The position numbers were made by a program, and so were the translations under genes. 64,000 nucleotides of DNA from Chiloscyllium plagiosum (Eukaryota). Shown one piece after another: positions 1 through 64,000 of this stretch (positions are counted from its first letter, which is position 1; every line of letters starts with the position of its first letter). The notes beneath the pieces are model-generated. The model had not been told where the DNA came from. It saw only the letters and a program-made list of their open reading frames with translations, and did not search any database. Where the stretch lies: assembly GCF_004010195.1 (NCBI RefSeq), contig NC_057719.1:33903981-33967980 (forward strand). Reading direction: 5' to 3'.

Positions 1-593
1 TCAATCCTACATGAGAATGAAAATATAGGCAGTCTTACTAGAAATTTGCAGGGTAGAATATGGAGATAACAGAATATGTATATGTATAATTCAGGGCTTT
101 TTAACGATGGTAACCATGTGCTTTTCTGTTTATTGAGTAGCATTTTATTTTCAACATTGTTCCATTTGTGTGTGAGATCATGTGAAATGCATGGAATATA
201 CAGAGCAGAAAAAAGTTGTTCAGTGCAACTTGACTGTTTTGTGATATACCACACCAGTCTCTTCTACCTGCTTCATCTTAGCCTTTCTGCTAAAAGGTAT
301 GCTTACACTAGAAAGGGTGCAGAGGGGATTTGCAAGGATATTGCCCAGACTCAAAAATGTTAGTGGATAGGGTATATTTTTGGCTGCAATAGAGGAGACT
401 GAGAACACAACTAATTGAACCTATAAAACTGAGGACTCCAGATAGAATAGATGGAAAAACTTCACCTTATCCTGTAACCAGGCAAATATTTATAAAATGA
501 GGAGGTTTTAAGGCAAATTGAGTTAATTTCTTTCATCAAAGGGTTACAGCACTTACTGCCTGAAGGTGTGGTAGACACAGATTGTTCACAGTG

Positions 594-810
594 GAAAGTG
601 AGGACTGCAGATGCTGGAGATCAGAGCTGAAAAATGTGTTGCTGGAAAGGCACAGCAGGTCAGGCAGCATCCAAGGAGCAGGAGAATCGATGTTTCGGGC
701 ATAAGCCCTTCTTCAGGACCTTAAGAAGGGCTTATGCCCGAAACGTCGATTCTCCTGCTCCTTGGATGCTGCCTGACCTGCTGTGCTTTTCCGGCAACAC
801 ATTTTTCAGC
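594..810. mobile_element. Palindromic Penelope-related mini-element, family A
   Basis: ~92-bp arms (625-716 vs 720-810) are reverse complements; flanked by imperfect direct repeat CACAGA(T/A)TGTTCA; hammerhead core at the centre. Confidence 0.85.
685..719 (-). ncRNA. Minimal hammerhead ribozyme motif (family A)
   Basis: Minus strand reads C-CUGAAGA-A-GGGC-UUAU-GCCC-GAAA-CAUC-GAUU: intact core, 4-bp helix II, AUC triplet. Confidence 0.65.
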
Positions 811-996
811 ACAGAATGTTCAGTGCCTAATATGTACTGAGACAGGCAGCTGAAGTGCTGTAACCTTTAAAACTACTGAGTGGTAGCTGGAAAGTGGGGA
901 TAGGCTGGATGGCTACCTATTGATCTACGCTGCCATGATGGTTGGAATGACCTCCTGCCATGCTGTAAATGGTTCCATGATTCAATGAATAAACAA

Positions 997-1310
997 TTAG
1001 ATTAGATTAGATTACTTACAGTGTGGAAACAGGCCCTTCAGCCCAACAAGTCCACACCGACCCGCCGAAGCGCAACCCACCCATACCCCCACATCTACCC
1101 CTTTAACCTAACACTACAGGCAATTTAGCATGGCCAATTCACCTGACCCACACATTTTTGCGACTGTGGGAGGAAACCGGAGCCCCCGGAGGAAACCCAT
1201 GCAGACACGGGGAGAATGTGCAAACTCCACACAGACAGTCGCCTGAGGCGGGAATTGAACCCGGGTCTCTGGCGCTGTGAGGCAGCAGTGCTAACCACTG
1301 CCCACGGCAG
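997..1310 (-). mobile_element. HE1-type tRNA-derived SINE
   Basis: Minus-strand tRNA-like head (CAGTGGTTAGCACTGCTGCCTCACAGCGCCAGAGACCCGGGTTCAATTCC), shared core, CR1-like 3' end and (CTAAT)n tail. Confidence 0.9.
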
Positions 1311-1769
1311 GTTCAATCAATTGAAAGAAACCATGAAGTAATTTTCACAACATGTCAAAGCTGCTCAGATGCATGAACAACTATCATTTTTTTACTGGAG
1401 GCTTAAACTTGCATTTATTTTTCATCCTTCTATCTCTTGTGCTTTTGTCTGGTCTTCAAAGTTATTTTTATTTAAGATAGCATGCTTTGTTGTTATGTCT
1501 AAAAGAGGTATTTGATTTCATGAATGATTTTAAATAGGATTTTACTTGAGTGAGGAAAATGTATTGAAGATGATTCTAAATATAACTATCCTGCAACATG
1601 AGGAAATGCATGAATAGATAATCTATTTAAAAACATTCCATTGATTCAGATTTGTTCTTTTCCTCTATCAGATTTCTGATAGTCTAGAATAGCAGTGAAT
1701 CATGAAAAAAATTCCTTAACCACAAAATAAGCCAAATTAAATGAATGAATTTTGGGTGGCGGGGGGGTC

Positions 1770-2830
1770 CACTAATTGTAACATCATTTTGGACATATTT
1801 TAAAAATTCTTCACCACCTAAGCCTTTCACATTTAGTCTATTCCATTTAATATCAGGGAAGTTGAAATCCTCTACTAATATTCCTCTGTTATTTTTACAC
1901 TTCCCTGAGAGTAGCCAACACCTCTGTCTTTCTATCGCTCGCCTGACTGTCTGAAAATCTGTGGTACACCCCGAGCACAGTGATTGCCCACCCTCCTTTT
2001 TTTTAAACTTTACCCATTTGGCATTATTTGAGGAATCTTCTAAGTTAGCATCTCTCCTTACTACAGGAATTGACCCTTTGAACAAAACTGTGTCAACACT
2101 TCCACTTTTACTCCTCTCCATTTTGCCTAAAGATTCTATACCCTGGAATATTGAGCCACCAGACTTGCCCCTCCCTCAATCATGTCTCTGTGATAGCAAT
2201 GATGTCATATCCTAAGTATAAATCAATACCCTCAATTTGTATGCCTTATTTGTAAGAAACCTTGCATTAAAATAAATGTGATGTGGAGGAGCCAATGTTG
2301 GACTGAGGTGGACCAAGTTAAAAATCCCACAACACCAAGTTTAGTCCAACAGGTTTATTTGGAAGTACAAGCTTTCAGAACGCTGCTCCTTCATCAGTTA
2401 CCTCGCTATCTACAAGGATGTTGGTCCTATTCTACTTCAGGTGCAAACCATCAGACTTGTACAAGTCCCACCTTCTCCAGAAACAAACCCAGTGATTGAG
2501 GAATCTAAAGCCCTCCTTCCTACACCAACTCCTAAGCCACACATTCATCTGTACTATCTGTCCATTCCTATATTCACTAGCCTATGGCACCAGGAGTAAT
2601 CCAGAGGTTTTAACCTTTGAGGTCCTATTTTTTAATCTGGTACTTAACTCCCTAAATTCTTGTTGCAGGACCTCATCGCTCTTTCTATCTATGTTGTTGG
2701 TCCTAATATGAACCATGTTGTGTGACTACTCACCCTTACCTTTCATGATGCTCTGCAGACATTCAGTGACATCCTTGACCCTATTCCCAGGGAGGCAACA
2801 AACCATCCTGGAATCATGTCTGAAGCCTCT
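1770..2830 (-). mobile_element. CR1-type LINE fragment: ORF1 esterase region plus ORF2 endonuclease region
   Basis: Minus strand ~2810-2500 gives RMVCCLPG..VKDV..VHIRTNN..NVWLRSWCRKEGFRFL (CR1 ORF1 SGNH esterase); ~1890-1840 gives ILVEDFNFPDIKW (APE endonuclease); contains stops. Confidence 0.85.
2278..2400 (-). mobile_element. Penelope-related mini-element, family B (single arm), inserted in CR1
   Basis: Matches 28170-28290; minus strand has CTGATGAAGGAGCAGCGTTCTGAAAGCTT, a decayed hammerhead. Confidence 0.75.
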
Positions 2831-2931
2831 CTCTAACCCTTACTGTTGAATCCCCTTGTGCTTGCTCTGGTGGCACTTCCCAGATGAACAGTCACAGATA
2901 AACTATTCTCAAGTGTGACACACACTGTGAC

Positions 2932-3358
2932 TTTTACCTCGTTAATTTTAACCCTACTGCGAATCCTCTTGCAAGGATGCCTGCCTTGAAGAAGTTAAGA
3001 AGTTTTCCTCCTCTCTCTACAAGAATCTCAGGGAGTCCCTCTCCCACTGCAACTCCCAGTTCATTTCCTCTGCCCTGAAGCTCTTCAACCATATCCTGAA
3101 GTCCACCTATCCACTCCACCCTCCTCCCTGACCTATCACCTTCATCCCCTCCCCCACTCACCTATTGTACTCAATGCCACTTTCTCCCCATCCCCACCCT
3201 CCTCTAGCTTATCTCTCCACGCTTCAGGCTCTCTGCCTTTATTACTGATGAAGGGCTTTTGCCCGAAACATCGATTTGTACTGCTCCTCGGATGCTGCCT
3301 GAACAGCTGTGCTCTTCCAGCACCACTAATCCAGAATCTGCAGTCATTGTTTTTACCT
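2932..3358 (+). mobile_element. Longer Penelope-related element (family A subtype) with pyrimidine-rich tract and hammerhead
   Basis: CTGATGAAGGGCTTTTGCCCGAAACATC at ~3245-3272; ends GCAGTCATTGTTTTTACCT, the same terminus as the 34115 and 60220 inserts; begins with TTTTACCT. Confidence 0.75.
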
Positions 3359-3469
3359 TCCTGACTATCTGTCTGCCTCCCTTTTTCTGACTGATGGACA
3401 AACACAATGATTTTCTTTTGTGCTTGGCATTATTCCAGCTAATGGGAAATTTCTGGATTAAATTAAATG

Positions 3470-3728
3470 CCCCACAGTGTGGAAACAGGCCCTTCAGCCC
3501 AAACCGACCCTCCAAAGAGCAACCCACCTAGTCATTTCCCTCTGACTAATGCATGGCCAATTCACCTAACATGCACATTTTTGGACTGTGGGAGGAAACC
3601 GGAGCACCAGGAGAAAACTCACACAGACACATGCAAACTCCACACAGACAGTCACCCAAGCCTGGAATCAAACCTGGGACCCTGGTGCTGTGAGGCAGCA
3701 GTGCTAACCATTGAGCCACCGTGCCACC
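3470..3728 (-). mobile_element. HE1-type SINE
   Basis: Minus-strand head GGTGGCACGGTGGCTCAATGGTTAGCACTGCTGCC; core and tail match 997-1310. Confidence 0.9.
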
Positions 3729-4179
3729 CTTCTTGGTGATTTCCTCCTGAATCAAAGTGCTCAGATAACTATATATTCTTCCTCAACCTCAGCAACAGCT
3801 CTGATCGAAAGTTCCCTGAGATGTTGGCAATTGATATAGATGTGATTACCTGGCATTGCAATATGCCCCACTAACTCGCAGACTGCAACTGTAGTACGTC
3901 ATTTGTACTGCCAACTTTATACTTTATTTTATTTACTTATTGAATTAGTTCATATATTTCATCAACTTGGCTTATGGTTCTTAGCCTCTTAATTAATTAT
4001 TTGATATCATTTAACTTACACATAGAGTGAATTATATGTCTACCTGTAACATGGCCTGTATAAGTGTTGGAGGCAAAAGCAACTCCTTCTAGCCCTTCTG
4101 CACTCAGTCCCCACTTGTACCAACTTCTAAAGTTGCACTGTTTTCTGCAACTACTCAGTGCTGACCACTCAGTTAAATG

Positions 4180-4425
4180 TTGACTCAATGACAAGGCATA
4201 CTCAACCCACCTCTGGAATTCACTAGATTTTGTCCATGATTGGATAAAGGTTGTAATGAGGTTTGGAGCTGAGTGGTTCTGACAGTACCTAAACTGAGCA
4301 TCAGTCAGCAGCTATTGGTGATTAAGTGCCCCTTGATAGCAATGCTGACAATGCCTTCCATCACTTCACTGATCATTGAGGGTAGGTTGATGGAGCAGTA
4401 ATTGGCCAGAATGGGGTTGTTCCTG
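4180..4425 (-). mobile_element. Old LINE (CR1/L2-type) fragment
   Basis: Shares sequence with ~48190-48350 (AAGGTTGTAATGA...AAACTGAGCAT). Confidence 0.5.
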
Positions 4426-5049
4426 TATTTAGAATTCATTTAAGACATTCAAGAACAAGAATGTGTTCTTTTGTTGTTCACAATGACTAGTCTGTTACCT
4501 CTTTGCTGTACATTATTATTGCTACCAGTGAAATCATCTATTATAAAACCTTACCAAGCTGAAAATGCTGCAATTTTTCCAGCACCTAAATAACCCACAC
4601 AACATCCTTTTCATCGAGTATAATTTCAGTGCTCTTGTAAAAAGCTAGCTGTCCAGAATTAGCAAGGTCAGGTATGTACTGCATATTAAGCAGTTGAACT
4701 GATCTATAATTCCAACCACATCAAAGACACAGGAAATTTAAGACAAAACAAATTTAGTATAGTATCCTTTGTAAGAGTGTTCATTTAATTCACACCCTGG
4801 TGACCTGGACTTGAGAAATATTTATCTGCAGTTTGCCATTACTTCCACCAATGAATAAGTAGGCTTTTGCTTTCATTTTCTTCTTTTCATGAACATAAAG
4901 AAACCAACCCAAACTAAGTAATTAAGATGTTGAACATGCAGTAATATTCATATCTCTCTTTATTGAATTATCCTTTTTAGTAACGTTCTTACTCAGGATC
5001 ATATTATTCGACCAAGGGAGCAGTTATGACTTTTGCTATGTATGCCTCA

Positions 5050-7200
5050 ATGAATAATGATGAGACTACTTGAGCTTTGCTGCTCCCATGAGCTAAATGC
5101 AACTAACACCTTCTTTCAGAATAAACTAAGCCATAAATGTCCCAGAGACATTCAAGATCAGGCACTGACATCCAATGGATCTGATTATCACCATACTAGA
5201 CTCTCCAAAAAGCATTCTCAATACATGCAACTTTCAAAGCTTTCATATCACCATTGGTCATGCTACCTTCCTATGCAATTCTGCAACTTAATTGACTAGA
5301 CAGTCTCCAACTCTCTCCCATATAGTGCAAAAATTTAGTGGAGCTATAATAATGCACTCTCAACATCTGGGAAGCAAGAGTGGAAGAGAGTTCTGTCATT
5401 GATGCAAAGCAGTGATTAAAAGAGAGAGCTGAATGAGAAAGTTCTGAGTGCATGTAGAGCTGTTCAAAGTAAAGTGCAACAAATTATTTGGCAGCGTGCC
5501 AATGACTACAGGTTGCAACTCTTTCAAAATATCCAGAAGTCTTTCTGCACAGGGTGTGTCGAGGGCACGTATGAAGGAATTAAAAAGGGCAATGGGCCCA
5601 TCAATAAGAAAAAGACTCATTAAAACAAAGGCTGAGGTATTCATCACTGAGTGCAATAAGTGATTGGAAAGATGAGTGGAACACTATCTTGAGTGTCTCT
5701 GGGAAAAATAGTGTTACCAAGGAAGCTCCAGACACCATAGAAAACCCACCTGTAAAGCCAAGATGGATACTGAACCCTCATTGGAGGAGTTTAGCAAAGC
5801 TATTGACTACTTACAAGTAGACAAGCTTCACAGAAAACTGGACCTAAACTCATCAAACATTGGAAACTGGCACTCTAACAGCATCTCTATCCGTCCTGGA
5901 GAGAGGATAGTGCCTCAGGATTTGCATGAAGCAAAGATTGTGACCCTATACAGAGGAACCTTGATTATCCGAAGGACACCGGCAGGGAGTATTTTATTTG
6001 GTTAATCAAATGCCGGATAATCGAATGCCTGATAACATAGTTAGCCAAGCATCAGGACCTTGCGATCTTGTTCAGGTAATGCGAAATTCAATTAATCGAA
6101 TACCGGATAATTGAGGTTACTCTGTATAAGAACAAGGGTGACCACAGCAGCCACAACAACAATCAAAGCATTTCTCCCTGAACTTCATGGGAGAAGTATT
6201 TGTCCATGTTGTACTAATGCATCTGTAAATCTTAGTTCAATGCAACTTTTCTGAATCCCAGTGCAGTTCCAGAATTGAAGGATCATCAGTTGACATAATC
6301 CTCTCAGTCTGGCAGCTGGAAGAGAAATGTCGTGAACAAAGGAGAGCATTATATACCGTCCTTATTGATTTCACTGAACTGTTCGACCATGTGAGCAAGG
6401 GCAAGTTATTTAAGCTGTTAATCACCGAAGCTGCTTACTATAATCTCCTCTTTCCATTACAGCATGATGGCTATGATAAGGCAACATCAGAAACCTATGA
6501 GATTGACAGTGAGTTGCCATACCACCATCTAACAGCACTGACAGCGTGACTCTAGTGGATGTTGATATGTTCACATACCTGAGCTCCATAATTACCAATA
6601 ATTTATCACTTGATGCTGAAATCCACACATTTCATAAAAGCTGCAGCTGTTCAGTATAAGCCAAATAAGAGAATGTGAAAAACAGCAACAAAACAGTGAG
6701 CATAAAATTGGGAGTGCAGCCCCCTGTATCCTCAGTGCACTCCAGTACATAGGTAAGATTTGGGCAACATATGCTAGACAGTAGGAAGAAATAAACACTT
6801 ACATCCCCTGACAGGATAAATTCACCAACAGGAAAGTTCCTAGAGTGTGCTCCAGCGCTCACTGCACTCATTGTTCAGCCAACACTGGCTAAATTGGCTC
6901 ACCCACATTTATCTGATGGATGAAAGCTGTGTATCTAAGTGAACTGGCCTCTGGGTCACAATCTCCTGCATATCCATACCACTGCTACAGGGCCACCAAC
7001 AAGTGAGATAAGAAAGTAAATAATGACATTGACAGTTAGGAGACAATCATTGATGGTCATTTTGCCTTGAAGCTGACTGTTTGGATGGAATTAGAAGAGG
7101 AGGATCAAAAAGCTCATCTGCCTGACAAAAGAGCCCACAGAGGTCAGCACCAGGCAATTGTGCACTTTCTCAGCCCACTGTCTTCCTCTGTAGTGAACGT
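5050..7200 (+). mobile_element. RTE-clade LINE fossil
   Basis: Translates to RLLELC..EL.ATNTFFQ.K..HK (endonuclease), VPQDLHEAKIVTLY/KNKGD, and ESQC..DIILSVWQLEEKCREQ..LY..LIDFT..FDHVS (RT); many stops and deletions. Confidence 0.85.
5951..6124. mobile_element. Tc1/mariner-pogo (Tigger-like) MITE, 174 bp
   Basis: 21-bp TIRs CAGAGGAACCTTGATTATCCG / CAGAGTAACCTCAATTATCCG; TA duplication at 5949-5950 and 6125-6126; removal restores the RTE frame TLYKNKGD. Confidence 0.9.
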
Positions 7201-7284
7201 GGCAGAAACTATCTCACCAGCATAAGGATCCTGAATACAGTGACATGAACATCAAGATGTAAGCCTTGCAAGGGGAAGACTGCT

Positions 7285-7485
7285 AGGAGAAAGTGAGGAC
7301 TCCAGATGCTGGAGATGAGAGTTGTAAGTGTGATGCTGGAAAAGCACAACAAATCAGGAAGCATCCATGGAGCAGGAGAATTGATGTTTCAGGCATCCTG
7401 ATGAAGAGCTAATGCCTGCAATGTTGATTCTCCTGCTCCTCAGATGCTGCCTGACCTGCTGTGCTTTTCAAGCACCACACTCTCG
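7285..7485. mobile_element. Palindromic Penelope-related mini-element, family A
   Basis: Inverted arms around CCTGATGAAG at ~7397; TSD AAGGGGAAGACT at 7270-7281 and 7486-7497. Confidence 0.85.
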
Positions 7486-8064
7486 AAGGGGAAGACTACC
7501 AATAGATCCATTCACACTTTAAAGGCAATTATCCATGGTGTGCATTTTCTGTAACTTTACTGTGTTTGAGTGGGATTTCTGTTCTTGTAGCGAAAGTTTG
7601 AACAGCTTGGAGATGCAGTGGCCGACACACGCCAGCAGTCAATGGCCAGCAAGTTTGGTATTGGGAAGCAAATGGCACCGGATAATCATGCGGGGGGTGG
7701 GGGTGGCTGATGTGAAATTGCCAAGACTTGTCATTGGGAAGGATGATCCACACTCAACCAGCTGAACCCCCAGCTTTCATCCCACCATCGGGAAGTTGTT
7801 ATATTGTCCCCTTCTCAATGAAGTGCCTTACCTGCCACATTTCCTGCTCCTGAGAGCTTCAATGCTTATTGCGCCACATGCACAACTAGATCTCAATCAG
7901 ATGCTGCTTCAAGTCTGAAACACTTATTTTAAACTGCTGATTGCTGGTTATTTCAACTGATTTATTGAATCTTTGCAGCTTTTTATTCTTTATATTATGT
8001 TATTAGCTCCCCAGCTCCCTTGTTTGCTCCACAGATTGTTTAGCTTGGTAATACTGCTCCTGAC

Positions 8065-8237
8065 AGAAACATAGGAGCAGGAGTAGGCCATTCTGCCTTT
8101 CAAGTCTGCTCTAGTATTCTAGCTCGTGACTGATCATATTCCTCAATGCCGTATTCCCACATTAACCCCAATTCCCTTGATGTCATTAATAACTGTAAAC
8201 CTATCAAACTCTATCTTAACCTTACTTAATGACTGAG
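8065..8237 (-). mobile_element. 3' end of an old CR1 LINE (continues at 11608)
   Basis: AGAAACATAGGAGCAGGAGTAGGCCATTC resembles the reverse-complement CR1 3' ends at 25650 and 50997. Confidence 0.75.
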
Positions 8238-8239
8238 TT

Positions 8240-8343
8240 AGGAGAAAGTGAGGTCTGCAGATGCTGGAGATCAGAGATGGAAATGTGTTGCTGGAAAAGC
8301 GCAGCAGGTCAGGCAGCATCTAGGGAACAGGAGAATCGACGTT
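8240..8343 (-). mobile_element. Penelope-related family A arm
   Basis: Near-identical to 594-693; stops at GAATCGACGTT, inside the hammerhead helix III/GAAA. Confidence 0.85.
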
Positions 8344-9067
8344 GGAGTGGGAGTCCAAAGACCTGCATATCCTGGGTGGAGTGGGAGTCCAAAGACCTGC
8401 ATATCCTGGGTGGAGTGGGAGTCCAAAGACCTGCATATCCTGGGTGGAGTGGGAGTCCAAAGACCTGCATATCCTGGGTGGAGTGGGAGTCCAAAGACCT
8501 GCATATCCTGGGTGGAGTGGGAGTCCAAAGACCTGCATATCCTGGGTGGAGTGGGAGTCCAAAGACCTGCATATCCTGGGTGGAGTGGGAGTCCAAAGAC
8601 CTGCATATCCTGGGTGGAGTGGGAGTCCAAAGACCTGCATATCCTGGGTGGAGTGGGAGTCCAAAGACCTGCATATCCTGGGTGGAGTGGGAGTCCAAAG
8701 ACCTGCATATCCTGGGTGGAGTGGGAGTCCAAAGACCTGCATATCCTGGGTGGAGTGGGAGTCCAAAGACCTGCATATCCTGGGTGGAGTGGGAGTCCAA
8801 AGACCTGCATATCCTGGGTGGAGTGGGAGTCCAAAGACCTGCATATCCTGGGTGGAGTGGGAGTCCAAAGACCTGCATATCCTGGGTGGAGTGGGAGTCC
8901 AAAGACCTGCATATCCTGGGTGGAGTGGGAGTCCAAAGACCTGCATATCCTGGGTGGAGTGGGAGTCCAAAGACCTGCATATCCTGGGTGGAGTGGGAGT
9001 CCAAAGACCTGGCATATCCTGGGTGGAGTGGGAGCCAAAGACCTGCATATCCTGGGTGGAGTGGGAG
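8343..9067. repeat. Minisatellite, 34-bp unit TGGAGTGGGAGTCCAAAGACCTGCATATCCTGGG, about 21 copies
   Basis: Units start at 8343, 8377 and so on; essentially identical except 1-bp indels in the last two units. Confidence 0.97.
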
Positions 9068-9149
9068 TGAGTTAGTACAGCCCTCTGTGCGTTACAATCT
9101 TAAGGTTTCTCAATTCACCAAATGGATCACTGGTCTGCCTCCGAATCAA

Positions 9150-11595
9150 TACCTCCTGGAGCTCAGACCCTGGCAAGTTATTGCTTCCCATGCATCTGAA
9201 TCTTTGTGAGTGAAATGCCATCACTGCTACCTGCCCTGTCAGTTCACCTCGACTGACAGCGGTTGACTTCCCACCCAGGCGGCAGTGAAGAGTGCACTTG
9301 ACGAAATACACAACACCACAAACAGGCTTGAGGTGGAATACCCTGAAGTCTTGATCATCTTAGCTGGTGACTTCAACCAGGCCTCCCTCAAGCCTGTGCC
9401 ATCGAAATACCATCAACACATCTCCTGTCCCATCCGAAGTCCGAACATCCTTAACCATTGCTACACAACCTTCAAAGATGCCTACGGCTCCATTCCCCTG
9501 TCTGCATTTTGGAAAATCAGATCATTGTGTCCCTCCTCTCAGTTTACAAGCAGAAACTGAAGCGTGAGGAACCAGTACATGTCGGTCCGAGGCAATGGAA
9601 GGGCTTCTACAGGACTGCTTAGAGTCAGTGAACTGGACCATATTCAAGAACTCAGTGCCAACCTAAATGAGTATGTCACTACCATTACAGACTTCATTAG
9701 TAAGTGCATAGAAGACTGCATGCCGAAGAGGTAATCCAAATTTTTCCCAACTGGAAAAAATGGATGAACCGGAAGATCCACTCCCTCCTGAAGTCCAGGT
9801 CTGAAGTGTTCAAAGTCAAGCAATCCTAACCTCCACAGGAACTCCAGATATGACTTTTGTAATGTCATCAGAGCAAAGAGACAATAGCAAACTAAGCTTG
9901 AGATCCAGAATAATTACATGGACACCTACTGTCTGTGACAAGGTTTACATGATATAACAGGCTATGAAGCGAAGTTGAACACAATCATGGATAATAGTAT
10001 ATCCCTACGCTGTGAGCTCAATGAATCTACACTTGCTTTGAACATGATGTCACCTGTCCCAACAGCCTCGGATGCACCCGTACACTCAGTCACTGCCACA
10101 GACATTAGATCAGCCTTCTCGAGAGTGAACTCACAGACAGTGACTGGCCCTGATGGAGTACCCAGCCGTGCATTCTGATCTTTTGCTGACCAGCTGGTGG
10201 GAGTATTCACTGACATCTTTAGCCTCTTCTTACTAGGAACTGAAGTCCCCACCTGTTTCAAGAAGACCACCATCATCCCGGTACCAAAGAAAAATCATGC
10301 AGCATGCCTCAATTAATACCACTCAGTGGCTCTGACCTCCATAATTATGAAGTGCTATAAGAAGTTAGTTTTAGCTCACATCAACGCCAGCCTTTCAAAT
10401 TGATTTGATTCCTTGCAATTCACCTCCCGGCACAATGGGTCCTCAACAGACACCATCTCCCTGGCCCTACACCCATCTCTTGAGCATCTCGATTACAAGG
10501 CTCCACTTTCAATGCCATAATTCCAAACAAACTTACCTCCAAACTCTGAGATCTAGGTCTCTGCTCCCCTCACTGCAACTGGATCCTTGACTTCCTGGCC
10601 CATAGACCGTAATTAGTAAGAATAGGCAACACACTTCCTCCACGATAGTCCTCAAAACCGGTACCATGCAAGCCTGTATACTCAGCCCTCTACTGCACTC
10701 CTTATACACTTCTAACTGTGTGGCCAAATTTCACCCCAACTCCATTTGCAAGTTTGCTGACGATGCCACCATTGTAAGTCGGACTTCAAACAACAGCGAG
10801 ACAGAGTACAGGAAGGAGGTTGAGTGCTTGGTAGCATTATGTAAAGACAACAATCCCTCTGTCAACATCAGCAAAAAGAAGGAGCTGGCCATTGACTTCA
10901 TGAAGCGAAGCGAAGTCTGTATCAAAGGTGCTGAGGTGGAGATGGTTGTGAGTGTCAAAATCTGAGAGTGATGATCACCAACAATCTGTCCTGGTCCACT
11001 CACATCAACACAGCGATCAAGAAAGCACAACAACGTCTCTAATTCCTCAGGAGGCTAAGGAAAGTGTGCATGTCACAAAAACTCTTACTAATTTGTATAG
11101 GTGCACCATACAAAACATCTTACCTGGATACATCACAGCATGATATAGCAACAGCTCTTCCCAAGACCACAAGAAACTACAGAGAGTTGTGAACATAGCC
11201 CAGTACATCACACAAACCAATCTTCCATCACTTGACTTCATTGATACTTCCCACTGTCTTGGGAAAGCAGTCAACATAATCACAGACCCCTCCCACCCCA
11301 GTTATACTCTCTTCCACCTTTTTCCATCAGACAGAAGATATAAAAGTTTGAATATATGTAGTAATAGATTCAAGAACAGCATCTGATTTTTGTGATCAGA
11401 TTTTTGAACAGACCTGTCAAATGTTCATGCTGATCTCTTTCTCTCTCTCTCTCCGTATCTTCTCTGCGGCTGTAACACTGTATTCTGCACTCTGTTCTGC
11501 TACCCTGATTCTCTTTGTATAGTATAATCTGCCTGTAGAGCGCGCAAAACAATATGTTTCTCTGTATCTCAGTACGTGACAACAATAAATCAAAA
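9150..11595 (+). mobile_element. Rex1/Babar-clade LINE, decayed
   Basis: YLP.QF(T/S)-like motif at ~9225, ILAGDFNQ (endonuclease), [41 protein letters not shown] (RT); 3'UTR ends ACAATAAATCAAAA. Confidence 0.85.
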
Positions 11596-11607
11596 TTTAA
11601 ACATCAA

Positions 11608-14045
11608 GTGTAGAGAATTCTAAAGCTTCACCATTCCCTGAATGATGAAATTCCTCCTCATCTCAGTCCTAAATGGTTTATCTTTTATTCGGAGACTGTG
11701 TCTCTTGGTTCTGGACCTCACAGTCAAGGGAAATATCCCTTTTAAATCTATTCTGTTTATATCCCTTTAAAAACATTGCAGGTTTCTGTGAGATCACCTC
11801 TCATTCTTCTAAACTCCAGAGCAGACATGCCCAGTCTCCTCAATCTCTCCTCCTATGATAGTCCTGCCTTCGCAGGAATTAGTCTGTTGAACTTCTACTT
11901 CATTCCCTCCATAACAAGTATATTCTTCCTTAGGCAAGGAGACCAGAACTGGACACAATACCCCAGATATCAGCTCATCATGTTCTTCCCAATTTAAGAA
12001 AGATTTCTTTACTCCTGTATTCAGTTGCAATAAAGACTAACCTACCATTTACCTTCCAAATTGCTTGCTGCACCTGAATCCTAGCTTTCAGTAATCTTTA
12101 AATAAGGATACCAGTCCCTTTGGGCATTAATACTTTGTAATTTCATACTATTTAGGAAATATTCTGCATTCTTCCAACCAGAGCTAATAGCCTTACAGAA
12201 ATACACATTATATTCCATCTGCCAGGCTTGTACCCACTCAGTCAGCCTGTTTAAATCCCCTTGAATCCTCTTTACATCCTTCTCACAATTCCCATTCCCA
12301 TCAAGTTTGATATCATCTGCAAACATGAAATAATTACAATTGGACCCCATATCCCCACATAATGTATATAGATTGTAAACAGCCATGACTGATATGTGGA
12401 TACTTGTGAAGAGAATCATAGAATAAAATCCTTACAGTATGGAAGCAGGCATTCAGCCCATTGCGTCCACACTGACCCTGCAAAGATCATCCCACCAAGA
12501 CCCACTCCCCCACACAATCCCTGTAGCCCTGCATTTCCCATGGCTGATCCACCTATGCTGCACATCCTTGGACACTGTGGGCAGTTTAACATGGCCAATC
12601 CACCTAATCTGCACATCCCTGGATACTGTGGGCAGTTTAATATGGCCAATCCACCTAACCTGCACATCCTTGGACACTATGGGCAAACTAGCATAGCCAA
12701 TCCACCCAACGTACACATCCCTGGACACTATGGGACAATTTAGCATAGCCAATCCACCTAACGTGCACACCTTTGGACTGTGGGAGAAAACCCACACAGA
12801 CATAGTCACCCGAAGTTGGAATCAAACCCATGTGCTTGGCACTGTGAAGCAGCAGTACCAACGACAGCTGTGCCTGTGGCAACCCACTGGTCATGGCTGC
12901 CAAATGAGAATGACCCATTTATTATTTCTCTTTGCTTTCTATCTGTTTACTAACCTTCAATCAATGTGAATGTATTTCCTCCAATACTCTGTAATTTAAT
13001 TTTGTTTACAAACCTCCTGTGAGGATTTAATTAAAAGTCTTCTGTAAGTACAAATACACCACATCCTCTGGCTCCTCCTTATCATATCTGCTATTAACAT
13101 CATCAAGAGTCTTTCAGATTTGTTGAATATGATTTCCCTTTCATAAATCCATTTGACCCTGTCCAATCAGATTTAACAGAGCAAATATGCTGTAATTACA
13201 TCCTGCATTTTCCTTATTAGTGATGTCAGGCTGACAGGTTTTCTCCCTCCTTCCTTCCTTAAACAATGTGAATACTTTGAAACCTTTCAATCTGCAGGTA
13301 CTTTTGCAAAATCAATAGAATTTACAAGATGATCACAAATGCATCTATTATTTTTCTAACCTAATTCTTTCAATACCTTAAGGTTATAGCCATCAAGTCA
13401 CAAGGATTTGTCAGCTTTCAATCCCATTAATTTCTCCAATGCATTTCTTTTCTACCAATACTAATTTCTTTCAGTTCCATACTTTCACGAGAACCACGGA
13501 TTATAAATATTTCAGGGAGATTTCTTAAACTCTGTGAGGGCAAGCAGGAAGTTTTTTTATTAACTTCCCTGCCATTTATCTATTTCCTGTTATAAATTCT
13601 CCTGTGTCTGTCTGTATTGGGTCTACATTTGTCTTTGTTAATCTCTCCTATTGACATAACTGTAGAAACTTGTCCATTCCTTTTTTTACATTGCCTATTA
13701 ATTTACATGTATATTCAATTCTCTCTTTCTTTATCAATGCCATGGTCTATATTAGCTGAATTCTAAAATTTTCTCAATCCTCAGGCTTACAGCTTTCCTT
13801 TGACAACTTTGCAAGTCTCTATATTTGATCTAATACTGTCTTTAACTTCCCTTGTTAGCCATGGCTGTCTTGCTTTTCCTATTGGGTATTCTTGTCTTAA
13901 AGGAATGTGTTATTGTAAACTAACTGCTAATTCTTTAAATGCTAATCACTGATTATCCACTGTCAAGCTTTTCAGTCTATTTTTCCAATCAACCACAGCC
14001 AACTTCCTCCTCACATCTTCATAATTGTTCTTGTTTTGATTTAAC
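11608..14045 (-). mobile_element. Old CR1 LINE body (continuation of 8065-8237), with HE1 insertion
   Basis: Minus ORF 12081-12419 has MFADDIKL...IQGDLNRL.EW...WQMEYN; sequence at 11608 continues the CR1 3' region broken at 8237. Confidence 0.8.
12410..12880 (-). mobile_element. HE1-type SINE with an internal 51-bp tandem array (about 5 units)
   Basis: CATGGCCAATCCACCTAACCTGCACATCC..GGACACT.TGGGCA.TTTA repeated from 12539 with period 51. Confidence 0.9.
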
Positions 14046-14049
14046 TCCG

Positions 14050-14335
14050 GTTTTAGAACAGCAGCTATTCATGATGATTTTACTTGCCATTTACACTTCA
14101 TCTGAACCCACCTTTTGTTTATTTACATATTCCATAACTTTCACCTTCTGCCTCCCACTCCAATAATCCTTATGTTTTTCTCCTCCTCCTCTCTTTCATG
14201 TCTGTACACTTGCTTAAAGGCTATTACAACTCTAACATTTTCCAGTTTTGATGAAAATTCAAAGTAAAATATTAACTCTGTTTTCCTTCCTGCAGATGCT
14301 GCTTGACCTGCTGAGTTTTTCCAATATTTATGTTT
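14050..14335 (+). mobile_element. Old Penelope-related element, family D
   Basis: Pyrimidine-rich tract, decayed TTGATGAAA core, then TTAACTCTGTTTTCCTTCCTGCAGATGCTGCTTGACCTGCTGAG shared with other family D copies. Confidence 0.55.
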
Positions 14336-14680
14336 CCTGAGTCTGCTTTTATATTAATTAATATATTTTGTTCTCTGGCCTATCGGCTCAGGAAGAATAT
14401 TAGCTGCAACAAGATTTTTATTGAGTATCAAAATAGAAATTACACCTTCCCTAGGCGATCATTTCTTCTCCACTGTATAAAGTGTCAACCTACATTACTT
14501 GGGCCCATAAGTATGCTGGGAAAACTGTGCAAATAAATGGCAGTTGCTAATTTTAGTTAATTAAAAATCTGGTTTAATGTATTTATTTAATGTTAAAAAA
14601 AAAGGTGTCAACTACTACAGGCTTTCCCTGACAAACTGGTGGTGTTTTAATGAACCTACCTTTTCCAGATTTTACACCAT

Positions 14681-14721
14681 GAGCTTTGACAAAGGGTCAG
14701 TTAGACTCGAAACATCAGCTC
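14681..14721 (+). ncRNA. Decayed minimal hammerhead motif (family D)
   Basis: GAGCT-TTGACAA-A-GGGTC-AGTTA-GACTC-GAAA-CATC-AGCTC: perfect 5-bp helix I, 5-bp helix II, core differs from CTGACGA by two transitions. Confidence 0.6.
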
Positions 14722-14818
14722 TTTTCTCTCCTTACAGATGCTGCCAGACCTGCTGAAATTTTCCAGCATTTTCTCCTATAGTTTCAGATTCCAGCATCCG
14801 CAGTAATTTGCTTTTACT
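14681..14818 (+). mobile_element. Penelope-related mini-element, family D
   Basis: Starts at the hammerhead, then CAGATGCTGCCAGACCTGCTGA...TTCCAGCATCCGCAGTAATTTGCTTTTA. Confidence 0.75.
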
Positions 14819-17236
14819 GAATCCATTCTGTTGGCATTATTCTATATCACAAACCAGCCGTCCAGCCAACTGAGCTAACAACTACCATTCTGAGCAGAAA
14901 GGTGTATTATGAAGTGGCTAAGTTTTATCCCTCAACAAATGCAATAATCTGAACACTTTTCCCAAAGCTCGCCACACGAACCTCCATTCTGTTTGCAAAA
15001 AGATTACCATATTTTACCAGGCCATAATGTTAACCAAATCTAGAAGTAGTCAATAAGTTAGCCTGTCTATGACTGTGGCTCTTGCACAATGTTTGTTGCT
15101 TTAGACTACTTTCACATGTGCCACTGTGCCAGATATTTGTGGCATTTCTGAGATGGTCGGTCTTCCAGACTCTCTCAGGTTTTACTTTAGAACTGTACTT
15201 CAGAAGTACCTAGTTGTTTGTAAAATATTTTGGGCACCTGAGATTGTGAAAAGTGCTACAGAACTATTTTTTCTTTTTTTCCCTTGCAGAATGCTGTTGG
15301 TCAGGTTTCCTCACTCAATAACAAGTGATTTAACAGAAAGTTTTGATTAATTAGCTAGTTTTGCAGTGCTCACCTCAGCTGAATTAAAGACCATGGCAGA
15401 TTTTAAGGGATTAAAACTGTATTCTTTGAAATTATTGGCCAAGATAGTTAAAGAAAAAGAATCACAGTTTAGTTCACATATTCAGTAATACAGTGTGAGA
15501 AAACAGCCAGAGTAATTTTTTTCAGACTTTCAGAAAACCATAGCTTGAAATTGAATTGGCACATCAACAGCAATACCAAATTGCCAAGGACAGTTTTTGA
15601 GTTTCTCATGTCAGGATTTTCAATTCTTGTTCAGGAATGTGCAGCTTCCAAGCTTGTATCCTGACCCAGGAAAATGTGGCACTGAAGGTCAGATTTTAAT
15701 GTCCCCTTGAGATAGGCTGAGCCAACCTGAAATGGGAACAGAAGTTATCAGGTAGCAGAGTGGAAAAAAGGTTATCTCAGTGCACCAGTGCTGTGATAAA
15801 GTTCAATTAATATGCTATTAAAGTACATCCTTCAGGTTCCCCATTCACTCTTCACAATCCCTTGCATCATCTCTATCAATCCATACCCATCATGTCCCCT
15901 GCACACCTTCATGGCCAATGATAGAATTTAGGAATAATAATACCAATTCATGCCAATCTTTGCACTCTACCCATCAAACATTGCCCTTATCCCAATCATG
16001 TAAACTCACTGAGATATAAAGTGTTTGTTACAGACTTCACAATATAAAATAATTTAAAACCCATTAATTTTATTTACACAACTTCAAACTAAAAAGAAAC
16101 CTTATAACAATAAAACTAATTCAAGTGCACAATAGCTTATAACAACAAGCATTTGGAATTCAGCATCCCACATAAAAGAGTTTATAACCAGTTGTAGTTG
16201 TCAACCAAACTAAGAAATTGCAGGCCATCTTCTTTGATAATGAATAAGTGAATAGTGAAATAAGTCATGCATCAGGAATCCAGCAATGAAAGTCCAGAGG
16301 TTTGTGTAAAGTGACAAAGCAAAATAGCATTTTATAGTATTGCAGATATTTTGTTTTCAAAAATTAAAACAGCAGGACTTTTAACTACTTTTATATCTTC
16401 ACACCCCCCTTTGACGAGTGCTTTTAAGAAATCCTCTTAACATTTTGATAGTTCTAAAATAGCACCTCTTGACGAGTCACTTTGATAGTTACTTTCTTCA
16501 TAGCTTTGATTTGACAGGTGTGCTGACAGTTCCAATGAACTTGACAGTTGGTGAGTTTATATACATTTGTGACACACACATTTATGCCTAGTTTTGACAA
16601 TTCCAAAGAGTACGTTACCTCTCCCAAAAGGCACCTGAAATTCACTAAAAGGCACTTAACTTTAACCAAAGGTTGTCCAGAACCAAAGCTAAAGTGGTAT
16701 CCTACCTCTACAAAAGGGTATTGTGTCTGTCCAAATCAATCCACAACATCAGACTTGCTCTTCCGTATTAATCTGCACACTTCGGATGTCAGACTCCAAG
16801 CCTACCAAAACCCCATGCCTGTGAAGTTGCTTGATGCTTTATATAGCACGCTATTTCTATAAAATACATATTTACAAGGCCTGTCCCATCTCCAACTCTC
16901 CACCCACCCTCATGCAAAAATAGAAGTGCAATATTTGTGGATAGGACACTTCCAGCATTTTCAACACGATGAAGAGGATCTCTGTAATGGCAAGAATCCG
17001 AGTTTTATTTTTCCAAAATAGCCTGACAAATGAAAGATTCTACTGTAGAATGTCCTGAATTACTGAGAGTTTGCAAAGAGTTTGAATGTCACCTCTACCA
17101 ATTAAAAATCTTCTTCAGCATCTTCCTAAATCCTTCCTATCCTCTGTCAAATATTTGATTAATCTATCAGGTTTTGTGCTGCATATATAATCTTACATAA
17201 AATATAAAATAACTTATGGTATATAAAACAAATTAA

Positions 17237-17650
17237 TTTGCATTTTGGGAAAGCAAATCTTAGCGGGAATTATACACTTAATGGCAAGGTCCTAGGGAGT
17301 GTTGCTGAACAAAGAGACCTTAGAGTGCAGATTAATAGCTCCTTGAAAGTGGAGCCGCAGGTAGATAGGATAGTGAAGAAGACATTTGATATGTTTTCCT
17401 CTATTGGTCAGAGTTTTGCCGACAGGAGTTGTGAGGTCATGTTGCGGCTGTACAAGACATTGGTTAGGCCACTGTTGGACTATTGTGTGCAATTCTGGTC
17501 TCCTTCCTATCGGAAAGATGTTGTGAAAGTTGAAAGAGTTCAGAAAAGATCTACAAGGATGTTGCCAGTGTTGGAGGATCTGAGCTACAGGGAGAGGCTG
17601 AACAGGCTGGGGCTGTTTTCCCTAGGAGGCTGAGGGATGACCTTATAGAG
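17237..17650 (+). mobile_element. CR1/HER1-type LINE ORF2 3' fragment
   Basis: ORF 17238-17633 HFGKAN...LYKTLVRPLLDYCVQFWSP...ERVQKR. Confidence 0.9.
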
Positions 17651-19190
17651 AGTGAAAAAGTTGCCACTTAGGTCTTTTTTTTATATCTTTCCCCTCTCAC
17701 TCAAAACCTATGCCCTCCAGTTCTGGACTCCCCCACTCCAGGAAAATACTTTGTCTATTTATCCTATCCATGCCCCTCATGATTTTATAAGTCTCTATAA
17801 GGTCACCCCTCAGCCTCCAATGCTCCAGGGAAAATAGCCCCAGCCTATTCAATCTATCCCTATAGCGCAAATCCTCCAACCCTGGCAACATTTTTGTAAA
17901 TCTTTTCTGAACCCTTTCAAGTTTCACAACATCTTTCCGATAGGAAGGAGACCAGAATTGCACACAATATTCCAACAGTGGCCTAACCAATGTCTTGTAC
18001 AGCCGCAACATGACCTCCCAACTCCTGTCGGCAAAACTCTGACCAATAGAGGAAAACATACCAAATGCCTTCTTCACTATCCTATCTACCTGCGGCACCA
18101 CTTTCAAGGAGCTATTAACCTGCACTCTAAGGTTTCTTTGTTCAGCAACACTCCCCAGGACCTTACCATTAAGTGTATAATTCCCACTAAGATTTGCTTT
18201 CCCAAAATGCAGCACCTCGCATTTATCTAAATTAAACTCCATCCACCACTTCTCAGCCCATTGGCCCATCTGATCAAAGTCTCATTGTAATCTGAGATAA
18301 CCTTCTTCGCTGTCCACTACACCTCCAATTTTGGTGTCATCAGCAAACTTACTAACTCTGCCTCTTAAATCATTTATATAAATAATGAAAAGTAGAGGGC
18401 TCAGCACCGATCTTTGTGGCACTCCACTGGTCACAGGCCTCCAGTCTGAAAAACAACCCTCCACCATCACCCTCTGTCTTCTACCTTTGAGCCAGTTCTG
18501 TATCCAAATGGCTAGTTCTCCCTGTATTCATGAAATCTAATGTTGCTCACCAGTCTCCCATGGGAACCTTGTCAAATGCCTTACTGAAGTCCATATGTAT
18601 AACATCTACTGCTCTACCTTCATCAAACCTCTTTTATCCACTTTTATGCGTTTCAAGAAATCCAGCACTTCTTCCTATGTAGTATGGGCATTTTTCAACA
18701 TGTCACCATCTATTTCCCTACATTCTATATATTCCATGTCCTATTGCACACTAAATACTGGTGCAAAATACTTGTTTATTATCTGCCCTATCTCCTGTGG
18801 CTCCACACAAAAGCTGCCTTGCTGATCTTTGACGGCCCTATTTTCTCCCTCTTTATCCTTTTGTCCTTAATGTACTTGTAAAAATACTTCTGATTCTCCT
18901 TAACTCCATTTGTCAAAGCTATCTCATGTCCCTTTTCTTCTCTCTTAAGTATATGTCTATTGCCTTTATACTCTTCTAAGGATTCACTCAATCTATCCTG
19001 TCAATACCTTCATTTTCTGAACCAAACCCTCAATTTCTTTAGTCATCCAGCATTCCTTATACCTACCAGCCTTTCCTTCTACCTTAACAGGAATAGACTT
19101 TCTCTGGACTCTTGTTATCTCATTTCTGAAGGCTTCCCATTTTCCAGCTGTGCCTTTACCTGAGAATATCTGTGCCCAATCAGCTTTTGT
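17651..19190 (-). mobile_element. CR1/HER1-type LINE, inverted, internally deleted and 3'-truncated
   Basis: Minus ORFs: [53 protein letters not shown]. Confidence 0.9.
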
Positions 19191-20072
19191 GTATTTGGAT
19201 ATGCAAGGACTGGTTAGGGATAGTCAGCATGGCTTTGTATATGGGAAATCATATGTCACTAAGAAGTAACAAAGAGGATTGAAGAAGGCTGAGCAGTGGT
19301 CATGATCTATATGGACTATAATAAGGCCTTCAACAAGGTTCCCCATGGGAGACTGGTTAGCAAGGTTAGATCACATGGAGTACAGGGTGAACTAGCCATT
19401 TGGTACAGAACCGGCTCAAAGGTAGAAGACAGAAGGTGGTAGTGGGGGGGTTGTTTTTCAGACTGGAGGCCTGTGATCAGCGGTGTGTCACAAGGATTGG
19501 TGTTGGGTCCTCTGTTTTCTCTCATTTATATAAAGGATTTGGATGTGAACATAGGAGGTAAAGTTGGTAAGTTTGCTGATGACATCAAAATTGGAGGTGT
19601 AGTAGACAGCAAAGAAGGATACTTCAGAGTACAATGGGATCTTGATCAGATGGGCCAATGGGCAAAGGAGTGGCAGATAAAGTTTAATTTGAATAAATGT
19701 GAGATGCTGCTTTATAGAAAGGCAAATCAGGGCAGGACTTATACATTTAATGGTAAGGTCCTGGGGAGTGTTGTTGAACAAAAAAAATGAATCCCAGGTA
19801 GACAGGATATTGAAGAAGGCATTTGGTAAGCTTGTCTTTACTGGTCAGTGCATTGAGTATAGGAGTTGGGAGGTCATGTTGCAGCTGTACAGGACATTGG
19901 TTAGGCCACCTTTGGAATATTGAATTCAATTACAGTCTCTCTGCTAATGGGAAGGATATTGTGAAACTTGAAAGGGCTCAGAAAAGAATTTCATGAATGT
20001 TACCAGGGTTGGAGAGTTTGAGATATAGGGAGAGGCTGAACAGGCCGGGGCTGTTTCCCTGGAGCGTCGGAG
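19190..20072 (+). mobile_element. CR1/HER1-type LINE RT fragment
   Basis: DSQHGF, KAFNKVPHGRL, SGVSQGLVLGPLF, KFADDIK, LYRTLVRP motifs. Confidence 0.9.
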
Positions 20073-20309
20073 GCCATTAACCCAAACCTTGAAGTTCTTT
20101 TTGTCTTCCCAGTTACTGCCTGAATGGTTGAATCAGGGATTCTACAGCCCCTCTGAATGTGGGCTGGCGGGCTGTTAGAATGCTGAGGAAATGCATTAGG
20201 AGAAAAGAACATTGTTATGCAACAACTTCAGGACAATTCAAGAGGCAAGAATGCCAATAATTTGGCTGTATACTGAATAGATATGGGCTACACGTTAAAA
20301 TCATCAAGT

Positions 20310-20452
20310 GCAAAAACAGAAATTGCTGTAAAACCTCAGTGTGTGTGGCAGCATTTATTTCGCTTCACAGATGCTGCCAGACCTGCTGTGCATTTCCAGC
20401 AATTTTTGTTTTCGTTTCTGACTTTCAGCACCCTCAGTTCTTTCGGTTTTTA
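20310..20452. mobile_element. Palindromic family D element with deleted centre
   Basis: AAAAACAGAAATTGCTG...GGCAGCAT inverted against ATGCTGCC...CAGCAATTTTTGTTTT. Confidence 0.6.
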
Positions 20453-20823
20453 TAAATAATCTAGGGGCCCAAGTCTTCCTACCGCATTGCCAAAGATTGA
20501 TTCTCCCACCCCACCCCTCTCCCTACCCCCTCCACCAACCCCTATTCATCAGCATTAAAATGGGCCCTGCTTTTCAGGGAGATCTCCAGGTACATCATGG
20601 TGGCCTCTCACATCTTCCTCAGGTAGGAGTGTTGGCTTTCCCTCTTAGGGATCCAAGTCACAAGCAGTAGGGGTCCTTGTGGCGGTGGTTGCCTCTGGCC
20701 CTGCAGTAGCAACCCCAAGTCTAGATGGTTTAGTTCTTCTTTTTTCAGGGACTGTCTGCCTGGACTTGACACATTGAAGAAACTCGCAAGCTCCTCAACA
20801 TGAAGCTGTCCAATCCTTTCTTT

Positions 20824-21030
20824 TGGAGAAATTGAGATCTGCAGATGCTGGAGATCAGAGTCGAAGTGTGTGGTGCTGGAAAACACAGCCTTTCAAGCAG
20901 TATGTGAGGAGCAGGAGAATCAATGTTTTGGGCATTAGCCCTTCATCAGGAAGGGCTGCTGCTGAAACATCGACTCTCCTGCTCCTCAGATGCTGCCTGA
21001 CTGGCTGTACTTTTCCAGCACCACACTCTT
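20824..21030. mobile_element. Palindromic Penelope-related mini-element, family A
   Basis: Inverted arms around CTTCATCAGGAAGGGC; degenerate TSD TCCA(A/C)TCCTT. Confidence 0.8.
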
Positions 21031-22266
21031 CCACTCCTTCCCTTAGCACGCTCAGCAGTTTGTTCATTCACCTCTGACACGAAAGTCCCCTCCATGATCA
21101 CACTGTCTGCTCACATGCATTTAGCATCCACATTTGGTCCCAGCCACTGCACTTTCAGCGTGTTGCTAATATGTTGTTCAGCATTTTCTGTTTTTATTTC
21201 ATCAAAACTATTATGGGCTCTAGTCTAGTCTATCAAAGGAAAAATATTAGTTGTGACACCTAAGCTTGAATAATTACTTTTCTGTATTTACTTGATATTT
21301 TTAGCTTTTGATTCATACCAATGTTATTTACCTTTTCTTGACTTGCTATGTCTTTCAATAAGACATCTCTTTAGTTATAAGTCTCCTGTAAGGGACCTTG
21401 TCAAATACTTTTCCAAAGTCAAGGTATACTTTCTGTTTCCTTCATCCAGCAACACTATTAGTTTCCCACAAATTTCAATTAATTCATTGGACATGACTTT
21501 CCCTTCAAGAATCTAGTTTAGATTTTGTTTATGGCCTTCCGTGTTGATAAATGATCATGAAATGTTACATTGCAGCACATTCTTGTATCTTTTGTATTAT
21601 TGATGTTAAGTCAACTGTCCCATAATTCTTAGGGTCACTTTGTCCTTTGGTGAAGATTGAAATCATATTCATTTGTTTTCAATGCTCTTGCTATTATGTG
21701 TGGTACAAGCACTCAACGAACAAGCTTCACCTTCCTTAACTCCCTTGAGCTCCTTGTAACTGACGATCAAAACAAACTCTTCAAAGGATTTCTGCATAAG
21801 TAAGATTTGTGGGAACTGAGAGCAAGTTTGGCTTTCAAGCAGACAAGGAGTATTGAATGGATTAACTTCTTGATCATCGTACAGTAGCAATTGAGTGGTC
21901 ATCCAGCATATATAGGAGAATTAGCCTCATGGGGTGTGCTTATTTGGGCAGCAAGCCAGAAGAGTAGAAAGTACCAATGTTTCCAGAAGCAGGGAGGATC
22001 CCACTGCATTCCATATTTAACTGAAAGGCTACTGTACACCTGGACAAGCATTGGCAGTATAATGGCCCAGGCACAAAGACATACTGTTCATGACACATAG
22101 TTGGCATGGCTGTCACTCCCTCACCCAAACACCCTCTTTGTCTAATCCTATTTACTGTGTAACCACCTATCCTTAGCTACATCTCTCAGTCACCAATACT
22201 CTGTCGACTAGAAACCCACATCTTGTCATTGCCAGGACGTGAGCATCACAGGCAGGCAAGAAATCA

Positions 22267-22459
22267 GACACGTTTGTAAACATTAAAAACACGGAAATAG
22301 AAAAACCACACCGGATCATCAACGCCACACTCACAGGAATCCAATTCACGAGAGAAGAAGAAAAGGACAACCAACTCCCATTCCTAGACGTGATGGTACA
22401 GAGAACACCAAACGGAGAATTCACCACAAAGGTATACAGGAAAGCCACACACACAGACC
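22267..22459 (+). pseudogene. Penelope-like reverse transcriptase fragment
   Basis: Translates to DTFV...IQFTREEEKDNQLPFLDVMV...TKVYRKATHTD, typical of PLE RT after the YxDD motif. Confidence 0.9.
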
Positions 22460-22669
22460 TTATCAGGGTACATTTGTACATCTGCTTTAACAAAAAGTTA
22501 AATGATGAAGTATGATACTTTACAACACCATTGTAGGGAAGGCAACACTTGCAGGTTTCATTAAAGGGATTGATGGTAGTCCAGCAATGATGGGCAAAGT
22601 ACTTAGCTGGTGATCATTTAATGAGGTTGAAACCCAGTGAGATAAATCAATAAACGATATAAATGGAAC

Positions 22670-23072
22670 ACGAAATGACACGACCAGCTATCCTTAGTAG
22701 CCACACATGCAGACAACAAGCAACATGAATTTGACTGGGACAACACTGCTATCATAGGGCAAGCCAGACAGAGGACAGCCAGGGAATTCCTAGAGGCATG
22801 GCATTCATCCACAAACTCCATCAACAAACACATCGACCTGGACCCAATATACCAACCACTACAGCGGACAGCTGAAACTGACAACCGGAAGCGGCAGGGA
22901 CAGACCACTATGAACACCGGAGGAAACATCAAAGAAGCGCTTTGCAGGAGGCTCCCAAGCACTGATGATGTCGCCTAGCCAGGGGGCAAAACGTTTGCAA
23001 CAAAAACTTCCAGCTCGGCGAACAGAACCACAACAACGAACACCCGAGCTACAAATCTTCGCACAAACTTTG
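22670..23072 (+). mobile_element. Penelope 3' end: GIY-YIG endonuclease C-terminus plus pLTR (family C)
   Basis: Translates to HDQLSLVATHADNKQHEFDWDNTAIIGQARQRTAREFLEAWHS..SINKHIDL; followed by a hammerhead at 22959-22998. Confidence 0.85.
22959..22998 (+). ncRNA. Minimal hammerhead motif (family C), G12 mutated to A
   Basis: GCA-CTGATGA-T-GTCGCCT-AGCC-AGGGGGC-AAAA-CGTT-TGC: helix I GCA/TGC, helix II with one mismatch, ACGT palindrome, GUU triplet. Confidence 0.65.
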
Positions 23073-23639
23073 AAATCAGACTTGAGCAATTAATTATAGC
23101 CAGCAAATCAAGCACAAGCAAAACCAATAGATGCTGCAGTTCACTCCCATGTTGCCAATCAAGTGCTGGTCTTATGACCAACAACTGTTTTATAGTCCAT
23201 GATGCATCTAGCTCACATTTACTAGAACCAGGTGTCAGTCAGGTCTGGCTTGTAGCATCCAGCACAGCTGAGCTCTGTCATACACAAGGAGAGCTTCCTC
23301 TTCTACAACATCCTCATCCAGTTCCTCAAAAGACTGCTCCCATTCCCCTAATTCCTCAGCATCTATCATATCACTTCATTGCCTGCTCTGATAGTCACTG
23401 TGAGTGTCATTTTCACAGCTGCTTGTTTAAGCAGTAGTTGAAATGTCTTGCAGATGAGTTGGAGCCAAGCATGTGTTCAAGTGGAGATTTAGCTGGCAAA
23501 AAGTAGCTGATTGGTCTATGGACTAATAATCGGTTATCGTGATAAAGGTCTTCTGCTTACCAACAACTATGTGATTGGTTCTCAGGTAGCTGAACAGCTT
23601 TGGGTTGTGAATAAGATTGAGGAAAGCCATGAGTCTCCA

Positions 23640-23880
23640 TCAACTCCCTGTGTTCTGTCTTCTCAGCTACCTTCACCCACCCCCCCCCAACCCCACCGTT
23701 GGCCTCCTATTTATCTCTCAGCTCCCTTCCCCTCACCAACCCCCCACACCCCAATTTTGATGAAAGGTTTATGCTTGAAACGTCGAGTCTCCTGCTCCTC
23801 GATGCTGCCTGACTGGCTGTGCATTTCCAGCACCAAATTTTTCGACTCTGATCTCCAACATTTGCAGTCCCCACCTTCTC
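23640..23880 (+). mobile_element. Penelope-related element, family A (non-palindromic, with C-rich tract)
   Basis: TTGATGAAAGGTTTATGCTTGAAACGTCGAG followed by the family A body ending GCAGTCCCCACCTTCTC. Confidence 0.75.
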
Positions 23881-24485
23881 GTAAAGTGCATAAACCATGT
23901 TTTACATATTACACATGTGGAAGACAGATCAACCGAAGGCAGCGGCATTTGAACATGTGTACAAATGTTGTATACAAACTAAAACGCATCACCCACTCTT
24001 CCCCTGAAATAGCAGGTGCTGTGCTTGGAGGCAGGGCTTGCAGACCCAAACCTCGGCCACTATTTTTGTAACAATGGACAGCTTCTGCATCTGTGAGAAA
24101 ACATAGGTCTAAGTATGGTCTAATCAAGATTGGATACAAGTTTAATATCGCCTCTTTATTTTTCAATTCTATCCCTCTAGAAGTAAGCCATAGTGCTTCT
24201 TTGTTTTTGTTGTTGCCTCATTGATCAGCATTACAACTTGTGTATTTGAACTCCCAGATCACTTGACTTCTCTTGTCACTTAGCATCTTAGTTTGTAATT
24301 ACTATGTGACCTCCTTGGTTTTCTTAACAACATGTAATATTTCACCGATGTTGAAATTGTACATTCTACTGGTGGTGAGCAACTGGTGTAGTTTTGATCT
24401 ACAGCAAACTTAGTTTTAAACAGCACTTTATGAGCTGGCAAAAGTTATATGCCCCCAAAACCACACAGTTTATTGCATTACATTG

Positions 24486-24765
24486 GGTGGCACGGTGGCT
24501 CAGTGGGGTTGGCACTGCTGCTTTACAGCTCCAAGACCTGGGTTTGATTCCACCCTTGGGCAACTCTGTGTGGAGCTGCACACTCTTCTCCTGTCTACGT
24601 GGGTTTCCTCTTGGTGCTCCGGTTTCCTCCCACAGTCTAAAGATGTGCAAGTTAGGTGGATTACCATCCGAAATGCAGGATTATGGGGTAGGGGTGGTCT
24701 GGGTAGGATGCTCTTTGGCATGTTGGTGTAGATCAATGGGCTGAATGGCCTGCTTCCACACTGTG
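24486..24765 (+). mobile_element. HE1-type SINE
   Basis: Head GGTGGCACGGTGGCTCAGTGG...GGTTTGATTCC; core; tail GGGCTGAATGGCCTGCTTCCACACTGT. Confidence 0.9.
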
Positions 24766-25649
24766 ATTATTCTGTCCAATTATTTGGTTTTCTTTAAAAA
24801 AAATTACCTCAATATAAATATACTTGTTCAATCTAATGGCCACATGGAACAGTTAATTCAATTTCGGATTGACTTCTCCTCAAATACCACAGTGTACTGC
24901 AATCTCCAAGGAGTCAGTTGAGGGTGCGATGAGAAGCTTCTCTGGCAGTATGTTTTATTTAAGGCAAAGTTGCATATTATTTAAGTGATTTATGTTATGA
25001 ATAAAGTATAACAGTGATGTGTATACCCCCTGCATTATGTTTCTATTTCTTAGGGTGTGTTTTTACATTGATTATGTAGGCGGCCTGATCAATGGAATAT
25101 TTGATCATCTGACATAATTCTATTCCCATACATAAATAAAAGGTTTTCCAGACTTTGCAGCTGGAAATGCAACTGGCAACAACTCTCTAGCAATATTCCC
25201 AGTAATGCTTGTTCCTCCTGCATGCACAACTGAGGTCCCCACATGACAGCAGCTACTGGAAGTGGCAGTCTCACATCAACATGGCAACCAATATCTACTG
25301 TCTGCCCAGCAGCTGCTGCGCTGTTGTGTGTGGGAGCACTGCTCCTTAATGAGACAAGTTTTATAAGATATGACAAAAATTTTCATGAAATGCCATGTCA
25401 AAATACTCTCCAGAAAACATGGTGAAACTTGGGCTCTTCCTCAAAAATGTCAGATACACCCGTAGGAGCTTTGTGTGTTTTGCAGTAAGCTTTGAACAAT
25501 AGAAGGCATGACTTCTGAATGTTTTTTTAGGTATGTCGATTCAAAAGGGAGGACCTTATCCATTTCAATTCAGTTTGGAATTTGATAGAGGTCTGGTAGT
25601 CTGATGACCAGATACAAAAAAGTAATGAAGCTTTCTTTTCTTCATAATA

Positions 25650-25985
25650 CCATAAGACCATAAGACATAGAAGCAGAAATTAGGCCATTCAGCTCATCGA
25701 GTCTGCTCCACCATTCAATCATGGCTAATTAGTTTCTCAATCCTATTCTCCCACTTTCTCCCCGGAACCTTTGATCCCCTTGATACTCAAGAACCTATCT
25801 ACCTTGGCCTTAAAAATACTCAATGACCTGGCCTCCACAGCCTTCTGTGGCAAAGAATTCCATAGACTCATCACTCTCTGGCTGAAGAAGTTTCTCCTTA
25901 TCTCCGTTCTAAAAGGTCTTCTCTTTACTCTAAGGGTGTGCCCTCGGGTCCTAGTCTTTCCTGCCAATGGAAGCATCTTCCCAAT
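25650..25985 (-). mobile_element. 5'-truncated CR1 3' end
   Basis: Minus ORF TRTRGHTLRV..FRTEIRRNFFSQRV..LWNSLP; short tandem tail (ACCATAAG)n; near-identical to 50997-51312. Confidence 0.9.
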
Positions 25986-26132
25986 AATCTTTCAACACGT
26001 GAACTTATCCTGCAAGTGTGAGTAAAACAAGAGATGCAAATGTCTTGATGTTTCACCAAGCTTCAGTGACTCTCAAGTGGAGTGGTAATTCTAATCCAGT
26101 CCATTTGTATCCACAATGTGGCTATTTTGGGA

Positions 26133-26745
26133 AGATAGTGGCATAGTGATAAGATCACTAAACTAGTAATCTATTGACCCAAGCCAACACACTGGGGACC
26201 TGGATTCAGATCTCATCATAGGCGAAAGACCTGTCACCTTTACTCCTACCTCCATCCACTTTTTGCACTCTCATCTACCTTACCCCCAGGCCCAGCTCCT
26301 CCCATTTATCTCTTCACCCCCAAGGCTCCCAACTTCATTCCTGATGAAGGGCTTTTGCCTGAAATATCAATTTTCCTGGTCCTCAGTTGCTGCCTGACCT
26401 GCTGTGTTTTTCCAGCACCACATTCTTGACTCAGATCTCACCATGCTGACTAGCGAAATTTAAACTTGATAAATAAATCCAGAACTGAAACCTATTGTAA
26501 GCAATGGTGATCATAATGCAATTATAAAGTATTGTAAAGACCGATCACGTTGACTAATGTCTATTGGGAAAGAAAATCTGCTGTCTTTACCTGAGCTGGC
26601 TTACAGGTGACTCCATACCATCTGCAATTTGGTTGACTCTCAACTATACTTTGAAATGGCCAAAAGAGTCATTCACATGTAAAGCAACTGGGGATAGACA
26701 AATGCTGACCCAGCTAGCGATACCCATATCCCATGAAAGCACAAA
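26133..26745 (+). mobile_element. Second tRNA-derived SINE family, split by a family A insertion
   Basis: Head TGGCATAGTGATAAG...GGATTCAGATCTC; body matches 41735-42046. Confidence 0.75.
26220..26430 (+). mobile_element. Penelope-related element, family A, 3'-truncated
   Basis: CCTGATGAAGGGCTTTTGCCTGAAA at ~26340; duplication TCAGATCTCA(T/C)CAT at 26206-26219 and 26431-26444. Confidence 0.8.
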
Positions 26746-27795
26746 TAACGCAGTCTATGCTTGTCAGGTGATTGTAACAGCTACTTTAAATCCATTTTAA
26801 ATCATGAAAATGTCAGGTATTAAAGTCAAGTAATGAAAATTGAATATTGGCAGTCAATTTTCAGTATAAGGGTAACAACAGTTTGGACTTAAGTTTCTGT
26901 ATTAAAATGTCAGCCATTTTGACAGCTCAAATATGAGCATTTTGGGATTAAAAAAAAGGATTTTTAAATTTGTAACAAGCTCATGCCTTTATTTGACACG
27001 GCAAATTAGTTAAATAAATACTTGAAAGACCAAATTTGACTGGGTTAAAAGAAAGGAACAGGGGAATAGGACGAATTAGATAGCTCTTTGAAAGAGTTAG
27101 TATTCTTCATTTGTGATATAACTTTCCATAATTTTATAAATTCATAGTGAAAGGGACGGAATTAAAACTGGCTGAGCTTGTTGATATCAGTGCTCTTTTG
27201 CTACGGGTTATTATTAACTTTGTCCTGATACATTCAGATAGAATATCATAGATTTAACTTAGCTTTCAAAGATTTCAAGAGACCAAAATAAAAAAGGAGG
27301 AACAATCTCTTTGACTTATATAGAGGAGAGGAATAGTAGCTTGTGAGTTGCAATGATAACTTGGCCATTTCACTGAGCATGAAATTGAACACCTTTCACA
27401 GAAGACACATTCATTCAATCCTTTATCACCCAGAAATGAATTCAATTAGAAATCTGTTAACTCAACATCACACTAAACAAATTTTACTCACTTTTTCTAT
27501 TCAATTTTCATTATCTACATAAGAGATGTAAATATACATGAATAATTGAATGATAATATGGATTTCCCAAGCCATCTACAGAATTTATTAATTTGCAGTA
27601 CTGAATAAGACAAATCTTTAATAATTGAGAAATACTCGGTTGAGTTTCTGTATAAAACATCCCAAGTTGTTTTTTATGTTTAGTAAGCTTGTATTATCAT
27701 TGTTAGAGCATTGTCTGAAGTATTGTTATAATGATTAACTTTAAACCTGATCTGACTGTTTAAGGTCAGTGTTCAAAGTGAACACATTCAGGTAA

Positions 27796-28294
27796 AAAGT
27801 TAAAAATCACATAACACCAGGTTATAGTCCAACAGATTTAATTGGAAGCACTCTAGCTTTCGGAGCGACGGTCCTTCATCAGGTGATTGTGGAAATGTGT
27901 AAAACTTTCATGTGTAAATCACAAAACCCTTTTTTTTAAAGTTGCATTCTCGGGTTAGCTGTTAACAATGGTGATAGCTAGACAATATGTTAATGCAACT
28001 TTTAAAAAAAGGGTTTTGTGATTTACACATGAAAGAAGTGAAACTATCACTGTATTCTAACAGATGAAAGGTTTAACAGACAATCAATTTTTCAATGTAT
28101 AATTTCAGTTACATCACACTGCAAATTTTTGCTATAAATTCTGTGTTACGATCGAGCCCTCCACAATCACCTGATGAAGGAGCGTCGCTCCGAAAGCTAG
28201 TGTGCTTCCAATTAAACCTGTTGGACTATAACCTGGTGTTGTGTGATTTTTAACTTTGTACACCCCAGTCCAACACCAGCATCTCCAAATCATG
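27796..28294. mobile_element. Fold-back Penelope-related element, family B, about 500 bp
   Basis: Outer arms 27796-27893 vs 28161-28257, inner arms ~27905-27948 vs ~27992-28035; perfect 12-bp TSD ACATTCAGGTAA at 27784-27795 and 28295-28306. Confidence 0.9.
28168..28202 (+). ncRNA. Intact minimal type I hammerhead ribozyme motif (family B)
   Basis: CAC-CTGATGA-A-GGAGC-GTC-GCTCC-GAAA-GCTA-GTG: helix I CAC/GTG, 5-bp helix II, AGCT palindrome, CUA triplet with predicted cut after 28199. Confidence 0.8.
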
Positions 28295-29539
28295 ACATTC
28301 AGGTAATTACAGCTATCTGGAGGGACCACAATCTGACAATGGGTGCTGTCTGACTTAGTCTTATTGCACTTCATATTGCCAGTATTATTTGATGAGGCAC
28401 AAAGACTACAGGGGCAGTTCCTGGGAGACTATCAAGACCAACAGCTGGTTTATTGTAGTTGAAGCTGAGTCCAATTCAGCATCGATACATGCCTTCATCA
28501 AAGGTTATAATGCCACTTGGTATTCCCCAAACTATTGTTGAACCCTTTTTATTCCACCAAAAACTCCCACAGATTTAATGCTCCAAAGATATCTGTCATC
28601 AGAGTTCATGAGAGCACACTTTTCTTTAAATCCTTGATTATGCTTCATAATGTGACATTAGTTTTGAATGTTTAAGAGCTGTCTTCAAAAGAAAATAATA
28701 AACTCAGGCCTGCTGTGAATCACAAGTGGTTGCAGTTAGGAATTATAACAAGGACATTTTAAATTCTTTTTTTATTGCGGCTTTCATTCTTATATTTTAA
28801 CAAGAGCATTGGGGAATTCTCACCCAGCAGAAGACAGCTGAAGTGGTTCGAGTGAAGTATTCACCATAGCACAATTTCAGAAATGTTTAAATAGTTAGTT
28901 CCTGAAATGTAAAGGCTAGCAATTTAATACCGGACTGATGGAACAGAACATCTGCTCATATAATGAACCCAGTGCTGTCTTATGGGGTCAACAAATTTAA
29001 ACAGGAGCAGAGCATCACACGGCATGCCCTCTTTTCAGACCATTTCCCCCACACCTTACAATTTAAGCTTTTTTTAAAAAAAAGTTGTAACTTGTTTGGA
29101 AGTGCAATGATATCAAAGCATCTCAGATAAAGGGAAACCAGTCATTAATCTCCCTTTCGTCTTAGACTTAAGGATTTAGGAAGATGCAGTAGGAGATAGA
29201 GAAGGACATATTGTGCAATAGTGTAAATTGATGGATAGAAAAAGGATTGGATTGGAGAAAAAAATAGAAAAGTTAAGATTTATAAGTTTTTTTATGTTTT
29301 AATGTTTCCAACAATATTTTACACCACACTTTAAAGTTCTGGTCTAGATATTGATGGAAACATAAATCTCACATTAGAAGGAGTACTTATATTGTTAAGT
29401 AATACTGAAATGATTTATGTACTAATAATTGTGAGTGCCATTAAACTTGCTATCATACATTTGGAACCAAATTCTGGGTCAATGCTGGGGTGACATAAAT
29501 CAAGTACGTTGAGGGTAGAGGAGCGTGGTAAGAGAAAGT

Positions 29540-29752
29540 GATTCTGAGAGAATGACAACAGGACTTGAAACTAGGTAAGGACAGCAGATTACCTTCCCTG
29601 AAGGACAGTGGTGAACCAACCAGTTTGCTGTAATGAGCAGTTGTAGTTTCATGATTTCTATTATTGGGACAAATCTTTAATCATGTCACCAGGTGTTAGT
29701 CTGGGCTTTTGAGTTACTAGACTAGTGATGTTACAACTATGCCATCATCAGC
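29540..29752 (-). mobile_element. Second SINE family, degenerate copy
   Basis: GGTAAGGACAGCAGATTACCTTCCCTGAAGGACA is the reverse complement of the core at ~41896-41930. Confidence 0.6.
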
Positions 29753-30734
29753 CCTCAGTGCTAGAATCCAAAGCCCCCTCACCATTGTATTATGAAAGGA
29801 TGGAAATCATGTAAAATTCTTTGTTTGTATATTTGACGTGAAGTGAATATTTAAATAGAAACAGTAATTGTTCATTTATTGTAGCACTTCAGAATGCAAC
29901 ATTCTGCATTGAAAAAAATCTGATTTGTTTCATGCTTTATGTAATGTCAAGTTTGAATTGCTGGGTAATGCAGCTTTATACATTTTATCAAGTATATTTT
30001 TGGCACAGTTCAATCTTAGGGCCGAAGGTCTGAGCCATCTATGTCTCATGAGGCTGATGACCAAATGGAACAGACTCCATATCCTCAAGTTAATAATGTA
30101 GTTGCAGAAAATTAACAATCTTATGACAATAGCAATAACACTATAATGTTTCAATTTTCACCTTTTGATTTCCTATTGAAAAAGATGGAAGTTGCTTAAC
30201 TATTTAACATACAGGAAGATTCTTTGAGATTTGTGACTGTTCTTTTCAGATAAATTATGTTAGCACTGAAATGTACAAAATATGTATTCAGGATAATTTT
30301 CTTTTTGACCTTATGAGCCCATTAATCCTCGTCCTGGGCTGGAGAGATCTCCTACTAAATTACAATGATGGCATTCAAGCGACCTCCTTTACTCCACACT
30401 CAAAAGCACTTGAACCCAGAGGCTGACTGCAACGTGACCAGTGGCAGAGTGATGTAATAAACATTAAGGGGCAACAATAACAATCAGTGATGACCTTGAC
30501 CATCCAAATAGAAACCAAAAATGTACAACGTCTCTGCAGAATAAGAAAATAAATTTCTGTTTACAACCATAAAAGATAAAAATGTTTGCCTTCTATGTCA
30601 ACAAAGCATATTGATAAGTAAATAAGGGAATTTGGACAACACCACAATAAGGCACACTAATTTCAAGGCATGTTTTGAACAAAGCGACAACTAAAAACTG
30701 GAGTCAATGAGAATCAAGGAAAAATACTTTTGTA

Positions 30735-31718
30735 TCAAGCCATCTCTGCAGGAGTTCCTCAGGGCACCGTTTTAGGCCCAACCATCGTCTTCAACTGTTT
30801 CATTAACAACATTCGCTCCATCATAGTGAGGACGTTTATCAATGATCACATAATGTTCAGCATCATTCACAATTAATCAGATACTGACACACTCCATGTC
30901 GAAATGCAGCCAACCAGAGACAATATCCAGAGACAATTGGGCCAGCAAGTGGCAAATACAAATCACAGCACACAAAGTCCGGGCAATGACATCTTCAATA
31001 AGAGGCAATCTAACCATTAACTCTTGACTTTCAATAGAGTTACGAACACTAAACCCCCATTTTCAACATCCTGGGGGTTACCATGGGCCAGAAACTGAAA
31101 TGGACCAGCCATTCAAATTCAGTGTCTACAAGAACAGGTCAGAGGCTGAGAATCCAGCAGTGACTAACTCACCTTCTGACTCCCAAAACCTGACAGGAAC
31201 TACAACTCATAAGTCAGGAACATGCAGGAATACTCCACATATGCCTGGATCAGTAAGCCTCCAACAAAACTCAAGAAGCTTGACACCATTCAGGACAAAG
31301 TAGCCTACTTGACTGGCATCATATCCACAAACATTCATTCTTTTTGCTATGGACACTTAGTAGCAGCAGTGTATACCATCTCCAAGATTCACTTAAGTAA
31401 TTCATTGAAGCTCCTTAGACAGAACTTTCCAAATCCACAACCGTTTCTACTGCAAGGAAAAGGTAGCAGATACATGGGAACACCATTACATGCAAGTTTC
31501 CCTCCAAGACGCTCACTATCCTGACATAGAAATTTCCCATTGTTCCTTCAATGTTGTTGGTTCAAAATCCTGGAACCCACTCCCTTGTAGCATTTTGAAT
31601 CTACCCAAAGCATGTGCTTCAAGAAGCAAGCTCACCGTCACCTTCCCAAAGGCAAATAGGAGCACACAATAAATGCTGATCCTGCCAGAGATTCCCAAGT
31701 CCCAAGTGTGAACAAAAA
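30735..31718 (+). mobile_element. Old LINE 3' portion (CR1/L2-type RT)
   Basis: AGVPQGTVLGPTI..FNCFIN; WASKWQ; 3' end CAATAAATGCTGATCCTGCCAGAGAT shared with the second SINE family. Confidence 0.75.
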
Positions 31719-31779
31719 TTAGCTTGAACTAAGGCCCTTTTTGAAAGCAAGTATTTTTTTTAAAACAGCAGTAAAACCT

Positions 31780-32900
31780 AAGGTTTGCAATAAAACATAA
31801 TTTTGCTGTTGCATTCTTCTGGCAAAACACAAGAAATCTTTCACAGATGGTATAATAATTAAAGAAGCAATGACTGTAGCTAGTGACTCTTTATATGAAG
31901 AGCAAAGAAGAAATAACAATGGCACACCAAAGAATAGCACTTGGTGCTTCACAATATGAAAAAAGTGGAATCCTTGTCCAAATACATGATTCAGCAACTA
32001 CAGCAAAGATCTGAAGGATTATGAATGATTCTCACTGCAGTTAGATGAATCGAGAAGTATGACCAACACAGCTGGCTGATTGTTTTTGTGTGGATAGTTT
32101 TAAGGACATAAAAAACTAAAGGGGATCTTTTCACCCTTTCCCTCCTTAAAGAGCTACAATGAATTCAAAAGGTGCAAGCTTGATAAAAATCAAGGAACTG
32201 GTTTCCATCACAACTGATGGTGCACTAGCTATGCTTGTTGTAAACATGGGCTTTGCAGCATTTTGCAGAAATTATCATGATTTCCATATTTTATCAGTTA
32301 CCACTGTATATCCACCGGCAAGCATTAGCAAGTAAAATTATGGACTTCTGCATGTAATAAAAGTTGTTATGAAGATTATAAACTCAATTTGAGAAAGAGC
32401 TCTTCTGTTTCACTTTTAAATCCTTACTTGATGAGCTTCCTGAGGTAGATGCAATTACAACATTTAAAATACATTTGAATAAGTTCATGAATAGGAAAGG
32501 TTTGGAGGGATATAGGCCAGGAAGAGACAGGTGGGACTAGTTTAGCTTGGGGATTATGTTCAGCAAGGCCTGGTTGGATTGAAGGATGTGTTTCCACGCT
32601 GTATGTCTCTATGACTTTATATCTTCACGCTGCCTATGGTGGACCACGCTGATTAGAGATGTTTAAGTGGAGGGAAGATATTTAGATCTGATCACTGATA
32701 TCTTCATTTTTCTTAAATCACGGAATGAAGTTCGCAGTGAGTTGTCAGAAAGTTTGTGGATGTTTGACTTTGGTTCCTTACAGACAGAACACCAAAACTG
32801 AACAAGCCGAGCTGTGGACCACAGGGAAAGAGACTGAGCACATCGGATCAGTGCTGTGAGTGCTTCAGATTGAAACTGTGACTTTGAGCCACCAAATTAA
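31780..32900 (+). pseudogene. hAT (Buster/Charlie, GTF2IRD2-like) transposase fossil
   Basis: In order: LAKHKKSFTDG..IKEAM, FSLQLDES, LIVFV, LVSITTDGALAM, YHC.IHRQALA, VMKIINSI, WMFDF...LQGK-like; frameshifted. Confidence 0.85.
32440..32616 (+). mobile_element. Short CR1 3' end inserted in the hAT fossil
   Basis: ACAACATTTAAAATACATTTG...ATGAATAGGAAAGGTTTGGAGGGATAT...CTCTATGACT, matching the 3' end at 34620-34750. Confidence 0.8.
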
Positions 32901-33564
32901 ATAAGGAGACTTTGGACAAGTGCAGAATTATTTGTATTGTTTGAAGGATGAAGATTTTCAGGGAAGTGAGTAGACTTGTTGTTTTCCACAGAACAGAGAC
33001 ATCTAACAGGAGATTGAGAGTGGTGTTGAAAATCATGAAGGGTTTAGATGGAGTAAATAAATAAAAGTGGTTCTTGTGGCTAAAGAATCAAAAACCAGAA
33101 GGGGTCACATTTAAGATGACTGGGGGAAAGAAACAGAAACCATGTGAAAAAAAATGCTTTTATCTAATGACTAGCTTAGATTTGAAATGCACTGACTGAT
33201 AGCTGGATAGTTGAAGATTCGATAGTTGCCTTCAAAAAGGGATTGGAAAATGTTTGATGGATAAAAAAATCAAAAGATTATGCGATAAGAGTAGGTGAGT
33301 GATGCTAACTGCTTTGGTCTTCAAAAAATCAATCTCAATGGACCAAAAAGTCTCTTTTACACTGTGCTGTTCTGTGCTTCTATTGTAAGAGATGCATGGG
33401 ACTGCATCAAATAGATTAAGTAAATGCACAATGGAAGAATATCCTGGCGTTGTTAAATGATATAGAGTGGATGAAACACATGTGGAGCATCTACAAAACA
33501 TACATGTTACAATACAGAATGTAGCCCAACTGTCAGGATAATTGTATGTTAAAGATCTCATTGA

Positions 33565-34750
33565 ATACAGGGAGAATTAACCATTTGGATACAGAACTGG
33601 CTCAAAGGTAGAAGACAGAGAATGGTGGTAGAGGATTGTTTTTCAGACTAGAGGCCTGTGACCAGTGGAGTCCCATAAGGATCAGTGCTGAGTCCACTGC
33701 CTTTCATCATTTATATAAATGACTTGATGCAAGTATAAGAGGTATAGTTAGTAAGTTTGCAGATGACACCAAAATTGGAGGTGTAGTGGACAGCAAAGAA
33801 GGTTATCTCAGATTACAATGGGATCTTGATCAGATGGGCCAATGGGCTGAGAAGTGGCAGACGGAGTTTAATTTAGATAAATGTGAGGTGCTGCATTTTG
33901 GGAAACAAATCTTAGCAGGACTTATACACTTAATGGTAAGGTCCTAGGGAGTGTTGCTGAACAAAGAGACCTTGGAGTGCAGGTTCATAGTTCCTTGAAA
34001 TTAGAGTTGCAGGTAAATAGGATAGTGAAGAAGGCGTTTGATATGCTTTCCTTTCTTGGTCAGAGTATTGAGTACAGAAGTTGGGAGGTCATGTTGCGGC
34101 TGCTCAGGACATTGAGGTAAAAACAATGACTGTAGATGCTGGAAACCAGATTCTGGATTAGTGGTGCTGGAAGAGCACAGCAGTTCAGGCAGCATCCAAG
34201 GAGCTTCGAAATCGATGTTTCGAGGACATTGGTTAGGCCACTTTTGGAATATTGTATGCAATTCTGGTCTCCTTCCTCTTGAAAGTTGTGAAACTTGAAA
34301 GGGTTCAGAAAAGATTTACAAGAATGTTTTCAGGGTTGGAGGATCTGAGCTATCGGGAGAGGCTGAACAGGCTGGGGCTGTTTTCGCTGGAGCGTTGGAG
34401 GCTGAGGTGTGACCTTATAGAAGTTTATAAAATCATGAGAAGGATGGAGAGGAAAAATAGACGAAGCCTTTTCCCCAGGGTGGGGGAGTCCAGAACTAGA
34501 GGGCATAGGTTTAGGGTGAGAGGGGAAAGATATAAAAGAGAACTAAGGGGCAACCTTTTCACACAGAGGTTGGTAAGTGTATGGAATGAGCTGCCAGAGG
34601 AAGTGGTGGAGGCTGGTACAATTGCAACATTTAATAGGCATCTGGATGGTATATGAATAGGAAGGGTTTGGTGGGATATGGGCTGGGTGCTGGCAAGTGG
34701 GACTAGATTAGGTTGTAATATCTGGTTGGCATGGACAAGTTGGACTGAAC
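33565..34750 (+). mobile_element. CR1/HER1-type LINE 3' portion
   Basis: WIQNWL, SGVP.GSVL, KFADDTK, KLERVQKRFTRM, RTRGH, WNELP; 3'UTR. Confidence 0.9.
34115..34222 (-). mobile_element. 108-bp Penelope-related insertion (family A subtype) within CR1
   Basis: Perfect 9-bp TSD AGGACATTG at 34106-34114 and 34223-34231. Confidence 0.9.
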
Positions 34751-35689
34751 AATAAAGTTATTTGTGCATTCAAAAATAAGTTGCATAATTAATGAAATCT
34801 CTCGAGCTGAATGATTGATTTAATGGGGAGTGCTACAATGTGGTGTTGACATTAGTTGACTATTGTCAAACGTAGTTCCTTGAAATAATGTCATAACATT
34901 CATAATATCATACTTGTCCAAAGACCACAATCAATGCATAGCTTACACATAAGCATCAGATATTGTGAAAATTGCAGAAATATATGATGACTGCAAGTCT
35001 TAAGACACAATTATTGCCCTTCAAACCAATTTTTAACATTATTTCATTTTTAATTCTGTCCAAATTAAAGGTTCTTCCTATTATTCCATCCTATAGAATT
35101 TAATTGAGTACAGTAAAATAACTTTATTTGACAATTTTATTCAATGGTAATCAATGGTAAACTTCATGGGATAACTTATTGTAAAATAAAAGTAAGTCAT
35201 TTTCAAGATAAGTATACACTACCTTTTGTGAATGGTGTCTTAATTTGTTTTGGGGGTCAGGAAATAAGGAAGTTAGATAGAGCCTATCGTATTGATGGAA
35301 CTAATAACTTGTTGGGAAAAAATTTAAATGCTCAAATGATGGTTCGCAGGGAATTGGAATTATCTGATGAGACAGCATTATCACTTTTTGTTTTGTATTT
35401 GCATGAGAATATTTGAAATGTTATAGTAATGTACACCAAGGACTGCAAAACAAAAAGTGAGAGCTCCAAGAAGAAAATATTCAGGTTACCAAATTTTCTT
35501 TGGTGGTTGTCAAAACATAATTCATGGAATTCCATACCCTGGTAGCTAAAGTTCCTCAGTGAAACATTCTTGATTTCATCATATTCCAAAATTTATATCA
35601 ATGTCCTTTCCTGCATCATAAAATATCCAGCTCCATTCAGAGTTTCTCGAACTATATATCACAGCTACAGAAAAACCTGGATAACATCC

Positions 35690-35900
35690 AGAAATAAATA
35701 CAGAATATTCGAGAGAAACTCAACAGGTCAAGTACCATCTGAGGAAAGAGGAACATACTTAACATTTTGAACCCAGTTCTTCACTTCTGAAGAAATGTTA
35801 TGCTAGACTCAAACCATTAACTGTTTCTGTCACCACAGATGCTGCCAGCCTGCTAGGTTTCTGTGTTTGTTTCACATTTTCAGCATCTACAGTATTTTGG
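35690..35900. mobile_element. Old palindromic family D element
   Basis: Degenerate inverted arms around TTCTGAAGAAA; right arm TTAACTGTTTCTGTCACCACAGATGCTGCC. Confidence 0.55.
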
Positions 35901-38019
35901 TTGAGTGGATACATCCAGGCTTGGATTGACAACTAATAAAGAGCATTCATACCACATAGGTAGCAGGTATTGATTCTCTTGAATGAAAGAAGTCCCAGCC
36001 ATTTTATATTTGATTTTCAATACTGTCGCTAACATTAGGTTTCCTGACTTGGAGTTCAAAATATTGATCAGAAGCTTATTTAGATATATGAACCAGTGAC
36101 TATAAAAGCAGTATTAAAGAAATAAGAAGCTATCTTCTTGGTCCTGTAAAGCTACTTCACCATCCAGATACCCATGTAAAGAGTGTGAGGAAATACTCAC
36201 GCTTCTGAGAATAAATATATCTGCCATACCACTCAAAACTATCCACAGAGCAGATGTTACATTAGTGTCCCTGTCATTAGGCTTAATATCTCCAGAGATC
36301 AATGACTACAGAATGCACTGCTGAAACTCATCATAGTTACTTTGTCATACTTCTATATATTTTAAACTCCGCCACCATGAAGAACAAAAAGCAGCAATGT
36401 CACCCGAATGCTATCACCTTCAAGATTCCTTCTGAGCCACGCATTCCTGAATTTAGACATACACTGATGCTTTTCAATCATCATTGGGTCAATATCCTGG
36501 ACTTCCGATCAAATATTATTAAGGGAGCACCAGCACCAGAAGGAGTACAGTGGTTCAAGAAAAAGACCCACAATCATTTTCTCATACTGTTAGACGATGA
36601 AAGTGGCTTAATTAGTGTTGCTCAGATTTTGTTCAGTTTTTTTAAAACTTTGGACTCCAAGATTGGTCCTAACAACCTAAGACCACCATATTAATATACC
36701 TTCTAGAAAGGAAAATTAAAGAAACTAGGCTAATTAAAAGCACATTCCATTTCCCAAAAAATGAAGTTATTCCTGGAATAAGAAAATGTGTAACCACCAC
36801 AATTTATTTGAATGACTTCAGCAAAAACTTCCAAAATCACAGAGGACTTTTCAACTGGTAAAGTAATTATCCACTTAATCAGTAAAAAGACTGACACATC
36901 GACATAGAAATCTAATTTCCCAAGTGGTTCCATTCATAATTAAAAATCACACTGTTATTCATGTTTATCGGTGCACTGCAACTTATAGATTAGGCACTGC
37001 ATAAAGTGATCAAAAGCACCATCCAAATGAAAAGCTAAGTTAACAAAAGGGACACACACCCAAAGGCAGTTCACACATTCTTAATGAATTTAACATATTT
37101 GCTAAGTAGGATTCCAAGGTACATAAATCCAGTCAAAACTCATTACTGTGAAACTCAATAATATTAGAAGCCACGTAATATGTATTTAAGACTATCAATT
37201 CAATAGTTACTTGATCTCTCAAACTTAGTAATAAAAGCTTTGAACAACATGAACTATTAAAATTCAGCTCTTGCTGATAATTTTGATTCCTATTAGTCTA
37301 CTACTGTATTCCTATTCTGCAACATGCTGGTGTATTTTTACTGCACATGAAGCAAATGTAATGATTCCACGGGTCAGCTTGAAACTGATGGTTTCAGATC
37401 AGCTGTTTCAGGAGGTACAAAAATCAGGCAAATTATCTAAAGGGTGCACAACTCGTCAATTTTTTGCCAGTGGTGTAAGTTCAACTCTATTCCTCAGCTT
37501 CATCGGTTTTATCACCAGTAAGTCGTAAAACTGATGATATTGAAGAACTAGGTCTGAGCACATACTTGACAGAAAATCACAAATGGATACATTTATTGAA
37601 TTAATTCTGCCATTGCAGAGATTCATTGAAAACTCATCTTCATCTTATTGAGTGCTCAGGGGCTCAGAAACCTCCAGGAAACTATAAGCTGAAATAGATG
37701 TTTATTATTAAAGCTTTGGCAATGTAGATGTTGCTATCTGCAGGCTTAAAAGATTCAGAATGCAGATGCTGGGAATCAAGATTCGTTCACATGTATACAC
37801 AGAACTGCCCTCCGCTAGGAAGAGAGCAAACTTCCCTGCAGAGAAAGCTCAAACTTTAATCTACTGCTATGGGGCAAAAACTGCGCTCTGTGGAGCTTGT
37901 CTCAGAATTGCCTGAGCTCCTATATTGTTTTTATTCTCTTAACCAAGATTTTCCTTCATAAAACTATCTCAATGCTCATAGGCTTACGTTAGTCCCAGTC
38001 CTGCAAAATTCAATCTTCA

Positions 38020-38245
38020 AATAAGCACAGAAAATGTTGGAAAAGTTAAGCGACTTCTGTGGATAAACAGGATTACATTTCAATTCATTGATCATTCATC
38101 AAAAGTTGTGTTACTGAAAGGTCATTGTTGAAACATTAACACTGTTTGTCTCTCCACAGATGTTTCCAGCCCTGCAATGTGAGTACTTTGAGCATTTTCT
38201 GTTCAGACTTAAGATTTTCAGTATCTGGATTATTTAACTTCTGTA
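38020..38245. mobile_element. Old palindromic family D element
   Basis: GAAAGGTCATTGTTGAAACATTAACACTGTTTGTCTCTCCACAGATG with a degenerate inverted left arm. Confidence 0.5.
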
Positions 38246-38689
38246 CCTCAGTTCTCATCCTTGCTTTCAAATTCATCTGTAATGACACTCCTCCCACTCT
38301 TCAAGCGTTTCAGGACTGGAACATAGGAAGATACAACAGGTTCATTGGTGAGCTTGTTATTCTGTTTTAGAAATCATGGCTGATCCTGTAAATCATGCTG
38401 TAAATGTCTCATAGATAGTTTCTTCTATGAAACATTAGAGGTACAAGCTATTGCAGAAAGACTGAAACATAAATGTAAATTATTGTTGCTTTAACAGAAG
38501 TTAAATAAAGGATCACCTGCCTCAAAAAAATTTTCTTTACTTCAGGAATCAAACATTAACTCAGGTCCCTTGTGCTTAGTTTGCTCTGCAACATTAGAAA
38601 CTGTAGTTATCTTGTCTCTGCTCCCGATCCCCAGTGCCTTTCTCCCTCACCTTTAATTGTCTCCATTGCCCTTAATAGAATTTGCCTAT

Positions 38690-38808
38690 TATATATCCTA
38701 ATCAATCTGTTCAGATATGTTGTTATACACCTTTGGAGCTGTTCGGATTTGAACCCAGGCTCCTGGCTCAGAGGTAGGGACACAACCATTGTACCACAAG
38801 AGCCCTAA
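38690..38808 (-). mobile_element. Short (~115 bp) tRNA-derived SINE, third family
   Basis: Minus strand GGGCTCTTGTGGTACAATGGTTGTGTCCCTACCTCTGAGCCAGGAGCCTGGGTTCAAATCC (A/B-box-like); similar copies at 39245-39350 and 57790-57902. Confidence 0.75.
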
Positions 38809-39117
38809 CTTTAATTGACTTTGTATGTAAATTAATCAATTGAAAACATGCACGTTTCAATCGTTAATAGGTGAAAATTGCCACAAGTGATTTGTTGATT
38901 GGAAAAGCTGCACAGTTGTGCAAGAATCCACTTCTGGACAATTTGTTTTTAAAAAATTGCAGTAATTAGTGTCCTCAAATAAGTATCCATCATGATATGG
39001 TAGATGCAAATGGTGGATTGCTGCAACATGTGCATGTATTACAGTATTAGCAGGTGAAACTTTGGTAGTAGTCTTTGAAACATTACAAAACCTTTATAGA
39101 TATTTTCTTAATATATT

Positions 39118-39240
39118 GTCACAACCACCTGATGAAGGAGCAGCGCTCCGAAAGTTGGTGCTTCCAATTAAATCTGTTGGACTATAACCTGGTGTTTTGT
39201 GATTTTTAACTTTGTACACCCCAGTCCAACACCAGCATCG
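39118..39240 (+). mobile_element. Penelope-related mini-element, family B monomer
   Basis: CACCTGATGAAGGAGCAGCGCTCCGAAAGTTGGTG followed by a body matching 28200-28282. Confidence 0.85.
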
Positions 39241-39244
39241 CTGA

Positions 39245-39350
39245 TTTACTTATTCAAACGTGTTATAATCCATCTCTGGAGCAGGTTGTACTTGAATTTG
39301 AGGCTCCTCACTCAGAGGTAGTAACACTACCACTATGTCACAAGAGCCAG
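39245..39350 (-). mobile_element. Short SINE, third family
   Basis: Similar to 38690-38808 (CTCAGAGGTAG..ACAC..CACAAGAGCC). Confidence 0.65.
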
Positions 39351-40394
39351 CTAGCTCTTGATATGACATTATATATACACTAAACAATAATAATGATAAT
39401 AATAGTCAGTAAATATTTTAGTATCTTTTTAGATATATTCTAATCCGCTTGTTAAGAGATGTTATTACACACCTTAGGAACAGGTGAGACTTCTGACCTT
39501 CAATAAATTCTGAACTGAAAGTGTTTCATTCACTAATTGCATCATCCTTGTTTCATTGGATTATACCTGTATTAGGATGAGCTAATTATCTATTGTTTAG
39601 ACACCAATATCCTTAAGTGGATCTGTGCTTACAGAAACTAATTGCTCACTGGGATGCGAAACTGATGTTTTGTGGGGAAATCACAGTTTCTTGAGATAAC
39701 AGGAACATAAATGTAAGCAGTTATCACAATTCCATTTTGTCTGAACAGAGGATCGTAAAAATGATGTTAGAACACTTTGAGCAGAGATCATCGATTGTGA
39801 AATAGGACAAAGTAACTATAATACTGGGAAGAAGGTCACTGACTTAAAACATTGATTCTGCTTTCTCTCACAGAGACTCTGAACATGCTGAGTTTTTTGA
39901 GCAGCTTCTGATTTTATAATAACCTGAGTCACTCACAGAACAGACTGAGGGATGAGGGATTCCATCATAACAGCTCAGACCTCCAGGTCTGGCGATGATG
40001 TTCTGTTGTCTCTCTGTGTCATACTGCATATAAATTCCATTGAGTTTGAGTCTGACCTCTGTTTAAACACATTTATTTCAGATGTTTGAAGTTATCAATG
40101 ATACAAGCAAGATCCAATGTAGTGAATACGTGCAAGGAATTCACATTTCTTGTGTGTGACTTTAGGGCTTCTATTGACTTTTTTTACTCTTGTAAAGAGG
40201 ATGTCATTTCTCTGCTGTTGGGAAGCTGGGACTGCTTCCTCTGACCCTTCTCACTGATACTTCTGCTAATTCTGCTTAGTGCATGGCCCTATGATAATGT
40301 CAAGGGCTCACCAATTAACTTGTGCCAAATAAGTAAATATGGAGCTGATATCATTTCACAGTAGTGGTTCAGACTTTTTGGAAATTATTTAATA

Positions 40395-40835
40395 GATGTG
40401 GAAGTCATGAATTGGCCTAGCCATTGTAGCCCATCCCTAATTGGCTTTGGGAAGGTGATAGTGAGCAACCTTCCTGAAGTGTTACAATCTGTTTTGATTG
40501 CCAATGGTGCTGTCTGGTTTTATTCCTTTTCAACTTTTCTATAGTGGGTTATTGCAAATGAGTGATATGTAGGTCATCCCTGAGGACAGTGAAGTGAACT
40601 ACATTTCTATCAAATCAAGTCATGGGCATCCCTAAAAGACATTAGTGAATCAATTGGATTTTTGCAACAGTGATAGTTTTGTGTCACCATTGCAGAGACT
40701 AGCTTTCAATTCCAGTTTTTAAATAAATTAATTGAATTTAAAATGTACCAGCACCTCCAGTTGTATCCAATGCCCCAGAATACTGGCTGAGAGCTCAGGA
40801 TTGCTAATTCAGTAATATTATCACTTTGCCACCAT
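40395..40835 (-). mobile_element. Second SINE family copy
   Basis: Minus head GATGGTGGCAAAGTGATAATATTACTGAATTAGCAATCC; core CACTAATGTCTTTTAGGG; tail TTAGGGATGGGCTACAATGGCT. Confidence 0.65.
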
Positions 40836-40837
40836 CT

Positions 40838-41160
40838 AGAATCATAGAGTCCCTATAGTATGGATACAGGCCCTTCAGCCCAACAAGTCCACACTGACCC
40901 TCTGAAGAGTATCCCACCTAAACCCATTCCCCTACATTTACCCCTGATTAATGCACCTAACCTACATATTCCTGAACACTATGGGTAATTTAGCATGGCC
41001 AATTCACCTAACCTGCACATCTTTGGATTGTGGGAGAAAACTGGAGCAAACCCATGCAGATACTGGGAGAATGTGCAAACTCCACACAGACAGAGGCTGG
41101 AATCAAACTCAGGTCTCTGGCGCTGTGAGTCAGCAGTGCTAACCACTGAGCCACCGTGCC
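40838..41160 (-). mobile_element. HE1-type SINE
   Basis: Head GGCACGGTGGCTCAGTGGTTAGCACTGCTG; two copies of the internal unit; CR1-like tail. Confidence 0.9.
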
Positions 41161-41734
41161 AGAACAAGCGAAGAGAATTGCATCATGTGCTACTTCCTTC
41201 AGGCTCTGGGGATGCTGACATCCTGTGTGGGTTGAGGAGGCTGGGTTGGATTGAGCTGGAGTCCCTGTCTGCTCTTAAGGTGCAGTTATCATTATTGATA
41301 AATAGCATCTAAGAATGTTTCAAAGGGAATAATTACAAGGTGAGTTCTTATTGTGAATTTCAAGATTCAATAGAGGCAGTAAAGTGTGTCTCCAAGATGA
41401 CTTATGCTGCAGTGACACTGAGACAGAGGCACCAGGTTCAACTCCCACTTCAAGTGTTGATGACTGTCAAAGATGTATTTATAACAAAGCTAAACAGGCT
41501 GATTATCAACCAGATTGTTCTGAAATGCCAGGTGTTAAGAGCGGGAGAGCCTCTTACACAGCCTCATTTACTGCAGCTGGGATCCCCTCAGGATAGAGCC
41601 TCGAGTGGCGATAAACCTTTCCAAGAAAAACTAGCAAGCTACGGAAATAGGCATAAGCATGTGCCTTATCTTTCTCATGTGTCACCAGAATTAGCGAATG
41701 AATAAAGAAAGGTTGATGCTTCTTAGATCTTTAG

Positions 41735-42046
41735 GGGAAGCAATGGCCTAGTGGTATTATTGGTAGACTATTAATCCAGAGACCCAGGTAATGTCCTGGG
41801 GACACAGGTTTGAATCCTGCCATGACAGATGGTATAATGTGAACTCAGTAAAATCTAGAAGTAAGTGACTAATGATGACCATCTAGCCTACTAATGTCCT
41901 TTAAGGAAGGAAATTGCCATCCTTACTTGGTCTGGCCTGCACGTGACTCCAGACCCACAGCAATGTAGCTGACTCTTATCAATTAGGAATGAGCAATAAA
42001 TGCTGGCCCGGCCAGTGATGCTTTCATTCTACGAATTAAAAAAAAA
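41735..42046 (+). mobile_element. Second SINE family copy
   Basis: A-box TGGCCTAGTGG, B-box GGTTTGAATCC, core, CAATAAATGCTGGCC tail and A-run. Confidence 0.8.
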
Positions 42047-43276
42047 CCACATGCCCAAGAAAAGGAAGATCTTCAGTGGAGTGCAAGCAATAACTTGAAT
42101 ATGGAAGTCAATATTTCCAGCATCATTTTTATCCCTGTTATTATTTGTTGTATCAGAGTAGGAAATAGCACTTAAGTTGCACTTCTATACTTCATGGAAT
42201 TGGAATTTTGGTTTAAAAGAAGGGAATTTCCCAAAGGACTCTTGTGTTGCTGCATGCTAAACAGCACTTCATAAGGATTTCCGTAATGCAGATATTTTAA
42301 ACAACCTGTTCAGACATGTCATGGCACATGAAAACAAAATAAAGAGCTATGAAAGCTGGAGATTTGGAACAAAAACGGAAATTGCAAGAGAAACTTAGTA
42401 GGTCTGGCAGCATCTGTGTGTGGACTTCTCACTATCAATTCCTAAAATTTTTTAATTGTAAAATGTACGTAATGCGCTGGATATATAATTACAATACTGC
42501 AATTCCCAGGAAATTAGAGACCATTGAATTTAAGAATACAAATCTGCATGTTAATATGTTTTTAAACTCAATGATTTAATCAGATTTGGTTTAATTAAGT
42601 CTTTCTTCATTTATTACATGCACTTGTTGATTCTGCATTGCACAAATTGTTAGTTTACCAATGCTTTAAACAATGTGATTTAGTCATTTGGTAATATAGA
42701 ATTTAAGGATTGCTAAATGAAGACATATTCCACCAAAGCTTTTCATCACTTCTCCTGTTCCGCAGTACGCACGTTTGTTTTCCCCTTGAACCGGTATTCG
42801 TACAAATTGTTCTGATATGTACAAGATAAAAATCTTTGACCAAACAACAAAACATATTTTTTCGAGCAATATACCATATGATTTGTGGGAACTGAATACA
42901 TCAGCATAAAAGACACGGCAATGCAATTAACTGAGAAGTGTTTTTGAGTTGAACTGAATGAAAATGCATTTGTGAGTCTCAGCTCACAAATAAGACAATA
43001 TTTTCCACCTAAGCTTAATGTAAGTTATTCATAAAAGAGGAAGATGGATTGCTATTTTTGTGTTTCAAGTAACTGTGATCCCAACTATCTTAGAGAATTA
43101 CTTTGCACACATAATAGTTTTATGAGGAAAACTTTGTTCTTTCTACCTGCATAGTGTAGGGACCAATAGATGAGAAAGATGATGCGTCTCTAATCATAAG
43201 GATGGCAAGTGGAGAAGCCAGCTATCTGGTTGTCTATTTGACACACACAGTTTTTCACCTCATTACAAGTATTTGT

Positions 43277-43612
43277 GGGTGGAACGATGGCTCAGTGGTT
43301 AGCACTGCTGCCTCCCAGTACCAGGGACACAGATTTGATTCCAGCCTTGGGCAACCATCTGTGTAGAGTTTGCACATTCTCGCTGTGTCTGTGTGGTTTC
43401 CTCCAGGAGTTCTGGCTTCCTCCCACAATCCAAAAAGGTGCAGGCTAGGTGAATTGGCCATGCTAAATTGCCTACAGTATTCAGGGATGTGTAGGTTATT
43501 TGTATTAGTTAGGAGTAAATGTAGGGGAATGGGTCTCGGTGGGTTACTGTTTGGAGGGGCAGTGTTGAGTTGTTGGGCCAAATTGCCTGGATCCACAATG
43601 TAGGGATTCTAT
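43277..43612 (+). mobile_element. HE1-type SINE
   Basis: Head TGGCTCAGTGGTTAGCACTGCTGCC; core; tail TGTAGGGATTCTATG. Confidence 0.9.
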
Positions 43613-44999
43613 GAAGTATTTGGCTGAGTTACAAGATTAGGATATACATTTGTTCAGCAGAAATTCTATTTGAAGAATTAAGGTGGATTGTTGGCTTGGT
43701 TTGATTTGATAACTGTATGCAATAATAATAAATTGTGCTGTGATCTCTTGTTAATGTCTCTATGCTTGTTTGAACAAAAATGAGAGTTGGGAAGAGGTTA
43801 AAATCTCTCTTACTGAAACTACAGTTGTCTTGCATGTTTGACACTTTTATTGTGTTTTTTGGAATGGCAGTTTTCAAAAATAAGACTTGTAAATCGATTT
43901 CTTTCCACTGGCATTTCCACATTTTCTATTGTTATTATAAATCTTATTGGTTATGTGAATTATGAATACTGCGTGAATGGGGAAGGAAGCCAACGAGGTG
44001 ATTGAAAGGGCATGGAGGAAATGTAGGGGGGATGCTTAAGTCCTTTAGAATTTATCTTTCAAAAGGATTGACTATGATTTGTGATTCCTCAGGACTGGAT
44101 AACAATTAGTTATGGAAAAGCTGGCCTATCACCATAACATATTTGGGAAGGTTAGAGATGCTCAGCCCTTCAATGTAACTAGGTGCCTCGGTAGTGAAGG
44201 TGTGGATTCATTTCCAACACCTTTATCTCACTCTAGCAAAAATTGCCAGAGCCCAGAAAGAAGGCTTGAATATGAAATTGGATATCATCACCATTTTAAA
44301 TGGCTAATAAGTCCGTTTGTCTCAACAAAACTCAAGCCATTTGCATTGATTCAAGGAGTTCTATTTACAGCCCTGCTCTCAACTCCAAGCCTTTTGTGTT
44401 TTCTGCATCTAACCTACATCAGGCCTTTTAAGATGACTAAACTATTATTAGGAAGCATCAGTGCCCTAGAATGGGCATACAACTGTATGTATATCCCATT
44501 GCAATGACGTTCCAGCAGCAATTGTCTGCAGTCCTGTCAAAACAAGAACAGGCCGGTACAACAGGCTTCCAGCCTGATCAACCCTGCTACTTACCTTTCA
44601 AGCAATATTGCATGTCTTAGACAATGTTTTTCTCATGGGCATTTGGCAGCAGTCTGCTCATCTTCTCTTTTCACTATTAAGAATATATTTGATATCTATT
44701 AAATTTTGAAAAGAATATTGCAAAGGATATTGTACACGTTATGTGGAAGGAATAAAACATTTGACAATATTTTAATGATGTAACAAATAGCAGGAGATCA
44801 ATGAGTACTTCTGGCATGTTAGATCCTACTCTCATTTTCTACATTTATCTTGTCTAACCATGCATTTTGTAAGAGTGAATGGAGATTGAATGTGCTAAGT
44901 GACCAATTGGGAGAAGCACTTAGAGAGGGAGGGGTGGAATACAATAGTCCTTGTTCACATTGGTAGGGTTGTAAAGGTGGTTTCTTTGAAATACTTCAA

Positions 45000-45600
45000 A
45001 TAATTGAGAGTTAAATTAGAAAGCAGAAACTCCAAGGTAACAGTCTAGGGGATATCACCTGAGCCAGAGTCAAACTGGCAAGTGGTAAATAAAGGAGTGC
45101 ATTGTAAATAAATGTGTGGCTCAAAGATTGGTGTGGGTGGGATGTGGGACACAAATACTGTTCCAGTGGATCAGGCTTCTCTTGAACTGCACTGGAAACA
45201 ATGTTTTGGTGAAACAAATAAGTAAGGCTGTAGGGAGGGCTTTCCACTAATTGAAGAATGGAGGATGAGGGTTCGGGAGAGAGAAAATGTAGGCTTACAA
45301 AGAAAGTGGATATCACAGCACTACAGGACAACAATGTGGAAGAGAAGGAATTTCTTTTCTAAGGTTAGTGAATCTGAGAAATTCTTTACCCCAGAGGGCT
45401 GATGAAGCTGAATCATATTAGTATATTCAGTGCTGAGGTAATCATATTTTAAATCAGTAAAGGAATCAAGGGTTATAGGGAAAAGGCAAGAGATTGAAGT
45501 TGAGGATTATCAGATCAGTCATAGTCACATTGAACAGTGGAGCAGACTGGAAGGGCTGAATGATCTACTTCTGCTCCCATGTCTTTCTGGTCTGTGATTG
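45000..45600 (+). mobile_element. Old, heavily deleted CR1 remnant
   Basis: ORF1-like AATGTGTGGCTCAAAGATTGGTGT (NVWLKDWC) and 3'UTR GGGCTGAATGATCTACTTCTGCTCC. Confidence 0.55.
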
Positions 45601-47999
45601 TGTGAAACTTCCAATTGTCTTTATTCATTATCATTAACTGTATATTTTAAACACAGAAAATCAGAAAGCTAATACTGTACATGGGATGAAATTACAGTGC
45701 ATTTCTTTTCAAGTCTTTTTTCAATTTCTTTTCTCAAAATTTCTTTTCAAATTACAACCTTTATTACCTGGTCTTCAAGAAACATTGTAGTAAAGAAAGT
45801 GTAAATGCAATTCAATTATCATTTCTATGAGGTCTGTTGAAAGGTTAATTATGAGGAGAAGACAATACCAGAAAGGTAAAAAAAGGTAATCCAAATCACT
45901 TGGTATCTTCCTTTATAAAGTCAACAGAATTTTATAATTAGTATAACTATAATAGACAACTGTTCCCTCAAAGAACAAAATGAACATTTCCCAGATACAC
46001 TGTGCAAATGGGAAACAGTCAACAAAAGTCATTAATACTACATTAGATTTCACTAGTGAAGTGAGCCAGGATCAATGTTTTGCAGCTTGTAAAATCTTTG
46101 AAATGTAATCCAAATATTTGCTGAAATTTATTAAAATATTCTGTCATTAAGGGAATGTTTATGGAGAAGACAATTCAATGCTATGATTTAACAGTCACTG
46201 TACTCAGGTCCATTAGGCTAAATTAAGCAACACTAGAATGCAATAGAGCCAAATAAAATCAAAGCATTGTGTAATGGGAAGCTAATCAGTCTATCACAGC
46301 TGCACTGTCTCTCTCCAGGATTAATTCACATCATTCACACTTGCATTTCTTTCCAAATTCCTGTAATCTTCTTCTTCAGGTATTTATCTAACATTCTTTC
46401 AATAGATACTACTGAATATGTTTCCAAATGTGAATTTTAAGTTCTAATCACACATTTTCTAGTGTATTATTATTGGTTATTTTGTTAAATTGTTAAGTCT
46501 GTGCTTTCTGTATTCTTAACTGCTAATCTATTACCTTAATCTTTTTCTTCTTCATCTACATCATCTCGTAATTGTCCCCTAATGGTTGTACACTTTCTCT
46601 GACAATCCTTTTAATGTTAATATATCCATTGAAGACTTTTGGGTTGAGTTTAAGAAGCTCCTTTGGCTGGTATTGATGAAAAGATTTTCTAAAATTTGCA
46701 GAAGTATGTGTACAAGTTTGTATTTTGGAATGAAAGAGATAATTTTCGAAAACTGTTCTAACTTAGCATATTTCTTCATGAAGACTCCTCCCAGAAGTAA
46801 ACATGAAAGCAGTAATGTTGCACTGTCTCGTTTTCCCAATTGTATTTTTATTCCATATTAGTGAGCAATCCTCTGAAACATAATTTATTTTGCTGTTCCG
46901 GACAGTTTCCGACCCCAAATGGCTACAGTAAAAACCAGCCTCACATTGTTTTTGCAGGCAATTAATTTGCACTGAGGTGCAGAGTGGGATTGTAGGCAAA
47001 GTTTCAGATCACCACATCTGCAAGAAGACAAGGAGAAATCACAAATAAAGGCAGATGTTAAAAGGATAACACTCAAACATAGTTGCCACACTCTGATGTA
47101 TACAGTTGCCAAACACAATTAAGATGTATTGTCAGAGGCATTTCCTTTGTGTAAACAAGTCTGCTTTCGAACCTTTTAAAGATCAATGTTAACCCCTCAA
47201 AGTACAGGACCATAACAGATTATCAAATAATATGCATATTGGTGTTTTACTTCCAGGATTCTGCATCAACCACTTTTATCCAAATGCAAATGTAGATAAT
47301 ATTTTTCTTTGACAGCAATGTGAAAGAGAAAATAAGAGGTGACAAAGAGCAGGACAAACTTCTAGAGGAGAGAAGGAGGGAGGAACAAGCTCTTAACTGG
47401 AGGCCATATCTGACCAGGTTCTCAGATAGGAAGTGTGTCTAATCCTTCAACTTCAACAAGTTTGTCATGAGGGCCCCAGCCCTTATCAGCAGCTTTAAAG
47501 TGACCATTAATAAGAATGAGGAGGAAAGGAGGGACAAACAAAACATCCCCATTCTGGGCTAGTCTATATGTAATAAATACATCTAACCAGATTATCAATG
47601 AATGTCATTGATTCCCAATTCACTAACAGTCCCAACTCTTAGCTTCATTCTGTTCATGATTAACTTTATCAGAACACTAAAATGAAAGGTCTCACAAAAT
47701 AAATTGCAAAATGAATTATGCCCTATCATATGCAACAGTGTAGAATTTAGCTTTGTGCTTTCTGTCTGTGCCTGCTTTCCATATGCTTTTGCCTTAGTAC
47801 CCCAACCTGTTCAGTGCTCCTTGCATTACTCCTCCAGTGGCCGCAGCATTGTTGGTAGAAAGTTTCTGACTTTCACTGGTGAAGAATACACATAACCTAG
47901 TACCGTGAACCAGAGAGGCTCTAAGCTTTGAGGGTCCTGCTTTGAATTGTGCCACCTTGAAGTATGGACAGCAGCAATCTGGGCTCGTTAATGACAAGC

Positions 48000-48792
48000 G
48001 ACAGTAAGGTGAATGGGACCATATTAGAGTGGATCTACTGCACTTTCCTGCTCCATCAAGTTACTGCCATTTCCTCAGGGCAACAATTCTAGCAATGAGT
48101 CTTCTCCCAATTCCCATTGACTCCAGTTGTCCTTGAAGTCATGCTCAAACAAATACTGTCTGATCTTTGTAGCTCAACTCCTTCCTCTGTGTTTGGACTA
48201 AGGTTGTAATGAAGTTAGAATGACCCTGCAGAACTCAAACTGAGCATTAATGAGTGGATTAGTCTTTCTGATGACATTGTTGATTATCCTATCTAGCTAG
48301 CGTTCAACAGTAAACAAACAACAGTAATTTACTAGGCTGGACCTGCCCCAATTTTGTACAGGAGACATAGCAGGCAACTTTCCACTTTGTCAAGTAGATG
48401 CCAATGTTGTCATAGCACTGAAACACCTTAGGGGCATGGCTAGTTCTGAAACACCATATTATCGCCAGAATGTTGTTTGCTCCAATGGCCTTTACAATTT
48501 TCATTGTCTTCAGCTGTTTCTAGATATCAACTGGTTGAAGACTGACATTATGGTTTCTGGAATCTCAGGACAGGTGGAGATGGATTATGCATTTTACAAT
48601 TTTGGCTCAAGGCTGAAGCACGTGAATTCATCCTGTCTTTGCACCAATGGGCTGGACAGCCCCATCATTGAGTATGGGATATATTTGGAGCTACCTCCAT
48701 CTATTATCATCCCCCAATGTTCACAACCGAATGTGGCGGAATTGCAAAAGCTTAAATAATTGGATCTATTGGTTATAGGATTATTTAACCTA
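48000..48792 (-). mobile_element. Old LINE (CR1/L2-type) fragment
   Basis: Similar to 4180-4425; runs into the assembly gap. Confidence 0.5.
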
Positions 48793-49292
48793 NNNNNNNN
48801 NNNNNNNNNNNNNNNNNNNNNNNNNNNNNNNNNNNNNNNNNNNNNNNNNNNNNNNNNNNNNNNNNNNNNNNNNNNNNNNNNNNNNNNNNNNNNNNNNNNN
48901 NNNNNNNNNNNNNNNNNNNNNNNNNNNNNNNNNNNNNNNNNNNNNNNNNNNNNNNNNNNNNNNNNNNNNNNNNNNNNNNNNNNNNNNNNNNNNNNNNNNN
49001 NNNNNNNNNNNNNNNNNNNNNNNNNNNNNNNNNNNNNNNNNNNNNNNNNNNNNNNNNNNNNNNNNNNNNNNNNNNNNNNNNNNNNNNNNNNNNNNNNNNN
49101 NNNNNNNNNNNNNNNNNNNNNNNNNNNNNNNNNNNNNNNNNNNNNNNNNNNNNNNNNNNNNNNNNNNNNNNNNNNNNNNNNNNNNNNNNNNNNNNNNNNN
49201 NNNNNNNNNNNNNNNNNNNNNNNNNNNNNNNNNNNNNNNNNNNNNNNNNNNNNNNNNNNNNNNNNNNNNNNNNNNNNNNNNNNNNNNNNNNN
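48793..49292. other. Assembly gap (500 N)
   Basis: Run of exactly 500 N, suggesting an arbitrary-size scaffold join. Confidence 0.99.
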
Positions 49293-50996
49293 GGATGTGC
49301 AGATTAGTTGATGAAACAAACAATGCATATATAACTCCAATGCATTCACTCTATTCTTGAGCATCTGACCCTGCACATCACAGAATTTGCAGATCATGCA
49401 CTGGATTAAACAACTATCTCAGAATCCATTGCATGCAATGTTATGCATGGAAGCAAGTTATCCTTGATCCCGAGAGACTGCCTAAAAAGAAGACTGTCAT
49501 GTCACTGTTTGGGGGTGGTTATTCTGCCTAAATGTATAACAGTGACAACACTTCAGTAGTAATTCTTTGGCTGCAAAGCATTTCAAGGGATTCCGAGGTC
49601 TTGGAAGACATAAAATGAATACAAGTCTTTTAATTATTTCAAGTTGGTATTGTTGTAAAGGAATAGTTCCTGAAATAGAGATTAAGGTTCATGGGTGTGT
49701 GAGGATCTGCATTTTATCCCCACTGAAGCTGACCCTGGGGAACATGATTGGGCTGAGCATCTGTCAGTGTAGCACTCTCAAATAAAGAATATGAAATAAT
49801 AAGTACCTTGCTTTCACATCGAGCTAAGTCATACTTTATTTAAGATTATAAGCCAAATTATGCAATATGTATAACTGCACTATGAGAGTTGCAAATTAAT
49901 TACTATTTAGAGGCTCCTTCTGCAGTTGTAAAATAAGTCTCATATAATTGCAATGTTTAGATATATTAGTGATGCACCTGATGAAAATTTTCTTTGATTT
50001 GAATGCTTAAATTGACAGCTTTCCTTTTCAAATTTAATGAGAATTGCAGAATTAATGCATTAGAAATTTTATATTTGATCACAATTCCAGGAAGTTCTAT
50101 TGAAAGTCCTGAAGGTGGTGTCTTAGGTATCATCAGTAATAACTTCAGCAAAGACTCTCTGTCTGTCATAAGGTAACAGACAAGTTTAATGATACAGCAA
50201 GCCCAAGAGCAAGTTTCATAAGTGTCTAGCAATACCCACATCTAATAAAGTGTCAGGCAATGACCATTGTCAACAAGGTAGTCTGACCATCTCCCCTTGA
50301 CATTTAATCTCACATCATCAACATCTTGAGAGTTACCATTAACCTATCGGATAAATTCTATAACTGCAAAGACTAACGAGGCATTGAGTATGCAATAGCA
50401 ATTGACTCTTTCTAACTCACCAAAGTCTTTGCTTCAGGTCAGGAATGTGATGGAATATGTAATGATCTTTAATATAGCAATTACAGGAAAGAAAATTTGT
50501 AGTTTCCTAATGTCTACAGCATCAGTAATTCATTTGAAAACTGCTTAACAATTTTTTCAGAGCTTGCATTCAATTGTAAAGGGATCTCTTCAATAAATAG
50601 TAAAACTGCACCATGTGACCTAATGAAACTTGAACTGGAAACAGCACCAATAGGAAAGAAATTAAGAAGAATTAAGAAATGTGGTCAGATACAAAGAAGA
50701 GCTAAACACAGAAAGGAGAACTTCAAGTAAAGCAGCTAGAGAGTGAAGGGATAGATGCTGACACAAGAGAAAGCAGATAGAAACTATAAGAGGAAGTCAG
50801 AGAATTCTTGTGAAAAGGAACTCTTTCAGGCAAAAAGACTTGGCAGAAAAGCAAAGTAATAATAGAAGGAAAATCTTTGTAAAATAGTCTGTATCAAGAA
50901 GAATAAAGTATTTGACAAGTTAATAGGATTAAAGGCGGACAAATTGCTAGAAAATGATAGTCTACATTCAAGGGTTTTAAAGGGAGTGGCTGGAAT

Positions 50997-51312
50997 AATA
51001 AGACATAAGATATAGGAGCAGAAATTAGGCCATTTGGCACATCAAGTCTGCTCCACTTTCAATCATGGCTGGTAGGTTTTTCAAGCCCATTTTCCCGCTT
51101 TCTCCCAGTAACCTTTGATCATCTTGGCAATCAAGAACTTATCGATCTCTGTTTTAAATATACTCAATGACCTGGTCTCCGCAGCCTTCTGTTACAATGA
51201 ATTCCACAGATTCACCAATATGTGGCTAAAGAAGTTTCTCCTTGTTTCCATTCTAAAAGGTCTTCCCTTTACTCTCAGGCTGTGCCCTCGGTCCTTGTCT
51301 TTCCTGCCAACA
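50997..51312 (-). mobile_element. 5'-truncated CR1 3' end
   Basis: Same family as 25650-25985. Confidence 0.85.
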
Positions 51313-51479
51313 ATGGGGGCATTGGTTGTAATGTTTCAGAATTCACTAGATTCTGGGAAGTTTCCAGCAAATTGAAAAACTGTTAATGTTATGTCCCTGT
51401 TCATAAAGGGAGGGAGACAGAAAATAGGAAACTATCCGCCAACTCACCTAATCTTTGGAAAATGATAAAGTCCATTATT

Positions 51480-52272
51480 GCAGTTACTAGCGGTGTTCCG
51501 CAAGGATCTGTTTTGGGACCATTGCTATTTGTCATTTTTATAAATGACCTGGAGGAGGGGCTAGAAGGTTGGATGAGCAAATTTGCGGATGATACGAAAG
51601 TCGGTGGAGTTGTTGACAGTGAGGAAGGATGTGTCAGGTTACAATGGGATATAGATAAGCTGCAGAGCTGGGCAGAAAGGTAGCAAATGGAGTTCAATGT
51701 GGGTAAGTGTGAGGTGATTCACTTTGGTATGAGTAACAAAAAGATGGGGTACTGGGCTAATGATCGGATACTTGGNNNNNNNNNNNNNNNNNNNNNNNNN
51801 NNNNNNNNNNNNNNNNNNGGTGCAGAGGAGGTTTACCTGGATGTTGCCTGGTATGGTAGGAAGATCGTGTGAGGAAAGGCTGAGGCACTTGGGGTTGTTT
51901 TCATTGGAGAAAAGAAGGTTTAGGGGTGACTTGATAGAGGTGTACAAGATGATTAGGGGTTTAGATAGGGTTGACCATGAGAACCTTTTTCCACGTATGG
52001 AGTCAGCTATTACGAGGGGGCATAGTTTTAAATTAAGGGGTGGTAGGTATAGGACAGATGTTAGGCGTAGATTCTTTACTCAGCGAGTCGCGAGTTCATG
52101 GAATGCCCTGCCAGTAGCAGTGGTGGACTCGCCCTCTTTATGGGCATTTAAATGGGCATTGGATAGGCATATGGAGGATAGTGGGCTAGTGTAGGTTAGG
52201 TGGGCTTGGATCGGCGCAACAATGAGGGCCAAAGGGCCTGTACTGCGATGTATTTTTCTATGTTCTATGTTC
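51480..52272 (+). mobile_element. Younger CR1 3' portion (distinct subfamily), contains a 43-N gap at 51776-51818
   Basis: [43 protein letters not shown]; (CTATGTT)n tail; CpGs retained. Confidence 0.9.
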
Positions 52273-52656
52273 TATTATTAACAAAGAAATAGCAGTATAT
52301 GCAGAAAAGAGTAACCCAGTCAAACAGTGTCAACACGATTTGTGAAAGGGAACTCATTGTCAACAAATTTGTTACTCTATGACAAGCAGAGTTGACAAAA
52401 GTGAACCCATAAATGTACTGTACTTAGATTTCCAAAAGGCATTTGATAAGATGGTTTAATTCTATTCAATAGGAGCTCACAGTCCTATTGTATTAGCATG
52501 GATTGAGGATTGCTTAAAACAGTATACAGAGAGAGTCTGGATTCATAGTTTTTTCTCACGTCAGAAAGACTGAACTATTGGAATCCCACAAGACACACAC
52601 TGTAGGGATTCTATTCCGTTCTATTCTATGACCTCAACTGTTTACTATCCATATTG

Positions 52657-52863
52657 ATGAGTGTGGTGCTGGAAAAGCACAGCAATTCAGGCAGCATCTG
52701 AGGAGCAGGAAAATGGAAATTTTGGGCATAAGCCCTTCCTGATAAAGGGCTTATTTCCAAAAACATCGATTCTGCTGCTCCTCGGATGCTGGCTGACCTG
52801 CTGTGCTTTTCCAGCACCACACTCTCAACTCTGATCTCAAGTATCACAGTCCTCACTATCTCC
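52657..52863. mobile_element. Palindromic family A element
   Basis: Inverted arms around CCCTTCCTGATAAAGGGC; approximate TSD CATATT(G/A)ATGA. Confidence 0.8.
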
Positions 52864-54229
52864 TCTACATATTAATGACTTAGAGAAGAGGAAAGAGTAT
52901 CATGTCTCTGAATTTGCTGACACTACAAAAATCGTCCAGAGAGCATGTTGTGATGGTGACATAAGGAGTCTGCAAGGGGATACACACAGGACAAAATCTT
53001 GGCAGATTTTAAGGAAGGTAAATGTGAGTTAATGCATTGTGGAAGGAGACTATTATTTAAATGAAGAGAGAATCCAAAAAAATGCAGTGTAGAGGGATCT
53101 GGGTGCTCTTTTGTATGAAACACAAAAAGCTAACCTGCAGGTGCAGGCTAATTATGAAGGCAAATAGAATTATCACCTTTATTGCTAGAATATTGGAACT
53201 TAAAAATAAGGAAGTCTTGTTCCCATTGTACAAAGTCTTAGTGAGGTTGTATCAAGAGTACTACCTACAGTTTTGGTGAGCATATTTTAAAAAGAATATA
53301 CTAATGTTTTAGATAATTCAGAAGAGATTTACTATCCTCATTATTGGGATGAAGAATTTAATCTATTAAGAGTAGCTAAACAGGTTAGGTTCTTCGTTCA
53401 CTAGTGTTCACTACTGATCTTATTGAAACATACAAGTTTCTGATGGAAATTTGACAGGGTAGATATTGAGATCTTTTCACTAGTGAGGGAATCTCAAACT
53501 AGGGGACATTGTTAAACAATAAGGGATTGCATGTTCAAAACTAAGATGTAAATAGATTTCTTCTTCCATGTGTTAGGGAATGTCCGAAATTCTCTACCCC
53601 AGAGAGATCTGGAGGCTAGATCATTGAAACTGTTTGATGAGAAAGCTTTTGAAATGTTCAGAAGTTGAGGGCTATGATGAGTTGATATAAAAGAAGAGTT
53701 GAGACCTGGGCCAGGTCAGCCATGATCTTGTTACATAACTGGGCAGGCTTGAGGGCCAAATGAGCTATGCCTGCTCATTTTTTTTTATTCTTCTCATCAC
53801 AGGCTTGGGTGACTTGGCTGAAAGGTTAATGGAATGTCAGGGTGGTTTCGCAGGAGGGAAGATGGAAGCTGTTCAGATGGAGACAATAGCATCAGCTTCT
53901 GTGTTTACAGACAATAGACTGCTAGATTCTGAACTCCCAGGAAGGTGTTGACAATGTCAGGTTGTAAACCTTGTACTTTAATCTTCCCATACACTACCTA
54001 CTGTAGAACTTGGAATCGAAAGAATAGCTATTCAGCATTTGCACCTGGAGGAAGCATTTATGATTAGTGTTACCATGGAGATGGACTTTAAGAGGGAAAG
54101 ATTTTCTAAGACATCCCTGAAAACTCACAAATACAGACAATCTGCCAAGACTGGGGAGATAACAGCAGCTGTCGTCTGAGGGTCTTTATAATTTACAGCG
54201 CATGAACACATGTGGGAATTTAAGTCACA

Positions 54230-55025
54230 GAAAATCATAGTCAATGTTTTTATAGAGTTGAAAGAGGTCCTTCAGTCCATCATTTCCCCTGACTATTGAC
54301 TTCTGTAGTAAGGGCAAAGGTTTATACCCTCTTTATACTCCTCACAGCTTTGTATACCTCAATTAGATTCTCTCTCAATCCCAGCTTATCTAGGCTCTTC
54401 ACATCTGAATCACTGCAGCCCAGGCAACATCCTGGTGCATTTCTGTGGCACCCTCTCTCATGCAATCATATCCTTCCTGAGGGATGGCGACTAGAACTGC
54501 GTAATACTCAAGCTGTGGCCTAACTAGTGTTATATGCATCTCCATTATAACCTTGCTCTTGCATTGGTGCCTTGACTAATAAAGAAAACTATCCCATATG
54601 TGTTCTTAAACATCTTATCTATATGTTGCCTTCAAAGGTCAATGCACAATGCAGTCCGTCTGATCCTTGTATTTCCTCGGGTTTACCATTCAACTTGTCC
54701 TCCCTTGCCTTGTTAGTCCTCCCAGAATATATAACCTCACACTTATCAGCATTAAATTCCCTTTGCCACTGTTCAGCCCATCTGGGCAGCCCATCTACAT
54801 CATCCCATAATCTAAGACTTTCCTCCTTGCTATTTACAATACTACCAATTTTTGCTTAATCAATGAACGTACTGATCACATTTCCTACATTCACATCTGG
54901 ATCATTAATGCACACAAAAAACAGCAAGGGACATATCAACAAATGCAGTAGTATGCAAATTGGCACAGGATTCCAGTCACAATAGCATCCTTCAATCATC
55001 ACCTTTTGTTTCCTACTTTGAACTC
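54230..55025 (-). mobile_element. Old CR1 3' fragment
   Basis: Reverse complement gives EQWQREFNADKCEV and LEGCQR..PGCC-like decayed CR1 C-terminal motifs. Confidence 0.6.
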
Positions 55026-55794
55026 AGATTGAAAAGGACAAGTTCATGAGAATTTGGAAGAAGATAGGATGATTTTCCTGGCTTGTCATAGAGGAAGAAT
55101 CTAGGGGTTAAACATTAGCAGGATTGGGAAAGGAAGGAATTGGGTCTGGGAAATCAAATGATTCCTCCTTCTGTGAAGTGTACCTGTGTCTGTTTTTGCA
55201 GTTGTATTAAGAATAAAAGGTTCTGTTGCTTACAAACATGGTGCTCAATCAATAGTGCTTTCAGCCTGTTTGTTCTGGCAATTCTCAAAAGGTGAGTTCT
55301 TGTTGAGTTATTCTTTCTGAAGATTTGATATATTTTTAAATAATCGGTCTCTGGGGGATCATAACAACAGAAATCTAAATGCACTGCATCAACAGCCTTA
55401 GAATTTTGATTTTTCTGCGTGCACTCAGTCATCACATAAAAAAAAATTATACTCAGCTTAAAAAAAAACTGATACCCAAGACCTGATTTAAAATCTTAAA
55501 ATTTGCCAAATGCAATGTTTATTGAAAATGATGGGGACTTTAAGATTAAATTAAGAATCTTCACATATGTTAATGTGGTGTATTTATTGGTGAGAAGTAT
55601 TCCCTAAAGGGGAATTCCCTGTAGCATTCCCTGCCTGCAGTTACACAGCAGCCCAGGAGATCAATGTTGTGATGTCAATGCCAAATCTCAGAAATAAAAG
55701 GTACATGTGCTGTGAAGTATAAAAAGGTGACAATTAAAATAAGAAATGTTTTGTGAACAAAATGTGGGTTTAAATCTGTTGATTTGGAAAATTC

Positions 55795-57780
55795 TGGAAT
55801 CTGTAAGTTTCAATTAGATCTCTCCTCATCCTTCTAAACTTCATTGAGTATAAACCAAAAGTCCTCAACCATTCCTCATATGTTAAGCTTTTCATTTCTG
55901 GGACCATTCTCTTGAACCTCTTCTGAACACGCTCCAGGGCCAGTAACATCCTTCCTGAGAAATGGGACCAAAAACTGCACACAATACTCCAAATGTGGGT
56001 CTGACCAGAGCCTTCGAAGTACATCCCTGCTTTTATATTCAAGTCCTCTCAAAATAATGCTATCATTGCATTTGTCTTCCTAACTACTGACTCAACCTGC
56101 AAGTTTACCTTGAGAGAATCCTGGACTAGAACTCCCAAGTCCCTTTGCACTTCAGGCTTTTGAATTTTCTCCCCATTTAGAAAATAGTCCTTGCCTGCCC
56201 GCTTCCTCAATGCTACTAGTCCCTCTACCTATCTTTGTATCATCTGCAAACTTAGTCAGAAGGCCTTCAGTTCCTTCAACTAGAATGTTAATGTATAAAG
56301 TGGAAAGTTGTGGTCCCAACACTGAGCCTTGTGGAACATCATTTGTCACCGACTGCCATCCTAAGAACGACCCTTTCATCCCCACTCTCTGCTTTCTGCC
56401 AGAGCCAAGCTTCTATCCACGCTAGCACCTTGCCCCTAACACCATGAGCCCTTATCTTACTCAGTAGTCTCCTGTGTGGCACCTTGTCAAAGTCACTCTT
56501 GAAGTCCAGGTCGATGACATCCATTGGCTCGCCTTGGTTTAACCTGCTCGTTACTTCCTCAAAGAATTCTAACAGATTTGTCAAGCATGATTCAAGTAAC
56601 TATTCATTTCCTCAGCCGTTTCCTTGTTCCCCACTACTATCTCTCCAGCCTCATTTTCCAGTAGTCCAATGTCCACTTTTGCCTCTCTTTTGCCCTTTAT
56701 ATATCTAAAGAAACTCTTACAGTCTTCCTTTATATTACCAGATGCTTACCCTCATATTTCATCTTCTCCCTCCTTGTTTCTTCTTTTGTTGCCCTCTGTT
56801 GGCCTTTGTAAGCTTCCCAATCCTCTGGTTTCCCACTGCCCTTCACCATATTATCTGCTTTCTCTTTTGGTTTTATGGTCTCCCTGACTTCCCTAGTCAG
56901 CCATGGTCGCCTCATCCTCCCAGTACTATGCTTCTTTCTCCTCGGGATGAGTCTCTGCTGTGTCTCTTGAATTACTCCCAAAAGCTCCTGCCATTGCTGT
57001 TCCACTGTTTTTCCTGCTAGACTCCTCTCCCAGTCAATTCTGTCCAGCTCCTCCCTCATGCCTCTGTCGTTTCCTTTATTCAGCTGTATTACTGTTAACT
57101 CTGATTCTATCTTCTCCCTCACAAATTGAAGAGTAACTTCAATCATATTATGATCACCACCTCCTAAGGATTCATTCACCTTAAGCTCCCTTATCACATC
57201 CACCTCACTGCACAACACTAAATCCAGTATTGCCTGTTCCCTTGAGGGCTCCACCACAAGCTGCTCCAAAAAGCCATCTTGCAGACATTCCACAAACTCC
57301 TTTTCTTGCAGTCCACTGCCAACCTCATTTTCCCAGTCCTCCTGCATATTGAAATTCCCCATGATCAATGTAACTTTCCCTTTCCTACAGATCTTTTCTA
57401 TCTCCTGGTATATTTTGCACCCCAACTCCAGACTACTATTTAGAGGACTGCACATAACTCCAGTATGGAATTTTTTTGCCTTTGCAGTTCCTCAGTTGTC
57501 CCCATACAGATTCTACACCATCTGACGCTAATTTGTTTCTTGCTATTGATTTAATTTCATTTCTTACTAATAAGGCAACCCATCCCTACTTAGTTAAAAG
57601 CCCTATCTACAACCTTAGTTATGCCATTCGCTAGGACTCTGGTCGCAGTACAGTTCAGATAAAGACCATCCCATCGGAACAGATCCCTTCTTCCCCAATA
57701 CCAGTGCCAATATCCCATGAATTCAAACCCATTTCTCCCACACCAATCTTGGAGCCACACATTTACCTGCTTAATCTATC
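55795..57780 (-). mobile_element. CR1 LINE, internally deleted: ORF1 end, endonuclease and RT
   Basis: Minus ORFs: IMGNFN, LDLV, GDHNMI (endonuclease); [36 protein letters not shown] (RT). Confidence 0.9.
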
Positions 57781-57789
57781 AGTGTAGCC

Positions 57790-57902
57790 TGTCTTGTGGC
57801 ATGGTGATAGTGTACCTACCTCTGAGTCAAGAGGTCTGGGTTCATAATTCTGCTGCAGATGTGTCAAATAACATCTCTGAATGGGTTGATTAAAAAAAAA
57901 AT
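57790..57902 (+). mobile_element. Short SINE, third family, with poly-A tail
   Basis: TCTTGTGGCATGGTGATAGTGTACCTACCTCTGAG...GGGTTCA...GTTGATTAAAAAAAAAA. Confidence 0.7.
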
Positions 57903-59039
57903 CTAGCTTGGAGCTAATTGTGAACACGTGATAAATTGTAATTTATTGACAGAACCTGGAAGTGGATTTGCTCCAGCACACTAGACCGAAGAAGACCTGT
58001 CATTTCCTACACCTGAAGAGATTGCAGGCAATATTTTTCATCATGAGCAACAGTGTAATGATCTGTCATGCACATACAAAAATGGAGTCAGCCATGTAGA
58101 TTTGCATTTGACTGTTTGTACAATAGCTGGTGGGCAGCAGTGTGAGATCTACTTGGAGTCACCACCACAAACAGTACAGTCGGCAGTGGGGAAGATCTGA
58201 GAATTTAACAATCTTGCAGAACAAAACCTCATGACAATCTTCAAAAAGGAAGAATATTCCAAAGAATGGTAAAGGGGTTTCAGACTTGGTCAGCGTTTGA
58301 CAGGAGAGTTAGCAAATCCTTTGAGACAGAGAGTTAGTCATTTCAAAGCAGCGAAAGGCTTCATTGTGAGGCAGTAGGCTATTGGAGCAGCCTGCATTCA
58401 GAACTGAATGAACAGGTATAAGAGGCTCTGCGGGTAGAGCTCAAAATCTGTGCTAGGCCAGGTGAATATTTAAGATAATGCATTAATCCAGGCTGAGAAA
58501 ACAAGAAGTTAAAAAGTTACTGACAGCTCAAATTGAACATCACTGAGGGATGTAAATAAGTGGAAGAGACAGTGGGCTGTATATTGTGATCTCCTGCTTC
58601 ACGTAATTTTGGCAAGAAGTTTTGTAAAATATTTTGGGCAGCCAGTCTACCGCCTTCTAACCTATTTTCGACAATACAGGGATTGGGTAAGGTTCCCTTT
58701 CATCCAACCCGTCTTTGACCTGCTGGGGGCCATTAGTCATTCAATTGTTTGCCACTTAAGCCCTCAATCTGCCTCCTCTGCCACAAAGCTCTGGGAAATG
58801 GAAATATGAAAAATGTTATTTTTTTACAACTTTTTTAAAACAACAGGAAAGGGAGGACATATCATTTAAACTGTATTCTATACACATCAAAGGAAAACTC
58901 CCCTGAGTCCCAAGATGTTTGCTTATCATTGATCCCACGCTTGGCCTTATAGACATTCTCCCCCCCTGTGTTTCATACTTCCCATCCTGAAGGGGAAGGG
59001 GTTAACAGAATCTTGATGTCATTAATGATCTCCATGGAA

Positions 59040-59172
59040 CAAAATTAAAAGTATCTGGATGCTGGAAATCTGAAGCAAAAGCAGAAAGAGTTGGAGATCT
59101 GTAGCAGGTCTGACAGCATCTGTGGAGAGAAAGCAGAGTCAACGTTTGAGGTCCAGTGATCCTTCTCAGGAA
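59040..59172 (-). mobile_element. Family D arm
   Basis: Minus strand CCTGAGAAGGATCACTGGACCTCAAACGTTGACTCTGCTTTCTCTCCACAGATGCTG. Confidence 0.7.
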
Positions 59173-59483
59173 AGAAAATGATCTCTGTGGGCCTTGTCAC
59201 AAGACATACTGCCTTCTGCAAATGCCTATCAGTCAGAGGACAGCAGCTCTCAAGGGCAGGGCTTCCTGTCCCTTGAGAAGTGGAAGTTCAAGCCTCAAAT
59301 TATTTCAGCACACCCAAACTTTTACCAACAAGGCCTCTTAAAAAAAATGCCACTCAGTTTTAAACCTATTGTTTTGTATTATACCTGATAGTTAATATGC
59401 CAGTATACTTTTAAGATAGACAGGATGGCAAAAAACCTATCAGAGACATGCTCATACTGTCATCACTGTATCATTACATGTGA

Positions 59484-62295
59484 CATAGAGTCATAGAGAT
59501 GTACAGCATGGAAGCAGATTCTTCAGTCCAACCCATCCATGCCGACCCGATATCACAACCCAATCTAGTCCCACTTGCCAGCACCCGGCCCATATCTCTC
59601 TAAACCCTTCCTATTCATAAACCCATCCAAATGCCTCTTAAATGTTGCAATTGTACCAGCCTCCACCACTTCCTCTGGCAGCTCATTCCTTTTACAAAAC
59701 ACCCTCTACGTGAAAAGGTTGCCCCTTAGGTCCCTTTTATATCTTACCCCACTCACCCTAAATCTATGCCCTCTAGTTCTGGACTCCCTACCCGAGGAAA
59801 AAGACTTTGTCTATTTATCCTATCCATGCCCCTCATGATTTTGTAAACCCTCAGCCTCCGATGCTCCAGGGAAACAGCCCCACCCTGTTCAGCCTCTCCC
59901 TATAGCTCAGATCCTCCAACCCTGGCATCATCCTTGTAAATCTTTTCTGAACCTTTTCAAGTTTCACAACGTCTTTCTGATAGGAAGGAGACCAGAATTG
60001 CACGCAATATTCCAATAGTGGCCTAACCAATGTCCTGTACAGCCGCAACATGACCTCCCAACTCCTGTACTCAATACTCTGGCCAATAAAAGAAAGCATA
60101 TCAAACGCCTTCTTTACTATCCTACCTACCTGCGACTCCATGTTCAAGGAGCTATGAACCTGCACTCCAAGGTCTCTTTGTTCAGCAACACTCCCTAGGA
60201 CCTTACCATTAAGTGAATAAGGTAAAACCAAGGGCTGCAGATGCTGGAAACCAGATTCTAGATTAGAATGGTGCTGGAAAAGCATAGCAGGTTAGGCAGC
60301 ATCCGACGAGCAGGAAAATCGACGTTTCAGGCAAGAGCCTTTCATTTGGAATAGAGTGAATAAGTCCTGCTAAGATTTGCTTTCCCAAAATACAGCACCT
60401 TGCATTTATATGAATTAAACTCCATCTGCCACTTCTCAGCCCATTGGCCCATCTGGTCAAGATCTTGTTCTAATCTGAGGTAACCCTCTTCGCTGTCCAC
60501 TACACCTCCAATTTTGGTGTCATCTACAAACTTACTAACTGTACCTCTTATACTTGCATCCAAATCATTTAGGTAAATGACAAAAAAGTAGAGGACCCAG
60601 CACCAATCCTTGTGGCACTCCACTGGTCATAAGCCTCCAGTCTGAAAAACAACCACCACCACCACCCTCTATCTTCTACCTTTCGAGCCAGTTCTGTATC
60701 CAACTGGCTAGTTCTCCCTGTATTCCATGAGATCTAACCTTGCTAATCAGTCTCCCATGGGGAACCTTGTCGAATGCCTTACTGAAATCCATATAGATCA
60801 CATCTACTGCTCTGCCCTCATCAATCTTCTTTGTTACTTCTTCAAAAAACTCAATCAAGTTTGTGAGACATGATTTCCCACACACAAAGCCATGTTGACT
60901 ATCCCGAATCAGTCCTTGCCTTTCCAAATACATGTACATCCTGTCCCTCAGGATTCCCTCCAACAACTTGCCCACCAACGGGGTCAGGCTTACCGGTCTA
61001 TTGTTCCCTGGCTTGTCTTTACTGCCCTTCTTAAACAGAGGCACCACGTTTGCCAACCTCCAGTCTTCTGGCATCTCACCTGTGACTATTAATGATACAA
61101 ATATCTCAGCAAGAGGCCCAGCAATAACTTCTCTGGCTTCCCACAGAGTTCTCGGGTACATCTGATCAGTTCCTGGGGATTTATCCACTTTAACCATTTC
61201 AAGACATCCAGCACTTCCTCCTCTGTAATCTGGACTTTTGCAAGATTCACCATCTATTTCCCTACAGTCTATATCTTCCATATCCTTTTCCACAGTAAAT
61301 ACTGATGCAAAATATTCATTTAGTATCTCCCCCATTTTCTGTGCCTCCACACAAAGGCTACCTTGCTGATCTTTGAGGGACCCTATTCTCTCCTAGTTGC
61401 CCTTTTGTCCTTAATATATTTGTAAAACCCCTTTGGATTCTCCTTAATTCTATTTGCCAAAGCTATCTCATGTCCCCTTTTTGCCCTCCTGATCTCCCTC
61501 TTAAGTATACTCCTACTGCCTTTATACTCTTCTAAGGATTCACTTGATCTATCCTGTCTATACCTTACATATGCTTCCTTCTTTTTCTTAACCAAACCCT
61601 CAATTTCTTTAATCATCCAGAATTTCCTATACCTACCAGCCTTTTCTTTCACCCTAACAGGAATATACTTTCTCTGAATTCTCGTTATCTCATTTCTGAA
61701 GGTTTCCCATTTTTCAGCTGTCCCTTTACCTGCCAACATTTGTCCCCAATCCGCTTTTCAAAGTTCTTGCCTAATACAGTCAAAATTGGCCTTTCTTCAA
61801 TTTAGAACTTCAACTTTTAGATCTGGTCTATCCTTTTCCATCACTATTTTAAATCTAATATAATTATGGTCACTGGCCCCAAAGTGCTTCCCTACTGAGA
61901 CCTCAGTCACCTGCCCTGCCTTACTTCCCAAGAGTAGGTCAAGTTTTGCACCTTCTTTAGTCGGTACATCCACATACTGAATCAGAAAATTTCCTTTTAC
62001 ACACTTAACAAATTCCTCTCCATCTCAACCCTTAACACTATGGCAGTCCCAGTCTATGTTTGGAAAGTTAAAATCCCCTACCATAACCACCCTATTATTC
62101 TTACAGATAGCTGAGATCTCCTTACAAATTTGTTTCTCAATTTCCCTCTGACTATTAGGGGGACTAGAATACAATCCTAATAAGGTAATCATCCCTTTCT
62201 TATTTCTCAGTTCCACCCAAGTAACTTCCCTGGATGTATTTCCAGGAATATCCTCCCTCAGCACAGCTGTAATGCTATCCCTTATCAAAAATGCC
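59484..62295 (-). mobile_element. Longest CR1/HER1-type LINE in the window: most of ORF2, frameshifted and 5'-truncated
   Basis: Collinear minus ORFs: VMVGDFNFPNIDW, FYKYIK, LNEYFASVFT, DWRLANVVPLFKKG, DSQHGF, YMDFSKAFDKVPH, KFVDDTK, LVRPLLEY; (CTATGACT)n tail. Confidence 0.95.
60220..60354 (-). mobile_element. 135-bp Penelope-related insertion (family A subtype) within CR1
   Basis: Duplication AGTGAATAAG at 60212-60221 and 60355-60364. Confidence 0.88.
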
Positions 62296-62299
62296 TTTT

Positions 62300-63720
62300 G
62301 AAAATCTTTTGAGGTTTAGTAACTCATCCTGATCTGGTGATCACATAGCTGTCCGGAGAGGTGGACGTTGTCCCCTGTTGCATTTGTTTGACTACTTGGT
62401 TGTTGCGCTACTGGTTGCTGTCATTCCACATCACACATACATCATTGTCAGAATGTTCTTTCCCATTCTCTTCATGCATGACTGATTTGCTGTATATTAA
62501 TCAAAGCTGGCTTCTGTTCCTTTTCAAGGGTGCACTATGATCAGTAGCCACTTCTTATGATCTGGTCTGGCTGCGTATGCGAGAAATATTTGCTGGCATG
62601 CCCAAGTTACTAACTTTGTATTACTAACTTGCGCACTCCGTCCCATGAGTACTTGTCATAAAATAAGGCAAAGCATTGTGGATGCTGGAGATCTGAAACA
62701 ACAACAGAAGTTGCTGGAGAGGCTCAGCAGAGTTAATGTTTCATGTCCATTTACTCTTCTGATGAAATCTTAACCCAGCTTTCTTCTCAAAGATGCGGCC
62801 AGACCTGCACAGTTTCTGTAGCAATCTTTGATTTTTTAATTAATTGTGGTATCCACTTTTTTTTAATCTCTTTCATTCTCCTCTGTCTTGGAAGAATGTC
62901 CCACTAGAAATTGCTAGACAAGGCTGTTCTCATTTACTTTCCAAGCATAAGTTGTGTTGGGGATGATTCTCCCTTCCCCATTGGTTTTGCACAAAATGCA
63001 GCAATGCAACTTGAAAATCTTGTTTTGTTGCATGACGCATTATTATACTTGATTTGAAAATACATGCCATACGCTCTGCTGGATCATTTCAGCTTATATA
63101 GTGGGATGAAGATGATATAATATGGATCTATCCGTACTCCATAATGTCATGAAATGGTTGCCAGGAATCAGCAGTCCATTGTTAGACACTATAACTATTC
63201 CAGGATACTGAATAAACTAAAATAGTGCTGATTGTGCCAGTAATGGTTGTGTTCACTTTGTTTAACAATGCAAAATTATACAACATAATCTATCACAACG
63301 TTGTCATTTTTGATGCACTATGAATAATTTTGGTTTCACTCAAGTCCAAACGGTGTTGTCGTAGAGGCTTCCTTCATTGCTGGAACAGATACATTTTGGC
63401 ACACTTCATGTCTATATTAACAACTTGTTGAATATCCTGATACATCCCTGACCTATACTCAGGCATATGCTTACCATTGTGTGTTCAAGCCCTGTATGCA
63501 CCTCGTGCAATATGGATTTGCTATCTTACAAAATGCCTTTGGAATTCAGACTTATTTGCCCTTGAAACAAACTTGTCATGAAAGATCACAAGTTCATGTC
63601 TGGATGGACAAAATGAACAAATGTTTTCAGGTATTCTTTAATACTGTCAGGCTATTCCTGGATAATGATTTTTTAAATAGATCTTACAGTTGCTTATCTT
63701 CAGCAGTGTTCAAATTGGCT
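62300..63720 (-). pseudogene. Gypsy/Ty3 integrase fossil
   Basis: Minus strand in order: ILHEVHTGLE, SGMYQDIQQVV, EVCQ (HHCC region), IVSNNG, SSSHY.S*NDPAERM (cf. SSPHYPQSNGLAER), VLMGR, PDSYVI. Confidence 0.75.
62665..62835. mobile_element. Old palindromic family D element inside the Gypsy fossil
   Basis: GGATGCTGGAGATCTGAAAC..GTTGCTGGAGA left arm; CTGATGAAA centre; GATGCGGCCAGACCTGC..TTTCTGTAGCAAT right arm. Confidence 0.6.
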
Positions 63721-63736
63721 CTGGTCAAAATATAAA

Positions 63737-63941
63737 AGGAGAAAGTGAGGACTGCAAATGCTGGAGGTCAGAGCTGAAAAAATGTGTTGCTGGAAAAGTG
63801 CAGCAGGTCAGGCAGCGTCCAAGGAGCAGGAGAATCGACGACGTTTCGGGCATAAGAAGGGCTTATGCCCAAAACATCGATTCTCCAGCTCCTTGGATGC
63901 TGCCTGACCTGCTAGGCTTTTCCAGCAACACATTTTTCAGC
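63737..63941. mobile_element. Palindromic family A element
   Basis: Near-perfect inverted arms; TSD TCAAAATA(T/C)AAAAG at 63725-63738 and 63942-63955. Confidence 0.9.
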
Positions 63942-64000
63942 TCAAAATACAAAAGATCAATTTTGAGAATGAATTCAACTTCTAGTCATGAGCATCAATG

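What the first reader, a model, noticed from the sequence alone, without database searches (positions are those of the whole stretch)
594..810. About 200-bp fold-back mini-elements whose hairpin axis sits on the ribozyme
Seen: 594-810, 7285-7485, 20824-21030, 52657-52863 and 63737-63941 each have one complete arm ending in a fixed terminus (GGAGAAAGTGAGG on one strand) and one shorter inverted arm. The turning point differs between copies but always lies in or next to the hammerhead, and the copies have 10-14 bp TSDs. They look like MITEs, but asymmetric arms, variable centres and variable-length TSDs argue against cut-and-paste. Established: inverted pLTR structures are typical of Penelope insertions. 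Inference: each palindrome formed independently during target-primed reverse transcription by fold-back or template switch near the ribozyme.
Basis: partly seen in the sequence, partly recalled or inferred. Interest (0 to 1): 0.75.

Follow-up and report, generated by a model that had tools for sequence, protein, structure and literature searches.

The report
Two-ended Penelope retrotransposon stubs in shark
These five 200-base mirror-image repeats are real insertions of the short end piece of a very abundant Penelope-type jumping gene in what is likely shark DNA; the layout is already known for this class, but their ends suggest each likely formed when both cut DNA strands copied the same front end of the element's RNA, rather than by folding back at the ribozyme's cut site.

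Summary
Observation confirmed. All 5 elements are head-to-head pairs of one ~125-nt repeat end, flanked by 10-14-bp duplications (null 0.0003-0.008). The longer arm carries 33-42 extra bases, matching the known Penelope 'tail'. A sister copy runs into an ORF start linked to RT + GIY-YIG proteins. The repeat is very abundant (86,000-108,000 contig pieces per run). Not a MITE. The turn lies at the hammerhead's 5' edge or in stem II (positions -2 to +16), never at the predicted cut (+28/+29). In 2 of 5, each arm holds bases the other lacks, which simple fold-back cannot give without a later deletion. Best reading (inferred, 0.6): both target 3' ends prime reverse transcription at two start sites about 35 nt apart, both copies run off the RNA's 5' end near -3, and they join through 0-3-nt microhomology. 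The structure is in print (PMC3846280, PMC8557442); I found no paper proposing this mechanism in 7 searches. The scan reported the same thing before in this and other genomes (58 notes).

The parts
592..718 (-). E1 long arm: repeat end with tail; hammerhead core 716-689 on the minus strand, both core boxes present
719..810 (+). E1 short arm, tail-less; 96% identical to the long arm
576..588 (+). E1 left target-site duplication (right copy 810-822), 12/13
7286..7396 (-). E2 long arm, inner end at +15/16 (stem II loop)
7397..7485 (+). E2 short arm, inner end at 0/-1
7270..7281 (+). E2 left target-site duplication (right copy 7486-7497), 12/12
20825..20950 (-). E3 long arm
20951..21029 (+). E3 short arm; junction with up to 3-nt microhomology, same as E4
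20809..20818 (+). E3 left target-site duplication (right copy 21030-21039), 9/10
52661..52737 (-). E4 short arm
52738..52863 (+). E4 long arm with tail
52650..52660 (+). E4 target-site duplication (other copy 52868-52878), 10/11
63738..63856 (-). E5 long arm, inner end +12-15
63857..63941 (+). E5 short arm, inner end +4-7
63725..63738 (+). E5 left target-site duplication (right copy 63942-63955), 13/14
2932..3358 (+). Unfolded sister-subfamily copy: ORF start fragment (ATG 2977), pyrimidine-rich segment, hammerhead (core from 3245) and tail; links the repeat to Penelope-like proteins
26220..26428 (+). Unfolded copy with upstream sequence, ending at or just past the short-arm end; duplication 26203-26219 / 26428-26444 (15/17), which itself resembles the tail
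60222..60354 (-). Unfolded tail-bearing copy starting near -3, 10-bp exact duplication, inside a LINE fragment
34115..34222 (-). Unfolded tail-bearing copy starting at +20, 9-bp exact duplication
8240..8343 (-). Unfolded tail-bearing copy starting at +22, followed by a 34-bp tandem array inside the same duplication
23630..23882 (+). Unfolded tail-bearing copy with about 130 nt of upstream sequence; no duplication found

Best explanation
Each palindrome is a head-to-head pair of the ~125-nt hammerhead-bearing end of a Penelope-like retrotransposon inside a 10-14-bp target duplication, likely a dead-end product built at insertion when both cut target strands prime reverse transcription on the element's RNA. 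Shown: the element's 3' ends face outward at both duplication boundaries; one arm ends at about +125 and the other at +83 to +92; the inner ends lie at -2 to +16. Inferred steps: (1) the endonuclease makes a staggered cut leaving about 10-14-nt 3' overhangs; (2) one overhang primes at the outer start site and the other at an inner site about 35 nt upstream, as for the two start sites seen in vitro for the anole element; (3) priming happens on the 5' leader copy of the repeat, so both cDNAs run off the RNA's 5' end near -3, which is likely the transcription start; (4) the two cDNA 3' ends are joined with 0-3 nt of microhomology and loss of up to about 20 nt. The hammerhead would then sit at the axis because it lies at the RNA's front end, not because its cut makes the turn.
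For: Geometry: both arms read antisense outward-in from the duplication, as two target-primed cDNAs would. Short-arm outer ends fall within +83 to +92 in 5 of 5, giving tails of 33-42 nt; PLE tails are 30-40 bp (PMC8557442) and match the gap between two RT start sites, with both strands cut and extended in vitro (PMC11167929). E2 and E5: each arm has bases the other lacks; E1: no loop. Clustering: 8 of 11 insertions of these subfamilies in the window begin between -5 and +23 (binomial p 1e-7 to 1e-3 depending on the null). Public runs: loose ends with near-random, long flanks at window 3241 (= -3) in 3 of 4 runs' listed rows (348, 148 and 59 records), and about 9-12 letters past 711 in 3 of 3 DNA runs (661, 522, 694 contigs); loose ends at the long terminus (1506, 1041, 1576) and about 10 letters outside 635 (955, 596, 877), i.e. 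near the short-arm end. The ORF's first ATG lies 38 nt past the tail-end repeat in the 2932-3358 copy, so the hammerhead-to-tail piece is likely the 5' leader. The -5 to +1 letters of the 26340 copy fit the recalled initiator pattern YYANWYY with A at -3.
Against: Only 5 palindromes were mapped base by base; no genome was available. E3 and E4 fit fold-back equally well, and E2 and E5 could be E1-like palindromes that later lost their centre between short repeats. In one search none of the five window junction types is among the 15 of 116 joints shown; 3 of the 12 strand-change rows have a partner arm ending at +31 to +34, next to the predicted cut, and 2 at +46/47. Loose-end counts are confounded by subfamily differences at 626-635, 712 and upstream of 3241. 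No RNA start was seen: one search listed no pile-up of read ends, and run X22 laid 0 reads. In D. virilis the transcription start is 46 bp upstream of a 75-bp intron whose end abuts helix I, so a start at helix I is not general. The solo copy with a short-type end is ambiguous because its target resembles the tail. Both arms copy the same RNA segment, so two RNAs or strand displacement are needed; neither is shown.
Confidence: 0.6

Rival explanations
1. Fold-back or self-priming (first reader; related to the self-priming model of Arkhipova et al. 2013): one cDNA runs to the RNA's 5' end, turns on itself and copies itself back until about 35 nt from the insertion point; later deletions vary the centre.
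For: E3 and E4 junctions form a 3-bp stem with a 5-nt loop. Head-to-head palindromes were read as self-priming in PMC3846280. All five centres can be derived from an E1-like palindrome by deletion between 1-3-nt repeats. Palindrome centres are deletion-prone (general knowledge).
Against: Needs a later deletion in E2 and E5 and has no loop in E1. Does not explain why the short arm stops in a 10-nt window in 5 of 5, at the distance of the known second RT start, unless a bound protein blocks it.
Confidence: 0.22
2. Hammerhead self-cleavage sets the turning point: cDNA ends at the cleaved 5' end and is then inverted.
For: Three of 12 listed strand-change joints have one arm ending at +31 to +34 (71 contigs over three runs); one of them can slide to the cut itself through a 2-nt microhomology in one run. 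Two solo copies start at +20 and +22.
Against: 10 of 10 arms in the window extend 12-30 nt past the predicted cut, so their template was uncleaved. In those joints the other arm still reaches the 5' edge. Cleavage was not needed for insertion in vitro. At most a minority class.
Confidence: 0.07
3. A non-autonomous palindromic family that spreads as a unit (MITE-like or retroposed hairpin).
For: E3 and E4 share one junction; all five have similar size and ends.
Against: Four different centres in five copies; duplications of 10-14 bp; unequal arms; two subfamilies each present on both arms of a copy; long-long and short-short pairs of E3/E4 (82%, 77%) are no closer than cross pairs (85%, 80%). 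A retroposed hairpin would be expected to carry flank or ragged ends on the short side. The test is weak, since a young master would have identical arms.
Confidence: 0.07
4. Palindromes arose after insertion, by replication template switching at a solo copy or by a second insertion into the first.
For: Solo copies are as common as palindromes in the window (6 versus 5).
Against: One target duplication encloses both arms in 5 of 5, and the short arm always lacks just the tail.
Confidence: 0.04

Closest known systems
Insertion units of endonuclease-positive Penelope-like elements with inverted pLTR, one-sided tail and TSD (Pen2a_Av and relatives, PMC3846280; Fig. 2 of PMC8557442; PMC8969392) - passages read
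   Same: Head-to-head inverted 5'-truncated copy, 30-40-bp tail on one end, 8-10-bp or longer target duplication, 'AT-rich' or variable targets.
   Different: Here no ORF or direct pLTR lies between the arms: the unit is reduced to about 200 bp, and the inner ends cluster at one place. The published reading is self-priming on an antisense template.
Poseidon of Anolis carolinensis (PAc) in vitro, PMC11167929 - abstract and main text read
   Same: Hammerhead in the pLTR; both target strands cut and extended; two internal RT start sites that bound the tail; ribozyme cleavage not needed.
   Different: In PAc the ORF starts in stem II and the start sites lie inside the ORF; here the first ATG appears to lie past the tail. 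The parts read do not explain inverted copies.
Minimal type I hammerheads of metazoan pLTRs, PMC4209133 - results and discussion read
   Same: CUGANGA and GAAA boxes, extra base before stem II, short helix I, no real helix III; the paper notes pairs on opposite strands 100-700 bp apart and many truncated singles.
   Different: Stem II is 4-5 bp here (7-8 bp in Schistosoma); the two copies abut; 9 of 10 arms have a broken or missing core.
LINE-1 twin priming (recalled, not from a call)
   Same: Both target strands prime on the RNA, giving an inversion inside one target duplication with microhomology at the joint.
   Different: LINE-1 inversions are largely non-overlapping and the second primer lands at variable sites; here the arms overlap almost fully and the second start is fixed.
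Non-LTR retrozymes (bioRxiv 10.64898/2026.07.22.740005 - abstract, introduction, passages)
   Same: Non-coding pLTR-derived repeats with a type I hammerhead, also in a cartilaginous fish.
   Different: Retrozymes are head-to-tail tandems; these are single head-to-head pairs.
MITEs (recalled)
   Same: Short, non-coding, hairpin-forming, high copy.
   Different: Unequal arms, variable centres, 10-14-bp variable duplications, retroelement origin.

Membership tests
EN+ Penelope-like element (insertion derivative) | Parent ORF with PLE reverse transcriptase and C-terminal GIY-YIG endonuclease | tested here: inconclusive
   The stubs have no ORF. Indirect chain: window 2952-3110 (sister subfamily, 84-87% to E1/E4 arms) matches P0001 (80%) and P0024 (57%); P0024 matches P0025 (E 3e-13); P0025 is 882 aa with GIY-YIG at 782-823 (1 of 11 proteins scanned had a Pfam hit) and RT-like motifs read by eye. 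No intact parent from this genome was seen.
EN+ Penelope-like element (insertion derivative) | pLTR with a minimal type I hammerhead motif | tested here: met
   Core boxes in 3 copies; stems I and II paired in 82% of cells, 6 of 7 pairs with two-sided changes, slid controls 17-49% (12 rows, partly misaligned, structure drawn from these sequences). No Rfam hit.
EN+ Penelope-like element (insertion derivative) | Self-cleavage of the hammerhead | not testable with these tools
   Needs an in vitro assay.
EN+ Penelope-like element (insertion derivative) | Inverted 5'-truncated copy joined head to head | tested here: met
   5 of 5.
EN+ Penelope-like element (insertion derivative) | 30-40-bp tail at one end only | tested here: met
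   33-42 nt, on one arm in 5 of 5.
EN+ Penelope-like element (insertion derivative) | Variable-length target-site duplication | tested here: met
   10-14 bp in 5 of 5 palindromes; 9-17 bp in 4 of 6 solos.
Neptune versus Penelope/Poseidon clade | Zn-finger-like linker between RT and EN | tested here: inconclusive
   A cysteine motif precedes the endonuclease in the distant relative P0025; the parent of this repeat was not recovered.
MITE (class II) | Symmetric terminal inverted repeats reaching both ends | tested here: not met
   33-42 nt excess on one arm in 5 of 5.
MITE (class II) | Fixed short target duplication and uniform internal structure | tested here: not met
   10-14 bp; four different centres among five copies.
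Non-LTR retrozyme | Head-to-tail tandem units, each with a hammerhead | tested here: not met
   The five are single inverted pairs; no such array among 4 tandem repeats in the window. Head-to-tail joints of the family exist elsewhere (40 contigs).

The most novel reading that the evidence does not exclude
Penelope-like elements integrate by two-ended target priming from two fixed RNA start sites, and these shark stubs are the run-off products on the 5' leader: one mechanism would explain the inverted pLTR, the one-sided tail and the target duplication of the whole class, and the palindrome centres would map the element's capped transcription start just in front of the ribozyme.
Probability: 0.45. 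Interest if true: 0.68.

Novelty: new member of a known kind. Interest (0 to 1): 0.42.

Why it matters
How Penelope-like elements make their tandem and inverted structures is stated as open (PMC8557442). Thousands of minimal insertions with measurable ends make the competing models (two-ended priming, self-priming, ribozyme cut) countable in one shark assembly and testable in the existing anole in vitro system. Practically, such stubs are easy to misfile as MITEs or microRNA hairpins. As objects they are ordinary by-products of a known class.

Tried and rejected
No whole genome is held for the window, so the genome-wide breakpoint plot could not be made. Exact-motif scans found 0 matches in viral contigs and 0 in metagenome contigs. 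Rfam found no hammerhead; the microRNA hits are below their gathering scores and reflect the hairpin only. Energy folding recovers stem II in 4 of 6 stretches but not the hammerhead fold; only 1 of 6 had z below -3. No RNA holder listed; X22 laid nothing; X21 showed no pile-up of ends, so the start site was not tested. A 3' splice site about 17 nt upstream of the core was considered as the boundary; none of the 15 of 134 joints shown ends there. RT stalling on helix I was rejected by reasoning: a stall would occur on the 3' side of the helix, not at its 5' end. Arm-versus-copy identity did not separate models: within copies 76-96% (mean 85), between copies mean 83 over 40 pairs, explained by subfamily and age. 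A cap-derived extra base (lead from earlier notes): 2 of 12 listed inserts next to position 718 begin with the two expected letters plus a C that the upstream sequence does not give, but none of the five window junctions or the solo starting at -3 shows it clearly; inconclusive. Literature: 7 searches found no paper on these shark stubs or on twin priming in PLEs; subscription papers (e.g. Arkhipova 2006, Evgen'ev and Arkhipova 2005) are outside the library and no supplements were read, so either may already describe them.

Full report
Observation. The five elements are in the sequence as described. Each has a long arm beginning at the repeat's terminus and a shorter inverted arm. A scored search for direct repeats at the two boundaries gave 12/13, 12/12, 9/10, 10/11 and 13/14 matches; random window positions did as well in 1, 1, 25, 5 and 2 of 3000 trials. 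The same repeat occurs six more times in the window without an inverted partner, four of them with 9-17-bp duplications, and older related families give four further fold-back-like pairs.

What the repeat is. Read on the strand of the short arm, the repeat starts with a minimal type I hammerhead motif: CUGANGA, an extra A, a 4-bp stem II, GAAA and a predicted cut after position +28 (numbering +1 = first C of the box). Rfam does not detect it. Across 12 window copies from young and old families the two stems pair in 82% of cells with two-sided changes in 6 of 7 pairs, against 17-49% when partners are slid; the alignment is small and partly off-register and the structure was drawn from these sequences, so this is supportive, not proof. 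Only 1 of the 10 arms keeps both core boxes. One unfolded copy of a sister subfamily (2932-3358) carries an ORF start that matches a Chiloscyllium punctatum protein at 80% and P0024 at 57%. P0024 aligns to P0025 (E 3e-13), an 882-aa protein with a GIY-YIG domain (the only Pfam hit among 11 proteins) and RT-like motifs read by eye. So the repeat is the pLTR end of an endonuclease-bearing Penelope-like element, probably of a carpet shark; the link to the enzyme is indirect and no intact parent was seen. It is very abundant: 108,294, 86,342 and 87,549 contig pieces from three public DNA runs lay on the 125-nt arm (not a copy number).

Anatomy of the ends. In every palindrome the element's 3' ends face outward, against the duplications. 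The long arm ends near +125 and the short arm at +83 to +92, a difference of 33-42 nt. This is the 30-40-bp tail found on one end of PLE insertion units (PMC8557442, passages; PMC3846280, passages). For the anole element the tail equals the gap between two RT start sites, and both target strands are cut and extended in vitro (PMC11167929, main text). In public contigs loose ends pile up at the long terminus (1506, 1041, 1576) and about ten letters outside position 635 (955, 596, 877), close to the short-arm end, although a subfamily indel at 626-635 confounds the second count (17 of 673 rows shown).

The centres. Inner ends (long / short arm) are E1 -1 / 0, E2 +15-16 / -1-0, E3 and E4 about -2 to +1 / +6-9, E5 +12-15 / +4-7, with 0-3 nt of microhomology. 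All 10 arms extend past the predicted cut, so their templates were uncleaved. Of 11 insertions of these subfamilies in the window, 8 begin between -5 and +23 (p 1e-7 to 1e-3 under three nulls; very short remnants could have been missed). In public runs, loose ends with long, near-random flanks occur at -3 (348, 148, 59 records; listed for 3 of 4 runs; 24 of 1220 rows shown) and 9-12 letters beyond 711 (661, 522, 694 contigs), and depth rises 1.8- to 3.9-fold across this edge in all four runs; differing upstream sequence among subfamilies contributes to both. Of the 15 joints shown out of 116, 12 change strand. Five pair an arm reaching the reference's edge (-1 to +2) with a partner ending at +31 to +34 or +46/47. 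Five pair the tail piece with an inverted arm starting at -1, 0, +6, +13 or +27 (50 of 58 contigs at +6 or upstream); these are either ordinary palindromes whose long-arm body the tool dropped or true tail-only arms, and I could not tell which. Two join outer ends. None of the five window junction types is listed, and the tool says some joints were not counted.

Mechanism. I favour two-ended priming (0.6). The two 3' overhangs of a staggered cut would prime at the outer and inner start sites; both cDNAs would run to the RNA's 5' end near -3 and be joined with small losses. Three points support this over fold-back: E2 and E5 have bases unique to each arm; E1 has no loop; and the short arm stops in a 10-nt window at the distance of a known second start site. 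The first ATG lies 38 nt past the tail-end repeat in the 2932-3358 copy, so the hammerhead-to-tail piece is likely the 5' leader, and the letters around -3 fit the recalled initiator pattern. A transcription start there is inferred only: no RNA ends were seen, and in D. virilis the start lies further upstream with an intron ending at helix I (PMC2377424, passages; PMC4209133). Fold-back with later central deletion remains possible (0.22), since E3 and E4 fit it and all centres derive from an E1-like form by short-repeat deletion. Ribozyme cleavage may account for a minority class of joints (0.07). Unit amplification is unlikely (0.07): both arms of E1 and E5 carry one subfamily's diagnostic bases and E2-E4 another's, arms within a copy (76-96%) are no closer than same-subfamily arms between copies, and there is no long-versus-short lineage signal, though E3 and E4 share a junction.

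Comparison and novelty. The layout (inverted pLTR, one-sided tail, variable duplication, opposite-strand hammerhead pairs) is in print for this class. It fails MITE and retrozyme membership tests. What I did not find in 7 searches is a description of these ORF-less stubs in sharks or a two-ended priming model for PLEs; older subscription papers and supplements were not seen. The scan's own notes report the same elements and similar readings many times (58 notes in at least 9 genomes; more in this genome); they are unchecked and are not counted as support. My reading before those look-ups already had the inverted PLE pair, the tail and the clustering at the 5' edge; the wording 'front end of the RNA', the pointer to PMC3846280 and the cap idea came from them. 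Verdict: real, new member of a known kind, interest 0.42 for the testable mechanism.

Noticed in passing
window 8231-9075: A tail-bearing solo copy is followed directly by a 34-bp tandem array (21.4 copies, 99% match), and one 11-bp duplication (10/11) encloses both; the array may have been inserted with the element or expanded from the junction.
   Followed up: partly
window 2932-3358: About 420-bp unit that begins with the sequence that follows the tail and ends with the tail, sharing 8 nt at both ends: looks like one turn of an internally deleted, circularly permuted (retrozyme-like) monomer. Many other internal deletions appear as skips.
   Followed up: partly
window 20310-20460, 35693-35904, 38026-38238, 62650-62832: Older, more diverged fold-back pairs from related PLE-end families; further old solos at 14259-14372, 14688-14826, 39828-39914, 42333-42419, 59029-59155.
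   Followed up: partly
joints, reference window 560-718: Outer-end to outer-end strand changes (594 with 636 or 650; 14 contigs each) and head-to-tail returns (718 to 595; 40 contigs) exist in public runs; letters between are unknown.
   Followed up: no
window 17239-18211: Inverted pair of 385-nt arms at 94% complementarity made of LINE (CR1-like, recalled) ORF fragments.
   Followed up: no
window 27792-28261: Nested inverted repeats (102 nt at 95%, 44 nt at 98%), possibly a true DNA-transposon derivative.
   Followed up: no
window 34106-34231 and 60212-60364: Two solo copies sit inside LINE ORF fragments with exact 9- and 10-bp duplications, so they postdate those LINEs.
   Followed up: partly
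P0039: A public protein model with an immunoglobulin-like N-terminal part ends in about 30 residues of this element's ORF start (87% to P0001), suggesting exonisation or a mis-predicted last exon.
   Followed up: no

Follow-up and report, generated by a model that had tools for sequence, protein, structure and literature searches.

The window analysed here, a stretch of 64,000 nucleotides (G000:C10:33903981-33967980) of the 3.56-Gb Chiloscyllium plagiosum genome, carries a hammerhead ribozyme motif with an intact core, which raises the question of whether this ribozyme acts where it now lies or is a remnant of a mobile element and, in the latter case, what it did for that element.

A hammerhead in a truncated insertion

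The motif at 28168-28202 reads CAC CUGAUGA A GGAGC guc GCUCC GAA AGCU A GUG, with A28199 as position 17, in agreement, base by base, with the layout that the first-pass annotation gave for its family B (helix I CAC/GTG, helix II GGAGC/GCTCC). It is the single strict match returned by a minimal-hammerhead descriptor scan of the window, and 12 Markov shuffles returned none. Coordinates are collected in Table 1; offsets marked + or - are counted from core nucleotide 3 of the ribozyme (28171 in this copy).

Table 1. Features of the window, with coordinates
Feature	Position	Strand	Remarks
Family B minimal type I hammerhead, intact	28168..28202	+	core C3 at 28171; cleavage predicted 3' of A28199
Whole insertion: head-to-head inverted, 5'-truncated Neptune-type PLE copy	27796..28294	.	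499 bp
Direct arm	27992..28294	+	-180 to about +123, includes tail
Inverted arm	27796..27893	-	about +87 to -11; second hammerhead with helix II mismatch GGACC
Inverted arm, continuation	27905..27991	-	-136 to -223
Left copy of target-site duplication	27784..27795	+	12 bp
Right copy of target-site duplication	28295..28306	+	12 bp
TATAAA, putative TATA box	28133..28138	+	30 nt upstream of 5'-end pile-up; function inferred
Initiator-like site	28160..28165	+	A28163 (-8), inferred RNA start
ATTAAA polyadenylation signal	28211..28216	+	other subfamilies have AATAAA; poly(A) reads terminate at equivalents of 28228 and 28231
ATG starting the ORF in the full-length element; tail end	28292..28294	+	
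Family A hammerhead, within inverted pair 626-810	685..719	-	helix III decayed (ACAU)
Family A hammerhead	3245..3272	+	decayed (ACAU, helix I broken)
Family D hammerhead, U3-A8 core	14682..14720	+	helix III decayed (ACAU); begins a copy of about 134 bp
Family C hammerhead	22959..22998	+	G12 lost; overlaps end of Poseidon-like ORF remnant (about 22280-22975)
Second family B copy	39126..39158	+	mutations in the palindrome and at position 17 (AGUU G)

The locus is best explained, with good confidence, as a minimal hammerhead in the 3' pseudo-LTR (pLTR) of a dead, truncated Neptune-type Penelope-like element (PLE) insertion, a reading that takes in the RNA-start and reverse transcriptase (RT) run-off steps proposed below. 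The direct arm is 95.7% identical over 301 nt to the 3' pLTR of a full-length element (L171), and the 12-bp repeats that bound the insertion are perfect. Hallmarks of endonuclease-containing PLEs are present, namely pLTRs, 5' truncation, an inverted 5' copy and a tail of 30-40 bp; the target-site duplication, the inverted arm and the two 3' ends about 35 nt apart match PLEs as described (PMC8557442, and the accessible portion of PMC11167929). An inverted partner is found at 18 of 30 family B loci, four of the pairs being one insertion seen twice.

Elsewhere, the window contains LINE-like fragments with RT and endonuclease at 17239-20074, 33553-34753 and 59518-61758, in inverted and nested pieces, which we take to be CR1-like. 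At a separate locus (L099:528-1580), a 351-aa frame resembles, by eye, the RT of LTR retrotransposons.

Four hammerhead families

Exact-pattern searches of the genome gave 48,611 matches for family A, 13,810 for B, 8,184 for C and 913 for D, with 0 for every reversed control; these counts are lower bounds, and helix I is not intact in all matches. The downstream 27-mer of family B has 39,167 genome matches (flanking N ignored). A 464-kb sample held 32 core-plus-helix-II matches, 21 of them with a palindromic helix III and H17, compared with 2-8 and 0-1, respectively, in five shuffles; an extra nucleotide separating 9 from 10.1 was present in 31 of the 32. The extra nucleotide and the 4-nt palindromic helix III, both of which the annotation had ascribed to all families, do occur in each of the eight family-typical copies tabulated from the four families, as does the G10.1-C11.1 pair; helix II opens with G-C in all eight, and helix III is either ACGU or AGCU.

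Helices I and II differ between the families yet stay paired, apart from one U-U (helix I, A1 and A2) and one A-G (helix II, family C), and the covariation that had been claimed is real. Other particulars needed correction. Helix II of family A had been given rightly, but both copies named for it carry ACAU owing to CpG decay, and the one at 3245 has lost its first helix I pair; family C does have GAAA, but its copy at 22959 reads AAAA. The statement that all families share CUGANGA fails for family D: among the first 100 matches listed, the core reads UUGACAA in 98 and CUGACAA in the other 2, with G8 in none. An explanation of this core by decay was rejected. This core has a compensatory U3-A8 pair, like that published for Schistosoma Cercyon (PMC4209133), and so strengthens the argument for the fold while contradicting the claim. 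The outer G-C pair that had been assigned to helix I of family D is supplied by the flank. With U3-A8 counted, the core CUGANGA and GAAA...UH are intact in the family B copy and in the family-typical copies of A, C and D; the window copies of the latter three are decayed.

Per-site differences, calculated for the copies spanning the motif (102 of 121 for B, 114 of 183 for A), peak at loop II (0.23-0.42 in B, up to 0.47 in A) and at N7 (0.52 in A), followed by CpG sites, and at core positions outside CpG they are mostly below 0.05, a low value that is biased by the loci having partly been picked for an intact motif. The master lineages have retained the hammerhead fold while the loops changed, and the pattern of variation points to selection on master elements rather than on copies. 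Other helix II variants (L095:187, 3138 and 7565; L100:2365; L116:69; L098:5477) indicate more than four families. A 34-bp tandem array (21 copies, 99% matches) at 8343-9068 of the window starts inside a family A copy.

Source elements and classification

PLE origin and high copy number, both already proposed in the first-pass annotation along with the presence of several such families, are established at the sequence level by the pattern counts with their zero controls and by ties to ORFs encoding RT and endonuclease; family D is linked to an ORF through a single locus, L189, and through its downstream resemblance to A. The full-length L171 has a 3.4-kb pLTR-ORF-pLTR layout, with same-strand family B hammerheads at 3835 and 7273 (3,438 nt apart) flanking a broken ORF with an RT match, whose ATG is at +121; the ribozyme stands about 120 nt upstream of that ATG. 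The family B ORF was reached through a protein piece from a chimeric locus, and 23 of the 30 loci found by the family B RT piece have the 3' end seen in the window downstream on the same strand. In Pfam, this ORF matches RVT_1 (E 6.4e-8); the search gave 0 families for its endonuclease, which is recognisable by eye only. The family A ORF matches RVT_1 (E 1.3e-8) and GIY-YIG (E 2.9e-4, narrowly short of the curated cut-off), and in L093 a 649-aa frame with RT and GIY-YIG is followed 160 nt on by a family A hammerhead. When longer proteins were searched at E 0.001 with a 98-aa ORF piece, a weak test, no relatives emerged.

The A and B proteins are 34% identical. Both translations contain the CX2-5CxxC linker given for Neptune and Nematis (PMC8557442), and the two families would accordingly be Neptune-type PLEs or, by the linker, of Neptune or Nematis type. 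In family C, the ORF ends inside its own hammerhead, and the motif lies in the pLTR in the window, L179 and L182; the linker is absent from the family C piece of L179, the one piece that covers the linker region, which makes this family Poseidon-like.

Loci L061-L084 (e.g., G000:C1:2452700-2454060) represent a young chimeric non-autonomous element that combines a decayed family-A-type ORF with a family B 3' pLTR; its 24 copies, spread over many contigs, are identical over the 98-aa piece, and their DNA is mostly 98-99.6% identical. L080 and L065 have family B ORF pieces upstream as well. The family B end is present in sequencing runs of four organism labels (A-D) and is not limited to one species. 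Assembly gaps (N) lie at 48793-49292 and 51776-51818 of the window and are frequent inside long PLE copies.

Predicted cleavage of the motif

According to the literature, two such motifs would pair via the AGCU palindrome, forming helix III, and cut after A17; cleavage would be weak and probably aided by the element's protein. A Schistosoma minimal hammerhead showed no activity as a monomer and low activity as a dimer (PMC4209133), and the accessible part of the anole PLE study (PMC11167929) describes a hammerhead that cleaved only with the element's protein and was dispensable for insertion in vitro. The only near partner of 28168-28202 is on the opposite strand, and the nearest same-strand motif, at 39129, is mutated; the predicted fold of RNA reading through the whole insertion is a long hairpin (-259 kcal/mol) that buries the motif. 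In view of the low published activities, the opposite-strand partner and the hairpin, the earlier expectation that the motif should cleave when dimerised is probably too strong, and the copy most likely does nothing where it lies. Its monomer fold energy is no better than that of shuffles (z -1.3), and in predicted cofolding of two copies it is helix II, rather than helix III, that pairs between the strands. The Rfam covariance models gave no hammerhead match, either at the gathering threshold or at E up to 10; two weak Rfam miRNA matches were dismissed as chance.

Where copies begin and end

The 5' ends of family A, B and D copies pile up at the 5' edge of the ribozyme, not at its cleavage site. 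Family A was sampled as 118 A-type copies from 775 kb not selected for A, by using 17 A references from several subfamilies. The map records alignment starts, leaves aside copies that score below 50 or lie close to a locus end or an N run, and includes a few related-family copies and at least one duplicate B row. Among the 74 A copies that reach +5, 42 stop at -6 to +5 (modes -3 and -4), compared with 8 of 82 in the interval from +6 to +17 (Fisher p = 1.8e-10 against the neighbouring 12 nt). Genome-wide, the 48,611 matches of the A pattern fall to 32,220 when four bases are added and to 23,539 with two further pyrimidines, and the same bases are kept in 32/36 and 32/32 UTR-bearing A copies. 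For family B, the pattern reaching -8 has 10,754 matches, of which 6,965 (65%) are left when it is extended to -11 (59/64 in UTR-holding copies), 16 of 30 loci start, by eye, between -11 and -1, and in a small unbiased set 7 of the 16 copies reaching -1 stop within 12 nt. All nine D copies start at -4 to -6, and none of nine family C copies (one interrupted by N) shows the pile-up. Splicing was rejected as its cause, as the copies have no upstream exon in common.

The 3' ends of A and B copies cluster near +85-93 and +120-126, which corresponds to the tail attributed to two internal RT starts in PMC11167929. In L189:1166-1540 and L122:730-830, internal ORF or tail sequence is fused directly to -4 and -7, joints at the ribozyme 5' edge of the kind expected from a template jump. 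In the window, the family A palindromes at 626-810, 7327-7481, 20858-21036, 52654-52828 and 63771-63943 have their centres close to this edge.

Putative promoter motifs, polyadenylation and RNA reads

TATAAA is found at -36 to -40 in 66 of the 82 B copies with UTR, and, among 36 A copies, 30 have TTAT(C/T) at -33 to -36; both AT-rich motifs lie about 30 nt upstream of the pile-up A. A TATA spacing of ~30 nt and a pyrimidine-A initiator context are standard Pol II features.

RNA was followed in run X19, poly(A) single-cell RNA from a related organism (label C), of which about 2% was read; run X20 had 0 reads on L171. In X19, 3,129 reads map to L171:3548-6620, concentrated on the pLTR and with the strand bias expected for sense RNA; such reads may be host transcripts that end in dispersed copies. 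Poly(A) junctions occur at +57 (361 reads) and +60 (446 reads), 12-15 nt after ATTAAA, where the reference has no A-run, which places poly(A) addition in this organism about 30 nt past the cleavage site. The reads span the cleavage site with no pile-up of ends listed there, from a library that would lose the 30-nt product, and loose read ends at L171:3866 were rejected as evidence of cleavage because they reflect a 2-nt subfamily indel. Joints from the ORF start back to -8 were seen once in X19 (4 reads) and once in the X1 contigs. A further 93 X19 reads fuse unrelated sequence to -3 (L171:3832 and 3892-3895), which suggests a host transcript ending in a short family B copy.

The poly(A) signal at this site was found only in family B; in A3, an AATAAA can be picked out by eye near +76. 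A 6-bp hairpin predicted immediately after the ribozyme, at 28208-28226 of the window, contains the family B signal and, more speculatively, might make this signal less used within the 5' repeat.

A possible hammerhead-sized R region and its alternatives

In LTR retroelements, a short R repeat lies between the transcription start and the poly(A) site, priming takes place just downstream, and strong-stop cDNA runs off at the RNA 5' end. A comparable scheme can be drawn for these PLEs. The pLTR promoter would start RNA a few bases upstream of helix I, and reverse transcription would start internally, at +87 or +120. Given that RNA also ends at +57/+60, RT could start only near the 5' end of a unit transcript, so that the cDNA would run off after 95-130 nt; on uncleaved RNA, it would often stop at the RNA 5' end, leaving ribozyme-headed copies of about 95-135 bp. 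The start-to-poly(A) stretch, most of which is ribozyme, would be repeated at both RNA ends and hence resemble an R region, placing the hammerhead in a short terminal repeat of the mRNA, with strong-stop-like cDNAs made from uncleaved RNA. It is tentatively suggested, as a plausible reading rather than a probable one, that the pLTR acts like a true LTR with an R region little more than the hammerhead (start at -8, poly(A) at +57/+60, RT start at +87/+120), whose strong-stop cDNA would integrate or jump to the 3' repeat or an internal site; paired hammerheads could hold the RNA ends together for the jump, cleavage being secondary. Long copies could equally derive from tandem-copy read-through or from circles.

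The model of Cervera and de la Pena, in which two hammerheads of one transcript dimerise and cut out a unit-length RNA whose ligated circle serves as the template, would make good sense of a fold conserved and covarying between families down to the U3-A8 pair, of the two same-strand hammerheads in the full element, and of long copies ending at +87/+120, past the poly(A) site. A circle, however, has no end at -4/-8, yet copies stop there; only 5 of the 118 A-type copies start at +28 to +31, in the cleavage-site region, some of these being from other families; and the X19 reads cross the cut site, in a library blind to the 30-nt product. As the account of these copies, it is considered unlikely. 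Equally doubtful is an origin of the 5' pile-up at the DNA or alignment level, whether through microhomology where inverted arms join, through cuts made by the endonuclease within the pLTR, or through subfamilies whose other UTRs escaped sampling. Microhomology (GCCC-TTC/A-TTC) is indeed seen at many -3 junctions in inverted A copies, another, smaller peak covers +18 to +23 (17 of the 118 copies) and is due partly to microhomology and other families, and the anole enzyme prefers ATT, according to the accessible text of PMC11167929, with ATT at -4 in A. The pile-up, however, is also present in copies with unrelated flanks, recurs in three families at sites of differing sequence (ATTC, ACAA, AGCT), lies about 30 nt past an AT-rich motif in both A and B, and was obtained for A with references from more than one subfamily.

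That the named copy is itself a working ribozyme or regulatory device at its locus is very improbable: TATAAA, the initiator-like site, the intact core and the poly(A) signal have all been kept, but exact copies number at least 13,810, this one included, and it has no compatible same-strand partner in the window and a motif buried in the read-through hairpin.

Relation to known elements

The class, features and high copy numbers of PLE minimal hammerheads have been published (PMC4209133), reports of the kind going back to 2014; the families described here are members of it, and the motif itself is ordinary. In common with the published examples, they are type I, with the extra nucleotide 9/10.1, G10.1-C11.1 and palindromic 15.2-16.2, and show many solo copies, opposite-strand pairs and the U3-A8 variant; helix II is shorter here, at 4-5 bp in A, B and D. 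The exact-pattern sum is about 71,500, compared with about 9,000 in Xenopus and 4,000 in the coelacanth obtained by a different method. Shark terms were not found in the searchable supplements of the published PLE hammerhead survey.

The anole Poseidon element PAc (Frangieh et al. 2024, PMC11167929), in the portion of the account available, is alike in several respects: the hammerhead sits where pLTR and ORF meet, the tail arises from two internal RT starts, the main template is uncleaved RNA, and no reads end at the cut site. It differs in that A and B have the CX2-5CxxC linker and that the ATG of B is placed where the tail ends instead of within helix II; in that portion, multi-copy transcripts are assumed and cDNA run-off at the 5' end of the RNA is not described. 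Judging by the available sections of the respective papers, Drosophila virilis Penelope (Schostak et al. 2008, PMC2377424) and the Adineta PLEs (PMC3846280) likewise have an initiator promoter in the pLTR, TATA- or Inr-like motifs and head-to-head inverted pLTRs with tail and target-site duplication; D. virilis Penelope has a 46-nt exon and an intron before the ribozyme, whereas nothing common lies upstream of helix I here. Non-LTR retrozymes (bioRxiv 10.64898/2026.07.22.740005), as far as the accessible text goes, are similarly non-autonomous hammerhead-bearing pLTR derivatives, reported from one chondrichthyan, but are defined as tandem arrays, whereas the named copy is a dispersed inverted insertion, and the window contains no tandem units each with a complete hammerhead. 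With the R region and strong-stop DNA of LTR retroelements, the likeness would be one of working, should the proposed scheme hold, and not of membership: PLEs are target-primed by a GIY-YIG endonuclease and have no tRNA primer or integrase. The 5' pile-up is unreported for PLEs in the openly readable portion of the literature on start sites, strong-stop DNA and strand transfer.

Implications

The role of the hammerhead in PLEs has been stated to be unclear (PMC8557442). The tens of thousands of genome copies are a record of where PLE cDNAs began and ended, one that speaks for uncleaved RNA and for an RNA end located at the first bases of the ribozyme. If the R-region scheme is true, integration of strong-stop cDNA would explain the tens of thousands of short ribozyme-headed copies. 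Family B may, in addition, furnish many poly(A) sites to host transcripts.
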